This document shows, piece by piece, positions 1 to 64,000 of a stretch of 64,000 nucleotides of DNA (its first letter is position 1; each line of letters begins with the position of its first letter). Position numbers and translations under genes: made by a program. Below the pieces are notes generated by a model. The model worked only from the letters and a program-made list of their open reading frames with translations, was not told the origin of the DNA and searched no databases. The stretch covers positions 124,372,001-124,436,000 of the forward strand of contig OZ024744.1 of assembly GCA_964016885.1 (NCBI GenBank), given 5' to 3'. The DNA comes from Eledone cirrhosa. Its lineage: Eukaryota.

Positions 1-53
1 GCAGGTTTTCTTCCAAGTTGTTGAACCTCTTGTCTGTTTTGTCTCTTAATATA

Positions 54-311
54 TAATAATAATAATGAAATTATTGTGTAAAGTGCTCAGGTGCACTACA
101 ACTCGTCAAAGGTGTATGTATAGTACATAGAATAATACACAAATGTCAGGGAAGTACATGTGTGTATGTGTTAGCTGTAGTGTTGGCGGATCTCGGGAAG
201 CATGGAGGTCTTAAAGGATGCAGTGTCTCGACAGCTAACAACTGATGCAGGTAGTTTGTTCCATGCTTCAGCAACTCTGAGCGTGAAAAAATGTTTCCGA
301 AAGTCATGGGA
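54..311 (-). mobile_element. 3' end fragment of a CR1/L2-type LINE (ORF2 C-terminus, 3' UTR, (ATT)n tail)
   Basis: Minus strand 311-171 reads SHDFRKHFFTLRVAEAWNKLPASVVSCRDTASFKTSMLPEIRQHYS*. This fits the FF..RV...WN.LP..VV......FK motif that ends CR1-group ORF2. An (AAT)n run on + at 54-66 fits the tail. Confidence 0.7.
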
Positions 312-627
312 ATGGTCTACTACCTATCTAAGTTTATTTCTAGCTATGGTAAACTGTGCCTCTGTTTGGTCATCTTTTTGTTGTGGTATAAAAACCCTTT
401 TGTTAACTATGGAGATACGAAAGATACAGATTTAAGTTAAATGAAATGAAAAGACGTTAAAATTTTGAACGTGCACATTGTGAAATGTATGATATATGTA
501 TGTGTGTGCGTGAATTCCCCGCTTACTACACTCTCCACCTATCAACCGTGATCTTGAGAATAAACTCTGACAGTTAAAACTTACCATGACTAACATCCTA
601 CAATAACACACACACACTCCCCACAAT

Positions 628-1161
628 CCCTCCAGATCACAACTTGCTACCCTAAGCAACCTCAGATCTAAGGACCTTGTATACCTCCCATTGGACAAGG
701 AAAAAGAGTTTTGTGTTATTAATAGGGAGGCCTACAACAACCGAACCCACCAACATCTCAACTACGACAGTCTCTACTCAAAAGTCACTGGAATTACACC
801 CACACTGATAGAGAACCAGATCAACACTGCCTGGACCAACATCTGTGATCAACGAAGGCTCCCGAAGAGATTCCAGTAAAATTACATAACAAGAAACAGC
901 AAGCTGCCCAACTTCTACCACCTGATCAAAACCCACGAAGAAGGACCCGACCTGAAAATTAGACCCATTGTCTCCAGTGTTGAAGGACCATCTTATAAAA
1001 TCTTTTGGCTTCTGTCCAAGATTTTAAAGCTCCTGTTGACAACCTTCCCGGGCCACATCTATAGCTCAGATGATGTCATCCAGCGACTCAACAAACTAGA
1101 ACTTGACACCCTCAAATCCAATAGGTACACCTTCAGCCTAGATGTAGTATCCCTCTACACT
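628..1161 (+). mobile_element. Penelope-like element reverse transcriptase fragment (pseudogene)
   Basis: Frame +1, read through one stop (877-879): LDKEKEFCVIN...KLPNFYHLIKTHEEGPDLKIRPIVSSVEGPSYKIFWLLSKILK...YTFSLDVVSLYT. It matches Penelope RT motifs (DKG..VV, P.FY.LPK.HK, RPIVS, SLDVVSLYT) and is truncated after the first catalytic motif. Confidence 0.85.
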
Positions 1162-1690
1162 ATTTATCTGTGCTGGTTTTTGGTACTAGCAGTTACAATG
1201 GATTGACAGCTAACACCATCCCACTCCCACAATTAAAAGAACTGCTTCGACCTTTGCTTGACCGCACCTATTCCGCACGCACGTGTTATCTGCAGAATAC
1301 CTCAGTTAGTCACAAACAGCGAACAGCAGAGGACACATACCGTTCCTCTCCGACAGATAACTCCTCACCTCTCCCCCGGAAAACCCAGTTGATGGATGCG
1401 AATCCGAAATATAGGGACAATTAAATCTCTCCCAAGGTAACTCTATCTCGTGTTATTATTTTTATTTTTTACGCTCTTTCCTACGTTCCTCTACACACTA
1501 TACATCTCATTCTACATTACCTTACATCTCTCTCTTCACCACCGGATCCTGTTACCCGGAGACTGACCCATCTGCATTGTTGAGGCTTCCAAAACGACCA
1601 AAAGAAAATAAATCTTATTATTCCACAATGCTTCAAGCAAACTTCAATACTCTCTTGTATATATATTTTTTTTTTTTCTTTTTTTCCCAG

Positions 1691-1901
1691 AATGCTGAAT
1701 GGAAAAGTATGTTTGGTTCAAGTGACACAGAAAAATCCTTGTCGAGTTCTCCAAAGTCTAAAGGAAACATCAAATGGGAGAGTGGTTCAGAACGCCGATC
1801 ATCTTTAACAAATCCTGCTCTCACGTCAAATGTCTTTGCACAGACTTCTTTGGAAGGGAACAATCTTCGAGGAACAATTCCTGAAAAACAAACTATCCAG
1901 A
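1691..1901 (+). CDS. PIK3R4: PIK3R4/VPS15 internal exon A (linker before the WD40 domain)
   Basis: Long poly-T tract and cccAG acceptor (1690). Reads NAEWKSMFGSSDTEK...EKQTIQ, similar to vertebrate PIK3R4 NEEWKSMFGS (recalled). The weak donor A|gtctgt at 1902 is phase 1, which matches the next exon. The 3' boundary is less certain. Confidence 0.75.
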
Positions 1902-1926
1902 GTCTGTTTATGTTTTATTATTATTT

Positions 1927-2490
1927 GGATTGGCAGTATCGGTAGAGGGTCGGACGCCATGCTTTCCAGCATAGTTACGTCCCTTTACGATCCGAGTTCA
2001 AATCCCGCCGAGGTTGACTTTGCCTTTCATCCTTACAGGGTCGATAAAATAAAGTACCAGTAATGTACTGGGTAATTGCTGGCCTTGTGCCTAAAGTAGA
2101 AACAATTATTATTTTGGATTGGCGGTGGATTGGCAGTATCGGTAGAGGGTCGGACGCCATGCTTTCCAGCATAGTTACGTCCCTTTACGATCTGAGTTCA
2201 AATCCCACTGAGGTTGACTTTGCCTTTCATCCTTACGGAGTCGATAAAATAAAGTACCAGTAATGTACTGGGTAATTGCTGGCATTGTGCCTAAAGTAGA
2301 AACAATTATTATTTTGGATTGGCAGTATCGGTAGAGGGTCGGACGCCATGCTTTGACGCATAGAGTTATGGCCCTTGTCATTCTGAGTTCAAATCCCGCT
2401 GAGGTTAACTTTGTCTTTCATCCTTCCGGGGTCGATAAAATAAAGTACTGGGTAATTGCTGGCCTTGTGTCAAAAGTAGAAACAATTATT
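1927..2490 (+). mobile_element. Head-to-tail trimer of a ~190-bp tRNA-derived SINE
   Basis: Copies start at 1927, 2127 and 2316. Each has an A-box-like TGGCAGTATCGG, a B-box GAGTTCAAATCC, the central GACTTTGCCTTTCATCCTT.CGGGGTCGATAAAATAAAGTAC core, and an AATTATT tail. Confidence 0.85.
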
Positions 2491-2804
2491 TCTTAACAAT
2501 CACATTACCATATTTTTTTTATGAAAGGACTCTCACTGTCTGTGAAAATAACCAAGAATTTGGAAGGATTTAGTAATATAAGTTACTTTCTTATTGTAAA
2601 GCTGGTGTTTGGAACATAACTTAGCAAAGGTTCTTAGGTAAAATTATGATGGAAGGTTTTTAGATAAATATAAACACTTTAAAACAGTTTTGTCTGATAG
2701 AACCAGGGGTGTTTGGAACATAACTTAACAGGGGACTACTTGTATTTTTTCTATTGTTACAAATGTGTTTGAACAGTTTTTCCTCTTTTGCTGATTTACT
2801 TTAG

Positions 2805-2994
2805 CTCGTTATGCACCTTGCAAACAAGACCTAAGGAATTTAGTGAATCGCAGGCGAGAGCAATACGAAGCTGATATTAGGACAAAAGACATCTTGGAAG
2901 GGGTTGGTCTTGACCAGATTTTTCCTCCACAGAACTGGAAACCAAAGGGTCAACTTGTTGCTCACATGCAAGAACACAAGTCAGTTGTGAACAG
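2805..2994 (+). CDS. PIK3R4: PIK3R4/VPS15 internal exon B
   Basis: tttAG acceptor (2804) and AG|gtaaat donor (2995). Encodes (T)RYAPCKQDLRNLVNRRREQYEAD...FPPQNWKPKGQLVAHMQEHKSVVN(R), matching the PIK3R4 motif [21 protein letters not shown]. 190 nt, phase 1 to 2. Confidence 0.93.
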
Positions 2995-3016
2995 GTAAAT
3001 TTTACAAATAGCTTTG

Positions 3017-3598
3017 TCATCATCACCATAATCATCAACATCATCATCACCACCAATACCATCATAATCATCATCATCATAATAATCATTATCATCACCA
3101 CTCTCACTGCCACTGCCTCTACCACCACCACCATCACCACCATCACCATCACCATTACCACCACCACCATTACCATCACCACCACCACCACCACCTCCAC
3201 CCTCACTACCACCACCACCATCACCACCACCAACACCACCATCACCACCACCAACACCACCACCAACACCACCACCATCACCACCACCAACACCACCGAC
3301 ACCAACACCACCACCACTAACACCACCACCACCAACAACAACACCACCACCATCACCACCACCAACACCACCACCACCAACACAACCACCAACATCAACA
3401 CCACCACCACCAACACCACCACCCTAACTGCCACCACCACCACAACCATCACCACCATCACCACCACTACCACCACCATCACCACCACCTTCACCACCAC
3501 CACAACCACCACCATCACCACCATCACCACCATCACCACCACCACCATCATCACCACCACCACCACCACCACCACCATCACCATCACCACCACCACCA
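3017..3598. repeat. Compound (CAT/CAC/CAA)n trinucleotide microsatellite
   Basis: About 580 bp of imperfect CAT, then CAC/AAC repeats, starting about 20 nt after the exon B donor. It explains the poly-Val ORF 2877-3599(-). Confidence 0.95.
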
Positions 3599-3834
3599 TG
3601 GGAGTTGTTGTTTGTTAATGAGATTTAGCTACAGTTTCTAGCAGGTCAATCAACCATATAGAGACTGTCCTTCAATGTTGTTGTTGGATATGTGGGAGTT
3701 GTTATTTGAGGTAGATTTAACTACTATTTCTAACAAGTCGATTTAACCACATAGAGACATTTCGATTGCAAGGCCAATGCTCTAACCACTAAGCCATGTG
3801 CCTCCATTGATATAAAATTCTCCATTCCAGTGGT

Positions 3835-4097
3835 CTTTCACGTACATTGACATTGCACATCCAACGGAGCATGCTTGCTTCATTTCTCTCCAGCCGTTGC
3901 ATATCTTCTGCAGTTGCATCATATAACTGTCCTTTCATATGCAGGGAGAGACCCTTCTTTGTCAACAGAGGGAGCAGCTCCCTAAACTTCTTCCAACCCG
4001 TCCTTATTCTAGATACTATGGCCTCGGAGCACCCCTCTCCCATGCTAATCTGATCACCTAGGTACTGGAAGCTATCAACCACTTTTATAGAACCCAC
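3835..4097 (-). mobile_element. RTE LINE fragment (post-RT region), antisense, with an internal deletion
   Basis: GSIKVVDSFQYLGDQIS...RIRTGWKKFRELLPLL.KKGLSL.MKGQLYDA...RLERNEASMLRWMC. It is homologous to 6105-6415 of the + strand RTE in this window but lacks the ..MLHGSETW segment. Confidence 0.9.
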
Positions 4098-4198
4098 CTG
4101 AATTGGAAAAATGTCTTCACTGCATAAAATTTCTAAAATGAATTTTATGCTGTGACATAATTAATCATGTCATAAAATTCTTGTGTTATTTTTTAAAG

Positions 4199-4329
4199 GA
4201 TTGCTGTGTGTACAGACCACTCCATGTTTGCTACATGTTCCAATGACGGAACTATGAAGTTATGGGACTGTGGCCAGTTAGAAGGAAAAAGTGTCGCTAA
4301 CCGGTCAAAGTTCACATACAGCAAGCAAG
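4199..4329 (+). CDS. PIK3R4: PIK3R4/VPS15 internal exon C (WD40 repeat)
   Basis: ttttaaAG acceptor (4198) and G|gtaaca donor (4330). Encodes [43 protein letters not shown](G), against human [44 protein letters not shown] (recalled). 131 nt, phase 2 to 1. Confidence 0.95.
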
Positions 4330-4355
4330 GTAACAAACATTTTACTTACTTTCAG

Positions 4356-4440
4356 CCATCATCACCAACACCACCACTTCCACCAACACCACCACTTCCA
4401 CCATCACCACCACCACCACTATCAGCCACCTCCATCACTA
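4356..4440. repeat. Short imperfect (CCA)n microsatellite
   Basis: CCACCA-rich run with an 18-bp internal duplication, just downstream of exon C. Confidence 0.8.
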
Positions 4441-4778
4441 AATCCTGATTCAACCAAGTAAGATGATGGAAAAGCAATAAGGTAGAGCTGTGCTTTTTCC
4501 CAGAGTAATGGCTACTTTGTAGCAATATCATTTGTTTTCCATATATTACATACTTATATTAAGGTATTCTTCTAAAAAAACAACAATAAGAACAAGAGAT
4601 GAGAGAGAGAGAGAGAAAAAAACAGTTACCAATGGTACAATGTGAATCAAAATCTCATAAATTTGATATTATGTGAGTTAAAGTGATTACCGTGAAAATA
4701 CAAAAGTAAAAACAGTAATGTGAATGGTAAACATGCCAAATATACACATTTTAATGTAAATTGTAAAAGTGATACTAA

Positions 4779-6962
4779 GTATACTTAGCTAGGAGGGAAG
4801 CAGAGGATAGAAAATTCAAGCATGTTTTGCAACGTGAGGACCAGAATCAGGAGGTGTTCAAGATTGCGAGGCAGTGTGTCAGAGAGAATTGTGATGTCAT
4901 TGGAGAGAAGTGTATCCGGAATGATAAAGGTGAGCTTGCCCTCACAAGTGCTGAGAAGAAAGATGCATAAAAGAGCCATTATCATAGATTACTAAATGAG
5001 GAGAATGCATGGGAAGAAGAGACCCTACCCCAAGTAGATCCTATAGAGGGGCCAGCAGTATAAGTCAGCAGCAGCGTAGTAAGTAAGGCAATCAAAGATA
5101 TGAAGATGGGGAAGGCAACCGGTCCATCGGGTATAGCTGCCGAGATGCTGAAGGCATCTGGGTCTGTAGGTCACACTATAACCACACGTATTGTTAACCA
5201 GGTAATACTAGAAGGTGTCATACCAAAAGATTGGTGCAGTAGCATCATTGTCAACTGCTACAAAGGTAAAGGTGATGCACTAGTTAGAGGAAACTATAGA
5301 GGTATAAAGCTGATGGACCAGGTCATGAAAGTAACAGAAAGAGTTATAGCATAGTTGATTAGGGACCGGGTGAAACTAGATGAGATGCAATTTGGGTTTG
5401 TACCAGGAAGAGGCACCACTGATACCCTCTTCCTTGTGAGGCAGTTACAGGAAAAGTACCTAGCTAAAAGTAAGCCACTCTACTTGGCATTCGTCGATCT
5501 CGAGAAAGCCTTTGACAGAGTTCCACGTGCTGTAATCTGGTGGGCTCTTAGAAAACTAGGAGTAGATGAATGGCTTGTGAAAGCTGTACAAGACATGTAT
5601 AGGGGAGCAGTCAGCAAAGTTAGGATGAGCAATGAGTATAGCGAAGAATTTAGCGTACAGGTTGGTGTCCACCAGTGCTCTGTTCTTAGCCCTCTCCTGT
5701 TCATCATAGTCCTGCAGGCAATAACGGAGGAGTTTAAGACCGGATGCCCATGGGAATTCCTGTATGCTGATGACCTCGCACTTATAGCTGAATCTATGGT
5801 AGAACTAGAGAAGAAATTCCAAACTTGGAAGCAGAGACTAGAAAGAAAGGGTCTCAAAGACTAAGGTCCTTGTAAGTAGACGAGAAAACAGAGCCCAGAT
5901 CCCCTCAGGGAAATGGCCTTGCTCAGTATGTAGGAAAGGTGTAGGTAGGAACTCCATTCTCTGCCCCAAATGCAAACAATGGGTACTCAAGAGATGTAGC
6001 AGGATCTCAGGAAGCTTAATTAAGAATGTAGGCTTCACATGCAGCAGCTGTGCTGAGACAGCAAGCAGCAAACAGCCACAGGAAACAAGTACCACCAATC
6101 TCTGGGAGGGCTCTGTAGAAACAGTAGACAGCTTCTGCTACCTAGGTGACCGAATTAGCAGCGGAGGTGGCTGTTCAGAAAGTACAATAACTAGGGTAAG
6201 AACGGGATGGAAGAAGTTCAGGGAACTACTGCCACTGCTAGCTGCAAAAGGCTTCTCCCTCAGAATGAAAGGCAGACTGTATGATGCGTGTATCCGAACA
6301 GCAATGTTACATGGTAGTGAGACCTGGGCGCTGAAGGTGGAAGACTTACGTTAATTAGAAAGAAACGAAGCCTGCATGCTCCGATGGATGTGTAAAAGTA
6401 ATATACGCGAACGACAAAGCATAAATGAATTGAGAGAGAGACTGAGCATAAGAGGAATCAAATGCTATGTCCAGGAGAGGCGGTGACGTTGGTATGGACA
6501 TGTGATGCGTATGAAGGATGACAGCTGCATAAAAAGGTGCAGAGCACTAGAAGTCAATGGAAACCGCGGAGTGGGGAGACCCAAGAAGACCTGGGATGAG
6601 GTGATAAAAGCCGACTTTACCCAATTAACCTCTCAAAGGCGATGACACACGACCGTGACCTCTGGCGTCACGCAGTAATACAGAGTACCCGACCTCCCAT
6701 GGGTACAAGCTGAAGCATATAGACAATATGCCCCACACCCTCCCACTGCAAGGTGGTCGTGGAGGTGCCATGGCAAAAAAGCACCCAGCCCATACTGTAA
6801 ATGAGGTTGGTGCTAGGAAGGGCATCCAGCTGTAGAAATCAAGCCAAATCAGTTCCTGCATGAGCAAGGCATGGTCAGCCGACCAGACACTGCCCACAAC
6901 AGGACAACCCGTCTAACCCATGCTAGCATGGAAGAACGGATGTAAAACGGTGATGATGATGA
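4779..6962 (+). mobile_element. 5'-truncated RTE-clade LINE: RT, PHD-like finger, C-terminus, 3' UTR and (GAT)n tail; inactivated
   Basis: Motifs KMGKATGPSG, NYRGIKLM, QFGFVPGRGTTD, FVDLEKAFDRV, GVHQCSVLSPLLF, LYADDLAL, FCYLGD, MLHGSETW, GRPKKTW. Several in-frame stops (e.g. 5352-5354) and a frameshift near 5860. The ORF ends near 6713 and the tail is at 6950-6962. Confidence 0.95.
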
Positions 6963-7020
6963 CTTTGAATTGATTTTCGAACATAGTTATACAGATATAA
7001 CTTTATCATATAATTGAATA

Positions 7021-7254
7021 AAACACCCAGTCCACGCTATAATGTGGCCGTGTAGGTAACACGGTAAAAAAGCTCCCAGTCCACACTGTAAATGTGGTTG
7101 GTGTTAGGAAGGGCATCCAGCCGTAGAAAACCTGCCAGGTAGAGTCCTATACGAGCGAGACTTGGTCACCTGACCAGTCTTGCCTCAAGTGGGACAATTA
7201 CCGTTTAACCCATGCTAGCGTGGAAGATAGACGTTAAACGATGATGATGATGAT
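7021..7254 (+). mobile_element. Short element homologous to the RTE 3' UTR (RTE-tailed SINE or extremely truncated LINE)
   Basis: Shares GGTTGGTG.TAGGAAGGGCATCCAGC.GTAGAAA and AACCCATGCTAGC.TGGAAGA with 6805-6935, and ends in a (GAT)n tail at 7240-7254. Confidence 0.9.
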
Positions 7255-8760
7255 ATTACACTTCTCATCTTTGTATTTTGCGTGCATTATTTCATCACTT
7301 TGTAATTCAATGAGGGGCTCCTGCAAAGAAATGTCTATATCAGCAACATTAACTTCGAAAGGAATTGTCACCCAAGTTGGTATATCCATCATTAGTAGGT
7401 CACTAAAGCGAGTTTGCATATATTCGTGCATATTTTCTAAATATTCACTTTATAATAGAAGGTCTTCATTGTGCAAATCGCTGCTAATCGAAGCAAAAAA
7501 AGGAAACTGTTCAAATGCACGACGCCTGATATTATTTTTGTACAACTGTAGTTTTCTCAGAAAAGCAGTAATAACACCTTTACTAGATATGAGATCAGAA
7601 TCTTTTCCTTGGAGCTGTTTATTAAGTAAATTTAATTTTTCAAATATATCTGCTAAGTAAAATACATCACATTTAGTTGCAAGCAGTTGTTCTCCCGGCT
7701 GGGTGTTAGCAAGAAATGAGACAATAGAATCCCAAAGTGCAATAAAACGTTGAAGACAATTCCCCTTTGAAAGCCACCTCACCTCAGTATGTAATATAAG
7801 GCGCGCAAACTCTTCTCCATTTTGATTACAGAATTCACGAAAAAGGCAGCCTCGGAGAGAATTTTATTTAATATGGTTAAACACTTTTATCACAACAGCA
7901 AGGGCATCATCCAGAAGTCCACTCAATTTCTTTGCAAGTGTTGACGGTGTATCACACAGTGAATACAAAATACTTCGGGAACAGCTTTTTTCAAATTTGT
8001 AATAAAACCTTTGTATCTGGCTGTCATGGATGGTGCACCATCAGTAGCACATGCAATTATATTTTTGAGTGGAATATTGTTTTCCTTGAAATAAGTAACA
8101 ACTTCATTAACAATTCTTTCACCTTTTGTGTCTGTCCTAAGACTTCTAGCAAAGAGCATTTCCTCTCTGGGTCCTTTATCATCTTTAAATCTCACATATG
8201 CTAATAGCATGGCTTCATTATTATCTGTTAAGGTAGATTCATCAAGCTGAAGAGCAAACTGTTTTACTTGCAAATTAGCTATTAATTGTTTTTCTGCATT
8301 CTCTGCCATTTCATCAATGCACCGTGACATAGAAGAGTTGCTTAAAGGGATGGAATTAGTAATTTCACTTAGATTTTGTTTCATAACTGATGAAATTATA
8401 ACAGATAAAGCCGGTAAAATTACTGTTTCACCAATATTATGGGGTTTTCCAGCCTTTGCTATTATCTTGCTAATTTCATAAGATGCTAGTAAACCATCAC
8501 TCATTTTACTCACTTTTTTTTAAAACACTTGAAACACTGTTTTTTAAAGTATTCTACTGGTTGATTTTCCTTTCCTTTGTGCTTCGTTTCTAGATGGACT
8601 TTTAGTTTACAAGGTTTCATGCTATCATTTGAAAGTACATCCGTACATATGAGGCACATTGGTTTCGTTTTATTATGTGGTGATGGAATAAATCTGTAAG
8701 ACAAATATTCAACAGAATACTGTCGGCACTTCTTACTTGGAGCAGCCATGGGTTGTCTGT
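7255..8760 (-). mobile_element. hAT-superfamily (Buster/Charlie-type) transposase pseudogene
   Basis: The broken frames join into one transposase: BED-like finger (CRQYSVEYL...PMCLIC.DVLSNDSMKP.KL..HLETKH), IAKAGKPHNIGE, FALQLDEST, ACATDGAPSM, IHCVIHRQHL, HTEVRWLSKG, YLADIFEKLN. It carries frameshifts and stops and ends at the element at 7254. No TIR was identified. Confidence 0.92.
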
Positions 8761-8799
8761 AAAAAAAATTTAATAATTATATATAGCTGTTGCAACATA

Positions 8800-9698
8800 T
8801 GAGGTGTGTCAGAAAAGTTCCAGGACTGATGTCATAAAAGATTTATTTCAAACCCAAACTTCACACTAAGAGTTTTCTTCTTCAAAGTAATCCCCCTGGA
8901 GTATGTAACTGTAATCTTAGCTCTCTGCAGTGATCAAACTTTTTTCTTCATAATTTTATATACATGTCCTCTGTTTCAGGTTGTCAAGCAATGAGCACAG
9001 AGCAACAAACAAACTTGAAGTTTCTGGTACGGTTGGGGAAAACTCCGCTGCAGCAAGTGTATGGAGATGAGACGCTCACGTGTGATGCTCACGATGTGAC
9101 GCTCACGTGTTTTTGAGTGGTGCAAGAGGTTTAAAGAAGGACGTGAGGACGTGAAAGATGACCCCAGGAGCGGAAGGCCCTCAACAACCAGGACTGAGGT
9201 CAACGTTGAGCACGTCAGGCAGATGGTGCGTAGCGATCGTCGGCTGACTGTTCAACTGATGGCAAATGAGCTGGGAATGAATCGGGACAGTGTCTGGAAG
9301 ATTCTCACTGAAGATTTGGACATGCGGAAAGTCTGCGTGAAGATGGTGCCAAAAGGGTTGACGTATGCAAGTGTGCCAGGAGATCCTCGAGTGTCTTGAA
9401 ACCAAACCAGACTTGCTAGGGACAGTCATCACCGGTAATGAGTCATGGATCTTCGAGTACGACCCGGAGGGGGACTCGTTTTGAAGACGTGGATGACATC
9501 AAAAAGGCCGTGACGACAGAACTGCAGAGGATCCTGGAAGAATCCTTCCAGGAGTGCATACAAGCATGGCAGAAAAGGATGGAAAAGTGCATTAGACCCC
9601 AGGGGGATTACTTTGAAGGAGAAAACTCTTAGTGTGAAGTTTGGGTTTGAAATAAATCTTTTGTGACATCAGTCCTGGAACTTTTCTGACACACCTCG
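8800..9698 (+). mobile_element. Internally deleted mariner (probably irritans/Hsmar2-like) with 100-bp TIRs and TA target duplication
   Basis: TIRs at 8800-8899 and 9599-9698 (3 mismatches by eye), with TA at 8798-8799 and 9699-9700. Transposase remnants: KDDPRSGRPSTT, KVCVKMVPK, VITGNESWIFEYDPE (TGDE.W motif with D to N), then a jump to the C-terminal ...MEKCIRPQGDYFEG. Confidence 0.95.
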
Positions 9699-9866
9699 TA
9701 TATTACAGGTTTTTGTTAAGAAATATAAAATTGTTAAAAAATTAAAAGATATTTGGCAACAAATAAAAGACATATTTACATAAAATATGGTCATGGTAAA
9801 TATAAATGTTAGGCGTTAAAATAACTTAAATAATAAAAAAAGACATCTCTGCAAGTCATTAATCAT

Positions 9867-10041
9867 GGCAGTATCGGTAGAGGGTCGGACGCCATGCTTT
9901 GATGCATAGAGTTACGGCCCTTGCTATTCTGAGTTCAAATCCCGCCGAGGTTAACTTTGCCTTTCATCCTTACGGGGTCGATAAAATAAAGTACCAGTAA
10001 TGTACTGGGTAATGTCTGGCCTTGTGCCAATAGTAGAAACA
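9867..10041 (+). mobile_element. Single copy of the tRNA-derived SINE with a 9-bp target-site duplication
   Basis: Same family as 1927-2490, closest to the third copy there. Flanked by ATTAATCAT at 9858-9866 and 10042-10050. Confidence 0.9.
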
Positions 10042-10502
10042 ATTAATCATTGTTACCAAATTTATTCCATTATGATCACCATTGATATTTTTATATTTCT
10101 CAAAACATATATATATATCAGATAAATACAAAGTTATAAATTGAAGTTTTAAATTTGTATTAAAAAAGGAAATATTTAGCCATTTTATTCCTACAGTCTT
10201 TCAAATTGGATAAAAGATTTTAATATTGAAGCACAGATTTTCAGAAAAATTAACGTCAGTTTGTATGTACTAGTAATTTTAATACCTCTTACCTTGCCAC
10301 AAGGGAGTTCAACATAAAACTGAAGTGAACTGCTTGGGTCATGTCGATTTTTATAGGCACTGAGAGTTAATAGTAGTACCGGAAATCATCCCTGCTACTG
10401 AAGATGTTAATGCCGTTAATCCTTCCTCGATACTGTGTCTCCCCTCAGTTCCCACAATAGTAACTTGTGTATAACTTCCTCTACTGTGTCTCCTGTGAGT
10501 TG

Positions 10503-10577
10503 GTTCCCACATGGGTTAAACAAGCCGTTCATTGTGAGACAAGCCAGATCAGATGACCATATCTTGCTCATACAGCA
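10503..10577 (-). mobile_element. Small fragment of the RTE-3'UTR-related element
   Basis: ATGGGTTAAACAAG...GTGAGACAAGCCAGATCAGATGACCATATCTTGCTCATACAG aligns by eye with 11644-11707. Confidence 0.65.
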
Positions 10578-10631
10578 CTATGAAATTCCTTCAGTTGATT
10601 TTGTTCTAAGTTTTGTATTTTAATATTTCAG

Positions 10632-10716
10632 GTGGCCACATCCAGCATATGGCGTTCTGTAAAGGTACCGACATATTGGCATCAGCTTCGGACAATGGTT
10701 CAATCCAAGTTTTTAA
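10632..10716 (+). CDS. PIK3R4: PIK3R4/VPS15 internal exon D (WD40 repeat)
   Basis: tttcAG acceptor (10631) and a consensus AA|gtaagt donor (10717). Encodes (G)GHIQHMAFCKGTDILASASDNGSIQVF, against human [28 protein letters not shown] (recalled). 85 nt, with a phase-1 start matching exon C. Confidence 0.92.
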
Positions 10717-10799
10717 GTAAGTTCAGAAAATTATATTGGAGGATTTTATGTGAATGTGTCTGGACTGACCTCATCTGTTTTTGTGTCATCATTGGGGAA

Positions 10800-11192
10800 G
10801 TACCGACACAAATACAGTGTTGGCACTATCTCAGGATGGGTTTAGCTAGCTTCAGCCACTTCATTGGAAACAGACACCAGCCATGCATGGTGATGACAGA
10901 GATCCGACACAGGAGTTGTCAGTCAGTCACTTAATTTTAACAGTGAACAATAGATATGTTGAGCACAGCAGGTACAGGCTGGAAGAGGACCCGTGACAGT
11001 TCCCTCACCAGATGGTTGCATATCTTCAAGGAAGATCTCCAGAGACTCGATGTCACGAGGATGCAGAGGGGGTGGCACAATACCACCAACAATGGAGAGC
11101 ACTGAGGAACCTGGTTGGCTCTATGGATGATGATGCCTCTGGGATCACTGACTGAGGATGACCCTTGTCTCATTGAGCAAGAACAAGAAGAT
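10800..11192 (+). mobile_element. Degenerate 3' end of a second RTE-like LINE family
   Basis: Remnant GWKRTRDSSLTRWLHIFKEDLQRL...QQWRALRNLVG resembles the RTE C-terminal W.RP.GRP..RW....DL...WR motif, followed by a CAAGAA-type tail. Heavily decayed. Confidence 0.45.
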
Positions 11193-11284
11193 AATAAATA
11201 TGTGAGGACCAGACATCAATATCCAATTTGATCATACCATAATCCACATTTTTAACAGCCCATCATTGCTGTTTAGGCAAGGTG

Positions 11285-11610
11285 GATCAATGAGATCAAA
11301 AATGGTAAAACTGTTGGATTGTCAGAGATAGTTGGTGAAATGTTGAAATGATTTGGGAGAGTTAAAGTAGTCACTGAAGTAATCCATCAATGGGTGACAT
11401 TACTGACAAACCGAGGATTCTGTCCAGGTCTTGTTATTGAAGTTGTCTGCCCACACAAGAATGGTATTTCTGTTCTCTCGTTAGCCACGATTCTTGTGAT
11501 AACCAAGATGGATAATTCCCTCTCAACTATTTTGTCCATCCACTTCTTGGCTAGTAAAACACCTACTCCACTTACCCCAACATCATTTTTTATTAAGAAG
11601 CGCTTGTATC
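11285..11610. mobile_element. Degenerate RTE scraps (RT start on +, endonuclease fragment on -)
   Basis: The + strand remnant IKNGKTVGLSEIVGEMLK resembles MKMGKATGPSGIAAEMLK at 5100. The - strand GVSGVGVLLAKKWMDKIV resembles the APE endonuclease GVG motif. Confidence 0.5.
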
Positions 11611-11614
11611 TTAA

Positions 11615-11800
11615 CCATTTAATGTCCATTTTCCAAGTTAGTATGGGTTAGACAAGTTGTCCCATGTGAGACAAGCCAGGTCAGGTGACTATGTTCTGCT
11701 CATACAGAACTGTTTCTGGCTTGGTTTCTACAGTTGCATGCCCTTCCTAACACTAACCATTTTACAGTGTGTACTGGGTACTTTTTTTTGTGACACCTAC
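11615..11800 (-). mobile_element. Antisense copy of the RTE 3'-UTR element that runs directly into the satellite (seed element)
   Basis: TGGGTTAGAC...TGGCTTGGTTTCTACAGTTGCATGCCCTTCCTAACACTAACCATTTTACAGTGTGTACTGGGT is collinear with the reverse complement of 6760-6950 and 7050-7240. Confidence 0.9.
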
Positions 11801-14800
11801 ATGACCACTTTACTATGTGTACTGGATACATTTTGTTGTGCCACCTACATGACTGCTTTGCAGTGTGGACTGGGTACTTTTTGTTGTGACACCTACATGA
11901 CTGCTTTGCAGTGTGGACTGGGTACTTTTTGTTGTGACACCTACATGACTACTTTACAGTGTGTACTGGGTACTTATTGTTGTGACACCTACATGACCAC
12001 TTTACAGTGTGTACTGGGTACTTATTGTTGTGACACCTACATGAGTATTTTGCAGTGTGGACTGGGTACTTTTTGTCATGACACCTACATGACCACACAG
12101 TGTAGACTGGGTACTTTTTGTCATAACACCTACATGACCACTTTACTGTATGTACTGGGTACTTGTTGTGCCACCTACATGACTACTTTACAGTGTATAC
12201 TGGGTACTATTTGTCGTGACACATACATGACCACTTTACAGTGTGTACTGGGTACTTGTTGTTGGGCCACCTACATGACTACTTTACAGTGGGTATTGGG
12301 TACTTTTTGTTGGGACATCTACATGACCACTTTACAGTGTGGAATGGGTACTTTCTGTTGTGACACCTACATGACCACTTTCCAGTGTTTACTGGGTATT
12401 TTTTGTCATGACGCCTTCATGACCACTTTACAGTATGTACTGGGTACTTTTTGTTGTGACACCTACATGACCACTTTACAGTGTGTACTGGATACTTTTT
12501 GTCATGACACCTACATGACCATTTTACAGTGTGTACTGGGTACTTTTGGTTGTGACATCTACATGACCACTTTCCAGTGTTTACTGGGTATATTTTGTTA
12601 TGACACCTACATGACCACTTTACAGTGTGTACTAGGTACTTTTTGTCATGATACCTACGTTGCCACTTTACAGTGTGTACTGGGTACTTTTTGTTGTGAC
12701 ACCTACATGACCAATTTACTATGTGGAACGGGTACTTTTTGTTGTGACACCTACATGAACACTTTCCAGTGTTTACTGGGTACTTTTTGTCATGACACCT
12801 ACATGACCACTTTACAGTGTGTACTAGGTACTTTTTGTTGTGACACCTACATGACCAATTTACAATGTGTACTGGGTACTTTTTATTGTGACACCTACAT
12901 GACTACATTACGGTGTGTACTGGGTAATTTTTGTTGTGACACCTACATGACCACTTTACAGTATGTACTGGGTACTTTTTGTTGTGACACCTCCATGACC
13001 ACTTTATAGTGTGGAATGGGTACTTTTTGTTGTGACACCTACATGACCACTTTCCAGTGTTTACTGGGTACTTTTTGTCATGACACCTACATGACTACTT
13101 TACAGTGTGTACTGGGTACTTTTTATTGTGACACCTACATGAATACTTTACAGTGTGTACTGGGTACTTTTTGATGTGACACCTACATGACCACTTTCCA
13201 GTGTTTACTGGGTACTTTTTGTCATGACACCTACATGACCAGTTTACAGTGTTTACTGGGTATTTTTTGTCATGACACCTACATGACCACTTTACAGTGT
13301 GTACTGGGTACTTTTTGTCATGTTACCTACATGACCACTTTACAGTGTGTACAGGGTACTTTTTGTTGTGACACCTACATGACTACTTTACAGTGTGTAC
13401 TGGGTACTTTTTGTCATGACACCTACATGACCAATTTACAATGTGTACTGGGTACTTTTTGTTGTGACACCTTCATGACCACTTTACAGTGTGTACTGGG
13501 TACTTTTGTTGTGACACCTCCATGACCACTTTATAGTGTGGAATGGGTACTTTTTGTTGTGAGACCTACATGACCACTTTCCAGTGTTTACTGGCTGTTT
13601 TTTGTCATGACACATACATGACCACTTTACAATGTGTACTGGGTACTTTTTGTTGTGACACCTACATGACCACTTTACAGTGTGTACTGGGTACTTTTTG
13701 CGGTGACACCTACATGTCTACTTTACAGTGTGGACTGAGTACTTTTTGTTGTGACACCTGCATGTCTACTTTACAGTGTGGACTGAGTACGTTTTGTTGT
13801 AAAACCAACATGACCACTTTACAGTGTAAAATGGGTACTTTTTGTCATGACACCTTCATAACCACTTTACAGTATGTACTGAGTTATTTTTGTTGAGACA
13901 CCTACATGACTACTTTACAGTGTGTACTGGGTACTTTTTGTCATGACACCTTCATAACTACTTTACAGTATGTACTGGGTACTTGTTGTGCCACCTACAT
14001 GACTACTTTACAGTGTATACTGGGTACTATTTGTCGTGACACATACATGACCACTTTACAGTGTGTACTGGGTACTTGTTGTTGTGCCACCTACATGACC
14101 ACTTTACAGTGTGGACTGGGTACTTTTTGATGTGACACCTACATGACTACTTTACAGTGTGGACTTGGTACTTTTTGTCATGACACCTACATGACCACAC
14201 AGTGTAGACTGGGTACTTTTTGTCATAATACCTACATGACCACTTTACAGTATCTACTGGGAATTGTTGTGCCACCTACATGACTACTTTACAGTGTGTA
14301 CTGGGTACTATTTGACATGACACCTACATGACCAATTTACAATGTGTACTGGGTACTTTTTGTTGTGACACCTATATGACAACATTACAGTGTGTACTGG
14401 GTACTTTTTGTTGTGACACCTACATGACCACTTTACAGTGTGGACTGGATACCTTATGTCGTGACACCTACATGACCACTTTACAGTGTGTACTGGGTAC
14501 TTTTTGTCATAACCCCTACATAAATACTTTGCAGTGTGGACTGAGTACTTTATGCTGTGACACCTACATGAGCACTTTACTGTGGGTATTGGGTACTTTT
14601 TGTTGTGACATCTACATGACCCCTTTACAGTGTGGAATGGGTACTTTTTGTTGTGACACTTTCCATGACCACTTTCCAGTGTTTACTGGGTATTTTTTGT
14701 CATGACTCTTTCAGGACCACTTTACAGTATGTACTGGGTACTTTTTATTGTGACACCTACATGACCATTTTACAGTGTGTACTGGGTACTTTTTGTTGTG

Positions 14801-17800
14801 ACATCTACATGAACACTTTCCAGTGTTTACTGGGTACTTTTTGTCATGACACCTACATGACCACTTTACAGTATGTACTAGGTACTTTTTGTTATGACAC
14901 CTACATGACTACTTTACAGTGTGTACTGGGTACTTTTTGTTGTGACACCTACATGACCAATTTACAATGTGTACTGGGTACTTTTTATTCTGAAACCTAC
15001 ATGACTACATTACAGTGTGTACTGGGTAATTTTTGTTGTGACACCTACATGACCACTTTACAGTGTTTACTCGGTATTTTTTGTCATGACACCTACATGA
15101 CCACTTTACAGTGTGTACTGGGTACTTTTTGTTGTGACACCTCCATGACCACTTTATAGTGTGGAATGGGTACTTTTTGTTGTGACACCTACATGACCAC
15201 TTTCCAGTGTTTACTGGGTACTTTTTGTCATGACACCTACATGACTACTTTACAGTGTGTACTGGGTACTTTTTATTGTGACACCTACATGAATACTTTA
15301 CAGTGTGTACTGGGTACTTTTTGATGTGACACCTACATGACCACTTTCCAGTGTTTACTGGGTACTTTTTGTCATGACACCTACATGACCACTTTACAGT
15401 GTTTACTGGGTATTTTTTGTCATGACACCTACATGACCACTTTACAGTGTGTACTGGGTACTTTTTGTCATGTTACCTACATGACCACTTTACAGTGTGT
15501 ACAGGGTACTTTTTGTTGTGACACCTACGTGACTACTTTACAGTGTGTACTGGGTACTTTTTGTTGTGACACCTACATGACCAATTTACAATGTGTACTG
15601 GGTACTTTTTGTTGTGACACCTACATGACCACTTTACAGTTTCTACTGGGTACTTTTTGTTGTGACACCTACATGACTACTTTACAGTGTGTACTGGGTA
15701 CTTTTTGCGGTGACACCTACATGTCTACTTTACAGTATGGACTGGGTACTTTTTGTTGTAAAACCTACATGACCACTTTACAGTGTAAAATGGGTACTTT
15801 TTGTCATGACACCTTCATAACCACTTTACAGTATGTACTGAGTTATTTTTGTTGAGACACCTACATGACCACTTTGCAGTGTGTACTGGGTACTTTTTGT
15901 CATGACACCTTCATAACCACTTTACAGTATGTACTGGGTGCTTTTTGTTGTGACACCTACAAGACAACTTTCCCGTCTTTACTGGGTATTTTTTGTCATG
16001 ATACCTACATGACTACTTTACAGTGTGGACTGGGTACTTTGTCTTGTGACAACTACATGACTACTTTACAGTGTGGACTAGGTGCTTTGTCTTGTGACAC
16101 CTACATGACTACTTTGCAGTGTGGAATGGGTACTTTTTGTCATGACACCTACATGACCACACAGTGTAGACTGGGTACTTTTTAAATTGACACCTTCATG
16201 ACCACTTTACAGTATCTACTGGGAATTGTTGTGCCACCTACATGACTACTTTACAGTGTGTACTGGGTACTATTTGACATGACACCTACATGACCACTTT
16301 ACAGTGTGTACTGGGTGCTTGTTGTTGTGCCACCTACATGACCACTTTACAGTGTGGACTGGGTACTTTTTGTTGTGACACCTACATGACTACTTTACAG
16401 TGTGGACTTGGTACTTTTTGTCATGACACCTACATGACCACACAGTGTAGACTGGGTACTTTTTGTCATAATACCTACATGACCACTTTACAGTATCTAC
16501 TGGGAATTGTTGTGCCACCTACATGACTACTTTACAGTGTGTACTGGGTACTATTTGACATGACACCTACATGACCAATTTACAATGTGTACTGGGTACT
16601 TTTTGTTGTGACACCTATATGACAACATTACAGTGTGTACTGGGTACTTTTTGTTGTGACACCTACATGACCACTTTACAGTGTGGACTGGATACCTTAT
16701 GTCGTGACACCTACATGACCACTTTACAGTGTGTACTGGGTACTTTTTGTCATAACCCCTACATAAATACTTTGCAGTGTGGACTGAGTACTTTATGCTG
16801 TGACACCTACATGAGCACTTTACTGTGTGTACTGTTTACTTTTTGTTGTGACATATACATGTCTACTTTACAGTGTGGTCTGGGTACTTTTTGTTGTGAC
16901 ACCTACATGAACACTTTCCAGTGTTTAATGGGTACTTTCTGTCATGACACCTACATGACCACTTTACAGTATGTACTAGGTACTTTTTGTTATGACACCT
17001 ACATGACTACTTTACAGTGTGTACTGGGTACTTTTTGTTGTGACACCTACATGACCAATTTACAATGTGTACTGGGTACTTTTTATTGTGACACCTACAT
17101 GACTACATTACAGTGTGTACTGGGTAATTTTTGTTGTGACACCTACATGACCACTTTACAGTGTTTACTGGGTATTTTTTGTCATGACACCTACATGACC
17201 ACCTTACAGTATGTACTGGGTACTTTTTGTTGTGACACCTCCATGACCACTTTATAGTGTGGAATGGGTACTTTTTGTTGTGACACCTACATGACCACTT
17301 TCCAGTGTTTACTGAGTACTTTTTGTCATGACACCTACATGACTACTTTACAGTGTGTACTGGGTACTTTTTATTGTGACACCTACATGAATACTTTACA
17401 GTGTGTACTGGGTACTTTTTGATGTGACACCTACATGACCACTTTCCAGTGTTTACTGGGTACTTTTTGTCATGACACCTACATGACCACTTTACAGTGT
17501 TTACTGGGTACTTTTTGTTGTGACACCTACATGACTACTTTACAGTGTGTACTGGGTACTTTTTGTTGTGACACCTACATGACCAATTTACAATGTGTAC
17601 TGGGTACTTTTTGTTGTGACACCTACATGACCACTTTACAGTTTGTACTGGGTACTTTTTGTTGTGACACCTACATGACTACTTTACAGTGTGTACTGGG
17701 TACTTTTTGCGGTGACACCTACATGTCTACTTTACAGTGTGGACTGGGTACTTTTTGTTGTAAAACCTACATGACCACTTTACAGTGTAAAATGGGTACT

Positions 17801-18394
17801 TTTTGTCATGACACCTTCATAACCACTTTACAGTATGTACTGAGTTATTTTTGTTGAGACGCCTTCATGACCACTTTACAGTATCTACTGGGAATTGTTG
17901 TGCCACCTACATGACTACTTTACAGTGTGTACTGGGTACTATTTGACATGACACCTACATGACCACTTTACAGTGTGTACTGGGTGCTTGTTGTTGTGCC
18001 ACCGACATGACTACTTTACAGTATGGACTGGGTACTTTTTGTTGTGACACCTACATGACTACTTTACAGTGTAGACTGGGTACTTTTTGTCATAATACCT
18101 ACATGACCACCTTACAGTATCTACTGGGAATTGTTGTGCCACCTACATGACTACTTTACAGTGTGTACTGGGTACTATTTGACATGACACCTACATGACC
18201 ACTTTACAGTGTGTACTGGGTGCTTGTTGTTGTGCCACCTACATGACTACTTTACAGTATGGACTGGGTTCTTTTTGTTGGAAAACCTACATGACCACTT
18301 TACAGTGTAAAATGGGTACTTTTTGTCATGACACCTTCATAACCACTTTACAGTATGTACTGAGTTATTTTTGTTGAGACACCTTCATGACACC

Positions 18395-21300
18395 TTTACA
18401 GTATCTACTGGGAATTGTTGTGCCACCTACATGACTACTTTACAGTGTGTACTGGGTACTAATTGACATGACACCTATATGACTACTTTACAGTGTGTAC
18501 TGGGTGCTTGTTGTTGTGCCACCTACATGACCACTTTACAGTGTGGACTGGGTACTTTTTGTTGTGACACCTACATGACTACTTTACAGTGTAGACTGGG
18601 TACTTTTTGTCATAATACCTACATGACCACCTTACAGTATCTACTGGGAATTGTTGTGCCACCTACATGACTACTTTACAGTGTGTACTGGGTACTATTT
18701 GACATGACACCTACATGACCACTTTACAGTGTGTACTGGGTGCTTGTTGTTATGCCACCTACATGACTACTTTACAGTATGGACTGGGTTCTTTTTGTTG
18801 TAAAACCTACATGACCACTTTATAGTGTGGAATGGCTACTTTCTCTCATGACACCTTCATAACCACTTTACAGTATGTACTGAGTAATTTTTGTTGGACT
18901 CCTACATGACCAATTTACAATGTGTACTGGGTACTTTTTGTTGTGACACCTATATGACAACATTACAGTGTGTACTGGGTACTTTTTGTTGTGACACCTA
19001 CATGACCACTTTACAGTATGGACTGGATACCTTATGTCGTGACACCTACATGACCACTTTACAGTGTGTACTGGGTACTTTTTGTCATAACCCCTACATA
19101 AATACTTTGCAGTGTGGACTGAGTACTTTATGCTGTGACACCTACATGAGCACTTTACTGTGTGTACTGTTTACTTTTTGTTGTGACATCTACATGTCTA
19201 CTTTACAGTATTGTCTGGGTACTTTTTGTTGTAAAACCTTCATAACCACTTTACAGTATGTACTGAGTTATTTTTGTTGAGTCACCTACATGACTACATT
19301 ACAGTGTGTACTGGGTACTTTTTGTCATGACACCTTCATGACCACTTTACAATATGTACTGGGTACTTTTTGTCATGACACCTACGTGACCACTTTACAG
19401 TGTGTACTGGATACTTTTTGTCAGGAAACCTACATGACTACTTTATTGTGTGTACTGGGTACTTTTTATTGTGACACTTACATGACCACTTTACAGTGTG
19501 GACTGGGTACATTTTGTTGTGACACCTACATGACCACTTTGCAGTGTGTACTGGGTACTTTTTGTTGTTACACCTACATGACCACTTTACAGTGTGGACT
19601 GCGTACTTTTTGTTGTGACACCATCATGACCACTTTACAGTGTGTACTGGGTACTTTTTGTTGACACCTACATGACCACTTTACAGTGTGGACTGGGTAC
19701 TTTGTCTTGTGACACCTACAAGACTGCTTTGCAGTGTGGACTGGGTACTTTTTGTCATGACACCTACATGATCACTTTACAGTATGTACTGGGTACTTGT
19801 TTTGCCACCTACATGACTACTTTCAGTATGTACTGGGTACTATTTGTCATGAAACCTACATGACCTCTTTACAGTGTGTACTGAGTGCTTATTGTTGTGC
19901 CAACTACATGACCACTTTACAGTGTGGAATGGGTACTTTTTGTTGTGACACCTACATGACCACTTTACACTGTGTAATGGGTACTTTTTGTTGTGACAAC
20001 TACATGACCACTTTACAGTGTGGAATGGGTACTTTTTGTTGTGACACCTACATGACCACTTTCCAGTGTTTACTGGGTATTTGTTGTCATGACACCTACA
20101 TGACCACTTTACATTCTGTACTGGGTACTTTTTGATGTGACGCCTACATGACCACTTTACAGTGTGAACTGGGTACTCTTTGTTGTGACATCTACATGAC
20201 AACTTTACAGTGTGTACTGGGTACTGTTTGTTGTGACACCTACATGACTACATTACAGTGTGTACTGGGTTCTTTTTGTTATGACACCTACATGACGACT
20301 TTACAGTGTGTACTGGGTACTTTTTGCCGTGACACCTACATGACCACTTTACAGTGTGTACTGGGTGTTTGTTGTTGTGCCACCTACATGACTACTTTAC
20401 AGTGTGGAATAGGTACTTTTTATCATGACACCTTCATAACCACTTTACAGTATGTACTGAGTAATTTTTGTTGTGACACCTACATGACCACTTTACAGTG
20501 TGTACTGGGTACTTTTTGTCATGACACCTTCATGACCACTTTACAGTATGTACTGTGTACTTTTTGTTGTGACACCTACATGACTACTTTACAGTGTGGA
20601 CTGGGTAATTTTTGTTGTGGCACCTACATGACCACTTTACAGTATGTACTGGGTACTTTTTATTCAGACACCTACATGACCACTTTACAGTGTATACTCG
20701 GTGCTTTTTGTTGTGACACCTACATGACCACTTTCCAGTGTTTACTGGGTATTTTTTGTAATGACACCTACATGACCACTTTACAGTGTGTACTGGGTAT
20801 TTTTTGTTGTGACACCTACATGACCACTTTATAGTGTGGACTGGGTACATTTTGTTGTGACACCTACATGACCACTTTACAGTGTGTACTGGGTACTTTT
20901 TGATGTGACACCTACAAGACCACTTTCCAGTGTTTACTGGGTACTTTTTGTCATGACACCTACATGACCACTTTACAGTGTTTACTGGGTATTTTTTGTC
21001 ATGACACCTACATGACCACTTTACAGTGTGTACTGGGCACTTTTTGTCATGTTACCTACATGACCACTTTACAGTGTGTACAGGGTACTTTTTGTTGTGA
21101 CACCTACATGACTACTTTACAGTGTGTACTGGGTACTTTTTGTTGTGACACCTACATGACCAATTTACAATGTGTACTGGGTACTTTTTGTTGTGACACC
21201 TACATGACCACTTTACAGTTTGTACTGGGTACTTTTTGTTGTGACACCTACATGACTACTTTACAGTGTGTACTGAGTACTTTTTGCGGTGACACCTACA

Positions 21301-24300
21301 TGTCTACTTTACAGTGTGGACTGAGTACTTTTTGTTGTGACACCTGCATGTCTACTTTACAGTGTGGACTGGGTACTTTTTGTTGTAAAACTTACATGAC
21401 CACTTTACAGTGTAAAATGGGTACTTTTTGTCATGACACCTTCATAACCACTTTACAGTATGTACTGAGTTATTTTTGTTGAGACACCTTCATAACCACT
21501 TTACAGTATGTACTGGGTGCTTTTTGTTGTGACACCTACAAGACAACTTTGCCGTCTTTACTGGGTATTTTTTGTCATGATACCTACATGACTACTTTAC
21601 AGTGTGGACTGGGTACTTTGTCTTGTGACACCTACATGACTACTTTACAGTGTGGACTGGGTACTTTGTCTTGTGACACCTACATGACTACTTTCTAGTG
21701 TGGACTGGGTACTTTTTGTCATGACACCTACATGACCACACAGCGTAGACTGGGTACTTTTTGTCATGACACCTTCATGACCACATTACAGTATCTACTG
21801 GGAATTGTTGTGCCACCTACATGACTACTTTACAGTGTGTACTGGGTGCTTGTTGTTGTGCCACCTACATGACTACTTTACAGTATGAACTGGGTTCTTT
21901 TTATTGTAAAACCTACATGACCACTTTATAGTGTGGAATGGCTACTTTTTGTCATGACACCTTCATAACCACTTTACAGTATGTACTGAGTAATTTTTGT
22001 TGTGACTCCTACATGACCAATTTACAATGTGTACTGGGTACTTTTTGTTGTGACACCTATATGACAACATTACAGTGTGTACTGGGTACTTTTTGATGTG
22101 ACACCTACATGACCACTTTCCAGTGTTTACTGGGTACTTTTTGTCATGACACCTACATGACCGCTTTACAGTGTGGACTGGGTACTTTTTGTTGTGACAC
22201 CTACATGACCACTTTACTGTGTATACTGGGTACTTTTTGTTGTGACACCTACATGACTACTTTACAGTGTGGACTGGGTAATTTATGTCATGACACCTAC
22301 ATGACCACACATTGTAGACTGGGTACTTTTTGTCATAACACCTACATGACCACTTTACAGTATGTACTGGGTACTTGTTGTGCCACCTACATGACTGCTT
22401 TACAGTGTGTACTGGGTACTATTTGTCATGAGACTACATGACCACTTTACAGTGTGTACTGGGTGCTTGTTGTTGAGCCACCTACATGACTACTTTACAG
22501 TGTGGCATAGGTACTTTTTATCATGACACCTTCATAACCACTTTACAGTATGTACTGAGTAATTTTTGTTGTGACACCTACATGACCACTTTACAGTGTG
22601 GAATGGGTACTTTTTGTTGTGACATCTATATAACCACTTTACAGTGTGGAATGGGTACTTTTTGTTGTGACACCTACATGACCACTTTACAGTGTGTACT
22701 GGGGACTTTTTGTTGGGACACCTACATGACCACTTTACAGTGTGTACTGGGTACTTTTTTTTGTGACACCTACATGACCACTTTACAGTGTATACTCGGT
22801 ACTTTTTGTTGTGACACCTACATGACCACTTTCCAGTGTTTACTGGGTATTTTTTGTTGTGACACCTACATGACCACTTTACAGTGTGTACTGGGTACTT
22901 TTTGTTGTGACACCTACATTACCACTTTACCATGTGGACTGGGTACATTTTGTTGTGACACCTACATGACTACTTTACAGTGTGGACTGGGTAACTTATG
23001 TCATGACACCTACATGACCACACATTGTAGACTGGGTACTCTTTGTCATAACACCTACATGACCACTTTACAGTATGTACTGGGTACTTGTTGTGCCACC
23101 TACATGACTACTTTACAGTGTGTACTGGGTACTATGTGTCATGACACCTACATGACCACTTTACAGTGTGCAATGGGTACTTTTTCTCATGACACCTTCA
23201 TAACCACTTTACAGTATGTACTGAGTAATTTTTGTTGTGACACCTACATGACCATTTTACAGTGTCTACTGGGTACTTTTTGTCATGACACCTTCATGAC
23301 CACTTTACAGTATGTACTGGGTATTTTTTGTTGTGACACCTACATGACCACTTTACAGTGTGGACTGGGTAATTTTTGTTGTGATACCTACATGACCACT
23401 TTACAGTGTGTACTGGGTACTTTTTGTCGTGACACATACATGACCACTTTACAGTGTGTATTGGGTACTATTTGTCAGGACACTTACATGACCACTTTAC
23501 AGTGTGGACTGACTGGGTATTTTTTCTCATGACACCTTCATAACCACTTTACAGTATGTACTGAGTAAATTTTGTTGTGACACCTACATGACCAATTTAC
23601 AGTGTGGATGGGTATTTTTTCTCATGACACCTTCATAACCACTTTACAGTATGTACTGAGTAAATTTTGTTGTGAGACCTACATGACCACTTTACAGTGT
23701 GTACTGGGTACTTTTTGTTGTGACACCTACATGACCACTTTACAGTGTGTACTGGGTACTTTTTGTTGTGACACCTACATGACCACTTTACAGTGTGTAC
23801 TGGGTACTTTTTCTCATGACTCCTTCATAACCACTTTACAGTATGTACTGAGTAAATTTTGTTGTGACACCTACATGACCACTTTACAGTGTGTACTGGG
23901 TACTTTTTGTCATGACACCTTCATGACCACTTTACAGTATGTACTGGGTACTTTTTGTTGTGACACCTACATGACCACTTTACAGTGTGGACTGGGTACT
24001 TTTTGTTGTGACACCTACATGACCACTTTACAGTGTGGACTGGGTACATTATGTTGTGACACTTACATGACTACTTTACAGTGTGTACTGGGTACTATTT
24101 GTCATGACACCTACATGTCAACTTTACAGTGTGGAATGGGTACTTTTTCTCATGACACCTTCATAACCACTTTACCGTATGTACTGAGTAATTTTTGTTG
24201 TGACACCTACATGACTACTTTACAGTGTGTACTGGGTACTTTTTGTCATGACACCTTCATGACCACTTTACAGTATGTACTGAGTACTTTTTGTTGTGAC

Positions 24301-27300
24301 ACCTACATGACCACTTTACAGTGTGGACTGGGTAATTTTTGTTGTGACACCTCCATGACCACTTTACAGTGTGTACTGAGTACTTTTGTCATGATAGTTA
24401 CATGACCACTTTACAGTGTGTACTGGGTGCTATTCGTTGTGACACCTACATGACCACTTTACAGTGTGGACTGGGTACTTTTTGTTGTGACACCAACATG
24501 ACCACTTTACAGTGTGGACTGGGTACATTATGTTGTGACACCTACATGACCACTTTACAGTGTGTACTGGATACTTTTTGTCGTGACACCTACATGACCA
24601 CTTGACTGTGTGGACTGGGTAGTTTTTGTTGTGACACCTACATGACCACTTTACAGTGTGTACTGGATACTTTTTGTCATGACACCTACATGACCACTTT
24701 ACTGTGTGTACTGGGGACTTTCTGTTGTGACACCTACATGACCACTTGACTGTGTGTACTGGGTACTTTTTGTTGTGACAAACTAATGACTACTTTACAG
24801 TGTGGACTGGGTAATTTATGCCATGACACCTACATGACCAAACAGTGTAGACTGGGTACTTTTTGTCATAAGACCTACATGGCCAGTTTACAGTATGTAC
24901 TGGGTACTTGTTGTGCCACCTACATGACTACTTTACAGTGTGTACTGGGTACTATTTGTCATGACACCTACATGTCCACTTTACAGTGTGGAATGGGTAA
25001 TTTTTCTCATGACACCTTCATAACCACTTTACAGTATGTACTGAGTAATTTTTGTTGTGACACCTACATGACTACTTTACAGTGTGTACTGGGTACTTTT
25101 TGTTGTGACACCTACATGACCACTTTACAGTGTGGACTGGGTAATTTTTGTTGTGACACCTACATGACCAGTTTACAGTGTGGACTGGGTACTTTTTGTT
25201 GTGGCACCTACATGACCACTTTACAGTGTGGACTGGGTACTTTTTGTTGTGACACCTACATGACCACTTTACAGTGTGGACTGGGTACTTTTTATTGTGA
25301 CACCTACATGACCACTTTACAGTGTGTACTGGGTACTGTCTGTTGTGACACCTACATGACCACTTGACTGTGTGTACTGGGTACTTATTGTTGTGACAAA
25401 CTAATGACTACTTTACAGTGTGGACTGGGTAATTTATGTCATGACACATACATGACCACACATTGTAGACTGGGTACTTTTTGTCGTGACACCTGCATGA
25501 CCACTTTACAATATGTACTGGGTACTTGTTGTGCCACCTACATGACTACTTTACAGTGTGTACTGGGTACTATTTGTCATGAGACCTACATGACCACTTT
25601 ACAGTGTGGAATGGGTACTTTTTGTTGTGACACCTACATAACCACCTTACAGTATGTACTGAGTAAATTTTGTTGTGACACCTACATGACCACTTACATT
25701 GTGGACTGGGTACTTTTTGTTGTGAAACCTACATGACCACTTTACAGTGTGGACTAGGTACATTATGTTGTGACGCCTACATGACCACTTTACATTGTGT
25801 ACTGGATACTTTTTGTCATGACACCTACATTACCACTTTACTGTGTGTACTGGGGACTTTCTGTTGTGACACCTACATGACCACTTGACTGTGTGTACTG
25901 GGTACTTTTTGTTGTGACAAACTAATAAATACTTTACAGTGTGGACTGGGTAATTTATGCCATGACACCTACATGACCACTTTACAGTGTGGACTGGGTA
26001 CATTATGTTGTGACACCTACATGACCACACAGTGTAGACTGGGTACTTTTTGTCATAACACCTACATGACCACTTTACAGCATGTACTGGGTACTTGTTG
26101 TGCAACTTACATGACTACTTAACAGTGTGTACTGGGTACTATTTGTCATGACACCTACATGTCCACTTTACAGTGTGGAATGGGTACTTTTTCTCATGAC
26201 ACCTTCATAACTACTTTACAGTATGTACTGAGTAATTTTTGTTGTGACACCTACATGACTACTTTACAGTGTGTACTGGGTACTTTTTGTCATGACACCT
26301 TCATGACCACTTTACAGTATGTACTGAGTACTTTTTGTTGTGACACCTACATGACCACTTAACAGTGTGGACTGGGTAATTTTTGTTGTGACACCTCCAT
26401 GACCACTTTACAGTGTGTACTGAGTACTTTTGTCATGATATTTACATGACCACTTTACAGTGTGTACTGGGTGCTATTTGTTGTGACACCTACATGACCA
26501 CTTTACAGTGTGGACTGGGTACTTTTTCTCATGACACCTTCATAACCACTTTACAGTATGTACTGAGTAAATTTTGTTGTGACACCTACATGACCACTTT
26601 CCAGTGTGTACTGGGTACTTTTTGTCATGACACCTTCATGACCACTTAACAGTATGTACTGAGTACTTTTTGTTGTGACACCTACATGATCACTTTACAG
26701 TGTGGACTGGGTAATTTTTGTTGTGACACCTCAATGACCACTTTACAGTGTGTACTGAGTACTTTTGTCATGATAGTTACATGACCACTTTACAGTGTGT
26801 ACTGGGTGCTATTTGTTGTGACACCTACATGACCACTTTACAGTGTGGACTGCGTACTTTTTGTCATGACACCTTCATGACCACTTTACAGTATGTACTG
26901 GGTACTTTTTGTTGTGACACCTACATGACCACTTTACAGTGTGGACTGGGTACTTTTTGTTGTGACACCTACATGACCACTTTACAGTGTGGACTGGGTA
27001 ATTTATGTCATGACACCTACATGACCACACAATGTAGACTGGGTACTTTTTGTCATAACACCTACATGACCACTTTACAGTATGTACTGGGTACTATTTG
27101 TCATGACACCTACATGACCACTTTACAGTGTGGAAGGGGTACTTTTTCTCATGACACCTTCATAACCACTTTACAGTATGTACTGAGTAATTTTTGTTGT
27201 TGCACCTACATGACCATTTTACAGTGTGTACTGGGTACTTTTTGTCATGACACCTCCATGACCACTTTACAGTATGTACTGGGTATTTTTTGTTGTGACA

Positions 27301-30300
27301 CCTACATGACCACTTTACAGTGTGGACTGGGTAATTTTTGTTGTGACACCTACATGACCACTTTACAGTGTGTACTGGGTACTATTTGTCAGGACACTTA
27401 CATGACCACTTTACAGTGTGGATGGGTACTTTTTCTCATGACACCTTCATAACCACTTTACAGTATGTACTGAGTAAAATTTGTTGTGACACCTACATGA
27501 CCACTTTACAGTGTGTACTGGGTACTTTTTGTTGTGACACCTACATGACCACTTTACAGTGTGTACTGGGTACTTTTTGTTGTGACACCTACATGACCAC
27601 TTTTCAGTGTGTACTGGGTACTTTTTCTCATGACACCTTCATAACCACTTTACAGTATGTACTGAGTAAATTTTGTTGTGACACCTACATGACCACTTTA
27701 CAGTATCTACTGGGAATTGTTGTGCCACCTACATGACTACTTTACAGTGTGTACTGGGTACTAATTGACATGACACCTATATGACTACTTTACAGTGTGT
27801 ACTGGGTGCTTGTTGTTGTGCCACCTACATGACCACTTTACAGTGTGGACTGGGTACTTTTTGTTGTGACACCTACATGACTACTTTACAGTGTAGACTG
27901 GGTACTTTTTGTCATAATACCTACATGACCACCTTACAGTATCTACTGGGAATTGTTGTGCCACCTACATGACTACTTTACAGTGTGTACTGGGTACTAT
28001 TTGACATGACACCTACATGACCACTTTACAGTGTGTACTGGGTGCTTGTTGTTATGCCACCTACATGACTACTTTACAGTATGGACTGGGTTCTTTTTGT
28101 TGTAAAACCTACATGACCACTTTATAGTGTGGAATGGCTACTTTCTCTCATGACACCTTCATAACCACTTTACAGTATGTACTGAGTAATTTTTGTTGGA
28201 CTCCTACATGACCAATTTACAATGTGTACTGGGTACTTTTTGTTGTGACACCTATATGACAACATTACAGTGTGTACTGGGTACTTTTTGTTGTGACACC
28301 TACATGACCACTTTACAGTATGGACTGGATACCTTATGTCGTGACACCTACATGACCACTTTACAGTGTGTACTGGGTACTTTTTGTCATAACCCCTACA
28401 TAAATACTTTGCAGTGTGGACTGAGTACTTTATGCTGTGACACCTACATGAGCACTTTACTGTGTGTACTGTTTACTTTTTGTTGTGACATCTACATGTC
28501 TACTTTACAGTATTGTCTGGGTACTTTTTGTTGTAAAACCTTCATAACCACTTTACAGTATGTACTGAGTTATTTTTGTTGAGTCACCTACATGACTACA
28601 TTACAGTGTGTACTGGGTACTTTTTGTCATGACACCTTCATGACCACTTTACAATATGTACTGGGTACTTTTTGTCATGACACCTACGTGACCACTTTAC
28701 AGTGTGTACTGGATACTTTTTGTCAGGAAACCTACATGACTACTTTATTGTGTGTACTGGGTACTTTTTATTGTGACACTTACATGACCACTTTACAGTG
28801 TGGACTGGGTACATTTTGTTGTGACACCTACATGACCACTTTGCAGTGTGTACTGGGTACTTTTTGTTGTTACACCTACATGACCACTTTACAGTGTGGA
28901 CTGCGTACTTTTTGTTGTGACACCATCATGACCACTTTACAGTGTGTACTGGGTACTTTTTGTTGACACCTACATGACCACTTTACAGTGTGGACTGGGT
29001 ACTTTGTCTTGTGACACCTACAAGACTGCTTTGCAGTGTGGACTGGGTACTTTTTGTCATGACACCTACATGATCACTTTACAGTATGTACTGGGTACTT
29101 GTTTTGCCACCTACATGACTACTTTCAGTATGTACTGGGTACTATTTGTCATGAAACCTACATGACCTCTTTACAGTGTGTACTGAGTGCTTATTGTTGT
29201 GCCAACTACATGACCACTTTACAGTGTGGAATGGGTACTTTTTGTTGTGACACCTACATGACCACTTTACACTGTGTAATGGGTACTTTTTGTTGTGACA
29301 ACTACATGACCACTTTACAGTGTGGAATGGGTACTTTTTGTTGTGACACCTACATGACCACTTTCCAGTGTTTACTGGGTATTTGTTGTCATGACACCTA
29401 CATGACCACTTTACATTCTGTACTGGGTACTTTTTGATGTGACGCCTACATGACCACTTTACAGTGTGAACTGGGTACTCTTTGTTGTGACATCTACATG
29501 ACAACTTTACAGTGTGTACTGGGTACTGTTTGTTGTGACACCTACATGACTACATTACAGTGTGTACTGGGTTCTTTTTGTTATGACACCTACATGACGA
29601 CTTTACAGTGTGTACTGGGTACTTTTTGCCGTGACACCTACATGACCACTTTACAGTGTGTACTGGGTGTTTGTTGTTGTGCCACCTACATGACTACTTT
29701 ACAGTGTGGAATAGGTACTTTTTATCATGACACCTTCATAACCACTTTACAGTATGTACTGAGTAATTTTTGTTGTGACACCTACATGACCACTTTACAG
29801 TGTGTACTGGGTACTTTTTGTCATGACACCTTCATGACCACTTTACAGTATGTACTGTGTACTTTTTGTTGTGACACCTACATGACTACTTTACAGTGTG
29901 GACTGGGTAATTTTTGTTGTGGCACCTACATGACCACTTTACAGTATGTACTGGGTACTTTTTATTCAGACACCTACATGACCACTTTACAGTGTATACT
30001 CGGTGCTTTTTGTTGTGACACCTACATGACCACTTTCCAGTGTTTACTGGGTATTTTTTGTAATGACACCTACATGACCACTTTACAGTGTGTACTGGGT
30101 ATTTTTTGTTGTGACACCTACATGACCACTTTATAGTGTGGACTGGGTACATTTTGTTGTGACACCTACATGACCACTTTACAGTGTGTACTGGGTACTT
30201 TTTGATGTGACACCTACAAGACCACTTTCCAGTGTTTACTGGGTACTTTTTGTCATGACACCTACATGACCACTTTACAGTGTTTACTGGGTATTTTTTG

Positions 30301-33300
30301 TCATGACACCTACATGACCACTTTACAGTGTGTACTGGGCACTTTTTGTCATGTTACCTACATGACCACTTTACAGTGTGTACAGGGTACTTTTTGTTGT
30401 GACACCTACATGACTACTTTACAGTGTGTACTGGGTACTTTTTGTTGTGACACCTACATGACCAATTTACAATGTGTACTGGGTACTTTTTGTTGTGACA
30501 CCTACATGACCACTTTACAGTTTGTACTGGGTACTTTTTGTTGTGACACCTACATGACTACTTTACAGTGTGTACTGAGTACTTTTTGCGGTGACACCTA
30601 CATGTCTACTTTACAGTGTGGACTGAGTACTTTTTGTTGTGACACCTGCATGTCTACTTTACAGTGTGGACTGGGTACTTTTTGTTGTAAAACTTACATG
30701 ACCACTTTACAGTGTAAAATGGCTACTTTTTGTCATGACACCTTCATAACCACTTTACAGTATGTACTGAGTTATTTTTGTTGAGACACCTTCATAACCA
30801 CTTTACAGTATGTACTGGGTGCTTTTTGTTGTGACACCTACAAGACAACTTTGCCGTCTTTACTGGGTATTTTTTGTCATGATACCTACATGACTACTTT
30901 ACAGTGTGGACTGGGTACTTTGTCTTGTGACACCTACATGACTACTTTACAGTGTGGACTGGGTACTTTGTCTTGTGACACCTACATGACTACTTTCTAG
31001 TGTGGACTGGGTACTTTTTGTCATGACACCTACATGACCACACAGCGTAGACTGGGTACTTTTTGTCATGACACCTTCATGACCACATTACAGTATCTAC
31101 TGGGAATTGTTGTGCCACCTACATGACTACTTTACAGTGTGTACTGGGTGCTTGTTGTTGTGCCACCTACATGACTACTTTACAGTATGAACTGGGTTCT
31201 TTTTATTGTAAAACCTACATGACCACTTTATAGTGTGGAATGGCTACTTTTTGTCATGACACCTTCATAACCACTTTACAGTATGTACTGAGTAATTTTT
31301 GTTGTGACTCCTACATGACCAATTTACAATGTGTACTGGGTACTTTTTGTTGTGACACCTATATGACAACATTACAGTGTGTACTGGGTACTTTTTGATG
31401 TGACACCTACATGACCAGTTTCCAGTGTTTACTGGGTACTTTTTGTCATGACACCTACATGACCGCTTTACAGTGTGGACTGGGTACTTTTTGTTGTGAC
31501 ACCTACATGACCACTTTACTGTGTGTACTGGGTACTTTTTGTTGTGACACCTACATGACTACTTTACAGTGTGGACTGGGTAATTTATGTCATGACACCT
31601 ACATGACCACACATTGTAGACTGGGTACTTTTTGTCATAACACCTACATGACCACTTTACAGTATGTACTGGGTACTTGTTGTGCCACCTACATGACTGC
31701 TTTACAGTGTGTACTGGGTACTATTTGTCATGAGACTACATGACCACTTTACAGTGTGTACTGGGTGCTTGTTGTTGAGCCACCTACATGACTACTTTAC
31801 AGTGTGGCATAGGTACTTTTTATCATGACACCTTCATAACCACTTTACAGTATGTACTGAGTAATTTTTGTTGTGACACCTACATGACCACTTTACAGTG
31901 TGGAATGGGTACTTTTTGTTGTGACATCTATATAACCACTTTACAGTGTGGAATGGGTACTTTTTGTTGTGACACCTACATGACCACTTTACAGTGTGTA
32001 CTGGGGACTTTTTGTTGGGACACCTACATGACCACTTTACAGTGTGTACTGGGTACTTTTTTTTGTGACACCTACATGACCACTTTACAGTGTATACTCG
32101 GTACTTTTTGTTGTGACACCTACATGACCACTTTCCAGTGTTTACTGGGTATTTTTTGTTGTGACACCTACATGACCACTTTACAGTGTGTACTGGGTAC
32201 TTTTTGTTGTGACACCTACATTACCACTTTACCATGTGGACTGGGTACATTTTGTTGTGACACCTACATGACTACTTTACAGTGTGGACTGGGTAACTTA
32301 TGTCATGACACCTACATGACCACACATTGTAGACTGGGTACTCTTTGTCATAACACCTACATGACCACTTTACAGTATGTACTGGGTACTTGTTGTGCCA
32401 CCTACATGACTACTTTACAGTGTGTACTGGGTACTATGTGTCATGACACCTACATGACCACTTTACAGTGTGCAATGGGTACTTTTTCTCATGACACCTT
32501 CATAACCACTTTACAGTATGTACTGAGTAATTTTTGTTGTGACACCTACATGACCATTTTACAGTGTCTACTGGGTACTTTTTGTCATGACACCTTCATG
32601 ACCACTTTACAGTATGTACTGGGTATTTTTTGTTGTGACACCTACATGACCACTTTACAGTGTGGACTGGGTAATTTTTGTTGTGATACCTACATGACCA
32701 CTTTACAGTGTGTATTGGGTACTATTTGTCAGGACACTTACATGACCACTTTACAGTGTGGACTGACTGGGTATTTTTTCTCATGACACCTTCATAACCA
32801 CTTTACAGTATGTACTGAGTAAATTTTGTTGTGACACCTACATGACCAATTTACAGTGTGGATGGGTATTTTTTCTCATGACACCTTCATAACCACTTTA
32901 CAGTATGTACTGAGTAAATTTTGTTGTGAGACCTACATGACCACTTTACAGTGTGTACTGGGTACTTTTTGTTGTGACACCTACATGACCACTTTACAGT
33001 GTGTACTGGGTACTTTTTGTTGTGACACCTACATGACCACTTTACAGTGTGTACTGGGTACTTTTTCTCATGACTCCTTCATAACCACTTTACAGTATGT
33101 ACTGAGTAAATTTTGTTGTGACACCTACATGACCACTTTACAGTGTGTACTGGGTACTTTTTGTCATGACACCTTCATGACCACTTTACAGTATGTACTG
33201 GGTACTTTTTGTTGTGACACCTACATGACCACTTTACAGTGTGGACTGGGTACTTTTTGTTGTGACACCTACATGACCACTTTACAGTGTGGACTGGGTA

Positions 33301-36300
33301 CATTATGTTGTGACACTTACATGACTACTTTACAGTGTGTACTGGGTACTATTTGTCATGACACCTACATGTCAACTTTACAGTGTGGAATGGGTACTTT
33401 TTCTCATGACACCTTCATAACCACTTTACCGTATGTACTGAGTAATTTTTGTTGTGACACCTACATGACTACTTTACAGTGTGTACTGGGTACTTTTTGT
33501 CATGACACCTTCATGACCACTTTACAGTATGTACTGAGTACTTTTTGTTGTGACACCTACATGACCACTTTACAGTGTGGACTGGGTAATTTTTGTTGTG
33601 ACACCTCCATGACCACTTTACAGTGTGTACTGAGTACTTTTGTCATGATAGTTACATGACCACTTTACAGTGTGTACTGGGTGCTATTCGTTGTGACACC
33701 TACATGACCACTTTACAGTGTGGACTGGGTACTTTTTGTTGTGACACCAACATGACCACTTTACAGTGTGGACTGGGTACATTATGTTGTGACACCTACA
33801 TGACCACTTTACAGTGTGTACTGGATACTTTTTGTCGTGACACCTACATGACCACTTGACTGTGTGGACTGGGTAGTTTTTGTTGTGACACCTACATGAC
33901 CACTTTACAGTGTGTACTGGATACTTTTTGTCATGACACCTACATGACCACTTTACTGTGTGTACTGGGGACTTTCTGTTGTGACACCTACATGACCACT
34001 TGACTGTGTGTACTGGGTACTTTTTGTTGTGACAAACTAATGACTACTTTACAGTGTGGACTGGGTAATTTATGCCATGACACCTACATGACCAAACAGT
34101 GTAGACTGGGTACTTTTTGTCATAACACCTACATGGCCAGTTTACAGTATGTACTGGGTACTTGTTGTGCCACCTACATGACTACTTTACAGTGTGTACT
34201 GGGTACTATTTGTCATGACACCTACATGTCCACTTTACAGTGTGGAATGGGTAATTTTTCTCATGACACCTTCATAACCACTTTACAGTATGTACTGAGT
34301 AATTTTTGTTGTGACACCTACATGACTACTTTACAGTGTGTACTGGGTACTTTTTGTTGTGACACCTACATGACCACTTTACAGTGTGGACTGGGTAATT
34401 TTTGTTGTGACACCTACATGACCAGTTTACAGTGTGGACTGGGTACTTTTTGTTGTGGCACCTACATGACCACTTTACAGTGTGGACTGGGTACTTTTTG
34501 TTGTGACACCTACATGACCACTTTACAGTGTGGACTGGGTACTTTTTATTGTGACACCTACATGACCACTTTACAGTGTGTACTGGGTACTGTCTGTTGT
34601 GACACCTACATGACCACTTGACTGTGTGTACTGGGTACTTATTGTTGTGACAAACTAATGACTACTTTACAGTGTGGACTGGGTAATTTATGTCATGACA
34701 CATACATGACCACACATTGTAGACTGGGTACTTTTTGTCGTGACACCTGCATGACCACTTTACAATATGTACTGGGTACTTGTTGTGCCACCTACATGAC
34801 TACTTTACAGTGTGTACTGGGTACTATTTGTCATGAGACCTACATGACCACTTTACAGTGTGGAATGGGTACTTTTTGTTGTGACACCTACATAACCACC
34901 TTACAGTATGTACTGAGTAAATTTTGTTGTGACACCTACATGACCACTTACATTGTGGACTGGGTACTTTTTGTTGTGAAACCTACATGACCACTTTACA
35001 GTGTGGACTAGGTACATTATGTTGTGACGCCTACATGACCACTTTACATTGTGTACTGGATACTTTTTGTCATGACACCTACATTACCACTTTACTGTGT
35101 GTACTGGGGACTTTCTGTTGTGACACCTACATGACCACTTGACTGTGTGTACTGGGTACTTTTTGTTGTGACAAACTAATAAATACTTTACAGTGTGGAC
35201 TGGGTAATTTATGCCATGACACCTACATGACCACTTTACAGTGTGGACTGGGTACATTATGTTGTGACACCTACATGACCACACAGTGTAGACTGGGTAC
35301 TTTTTGTCATAACACCTACATGACCACTTTACAGCATGTACTGGGTACTTGTTGTGCAACTTACATGACTACTTAACAGTGTGTACTGGGTACTATTTGT
35401 CATGACACCTACATGTCCACTTTACAGTGTGGAATGGGTACTTTTTCTCATGACACCTTCATAACTACTTTACAGTATGTACTGAGTAATTTTTGTTGTG
35501 ACACCTACATGACTACTTTACAGTGTGTACTGGGTACTTTTTGTCATGACACCTTCATGACCACTTTACAGTATGTACTGAGTACTTTTTGTTGTGACAC
35601 CTACATGACCACTTAACAGTGTGGACTGGGTAATTTTTGTTGTGACACCTCCATGACCACTTTACAGTGTGTACTGAGTACTTTTGTCATGATATTTACA
35701 TGACCACTTTACAGTGTGTACTGGGTGCTATTTGTTGTGACACCTACATGACCACTTTACAGTGTGGACTGGGTACTTTTTCTCATGACACCTTCATAAC
35801 CACTTTACAGTATGTACTGAGTAAATTTTGTTGTGACACCTACATGACCACTTTCCAGTGTGTACTGGGTACTTTTTGTCATGACACCTTCATGACCACT
35901 TAACAGTATGTACTGAGTACTTTTTGTTGTGACACCTACATGATCACTTTACAGTGTGGACTGGGTAATTTTTGTTGTGACACCTCAATGACCACTTTAC
36001 AGTGTGTACTGAGTACTTTTGTCATGATAGTTACATGACCACTTTACAGTGTGTACTGGGTGCTATTTGTTGTGACACCTACATGACCACTTTACAGTGT
36101 GGACTGCGTACTTTTTGTCATGACACCTTCATGACCACTTTACAGTATGTACTGGGTACTTTTTGTTGTGACACCTACATGACCACTTTACAGTGTGGAC
36201 TGGGTACTTTTTGTTGTGACACCTACATGACCACTTTACAGTGTGGACTGGGTAATTTATGTCATGACACCTACATGACCACACAATGTAGACTGGGTAC

Positions 36301-36952
36301 TTTTTGTCATAACACCTACATGACCACTTTACAGTATGTACTGGGTACTATTTGTCATGACACCTACATGACCACTTTACAGTGTGGAAGGGGTACTTTT
36401 TCTCATGACACCTTCATAACCACTTTACAGTATGTACTGAGTAATTTTTGTTGTTGCACCTACATGACCATTTTACAGTGTGTACTGGGTACTTTTTGTC
36501 ATGACACCTCCATGACCACTTTACAGTATGTACTGGGTATTTTTTGTTGTGACACCTACATGACCACTTTACAGTGTGGACTGGGTAATTTTTGTTGTGA
36601 CACCTACATGACCACTTTACAGTGTGTACTGGGTACTATTTGTCAGGACACTTACATGACCACTTTACAGTGTGGATGGGTACTTTTTCTCATGACACCT
36701 TCATAACCACTTTACAGTATGTACTGAGTAAAATTTGTTGTGACACCTACATGACCACTTTACAGTGTGTACTGGGTACTTTTTGTTGTGACACCTACAT
36801 GACCACTTTACAGTGTGTACTGGGTACTTTTTGTTGTGACACCTACATGACCACTTTTCAGTGTGTACTGGGTACTTTTTCTCATGACACCTTCATAACC
36901 ACTTTACAGTATGTACTGAGTAAATTTTGTTGTGACACCTACATGACCACTT
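18395..36952. repeat. Near-identical ~9.3-kb tandem duplication within the satellite (copy 1 about 18395-27696, copy 2 about 27697-36952)
   Basis: The ORF track repeats at offset 9302 (18479/27781, 18891/28193, 20148/29450, 22486/31788), then at 9254 (23602/32856, 26748/36002, 27368/36622) after loss of one monomer. Confidence 0.95.
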
Positions 36953-39900
36953 TTCAGTGTGTACTGGGTACTTTTTGTCATGACACCTTCATGACCACTT
37001 TACAGTATGTACTGGGTACTTTTTGTTGTGACACCTACATAACCACTTTACAGCGTGGACTGGGTACTTTTTGTTGTAACACCTACATGACCACTTTACA
37101 GTGTGGACTGGGTACATTATGTTGTGACACCTACATGACCACTTTAGTGTGTACTGGACACTTTTTGTCGTGACACCTACATGACCACTTTACAGTGTGG
37201 ACTGGGTAGTTTTTGTTGTGACAGCTACATGACCACTTTACAGTGTGTACTGGATACTTTTTGTAATGACACCTACATGACCACTTTACTGTGTGTACTG
37301 GGGACTTTCTGTTGTGACACCTACATGACCACTTGACTGTGTGTACTGGGTACTTTTTCTTCTGACAAACTAATAACTACTTTACAGTGTCGACTGGGTA
37401 ATTTATGCCATGACACCTACATGACCACTCAGTGTAGACTGGGTTCTTTTTGTCATGACACCTGCATGACCACTTTACAGTATGTACTGGGTACTTGTTG
37501 TGCCACCTACATGACTACTTTACAGTGTGTACTGGGTACTATTTCTTATGACCCCTACATGACCACTTTACAGTGTGTACTGGGTACTATTTGTCATGAC
37601 ACCTACATGTCCACTTTACAGTGTGGAATGGGTACTTTTTCTCATGACACCTTCATAACCACTTTACAGTATGTACTGAGTAATTTTTGTTGTGTCACCT
37701 ACATGACTACTTCACAGTGTGTACTGGGTACTTTTTGTCATGACACCTTCATGACCACTTTACAGTATGTACTGAGTACTTTTTCTTGTGACACCTACAT
37801 GACCACTTTACAGTGTGGACTGGGTACATTATGTTGTGACACCTACATGACCACTTTAGTGTGTACTGGATACTTTTTGTCGTGCCATCTACATGACCAC
37901 TTTACAGTGTGGACTGGGTAGTTTTTGTTGTGACACCTCCATGACCACGTTACAGTGTGTACTGAGTACTTTTGTCATGATAGTTACATGAACACTTTAC
38001 AGTGTGTACTGGGTGCTATTTGTTGTGACACCTACATGACAACTTTACAGTGTGGACTGGGTACTTTTTCTCATGACACCTTCATAACCACTTTACAGTA
38101 TGTACTGAGTAAATTTTGTTGTGACACCTACATGACCACTTTCCAGTGTGTACTGGGTACTTTTTGTCATGAGACCTTCATGAACACTTTACAGTATGTA
38201 CTGGGTACTTTTTGTTGTGACACCTACATGACCACTTTACAGTATGGACTGGGTACATTATGTTGTGACACCTATATTACCACTTTACTGTGTACTGGAT
38301 ACTTTTTGTCGTGACACCTACATGACCACTTTACAGTGTGGACTGGGTAGTTTTTGTTGTGACACCTACATGACTAATTTACAGTGTGTACTGGATACTT
38401 TTTGTCATGACACCTACATGACCACTTTACTGTGTGTACTGGGGACTTTCTGTTGTGACACCTACATGACCACGTGACTGTGTGAACTGGGTACTTTTTG
38501 TTGTGACAAACTAATAACTACTTTACAGTGTGGACTGGGTAATTTATGCCATGACACCTACATGACCACACAGTGTAGACTGGGTACTTTTTGTCATAAC
38601 ACCTACATGACCACTTTACAGTATGTACTGGGTACTTGTTGTGCCACCTACATGACTCCTTTACAGTGTGTACTGGGTACTATTTGTCATGACACCTACA
38701 TGTCCACTTTGCAGTGTGGAATGGGTACTTTTTGTTGTGACACCTACATGACCACTTTACAGTGTGGACTGGGTACATTATGTTGTGACACCTACATGAC
38801 CACTTTACAGTGTGTACTGGATACTTTTTGTTGTGACACCTACATGACCACTTTACAGTGTGGACTGGGTACATTATGTTGTGACACCTACATGACCACT
38901 TTACAGTGTGTACTGCATACTTTTTGTTGTGAAACCTACATGACCACTTTACAGTGTGTACTGGATACTTTTTGTCGTGACACCTACATGACCACTTTAC
39001 AGTGTCGACTGGGTAGTTTTTGTTGTGACACCTACATGACCACTTTACAGTGTGTACTGGATACTTTTTGTCATGACACCTACATGACCACTTTACTGTG
39101 TGTACTGGGGACTTCCTGTTGTGACAGCTACATGACCACTTGACTGTGTGGACTGGGTACTTTTTGTTGTGACACCTACATGACCACTTTACAGTGTGGT
39201 CTGGGTATATTATGTTGTGACACCAACATGACCACACAGTGTAGACTGGGTACTTTTTGTCATAACACCTACATGACCACTTTACAATGTGGATGGGTAC
39301 TTTTTGTTGTGACACCTACATGACCACTTTACAGTGTGTACTGGGTACTATTTGTCATGACACCTACATGACCACTTTACACTGTGTACTGGGTACTTTT
39401 TGTTGTGACACCTACATGACCACTTTACAGTGTGTACTGGGTGCTATTTGTGGGGACACCTACATGACCACTTTACAGTGTGGATGGGTACTTTCTCTCA
39501 TGACACCTTCATAACCACTTTACAGTATGTACTGAGTAAATTTTGTTGTGACACCTACATGACCACTTTACAGTGTGGACTGGGTACTTTTTGTCATGAC
39601 ACCTACACGACCACTTTACAGTGTGGACTGGGTACTTTTTGTTGTGACACCTACATGACCACTTTACAGTGTGGACTGGGTACTTTTTGTTGTGACACCT
39701 ACATGACCACTTTACAGTGTGGACTGGATACTTTTTGTCGTGACTCCTACATGACCACTTTACAGTGTGGACTGGGTAGTTTTTGTTGTGACACCTACAT
39801 GACCACACAGTGTAGACTGGGTACTTTTTGTCATAACAACTACATGAACACTTTACAGTATGTACTGGGTACTTGTTGTGCCACCTACATGACCACTTTA

Positions 39901-42900
39901 CAGTGTGGAATGGCTACTTATTCTCATGACACCTTCATAACCACTTTACAGTATGTACTGGATACCTTTTGTCATAACACCTACATGACCACTTTACAGT
40001 ATGTACTGGGTACTTGTTGTGCCACCTACATGACTACTTTACAGTGAGTACTTGGTACTTTTGTTGTGACACCTTTAAACAACCACTTTACAGTATGTAC
40101 TGAGTAATTTTTGTTGTGACACCTACATGACTACTTTACAGTGTGTACTGGGTACTTTTTGTCATGACACCATCATGACCACTTTACAGTATGTACTGGG
40201 TACTTTTTGTTGTGACACCTACATGACCACTTTACAGTGTGGACTGGATACTTTTTGTCATGACACCTACATGACCACTTTACAGTGTGGACTGGGTACT
40301 TTTTATTGTGGCACCTACATGACTACTTTACAGTGTGTACTGGATACTTTTTGTCATAACACCTACATGGCCACTTTACAGTATGTACTGGGTACTTTTT
40401 GTCATAACACCTACATGACCACTTTACAGTATGTACTGGGTACTTGTTGTGCCACCTACATGACTACTTTACAGTGTGTACTGGGTACTATTTGTCAGGA
40501 CACATACATGACCACTTTACAGTGTGGATGGGTACTTTTTCTCATGACACCTTCATAACCACTTTACAGTATGTACTGAGTAAATTTTGTTGTGACACCT
40601 ACATGACCACTTTACAGTGTGGACTGGGTACATTATGTTGTGACACCTACATGACCACTTTACAGTGTGTACTGGATACTTTTTGTTGTGACACCTACAT
40701 GACCACTTTACAGTGTGTACTGGATACTTTTTGTCGTGACACCTACATGACCACTTTACAGTGTGGACTGGGTACTTTTTGTTGTGACACCTACATGACC
40801 ACTTTACAGTGTGTACTGGATACTTTTTGTCATGACACCTACATGACCACTTTACTGAGTGTACTGGGGACTTCCTGTTGTGACACCTACATGACCACTT
40901 GACTGTGTGGACTGGGTACTTTTTGTTGTGACACCTACATGACCACTTTACAGTGTGGTCTGGGTACATTATGTTGTGACACCTACATGACCACACAGTG
41001 TAGACTGGGTACTTTTTGTCATAACACCTACATGACCACTTTACAATGTGGATGGGTACTTTTTGTTGTGACACCTACATGACCACTTTACAGTGTGTAC
41101 TGGGTACTATTTGTCATGACACCTACATGACCACTTTACAGTGTGTACTGTGTACTTTTTGTTGTGACACCTACATGACCACTTTACAGTGTGTACTGGG
41201 TACTATTTGTCAGGACACCTACATGACCACTTTACAGTGTGGATGGGTACTTTTTCTCATGACACCTTCATAACCACTTTACAGTATGTACTGAGTAAAT
41301 TTTGTTGTGACACCTACATGACCACTTTACAGTGTGGACTGGGTACTTTTTGTCATGACACCTACATGACCACTTTACAGTGTGGACTGGGTACTTTTTG
41401 TTGTGACACCTACATGACCACTTTACAGTGTGTACTGGATACTTTTTGTCGTGACTCCTACATGACCACTTTACAGTGTGGACTGGGTAGTTTTTGTTGT
41501 GACAAACTACTACTTTACAGTGTGGACTGGGTAATTTATGCCATGACACCTACATGACCACACAGTGTAGACTGGGTACTTTTTGTCATAACACCTACAT
41601 GACCACTTGACTGTGTGTACTGGGTACTTTTTGTTGTGACAAACTAATGACTACTTTACAGTGTGGACTGGGTAATTTATGCCATGACACCTACATGACC
41701 ACACAGTGTAGACTGGGTACTTTTTGTCATAAAACCTACATGACCACTTTACAGTATGTACTGGGTACTTGATGTGCCACCTACATGACTACTTTACAGT
41801 GTGTACTGGGTACTATTTGTCATGACACCTACATGACCACTTTACAGTGTGGAATGGCTACTTTTTCTCATGACACCTTCATAACCACTTTACAGTATGT
41901 ACTGAGTATTTTTTGTTGTTACACCTACATGACCACTTTACAGTGTGTACTGGGTACTTTTTGTCATGACAGCTTCATGACTACTTTACAGTATGTACTG
42001 GGTACTTTTTGTTGTGACACCTACATGACCACTTTACAGTGTGGACTGGGTAATTTTTGTTGTGACACCTACATGACCACTTTACAGTGTGGAATGGCTA
42101 CTTTTTCTCATGACACCTTCATAACCACTTTACAGTATGTACTGAGTAATTTTTGTTGTGACACCTACATGACTACTCTACCGTGTGTACTGGGTACTTT
42201 TTGTCATGAGACCTTCATGACCACTTTACAGTATGTACTGGGTACTTTTTGTTGTGACACCTACATGACCACTTTACAGTGTGGACTGGATACTTTTTGT
42301 CGTGACACCTACATGACCACTTTACAGTGTGGACTGAGTAATTTTTGTTGTGACACCTACATGACCACTTTACAGTGTGTACTGGATACTTTTTATCATA
42401 ACACCTACATGACCACTTTACAGTATGTACTGGGTACTTGTTGTGCCACCTACATGACTACTTTACAGTGTGTACTGGGTACTATTTGTCATGACACCTA
42501 CATGACTACTTTACAGTGTGTACTGGGTACTAATTGTCATGACACCTACATGACTACTTTACAGTGTGTACTGGGTACTATTTGTCAGGACACCTACATG
42601 ACCACTTTACAGTATGTACTGAGTAAATTTTGTTGTGACACCTACATGACCACTTTACAGTGTGGACGGTACTTTTTGTCATGACACCTTCCTGACCACT
42701 TTACAGTATGTACTGGGTACTTTTTGTTGTGACACCTACATGACCACTTTACAGTGTGGACTGTGTACTTTTTGTTGTGACACCTACATGACCACTTTAC
42801 AGTGTGGACTGGGTACATTATCTTGTGACACCTACATGACCACACAGTGTAGACTGGGTACTTTTTGTCATAACACCTACATGACCACTTTACAGTATGC

Positions 42901-45900
42901 ACTGGGTACTTGTTGTGCCACCTACATGACTACTTTACAGTGTGTTCTGGGTACTATTTGTCATGACACCTACATGACTACTTTACAGTGTGTACTGGAT
43001 AGTTTTTGTCATGACACCTTCATAACCACTTTACAGTATGTACTGAGTAATTTTTGTTGTTACACCTACATGACTACTTTACAGCGTGTAGTGGTACTTT
43101 TTGTCATGACACCTACATGACCACTTTACAGTGTGGACTGGGTACTTTTTATTGTGACACCTACATGACCACTTTACAGTGTGGACTGGGTACATTATGT
43201 TGTGACACCTACATGACCACACGGTGTAGACGGGGTACTTTTTGTCATAACACCTACATGACCACTTTACAGTATGTACTGGGTACTTTTTGTGCCACCT
43301 ACACGACTACTTTACAGTGTGTACTGAGTACTATTTGTCATGACACCTACATCACCACTTTACAGTGTGGAATGGCTACTTTTTCTCATGACACCTTCAT
43401 AACCACTTTACAGTATGTACTGAGTAATTTTTGTCATGACACCTTCATGACCACTTTACAGTATGTACTGGGTACTTTTTGTTGTGACACCTACATGACC
43501 ACTTTACAGTGTGGACTGGGTACTTTTTGTTGTGACACCTACATGACCACTTTACAGTGTGGACTGGGTACATTATGTTGTGACACCTACATGACCACTT
43601 TACAGTGTGTACTGGATACTTTTTGTCGTGACTCCTACATGACCACTTTACAGTGTGGACTGGGTAGTTTTTGTTGTGACACCTACATGACCACTTTACA
43701 GTGTGTACTGGATACTTTTTGTCATGACACCTACATGACCACTTCACTGTGTGTACTGGGGACTTTCTGTTGTGACACCTACATGACCACTTGACTGTGT
43801 GTACTGGGTACTTTTTCTTGTGACAAACTAATGACTACTTTACAGTGTGGACTGGGTAATTTATGCCATGACACCTACATGACCACACAGTGTAGACTGG
43901 GTACTTTTTGTCATAAAACCTACATGACCACTTTACAGTATGTACTGGGTACTTGATGTGCCACCTACATGACTACTTTACAGTGTGTACTGGGTACTAT
44001 TTGTCATGACACCTACATGACCACTTTACAGTGTGGAATGGCTACTTTTTCTCATGACACCTTCATAACCACTTTACAGTATGTACTGAGTAATTTTTGT
44101 TGTTACACCTACATGACCACTTTACAGTGTGTACTGGGTACTTTTTGTCATGACAGCTTCATGACTACTTTACAGTATGTACTGGGTACTTTTTGTTGTG
44201 ACATCTACATGACCACTTTACAGTGTGGACTGGGTAATTTTTGTTGTGACACCTACATGACCACTTTACAGTGTGGAATGGCTACTTTTTCTCATGACAC
44301 CTTCATAACCACTTTACAGTATGTACTGAGTAATTTTTGTTGTGACACCTACATGACTACTCTACAGTGTGTACTGGGTACTTTTTGTCATGAGACCTTC
44401 ATGACCACTTTACAGTATGTACTGGGTACTTTTTGTTGTGACACCTACATGACCACTTTACAGTGTGGACTGGATACTTTTTGTCGTGACACCTACATGA
44501 CCACTTTACAGTGTGGACTGAGTAATTTTTGTTGTGACACCTACATGACCACTTTACAGTGTGTACTGGATACTTTTTATCATAACACCTACATGACCAC
44601 TTTACAGTATGTACTGGGTACTTGTTGTGCCACCTACATGACTACTTTACAGTGTGTACTGAGTACTATTTGTTATGACACCTACATCACCACTTTACAG
44701 TGTGGAATGGCTACTTTTTCTCATGACACCTTCATAACCACTTTACAGTATGTACTGAGTAATTTTTGTTGTGACACCTAGATGACTACTTTACAGTGTG
44801 TACTGGGTACTTTTTGTCATGACACCTACATGACCACTTTACAGTATGTACTGGGTACTTTTTGTCGTGACACCTACATGACTACTTTACAGTGTGGAAT
44901 GGCTACTTTTTGTTGTGACACCTACATGACCACTTTACAGTGTGGACTGGGTACTTTTTGTTGTGACACCTACATGACCACTTTACAGTGTGGACTGGGT
45001 ACATTATGTTGTGACACCTACATGACCACATTACAGTGTGTACTGGATACTTTTTGTCGTGACTCCTACATGACCACTTTACAGTGTGGACTGGGTAGTT
45101 TTTGTTGTGACACCTACATGACCACTTTACAGTGTGTACTGGATAGTTTTTGTCATGACACCTACATGACCACTTTACTGTGTGTACTGGGGACTTTCTG
45201 TTGTGACACCTACATGACCACTTGACTGTGTGTACTGGGTACTTTTTGTTGTGACAAACTAATGACTACTTTACAGTGTGGACTGGGTAATTTATGCCAT
45301 GACACCTACATGACCACACAGTGTAGACTGGGTACTTTTTGTCATAAAACCTACATGACCACTTTACAGTATGTACTGGGTACTTGTTGTGCCACCTACA
45401 TGACTACTTTACAGTGTGTACTGGGTACTATTTGTCATGACACCTACATGACGACTTTACAGTGTGGAATGGCTACTTTTTCTCATGACACCTTCATAAC
45501 CACTTTACAGTATGTACTGAGTAATTTTTGTTGTTACACCTACATGACCACTTTACAGTGTGTACTGGGTACTTTTTGTCATGACAGCTTCATGACCACT
45601 TTACAGTATGTACTGGGTACTTTTTGTTGTGACACCTACATGACCACACAGTGTAGACTGGGTACTTTTTATCATAATACCTACATGACCACGTTACAGT
45701 ATGTACTGGGTACTTGTTGTGCCACCTACATGACTACTTTACAGTGTGTACTGGGTACTATTTGTCATGACACCTACATGACGACTTTACAGTGTGGAAT
45801 GACTACTTTTTCTATTGACACCTTCATATCCACTTTACAGTATGTACTGAGTAATTGTTGTTGTTACACCTACATGACCACTTTACAGTGTGTACTGGGT

Positions 45901-48900
45901 ACTTTTTGTCATGACAGCTTCATGACCACTTTACAGTATGTACTGGGTACTTTTTGTTGTGACACCTACATGACCACTTTACAGTGTGGAATGGCTACTT
46001 TTTCTCATGACACCTTCATAACCACTTTACAGTATGTGCTGAGTAATTTTTGTTGTGACACCTACATGACTACTTTACAGTGTGTACTGGGTACTTTTTG
46101 TCATGACAGCTTCATGACCACTTTACAGTATGTACTGGGTACTTTTTGTTGTGACACCTACATGACCACACAGTGTAGACTGGGTACTTTTTGTCATAAT
46201 ACCTACATGACCACGTTACAGTATGTACTGGGTACTTGTTGTGCCACCTACACGACTACTTTACAGTGTGTACTGGGTACTATTTGTCATGACACCTACA
46301 TGACTACTTTACAGTGTGTACTGGATAGTTTTTGTCATGACACCTTCATAACCACTTTACAGTATGTACTGAGTAATTTTTGCTGTTACACCTACATGAC
46401 TACTTTACAGTGTGTAGTGGGTACTTTTTGTCATGACACCTTCATGACCACTTTATAGTATGTACTGGATACTTTTTGTTGTGACACCTACATGACTACT
46501 TTACAGTGTGGACTGCGTCCTTTTTGTTGTGACACCTACATGACCACTTTACAGTGTGGACTGGGTACTTTTTGTTGTGACACCTACATGACCACTTTAC
46601 AGTGTGGACTGGGTACATTATGTTGTGACACCTACATGACCACTTTACAGTGTGTACTGGATACTTTTTCTCGTGACTCCTACATGACCATTTTACAGTG
46701 TGGACTAGGTAGTTTTTGTTGTGACACCTACATGACCACTTTACAGTGTGTACTGGATAGTTTTTGTCATGACACCTACATGACCACTTCACTGTGTGTC
46801 CTGGGGACTTTCTGTTGTGACACCTACATGACCACTTGACTGTGTGTACTGGGTACTTTTTGTTGTGACAAACTAATGACTACTTTACAGTGTGGACTGG
46901 GTAATTTATGCCATGACACCTACATGACCACACAGTGTAGACTGGGTACTTTTTGTCATAAAAGCTACATGACCACTTTACAGTATGTACTGGGTACTTG
47001 ATGTGCCACCTACATGACTACTTTACAGTGTGTACTGGGTACTATTTGTCATGACACCTACATGACCACTTTAAAGTGTGGAATGGCTACTTTTTCTCAT
47101 GACACCTTCATAACCACTTTACAGTATGTACTGAGTAATTTTTGTTGTTACACCTACATGACCACTTTACAGTGTGTACTGGGTACTTTTTGTCATGACG
47201 GCTTCATGACCACTTTACAGTATGTACTGGGTACTTTTTGTTGTGACACCTACATGACCACTTTACAGTGTGGACTGGGTAATTTTTGTTGTGACACCTA
47301 CATGACCACTTTACAGTGTGGAATGGCTACTTTTTCTCATGACACCACCTTCATAACCACTTTACAGTATGTACTGAGTAATTTTTGTTGTGACACCTAC
47401 ATGACTACTTTACAGTGTGTACTGGGTACTTTTTGTCATGAGACCACTTTACAGTATGTACTGGGTACTTTTTGTTGTGACACCTACATGACTAATTTAC
47501 AGTGTGTACTGGGTACTATTTGTCAGGACACCTACATGACCACTTTACAGTGTGGACTGGGTAGTTTTTGTTGTGACACCTACATGACTACTTTACAGTG
47601 TGGACTGGGAACTTTTTGTTGTGACACCTACATGACCACTTTACTGTGTGTACTGGGTACTTTTTGTTGTGACACCTACATGACTACTTTCCAGTGTGGA
47701 CTGGGTAATTTATGTCATGACACCTACATGACCACACATTGTAGACGGGGTACTTTTTGTCATAACACCTACATGACCACTTTACAGTATGTACTGGGTA
47801 CTTGTTGTGCCACCTACATGACTACTTTACAGTGTGTACTGGGTACTATTTGTCATGACACCTACATGTCCACTTTACAGTGTGGAATCGGTACTTTTTC
47901 TCAGGACACCTTCATAACCACTTTACAGTATGTACTGAGTAATTTTTGTTGTGACACCTACATGACTACTTTACAGTGTGGACTGGGTACTTTTTGTCAT
48001 GACACCTTCATGACCACTTTACAGTATGTACTGGGTACTCTTTGTTGTGACACCTACATGACCACTTTACAGTGTGGACTGGGTACTTTTTATTGTGACA
48101 CCTACATGACCACTTTACAATGTGGACTGGGTACATTATGTTGTGACACCAACATGACCAAACGGTGTAGACTGGGTACTTTTTGTCATAACACCTACAT
48201 GACCACTTTACAGTATGTACTGGGTACTTGTTGTGCCACCTACACGACTACTTTACAGTGTGTACTGAGTACTATTTGTCATGACACCTACATCACCACT
48301 TTACAGTGTGGAATGGCTACTTTTTCTCATAACACCTTCATAACCACTTTACAGTATGTACTGAGTAATTTTTGTTGTGACACCTACATGACTACTTTAC
48401 AGTGTGTACTGGGTACTTTTTGTCATGACACCTTCATGACCACTTTACAGTATGTACTGGGTACTTTTTGTTGTGACACCTACATGACCACTTTACAGTG
48501 TGGACTGGGTACTTTTTGTTGTGACACCTACATGACCACTTTACAGTGTGGACTGGGTACTTTTTGTTGTGACACCTACATGAGCGCTTTACAGTGTGGA
48601 CTGGGTACATTATGTTGTGACACCTACATGACCACTTTACAGTGTGTACTGGATACTTTTTGTCGTGAGTCCTACATGACCACTTTACAGTGTGGACTGG
48701 GTAGTTTTTGTTGTGACACCTACATGACCACACAGTGTAGACTGGGTACTTTTTGTCATAACAACTACATGAACACTTTACAGTATGTACTGGGTACTTG
48801 TTGTGCCACCTACATGACCACTTTACAGTGTGGAATGGCTACTTTTTCTCATGACACCTTCATAACCACTTTACAGTATGTACTGAGTAATTTTTGTTGT

Positions 48901-51900
48901 GACACCTACATGACTACTTTACAGTGTGTACTGGGTACTATTTGTCATGACACCTACATGACTACTTTGCAGTGTGTACTGGGTATTATTTGTCATGACA
49001 CCTACATGACTACTTTACAGTGTGTACTGGGTACTATTTATCAGGACACCTACATGACGACTTTACAGTGTGTATGGGTACTTTTTCTCATGACACCTTC
49101 ATAACCACTTTACAGTATCTACTGAGTAAATTTTGTTGTGACACCTACATGACCACTTTACAGTGTGAACGGTACTTTTTGTCATGACACCTTCATGACC
49201 ACTTTACAGTATGTACTGGGTACTTTTTGTTGTGACACCTACATGACCACTTTACAGTGTGGACTGGGTACTTTTTGTTGTGACACCTACATGACCACTT
49301 TACAGTGTGGACTGGGTACATTATGTTGTGACACCTACATGACCACACAGTGTAGACTGGGTACTTTTTGTCATAACACCTACATGACCACTTTACAGTA
49401 TGCACTGGGTACTTGTTGTTTCCACCTACATGACTACTTTACAGTGTGTACTGTGTACTATTTGTCATGACACCTATATGACCACTTTACAGTGTGGAAT
49501 GGGTACTTTTTCTCATGACACCTTCATAACCACTTTACAGTATGTACTGAGTAATTTTTGTTGTTACACCTACATGACTACTTTACAGTGTGTACTGGGT
49601 ACTTTTTGTCATGACACCTTCATGACCATTTTACAGTATGTACTGGGTACTTTTTGTTGTGACACCTACATGACCACTTTACAGTGTGGACTGGGTAATT
49701 TTTGTTGTGACACCTACATGACCACTTTACAGTGTGGACTGGGTACTTTTTGTTGTGTCACCTACATGACCACTTTACAGTGTGTACTGGGTACTTTTTG
49801 TTGTGACACCTACATGACTACTTTACAGTGTGGACTGGGTAATTTATGTCATGACACCTACATGACCACACATTGTAGACTGGTTACTTTTTGTCATAAC
49901 ACCTACATGACCACTTTACAGTATGTACTGGGTACTTTTGTTCCACCTACATGACTACTTTACAGTGTCTACTGGGTACTATTTGTCAGGACACCTACAT
50001 GACCAATTTACAGTGTGGATGGGTACTTTTTCTCATGACACCTTCATAACCACTTTACAGTATGTACTGAGTAAATTTTGTTGTGACACCTACATGACCA
50101 CTTTACAGTGTGTACTGGGTACTTTTTGTTGTGACACCTACATGACCACTTTACAGTGTGGACTGGGTACATTTTGTTGTGACACCTACATGACCACTTT
50201 ACAGTGTGTACTGGGTACTTTTTGTTGTGACACCTACATGACCACTTTACAGTGTGGACTGGGTACTTTTTGTTGTGTCACCTACATGACCACTTTACAG
50301 TGTGTACTGGATACTTTTTGTCATGACACCTACATGACCACTTTACTGTGTGTACTGGGTACTTTTTGTTGTGACACCTACATGACCACTTTACAGTGTG
50401 GACTGGGTACTTTTTGTGATGACACCTACATGACCACACATTGTAGACTGGGTACTTTTTGTCATAACACCTACATGACCGCTTTACAGTATGTACTGTG
50501 TACTTGTTGTGCCACCTACATGACTACTTTACAGTGTGTACTGGGTACTATTTATCATGAGACCTTCATGACCACTTTACAGTATGTACTGGGTACTTTT
50601 TGTGGTGCCATCTACATGACCACTTTACAGTGTGTACTGGATACTTTTTGTCATGACACCTACATGACCACTTTACTGTGTGTACTGGGTACTTTTTGTT
50701 GTGACACCTACATGACCACTTTACTGTGTGTACTGGGTACTTTTTGTCATAACACTTACATTACTACTTTACAGTGTGTACTGGGTACCATTTGTCATGA
50801 GACTACATGACCACTTTACAGTGTGTACTGGGTGCTTGTTGTTGTGCCACCTACATGACTACTTTACAGTATGCACTGGGTACTTTTTGTTGTAAAACCT
50901 ACATGACCACTTTACAGTGTGGAATAGGTACTTTTTATCATGACACCTTCATAACCACTTTACAGTATGTACTGGGTACTTTTTGTTGTGACACCTACAT
51001 GACTACTTTACAGTGTGTACTGGGTACTTTTTGTTGTGACGCCTACATGACCACTTTCCAGTGTTTATTGGGTATTTTTTGTAATGACACCTACATGACC
51101 ACTCTACAGTGTGTACTGGGTACTTTTTGTTGTGACACCTACATGACTAATTTACAATGTGTACTGGGTACTTCTTGTTGTAACACCTACATGATCACTT
51201 TACAGTGTGGACTGGGTACATTTTGTTGTGACACCTACATGACCCCTTTACTGTGTGTACTGGGTACTTTTTGTGCCACCTACATGACTACTTTACAGTG
51301 TGGAATAGGTACTTTTTATCATGACACCTTCATAACCACTTTACAGTATGTACTAAGTAATTTTTGTTGTGACACCTACATGACCACTTTACAGTGTGTA
51401 CTGAGTACTTTTTGTTGTGACATCTATATAACCACTTTACAGTGTGGAATGGGTACTTTTTGTTGTGACACCTACATGACCACTTTACAGTGTGTACTGG
51501 GTACTTTTTGTTGGGACACCTACATGACCACTTTGCAGTGTATACTCAGTACTTTTTGTTGTGACACCTACATGACCACTTTACAGTGTGGACTGGGTAC
51601 ATTTTGTTGTGACACCTACATGACCACTTTACAGTGTGTACTGGGTACTTTTTCTTGTGACACCTACATGACCACTTTACAGTGTGGACTGGGTACATTT
51701 TGTTGTGACACCTACATGACCACTTTACAGTGTGTACTGGGTACTTTTTGTTGTGACACCTACATGACCACTTTACAGTGTGGACTGGGTACTTTTTGTT
51801 GTGACACCTACATGACCACTTTACTGTGTGTACTGGGTACTTTTTGTTGTGACACCTACATGACTACTTTACAGTGTGGACTGGGTAATTTATGTCATGA

Positions 51901-54199
51901 CACCTACATGACCACACATTGTAGACTGGGTACTTTTTGTCATAACACCTATATGACCGCTTTACAGTATGTACTGTGTACTTGTTGTGCCACCTACATG
52001 ACTACTTTACAGTGTGTACTGGGTACTATTTGTCATGACACCTACATGACCACTTTACAGTGTGGAATGGGTACTTTTTGTCCTGACACCTTCATGACCA
52101 CTTTACTGTGTGTACTGGGTACTTTTTGTTGTGACACCTACATGACTACTTTACAGTGTGGACTGGGTAATTTATGTCATGACACCTACATGACCACACA
52201 TTGTAGACTGGTTACTTTTTGTCATAACACCTACATGACCACTTTACAGTATGTACTGGGTACTTTTGTGCCACCTACATGACTACTTTACAGTGTGTAC
52301 TGGGTACTATTTGTCAGGACACCTACATGACCACTTTACAGTGTGGATGGGTACTTTTTCTCATGACACCTTCATAACCACTTTACAGTATGTACTGAGT
52401 AAATTTTGTTGTGACACCTACATGACCACTTTACAGTGTGGACTGGGTACATTTTGTTGTGACACCTACATGACCACTTTACAGTGTGTACTGGGTACTT
52501 TTTGTTGTGACACCTACATGACCACTTTACAGTGTGGACTGGGTACATTTTGTTGTGACACCTACATGACCACTTTACAGTGTGTACTGGGTACTTTTTG
52601 TTATGACACCTACATGACCACTTTACAGTGTGGACTGGGTACTTTTTGTTGTGTCACCTACATGACCACTTTACTGTGTGTACTGGGTACTTTTTGTCAT
52701 AACACCTACATGACCGCTTTACAGTATGTACTGTGTACTTGTTGTGCCACCTACATGACTACTTTACAGTGTGTACTGGGTACTATTTATCATGAGACCT
52801 TCATGACCACTTTACAGTATGTACTGGGTACTTTTTGTTGTGACACCTACATGACTACTTTACAGTGTGTACTGGGTACTTTTTGTCATGAGACCTTCAT
52901 GACCACTTTACAGTATGTACTGGGTACTTTTTGTTGTGACACCTACATGACCACTTTACAGTGTGGACTGCGTAGTTTTTGTTGTGACACCTACATGACC
53001 ACTTTACAGTGTGTACTGGGTACTTTTTGTGGTGCCATCTACATGACCACTTTACAGTGTGTACTGGATACTTTTTGTCATGACACCTACATGACCACTT
53101 TACTGTGTGTACTGGGTACTTTTTGTTGTGACACCTACATGACCACTTTATAGTGTGTACTGGATACTTTTTGTCATGACACCTACATGATCACTTTACT
53201 GAGTGTACTGGGTACTTTCTGTTGTGACGTGGACTGGATATTTTGTCTTGTAACACCTACATGACTACTTTGCAGTGTGGACTGGGTACTTTTTGTGATG
53301 ACACCTACATGACCACTTTACTGTGTGTACTGGGTACTTTTTGTCATAACACTTACATTACTACTTTACAGTGTGTACTGGGTACCATTTGTCATGAGAC
53401 TACATGACCACTTTACAGTGTGTACTGGCTGCTTGTTGTTGTGCCACCTACATGACTACTTTACAGTATGCACTGGGTACTTTTTGTTGTAAAACCTACA
53501 TGACCACTTTACAGTGTGGAATAGGTACTTTTTATCATGACACCTTCATAACCACTTTACAGTATGTACTGGGTACTTTTTGTTGTGACACCTACATGAC
53601 CACTTTACAGTGTGTACTGTGTACTTTTTGTTGTGACACCTACATGACCACTTTACAGTGTGTACTGGGTACTTTTTGTTGTGACGCCTACATGACCACT
53701 TTACAGTGTGTACTGGGTACTTTTTGTTGTGACGCCTACATGACCACTTTCCAGTGTTTACTGGGTATTTTTTGTAATGGCACCTACATGACCACTCTAC
53801 AGTGTGTACTGGGTACTTTTTGTTGTGACACCTACATGATCACTTTACAGTGTGGACTGGGTACATTTTGTTGTGACACCTACATGACACCTTTACTGTG
53901 TGTACTGGGTACTTTTTGTTGTGACACCTACATGACCACTTTACAGTGTGTACTGGGTACTTTTTGTTGTGACGCCTACATGACCACTTTCCAGTGTTTA
54001 CTGGGTATTTTTTGTAATGACACCTACATGACCACTCTACAGTGTGTACTGGGTACTTTTTGTTGTGACACCTACATGACTAATTTACAATGTGTACTGG
54101 GTACTTCTTGTTGTAACACCTACATGATCACTTTACAGTGTGGACTGGGTACATTTTGTTGTGACACCTACATGACCCCTTTACTGTGTGTACTGGGTA

Positions 54200-57100
54200 C
54201 TTTTTGTGCCACCTACATGACTACTTTACAGTGTGGAATAGGTACTTTTTATCATGACACCTTCATAACCACTTTACAGTATGTACTGAGTAATTTTTGT
54301 TGTGACACCTACATGACCACTTTACAGTGTGGAATGGGTACTTTTTGTCATGATACCTTCATGACCGCTTTACAGTATGTACTGGGTACTTTTTGTTGTG
54401 ACACCTACATGACCACTTTACAGTGTGTACTGAGTACTTTTTGTTGTGACATCTATATAACCACTTTACAGTGTGGAATGGGTACTTTTTGTTGTGACAC
54501 CTACATGACCACTTTACAGTGTGTACTGGGTACTTTTTGTTGGGACACCTACCTGACCACTTTGCAGTGTATACTCGGTACTTTTTGTTGTGACACCTAC
54601 ATGACCACTTTACAGTGTGGACTGGGTACATTTTGTTGTGACACCTACATGACCACTTTACAGTGTGTACTGGGTACTTTTTGTTGTGACACCTACATGA
54701 CCACTTTACAGTGTGGACGGTACATTTTGTTGTGACACCTACATGACCACTTTACAGTGTGTACTGGGTACTTTTTGTTGTGACACCTACATGACCACTT
54801 TACAGTGTGGACTGGGTACTTTTTGTTGTGACACCTACATGACCACTTTACTGTGTGTACTGGGTACTTTTTGTTGTGACACCTACATGACTACTTTACA
54901 GTGTGGACTGGGTAATTTATGTCATGACACCTACATGACCACACATTGTAGACTGGGTACTTTTTGTCATAACACCTATATGACCACTTTACAGTATGTA
55001 CTGTGTACTTGTTGTGCCACCTACATGACTACTTTACAGTGTGTACTGGGTACTATTTGTCATGACACCTACATGACCACTTTACAGTGTGGAATGGGTA
55101 CTTTTTGTCATGACACCTTCATGACCACTTTACAGTATGTACTGGGTATTTTGTGTTGTGACACCTACATGACCACTTTATAGTGTGGACTGGGTAGTTT
55201 TTGTTGTGACTCCTACATGACCACATTACAGTGTGTACTGGGTACTTTTTGTTGTGACACGTACATGACCACTTTACAGTGTGTACTGAGTACTTTTTGT
55301 TGTGACACCTACATGACCACTTTACAGTATGGACTGGGTACTTTTTGTTGTGACACCTTCATAACCACTTTACAGTATGTACTGAGTAATTTTTGTTGTT
55401 ACCCCTACATGACCACTTTACAGTGTGTACTGGGTACTTTTTGTCATGACAGCTTCATGACCACTTTACAGTATGTACTGGGTACTTTTTGTTGTGACAC
55501 CTACATGACCACTTTACAGTGTGGACTGGGTAATTTTTGTTGTGACACCTACATGACCACTTTACAGTGTGGAATGGCTACTTTTTCTCATGACACCTTC
55601 ATAACCACTTTACAGTATGTACTGAGTAATTTTTGTTGTGACACCTACATGACTACTTTACAGTGTGTACTGGGTACTTTTTGTCATGAGACCTTCAATA
55701 CCACTTTACAGTATGTACTGGGTACTTTTTGTTGTGAAACCTGAATGACTACTTTACAGTGTGTACTGGGTACTATTTGTCAGGACACCTACATGACCAC
55801 TTTACAGTGTGGACTGGGTAGTTTTTGTTGTGACACCTACATGACTACTTTACAGTGTGGACTGGGAACTTTTTGTTGTGACACCTACATGACCACTTTA
55901 CTGTGTGTACTGGGTACTTTTCGTTGTGACACCTACATGACCACTTTACAGTAAGGACTGGGTACTTTTTGTTGTGACACCTTCATAACCACTTTACAGT
56001 ATGTACTGAGTAATTTTTGTTGTTACACCTACATGACCACTTTACAGTGTGTACTGGGTACTTTTTGTCATGAGACCTTCATGACCACTTTACAGTATGT
56101 ACTGGGTACTTTTTGTTGTGACACCTACATGACCACTTTACAGTGTGGACTGCATAGTTTTTGTTGTGACACCTACATGACCACTTTACAGTGTGTACTG
56201 GGTACTTTTTGTGGTGCCATCTACATGACCACTTTACAGTGTGTACTGGATACTTTTTGTCATGACACCTACATGACCACTTTACTGTGTGTACTGGGTA
56301 CTTTTCGTTGTGCCACCTACATGACTACTTTACAGTGTGGAATAGGTACTTTTTATCATAACACCTTCATAACCAATTTACAGTATGTACTGAGTAATTT
56401 TTGTTGTGACACCTACATGACCACTTTACAGTGTGGAATGGGTACTTTTTGTCATGATACCTTCATGACCACTTTACAGTATGTACTGGGTACTTTTTGT
56501 TGTGACACCTACATGACCACTTTACAGTGTGTACTGAGTACTTTTTGTTGTGACATCTATATAACCACTTTACAGTGTGGAATGGGTACTTTTTGTTGTG
56601 ACACCTACATGACCACTTTACAGTGTGTACTGGGTACTTTTTGTTGGGACACCTACCTGACCACTTTGCAGTGTATACTCGGTACTTTTTGTTGTGACAC
56701 CTACATGACCACTTTACAGTGTGGACTGGGTACATTTTGTTGTGACACCTACATGACCACTTTACAGTGTGTACTGGGTACTTTTTGTTGTGACACCTAC
56801 ATGACCACTTTACAGTGTGGACTGGGTACATTTTGTTGTGACACCTACATGACCACTTTACAGTGTGTACTGGGTACTTTTTGTTGTGACACCTACATGA
56901 CCACTTTACAGTGTGGACTGGGTACTTTTTGTTGTGACACCTACATGACCACTTTACTGTGTGTACTGGGTACTTTTTGTTGTGACACCTACATGACTAC
57001 TTTACAGTGTGGACTGGGTAATTTATGTCATGACACCTACATGACCACACATTGTAGACTGGGTACTTTTTGTCATAACACCTATATGACCGCTTTACAG

Positions 57101-60100
57101 TATGTACTGTGTACTTGTTGTGCCACCTACATGACTACTTTACAGTGTGTACTGGGTACTATTTGTCATGACACCTACATGACCACTTTACAGTGTGGAA
57201 TGGGTACTTTTTGTCATGACACCTTCATGACCACTTTACAGTATGTACTGGGTATTTTGTGTTGTGACACCTACATGACCACTTTATAGTGTGTACTGGG
57301 TACTTTTTGTTGTGACACGTACATGACCACTTTACAGTGTGTACTGAGTACTTTTTGTTGTGACACCTACATGACCACTTTACAGTATGGACTGGGTACT
57401 TTTTGTTGTGACACCTTCATAACCACTTTACAGTATGTACTGAGTAATTTTTGTTGTTACACCTACATGACCACTTTACAGTGTGTACTGGGTACTTTTT
57501 GTCATGACAGCTTCATGACCACTTTACAGTATGTACTGGGTACTTTTTGTTGTGACACCTACATGACCACTTTACAGTGTGGACTGGGTAATTTTTGTTG
57601 TGACACCTACATGACCACTTTACAGTGTGGAATGGCTACTTTTTCTCATGACACCTTCATAACCACTTTACAGTATGTACTGAGTAATTTTTGTTGTGAC
57701 ACCTACATGACTACTTTACAGTGTGTACTGGGTACTTTTTGTCATGAGACCTTCAATACCACTTTACAGTATGTACTGGGTACTTTTTGTTGTGAAACCT
57801 GAATGACTACTTTACAGTGTGTACTGGGTACTATTTGTCAGGACACCTACATGACCACTTTACAGTGTGGACTGGGTAGTTTTTGTTGTGACACCTACAT
57901 GACTACTTTACAGTGTGGACTGGGAACTTTTTGTTGTGACACCTACATGACCACTTTACTGTGTGTACTGGGTACTTTTCGTTGTGACACCTACATGACC
58001 ACTTTACAGTAAGGACTGGGTACTTTTTGTTGTGACACCTTCATAACCACTTTACAGTATGTACTGAGTAATTTTTGTTTTTACACCTACATGACCACTT
58101 TACAGTGTGTACTGGGTACTTTTTGTCATGAGACCTTCATGACCACTTTACAGTATGTACTGGGTACTTTTTGTTGTGACACCTACATGACCACTTTACA
58201 GTGTGGACTGCGTAGTTTTTGTTGTGACACCTACATGACCACTTTACAGTGTGTACTGGGTACTTTTTGTGGTGCCATCTACATGACCACTTTACAGTGT
58301 GTACTGGATACTTTTTGTCATGACACCTACATGACCACTTTACTGTGTGTACTGGGTGCTTTTCGTTGTGCCACCTACATGACTACTTTACAGTGTGGAA
58401 TAGGTACTTTTTATCATGACACCTTCATAACCACTTTACAGTATGTACTGAGTAATTTTTGTTGTGACACCTACATGACCACTTTACAGTGTGGAATGGG
58501 TACTTTTTGTCATGATACCTTCATGACCACTTTACAGTATGTACTGGGTACTTTTTGTTGTGACACCTACATGACCACTTTACAGTGTGTACTGTGTACT
58601 TTTTGTTGTGACATCTATATAACCACTTTACAGTGTGGAATGGGTACTTTTTGTTGTGACACCTACATGACCACTTTACAGTGTGTACTGGGTACTTTTT
58701 GTTGGGACACCTACCTGACCACTTTGCAGTGTATACTCGGTACTTTTTGTTGTGACACCTACATGACCACTTTACAGTGTGGACTGGGTACATTTTGTTG
58801 TGACACCTACATGACCACTTTACAGTGTGTACTGGGTACTTTTTGTTGTGACACCTACATGACCACTTTACAGTGTGGACTGGGTACATTTTGTTGTGAC
58901 ACCTACATGACCACTTTACAGTGTGTACTGGGTACTTTTTGTTGTGACACCTACATGACCACTTTACAGTGTGGACTGGGTACTTTTTGTTGTGACACCT
59001 ACATGACCACTTTACTGTGTGTACTGGGTACTTTTTGTTGTGACACCTACATGACTACTTTACAGTGTGGACTGGGTAATTTATGTCATGACACCTACAT
59101 GACCACACATTGTAGACTGGGTACTTTTTGTCATAACACCTATATGACCGCTTTACAGTATGTACTGTGTACTTGTTGTGCCACCTACATGACTACTTTA
59201 CAGTGTGTACTGGGTACTATTTGTCATGACACCTACATGACCACTTTACAGTGTGGAATGGGTACTTTTTGTCATGACACCTTCATGACCACTTTACAGT
59301 ATGTACTGGGTATTTTGTGTTGTGACACCTACATGACCACTTTATAGTATGGACTGGGTAGTTTTTGTTGTGACTCCTACATGACCACATTACAGTGTGT
59401 ACTGGGTACTTTTTGTTGTGACACGTACATGACCACTTTACAGTGTGTACTGAGTACTTTTTGTTGTGACACCTACATGACCCCTTTACAGTATGGACTG
59501 GGTACTTTTTGTTGTGACACCTTCATAACCACTTTACAGTATGTACTGAGTAATTTTTGTTGTTAAACCTACATGACCACTTTACAGTGTGTACTGGGTA
59601 CTTTTTGTCATGACAGCTTCATGACCACTTTACAGTATATACTGGGTACTTTTTGTTGTGACACCTACATGACCACTTTACAGTGTGGACTGGGTAATTT
59701 TTGTTGTGACACCTACATGACCACTTTACAGTGTGGAATGGCTACTTTTTCTCATGACACCTTCATAACCACTTTACAGTATGTACTGAGTAACTTTTGT
59801 TGTGACACCTACATGACTACTTTACAGTATGTACTGGGTACTTTTTGTTGTGAAACCTGAATGACTACTTTACAGTGTGTACTGGGTACTATTTGTCAGG
59901 ACACCTACATGACCACTTTACAGTGTGGACTGGGTAGTTTTTGTTGTGACACCTACATGACTACTTTACAGTGTGGACTGGGAACTTTTTGTTGTGACAC
60001 CTACATGACCACTTTACTGTGTGTACTGGGTACTTTTCGTTGTGACACCTACATGACCACTTTACAGTAAGGACTGGGTACTTTTTGTTGTGACACCTTC

Positions 60101-60400
60101 ATAACCACTTTACAGTATGTACTGAGTAATTTTTGTTGTTACACCTACATGACCACTTTACAGTGTGTACTGGGTACTTTTTGTCATGAGACCTTCATGA
60201 CCACTTTACAGTATGTACTGGGTACATTTTGTTGTGACACCTACATGACCACTTTACAGTGTGGACTGCGTAGTTTTTGTTGTGACACCTACATGACCAC
60301 TTTACAGTGTGTACTGGGTACTTTTTGTGGTGCCATCTACATGACCACTTTACAGTGTGTACTGGATACTTTTTGTCATGACACCTACATGACCACTTTA
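54200..60400. repeat. Three tandem ~2.06-kb higher-order units within the satellite
   Basis: Rare variants GAAACCTGAATG and CAGTAAGGAC recur at a spacing of 2058 (ORF starts 55745/57803/59861 and 56033/58091/60149). Outer boundaries are approximate. Confidence 0.9.
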
Positions 60401-63400
60401 CTGTGTGTACTGGGTACTTTTTGTTGTGACACCTACATGACCACTTTACAGTTTCTACTGGATACTTTTTGTCATGACACCTACATGATCACTTTACTGA
60501 GTGTACTGGGTACTTTCTGTTGTGACGTGGACTGGGTATTTTGTCTTGTAACACCTACATGACTACTTTGCAGTGTGGACTGGGTACTTTTTGTGATGAC
60601 ACCTACATGACCACTTTACTGTGTGTACTGAGTACTTTTTGTCATAACACTTACATTACTACTTTACAGTGTGTACTGGATACTTTTTGTCATGACACCT
60701 ACATGACCACTTTACTGTGTGTACTGGGTACTTTTTGTTGTGACACCTACATGACCACTTTACAGTGTGGACTGGGTACTTTTTGTGATGACACCTACAT
60801 GACCACTTTACTGTGTGTACTGGGTACTTTTTGTCATAACACTTACATTACTACTTTACAGTGTGTACTGGGTACCATTTGTCATGAGACTACATGACCA
60901 CTTTACAGTGTGTACTGGGTGCTTGTTGTTGTGCCACCTACATGACTACTTTACAGTATGCACTGGGTACTTTTTGTTGTAAAACCTACATGACCACTTT
61001 ACAGTGTGGAATAGGTACTTTTTATCATGACACCTTCATAACCACTTTACAGTATGTACTGGGTACTTTTTGTTGTGACACCTACATGACCACTTTACAG
61101 TGTGTACTGTGTACTTTTTGTTGTGACACCTACATGACCACTTTACAGTGTGTACTGGGTACTTGTTGTTGTGACGCCTACATGACCACTTTCCAGTGTT
61201 TACTGGGTATTTTTTGTAATGACACCTACATGACCACTCTACAGTGTGTACTGGGTACTTTTTGTTTTGACACCTACATGACTAATTTACAATGTGTACT
61301 GGGTACTTCTTGTTGTAACACCTACATGATCACTTTACAGTGTGGACTGGGTACATTTTGTTGTGACACCTACATGACCCCTTTACTGTGTGTACTGGGT
61401 ACTTTTTGTGCCACCTACATGACTACTTTACAGTGTGGAATAGGTACTTTTTATCATGACACCTTCATAACCACTTTACAGTATGTACTGAGTAATTTTT
61501 GTTGTGACACCTACATGACCACTTTACAGTGTGTACTGAGTACTTTTTGTTGTGACATCTATATAACCACTTTACAGTGTGGAATGGGTACTTTTTGTTG
61601 TGACACCTATATGACCACTTTACAGTGTGTACTGGGTACATTTTGTTGGGACACCTACATGACCACTTTGCAGTGTATACTCAGTACTTTTTGTTGTGAC
61701 ACCTACATGACCACTTTACAGTGTGGACTGGGTACATTTTGTTGTGACACCTACATGACCACTTTACAGTGTGTACTGGGTACTTTTTCTTGTGACACCT
61801 ACATGACCACTTTACAGTGTGGACTGGGTACATTTTGTTGTGACACCTACATGACCACTTTACAGTGTGTACTGGGTACTTTTTGTTGTGACACCTACAT
61901 GACCACTTTACAGTGTGGACTGGGTACTTTTTGTTGTGACACCTACATGACCACTTTACTGTGTGTACTGGGTACTTTTTGTTGTGACACCTACATGACT
62001 ACTTTACAGTGTGGACTGGGTAATTTATGTCATGACACCTACATGACCACACATTGTAGACTGGGTACTTTTTGTCATAACACCCATATGACCGCTTTAC
62101 AGTATGTACTGTGTACTTGTTGTGCCACCTACATGACTACTTTACAGTGTGGAATGGGTACTTTTTGTCATGACACCTTCATGACCACTTTACAGTATGT
62201 ACTGGGTATTTTGTGTTGTGACACCTACATGACCACTTTACAGTGTGGACTGGGTAGTTTTTGTTGTGACTCCTACATGACCACTTTACAGTGTGTACTG
62301 GGTACTTTTTGTTGTGACACCTACATTACCACTTTACAGTGTGTACTGGGTACTTTTTGCTGTGACACCTACATGACCACTTTACAGTGTGTACTGGGTA
62401 CTTTTTGTTGTGACACCTACATGACCACTTTACAGTGTGGACTGGGTAATTTTTGTTGTGACACCTACATGACCACTTTACAGTGTGGACTGGGTACTTT
62501 TTGTTGTGACACCTACATGACTACTTTACAGTGTGGACTGGGTACTTTTTGTTGTGACACCTACATGACCACTTTACTGTGTGTACTGGGTACTTTTTGT
62601 TGTGACACCTACATGACTACTTTACAGTGTGGACTGGGTAATTTATGTCATGACACCTACATGACCACACATTGTAGACTGGTTACATTTTGTCATAACA
62701 CCTACATGACCACTTTACAGTATGTACTGGGTACTTTTGTGCCACCTACATGACTACTTTACAGTGTGTACTGGGTACTATTTGTCAGGACACCTACATG
62801 ACCACTTTACAGTGTGGATGGGTACTTTTTCTCATGACACCTTCATAACCACTTTACAGTATGTACTGAGTAAATTTTGTTGTGACACCTACATGACCAC
62901 TTTACAGTGTGGACTGGGTACATTTTGTTGTGACTCCTTCATGTCCACTTTACAGTGTGTACTGGGTACTTTTTGTTGTGACACCTACATGACCACTTTA
63001 CAGTGTGGACTGGGTACATTTTGTTGTGACACCTACATGACCACTTTACAGTGTGTACTGGGTACTTTTTGTTGTGACACCTACATGACCACTTTACAGT
63101 GTGGACTGGGTACTTTTTGTTGTGACACCTACATGACTGCTTTACAGTGTGGACTGGGTAATTTATGTCATGACACCTACATGACCACACATTGTAGACT
63201 GGGTACTTTTTGTCATAACACCTACATGACCGCTTTACAGTATGTACTGTGTACTTGTTGTGCCACCTACATGACTACTTTACAGTGTGTACTGGGTACT
63301 ATTTATCATGAGACCTTCATGACCACTTTACAGTATGTACTGGGTACTTTTTGTTGTGACACCTACATGACTACTTTACAGTGTGTACTGGGTACTTTTT

Positions 63401-64000
63401 GTCATGAGACCTTCATGACCACTTTACAGTATGTACTGGGTACTTTTTGTTGTGACACCTACATGACCACTTTACAGTGTGGACTGCGTAATTTTTGTTG
63501 TGACACCTACATGACCACTTTACAGTGTGTACTGGGTACTTTTTGTGGTGCCATCTACATGACCACTTTACAGTGTGTACTGGATACTTTTTGTCATGAC
63601 ACCTACATGACCACTTTACTGTGTGTACTGGGTACTTTTTGTTGTGACACCTACATGACCACTTTACAGTGTGTACTGGATACTTTTTGTCATGACACCT
63701 ACATGATCACTTTACTGAGTGTACTGGGTACTTTCTGTTGTGACGTGGACTGGGTATTTTGTCTTGTAACACCTACATGACTACTTTGCAGTGTGGACTG
63801 GGTACTTTTTGTGATGACACGTACATGACCACTTTACTGTGTGTAGTGTGTACTTTTTGTCATAACACTTACATTACTACTTTACAGTGTGTACTGGGTA
63901 CCATTTGTCATGAGAGTACATGACCACTTTACAGTGTGTACTGGGTGCTTGTTGTTGTGCCACCTACATGACTACTTTACAGTATGCACTGGGTACTTTT

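Follow-up and report, generated by a model that had tools for sequence, protein, structure and literature searches.

A satellite array in a VPS15 intron of Eledone cirrhosa joins an antisense RTE-type LINE tail and likely grew from the 48-bp repeat of that family's 3' UTR

The window, a stretch of 64,000 nucleotides from Eledone cirrhosa, contains exons of PIK3R4/VPS15, copies of RTE-type LINEs and a long array of a 48-bp repeat (Table 1). The exon directly 5' of the array encodes 28 amino acids with generic WD40 matches only, and the exon 3' of it, at G000:C28:124467444, gave no PDB matches when searched alone. Both are assigned to PIK3R4/VPS15 because a spliced contig connects them across 84,727 bp. 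A conserved autophagy gene bears an 85-kb intron of which 98.7% is 48-bp array, yet this intron is spliced. The array likely has no function and is a neutral load on the intron. One intron before that of the array lie the LINE elements at 6736 and 7024. Two read runs of small share cover only 10200-10432, and therefore provide no orthologous view of the insertion site.

Table 1. Features of the locus, in window positions unless a contig coordinate is given
Position	Strand	Feature	Remarks
2805..2995	+	PIK3R4/VPS15 exon	matches human residues 937-997, E 1.3e-10
4199..4329	+	PIK3R4/VPS15 exon	human residues 1000-1040, E 7.6e-12, among many WD40 matches
4773..6715	+	ORF, 5'-truncated and broken, from a young RTE-type LINE subfamily	RT and PHD-like finger
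6736..6960	+	3' UTR of the LINE at 4773..6715	one full 48-bp unit and a degenerate part (6736-6808), conserved tail, (TGA)n end
7024..7254	+	5'-truncated copy of a further subfamily	about 1.5 units and tail
10632..10716	+	PIK3R4/VPS15 exon directly 5' of the satellite intron	joined to the next exon by splicing
11615..11757	-	seed RTE-type LINE 3' tail, in register with the last array unit	collinear alignment, relatives, short-read contig
11756..64000, on past the window to G000:C28:124467390	- (element-sense)	48-bp satellite array	TRF, unit alignment

TRF reports a period of 48 from 11756, with 1,090 copies up to 63744. A first-pass annotation of the window inferred a roughly 1,000-fold expansion; the full array comprises 1,742 units in 83,634 bp. 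The units differ from the majority unit by 9% on average, and the divergence is even along the length (8-11%). Near-exact block duplications are found within the array at offsets of 9,302, 9,254, 3,098 and 2,058 bp (9.25-9.30, 3.1 and 2.06 kb). The array is thus a satellite by structure, being long, head-to-tail and homogenised at the level of blocks. Folding of the 48-bp monomer revealed nothing unusual (z of +0.3 to +1.6, and -0.6 for a second unit variant), and its structure therefore offers no reason for the expansion. Rfam returned no matches on 6600-12200.

The whole VPS15 locus is assembled twice, inverted and 11 Mb apart, with 98.4-99.1% identity between the copies, the second of which may be an uncollapsed haplotype. 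This duplication could point to an assembly artefact, which we nevertheless consider extremely improbable given the 9% unit divergence and the hundreds of distinct unit types. The array contains no N and has the same ends in both copies, and short-read contigs, possibly from the source sample, back the flank-to-tail join as well as the far flank, although the exact length could be off. The two assembled arrays measure 83.6 and 77.3 kb.

The reverse complement of 11615-11757 is collinear with 6810-6960 and with 7095-7250, and then runs straight into the array with no spacer, which bears out the earlier proposal that the array starts from an antisense seed copy without any junction sequence. One short-read contig, 11015-11726, crosses from unique flank into the seed tail. 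The (TGA)n microsatellite that ends the copies at 6950 and 7240, and is found in relatives as well, is nearly lost at the seed. The seed tail is 85-89% identical to its closest dispersed relatives, which form another subfamily, and only 75% and 76% identical to its two neighbours; 7 of its 27 nearest relatives extend into the ORF end. Judged from these identities, the LINE at 4773..6715 and the copy at 7024 are cousins and neither is the parent of the seed, so that the first-pass picture of parent LINE, dimer state and array within one locus is not supported. Tail-bearing copies near the array are expected because such tails are so frequent, at one per 5.9 kb (49 in 288 kb). The tail of the copy at 7024..7254 folds well as RNA (z -3.95).

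The LINE family encodes a reverse transcriptase (PF00078, E 2.6e-21 at 5355-5861). Its database relatives of 64-72% identity have a single ORF of ~1,050 aa with an AP endonuclease followed by the reverse transcriptase; the copy in the window, being truncated, lacks the endonuclease. From this architecture, the family is putatively RTE; among the 120 database matches listed for the ORF, none is a named RTE. The 48-bp unit is a normal, one- to threefold part of the 3' UTR in several subfamilies, placed between the ORF end and the tail. All 40 copies scored against 6400-6960 cover both the ORF end and the UTR at 93-100%, confirming that the monomer is an internal repeat of the LINE 3' UTR, as had been suggested from the window alone. 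The monomer aligns to the UTR at 6736 with a score of 64 (52 of 70 columns) and to the element at 7021 with a score of 75 (54 of 69 columns). Neither score was reached in 2,000 shuffles, so the predicted excess of monomer-to-UTR identity over shuffled controls is real; a control stretch of ORF was reached in 1,586 of 2,000. The 1.5-2 units ascribed to both dispersed copies were found at 7024 but not at 6736, where a single unit is complete.

Over 111,000 tail motifs are present in the genome, and the expansions range from 5 to ~14,500 units, some of them lying between ORF end and tail. Among 55 independent copies picked by their tail, 47 have 0-4 units and the other eight have 5, 5, 6, 18, 20, ~32, 40 and 60. 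At least five units are thus reached by 8 of 55 tail-picked copies, and by 2 of 49 incidental ones. The idea that any copy may serve as a seed is right in kind, as other copies do seed arrays, but few have gone so far. BLAST located an ORF end upstream of the expanded array at L100/L140, L164 and L106, with tail, and at L178, without tail. Of the arrays picked by monomer, 14 of 29 end in a tail, against a chance expectation below 1%, and 15 of 29 are tail-less, including 4 of the 6 arrays >10 kb with their 3' end seen (16 further listed loci and the 3' ends of the long arrays at C10:54.40, C28:101.4-101.5 and C1:432.65 stand outside these counts). Some independent spread is therefore possible. 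One tail-less array reaches ~700 kb. The second unit variant has 708 exact pattern matches and is tail-less at 7 of 10 loci. Tails located 2-4 kb beyond the tail-less arrays on C25, at C28:115.07 and at C2:12.84 were considered as displaced anchors and rejected, being separate LINE copies. Arrays on C1 and C2 are mostly near contig ends.

The direction from element to satellite is indicated by two CpG sites, because the elements retain them and the arrays have lost them. Of 28 young element units, 19 and 20 keep the respective site; of 72 older ones 21 and 18 do, and of 1,643 array units under 1% and 2%. One site reads CA in 1,389 of the 1,643 array units and almost never TG, a founder pattern. 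It is very improbable, then, that the LINE took up a pre-existing satellite into its 3' UTR. Such a capture would be consistent with the tail-less arrays, the ~700-kb one included, and with the tail motif found without an upstream unit in 8 unrelated metagenome contigs. Yet the CpG-intact state belongs to the elements and the decayed states to the arrays, the first letters of the unit and of the tail are alike (11 of 13, 3 gaps), the unit occupies one position across subfamilies with a difference of ~25% between their ORF ends, and an older tail type bears its own unit variant. Arrays without a tail, named in the first-pass annotation as a sign against an origin from the LINE, do occur, but the CpG sites point away from capture.

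On the tail tree the expanded copies do not cluster, with 19 label changes for 21 rows compared to 18.8 in shuffles, and their grouping as one clade is rejected (p-AU 2.9e-6), on a weak tree with 4 of 77 branches starred. Variants private to single arrays have become fixed, one change being present in 97% of the L100 units and another in 100% of the L178 units. Rare monomer types of the VPS15 array are common to the duplicate locus in 39 of 62 and 50 of 86 cases, in a comparison that covers the duplicate array except for its middle 55 kb, and to any other array in 0-1.

The derived letter at unit position 28 is found in 5 of 72 older dispersed units, yet it is nearly fixed in the VPS15 array. 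It is also nearly fixed in a 9-unit array 12.5 kb away, which has a tail of a different subfamily (76%), and in most arrays picked with the VPS15 monomer. This pattern counts against an origin in place, and no unexpanded allele or orthologue was seen. A LINE-born monomer type from elsewhere might instead have been copied into the resident element, by gene conversion or by reinsertion of circular DNA via the homologous unit, and then expanded. The rarity of the position-28 letter in dispersed units would agree with such an event, and so would the same majority unit (0-2 differences) at ~12 loci with different tail subfamilies, the tail-less arrays and the mostly tail-less second variant with its 708 exact matches. 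We regard it as unlikely, considering that ten of the ~12 loci were chosen for likeness to the VPS15 monomer, that CpG decay, a convergent process, accounts for the other differences from the element, and that rare monomers are hardly held in common with any array but the duplicate.

At its far end, the 5' end in element sense, the array stops inside a unit and halts in microsatellite. The expectation that the element 5' part and a target-site duplication would follow there was disappointed: a search of the far end found neither element 5' part nor ORF, and no target-site duplication was found around the seed, where no shared word exceeds an A-run of 7 letters and the 5' flank is microsatellite. 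Old copies and array ends may often lose this duplication. The insertion boundary is therefore putative, which counts against our best explanation. An end within a unit is also what a truncated cDNA would leave, and the array could have been long at insertion, either through re-copying of the repeat by the reverse transcriptase or through retrotransposition of a many-unit master, with minor later growth. The even divergence along the array fits this history, as does the number of full units in active sublineages, which is one at 6736 and two in copies on C25 and C2. It is quite unlikely, however, since the CpG founder pattern and the private fixed variants require mutation before amplification, the multi-kb near-exact duplications are DNA-level events, and the expanded copies have no common master; length at insertion would account for the first few units only.

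We therefore favour, with a probability of roughly three in four, the reading that the VPS15-intron array joins the tail of a 5'-truncated antisense RTE-type LINE copy and grew there from the family's one- to threefold 48-bp 3' UTR repeat. A LINE copy carrying two or three units would have inserted by target-primed reverse transcription, and its units would have aged in place by CpG decay. Slippage or unequal exchange between the ready-made units may then have raised their number, and unequal crossing-over or gene conversion of multi-kb blocks could have brought the array to 1,742 units. Many copies likely took this course independently of one another, with a higher frequency near chromosome ends. 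Tentatively, and at less than even odds, the LINE family may be a genome-wide satellite factory, with >110,000 copies each holding a primed 48-bp repeat and thousands expanded independently, mainly near chromosome ends. Two element generations would have given two satellite variants, and one CpG-free variant would have escaped to spread alone, up to the 700-kb array, itself conceivably a centromeric or heterochromatic block of recent origin.

That satellites can arise from an internal repeat of a transposon is already known, best from plant Ogre. Here the process appears in a non-LTR element of an animal, where one sequence supplies >100,000 replicate seeds and all stages from 1 to ~14,500 units are present in one assembly. 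What decides which seed expands, whether chromosome position, recombination, CpG loss or transcription, therefore becomes testable. Repeat annotation will divide this one family between 'LINE' and 'satellite'.

We found no published description of this LINE-derived satellite. Related animal satellites are the common cetacean satellite (from the 3' part of L1), chicken HinfI (CR1) and Drosophila 18HT (HeT-A/TART 3' UTR), which in excerpted accounts likewise stem from the 3' part of a non-LTR element. Monomers in these animal satellites resemble or contain a LINE piece, and the entries listed include no RTE case and no recurrent expansion within the element with the tail attached. The minisatellites derived from Alu, B1 and MaLR, as partial accounts have them, resemble the present arrays in their many independent expansions, primed by short flanking repeats, from a single site in a dispersed element, and in their subtelomeric bias; unlike these short-unit minisatellites, the arrays here reach 84 kb and ~700 kb. 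Octopus RTE-2_OV is also an RTE LINE whose one ORF has a finger domain behind the RT, and is set apart by its description, in the relevant passages of which the 3' UTR is mostly microsatellite, the finger is C2H2 and no 48-bp repeat is mentioned (PMC9115989). RTE 3' ends are a feature in common with the bipartite RTE-derived SINEs and the Ceph-SINEs, as presented in excerpts of PMC5786205. Unlike a Ceph-SINE, the seed relatives among the rows listed have no common 5' head, their 5' ends being ragged or running into the ORF (7/27). The tail motif was also considered as the Ceph domain, for which the Ceph-SINE passages give no support (PMC5786205).

The 3'-UTR satellites of Ogre in legumes (FabTR families) derive from a plant Ty3/gypsy LTR element, and their arrays expand in primary constrictions (PMC7004042); PisTR-A appears as one such satellite in passages of two further papers (PMC9659126, PMC6947457). 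As in Ogre, the short arrays of the Eledone family occupy one fixed position 3' of the coding region and vary in size along a gradient. Unlike Ogre, its host is an animal non-LTR RTE-type LINE, outside the Tat/Ogre LTR elements, with one 48-bp unit family. By analogy, VPS15-type arrays would work like the Ogre 3'-UTR satellites without being members of them.

The pairing of a 48-bp array with the conserved 3' end (tail) of a LINE, described in the first-pass annotation, is real and wider than first described; a LINE 3' UTR repeat appears to be expanding over and over in this 3.0-Gb assembly, in which the window covers C28:124372001–124436000. The reverse complement of 11615–11757, the seed tail, is collinear with the tails of two neighbouring LINE copies (6810–6960 and 7095–7250) and enters the array in register, which bears out the proposal of an antisense 3' end running into the array. 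The match of the monomer to each of these UTR copies is above chance, with scores of 64 and 75 that 0 of 2,000 shuffles reach; in the control, the score of an ORF stretch was reached by 1,586 of 2,000. At its far end the array breaks off within a unit, abutting a (CA)n/(TA)n run. The first-pass annotation asked whether the 5' part of the element resumes there with a TSD; a search of this end found no ORF, 5' UTR part or TSD. The seed is either a 5'-truncated copy or one whose 5' side was lost. Near-exact blocks within the array recur at offsets of 9,302, 9,254, 3,098 and 2,058 bp, the trace expected from unequal exchange. An RNA-fold check of the unit gave nothing notable.

Among database relatives at 64–72% are single ORFs of ~1,050 aa that combine an endonuclease with RT and PHD, which we take to be an RTE-type layout. 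All 40 scored genomic matches to 6400–6960 cover both the ORF end and the UTR, and the unit is therefore a genuine part of the 3' UTR. Exact matches to a 24-letter tail motif number 111,828 in the assembly. Since tails start once per 5.9 kb (49 in 288 kb of incidental sequence, 47 of them with 0–3 units and the other two with 9 and at least 12), the presence of the two neighbours is expected. Their tails share 75% and 76% identity with the seed tail, versus 85–89% for another subfamily, so that they are cousins of the seed and not the parent LINE and dimer state proposed for this locus. Among copies of the seed tail's nearest subfamily, 7 of 27 continue into ORF sequence. Paired tail motifs 106–112 bp apart on contig C1 (231894/232006, 448494/448600, 536460/536572, 657502/657614 and 1047155/1047267) suggest a subfamily with another internal duplication. 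A 26-letter tail motif, found also in eight metagenome contigs (L199–L206; about 4 distinct sequences), where its flanks vary and the 48-bp unit is absent, is a widely shared retroelement motif.

The array lies in an intron of PIK3R4/VPS15. Two window exons match residues 937–997 and 1000–1040 of the human protein. A 2,094-nt contig of sequencing run X8 (of unrecorded type; a different sample from the study that gave the best DNA run) joins exon 10632–10716 to the first exon beyond the array, and matches only these two exons. The intron spans 84,727 bp, 98.7% of it satellite. The gene is present in two copies in the assembly; at the second, inverted locus the flanks are 98.4–99.1% identical, three of four tested exons are identical (the other is 97.7% identical with a gap), and the array measures ~77.3 kb from its end coordinates. 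This locus is either a haplotype or a paralogue, and may be an uncollapsed haplotype. The array has rare monomer types in common with the duplicate locus, against 0–1 with other arrays.

Between the majority unit of 72 older dispersed units and that of the array there are 4 differences in 48 positions, and CpG sites account for two. At these two sites CpG is intact in 19/28 and 20/28 young element units, 21/72 and 18/72 older dispersed units, and fewer than 1% and 2% of the 1,643 units of the array. In the array, one site reads CA in 1,389 of the 1,643 and almost never TG; the other reads CA in 957 and TG in 522. From this pattern, we infer that CpG decay preceded amplification from a few founders. 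The beginning of the unit looks like that of the tail, which fits the short-flanking-repeat model quoted in the available text of PMC6947457.

Eight of 55 independent tail-picked copies (60 loci minus self, duplicates and the 9-unit query) hold 5 to about 60 units, a rate that may be biased upward because only 40 were scored of 4,744 and of 3,258 candidates. At loci L100/L140, L164 and L106 the array sits between the ORF end and the tail, and at L178 it follows an ORF end. Several arrays have private variants fixed within the array. In a tree of 80 tails, 21 of them with at least 5 units upstream (19 young copies thinned out, duplicates removed), 19 changes are needed for the expanded tails, versus 18.8 in shuffles; a single expanded clade is rejected (p-AU 2.9e-6), with branch support mostly weak. 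The largest array, on contig C25, is ~700 kb long, lacks a tail and is 3–4% diverged; 8/8 inner probes and every contiguous stretch fetched are array, giving about 14,500 units if continuous. This array borders on a Helitron fragment (PF14214, E 1.5e-15) on its 5' side and finishes in a short fold-back on its 3' side. At C28:119.535–119.569, 101.50 and 136.207 Mb, array, tail and inserted element recur as 3–8-kb blocks, and two other arrays contain internal inversions.

It is possible that the monomer spread between loci. A derived letter at unit position 28, in only 5 of 72 dispersed units, is nearly fixed in the window array, in most arrays picked with its monomer and in a 9-unit array nearby, which shares the monomer type of the big array on a different tail subfamily. 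However, picking arrays with the window monomer explains much of this sharing. A satellite without the tail, set by the first-pass annotation against origin from the element, was seen in 15 of 29 monomer-picked arrays; the remaining arrays have the tail. Where the 3' end was reached, the tail is present in 5/10 arrays of the window type, 6/9 of the L100-picked type and 3/10 of a second 48-bp variant, whose tails look older. Many second-variant loci are close to contig ends.

On C1 and C2, the outer 5% of the contig holds 14 of 16 array loci with multiple hits, versus 1 of 30 short copies picked by their tail (Fisher p 7e-9); with one cluster merged the count is 10/12. This end bias is only suggestive, given that tails themselves are ~2x denser at the start of C1, single-hit loci were excluded and the lists fall short of a census.

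Other features near the array were also noted (see table). The broken transposase frames, a 198-aa piece of which has no Pfam match, are split by a presumably Mariner-like element; a similar one lies at L012:1835–2720. The 100-bp satellite is shorter at the duplicate VPS15 locus. Intronic 10200–10432, with no repeat copy among the fetched loci, matches at ~99% contigs of runs X4 and X5, labelled as two other organisms, that end at the same loose end; a close relative, a mislabel or a transferred piece would each account for it.

Features of the array, its element and related loci (bare positions are window positions)
Feature	Location	Strand	Remarks
48-bp array	11756 to C28:124467390	minus	83,634 bp, 1,742 units
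Broken RT ORF	4773–6715		PF00078, E 2.6e-21, then PHD-like finger slightly below cut-off
9-unit array with own tail	L013:3860–4450	opposite to big array	12.5 kb beyond big array
Second 48-bp variant	L133:3973–4363; C28:136.2157–136.2361 Mb; L207–L226		708 exact matches
Largest array	C25:18,426,715–19,124,327
Second VPS15 locus	C28:135.4–135.6 Mb (135.42–135.575; L017–L024, L026, L028)	inverted
100-bp satellite	C28:124490.7–124495.9 kb (L014)		~5 kb, distinct from 48-bp array
Broken DNA-transposase frames	7256–8790; 8800–9700	minus (first)	presumably hAT-like
SINE-like repeat	1930–2470; 9870–10045		~180 bp; three tandem copies; one copy

No account of the 48-bp repeat was found in the literature, though Dfam, Repbase or supplements may contain one. 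'RTE' does not occur in the available text of PMC9659126, nor 'satellite' or 'UTR' in that of the O. vulgaris repeat annotation (PMC13282606). The 3' UTR of RTE-2_OV is mostly microsatellite, according to the accessible part of PMC9115989, and the review tables available from PMC9659126 and PMC6947457 include L1-, CR1- and HeT-A-related satellites and Alu/B1/MaLR minisatellites. In grass pea, 9 of 11 satellites arose from short repeats of Ogre 3' UTRs, as given in the available portion of Vondrak et al. (PMC7004042), and the logic there is the same as for the 48-bp LINE repeat.
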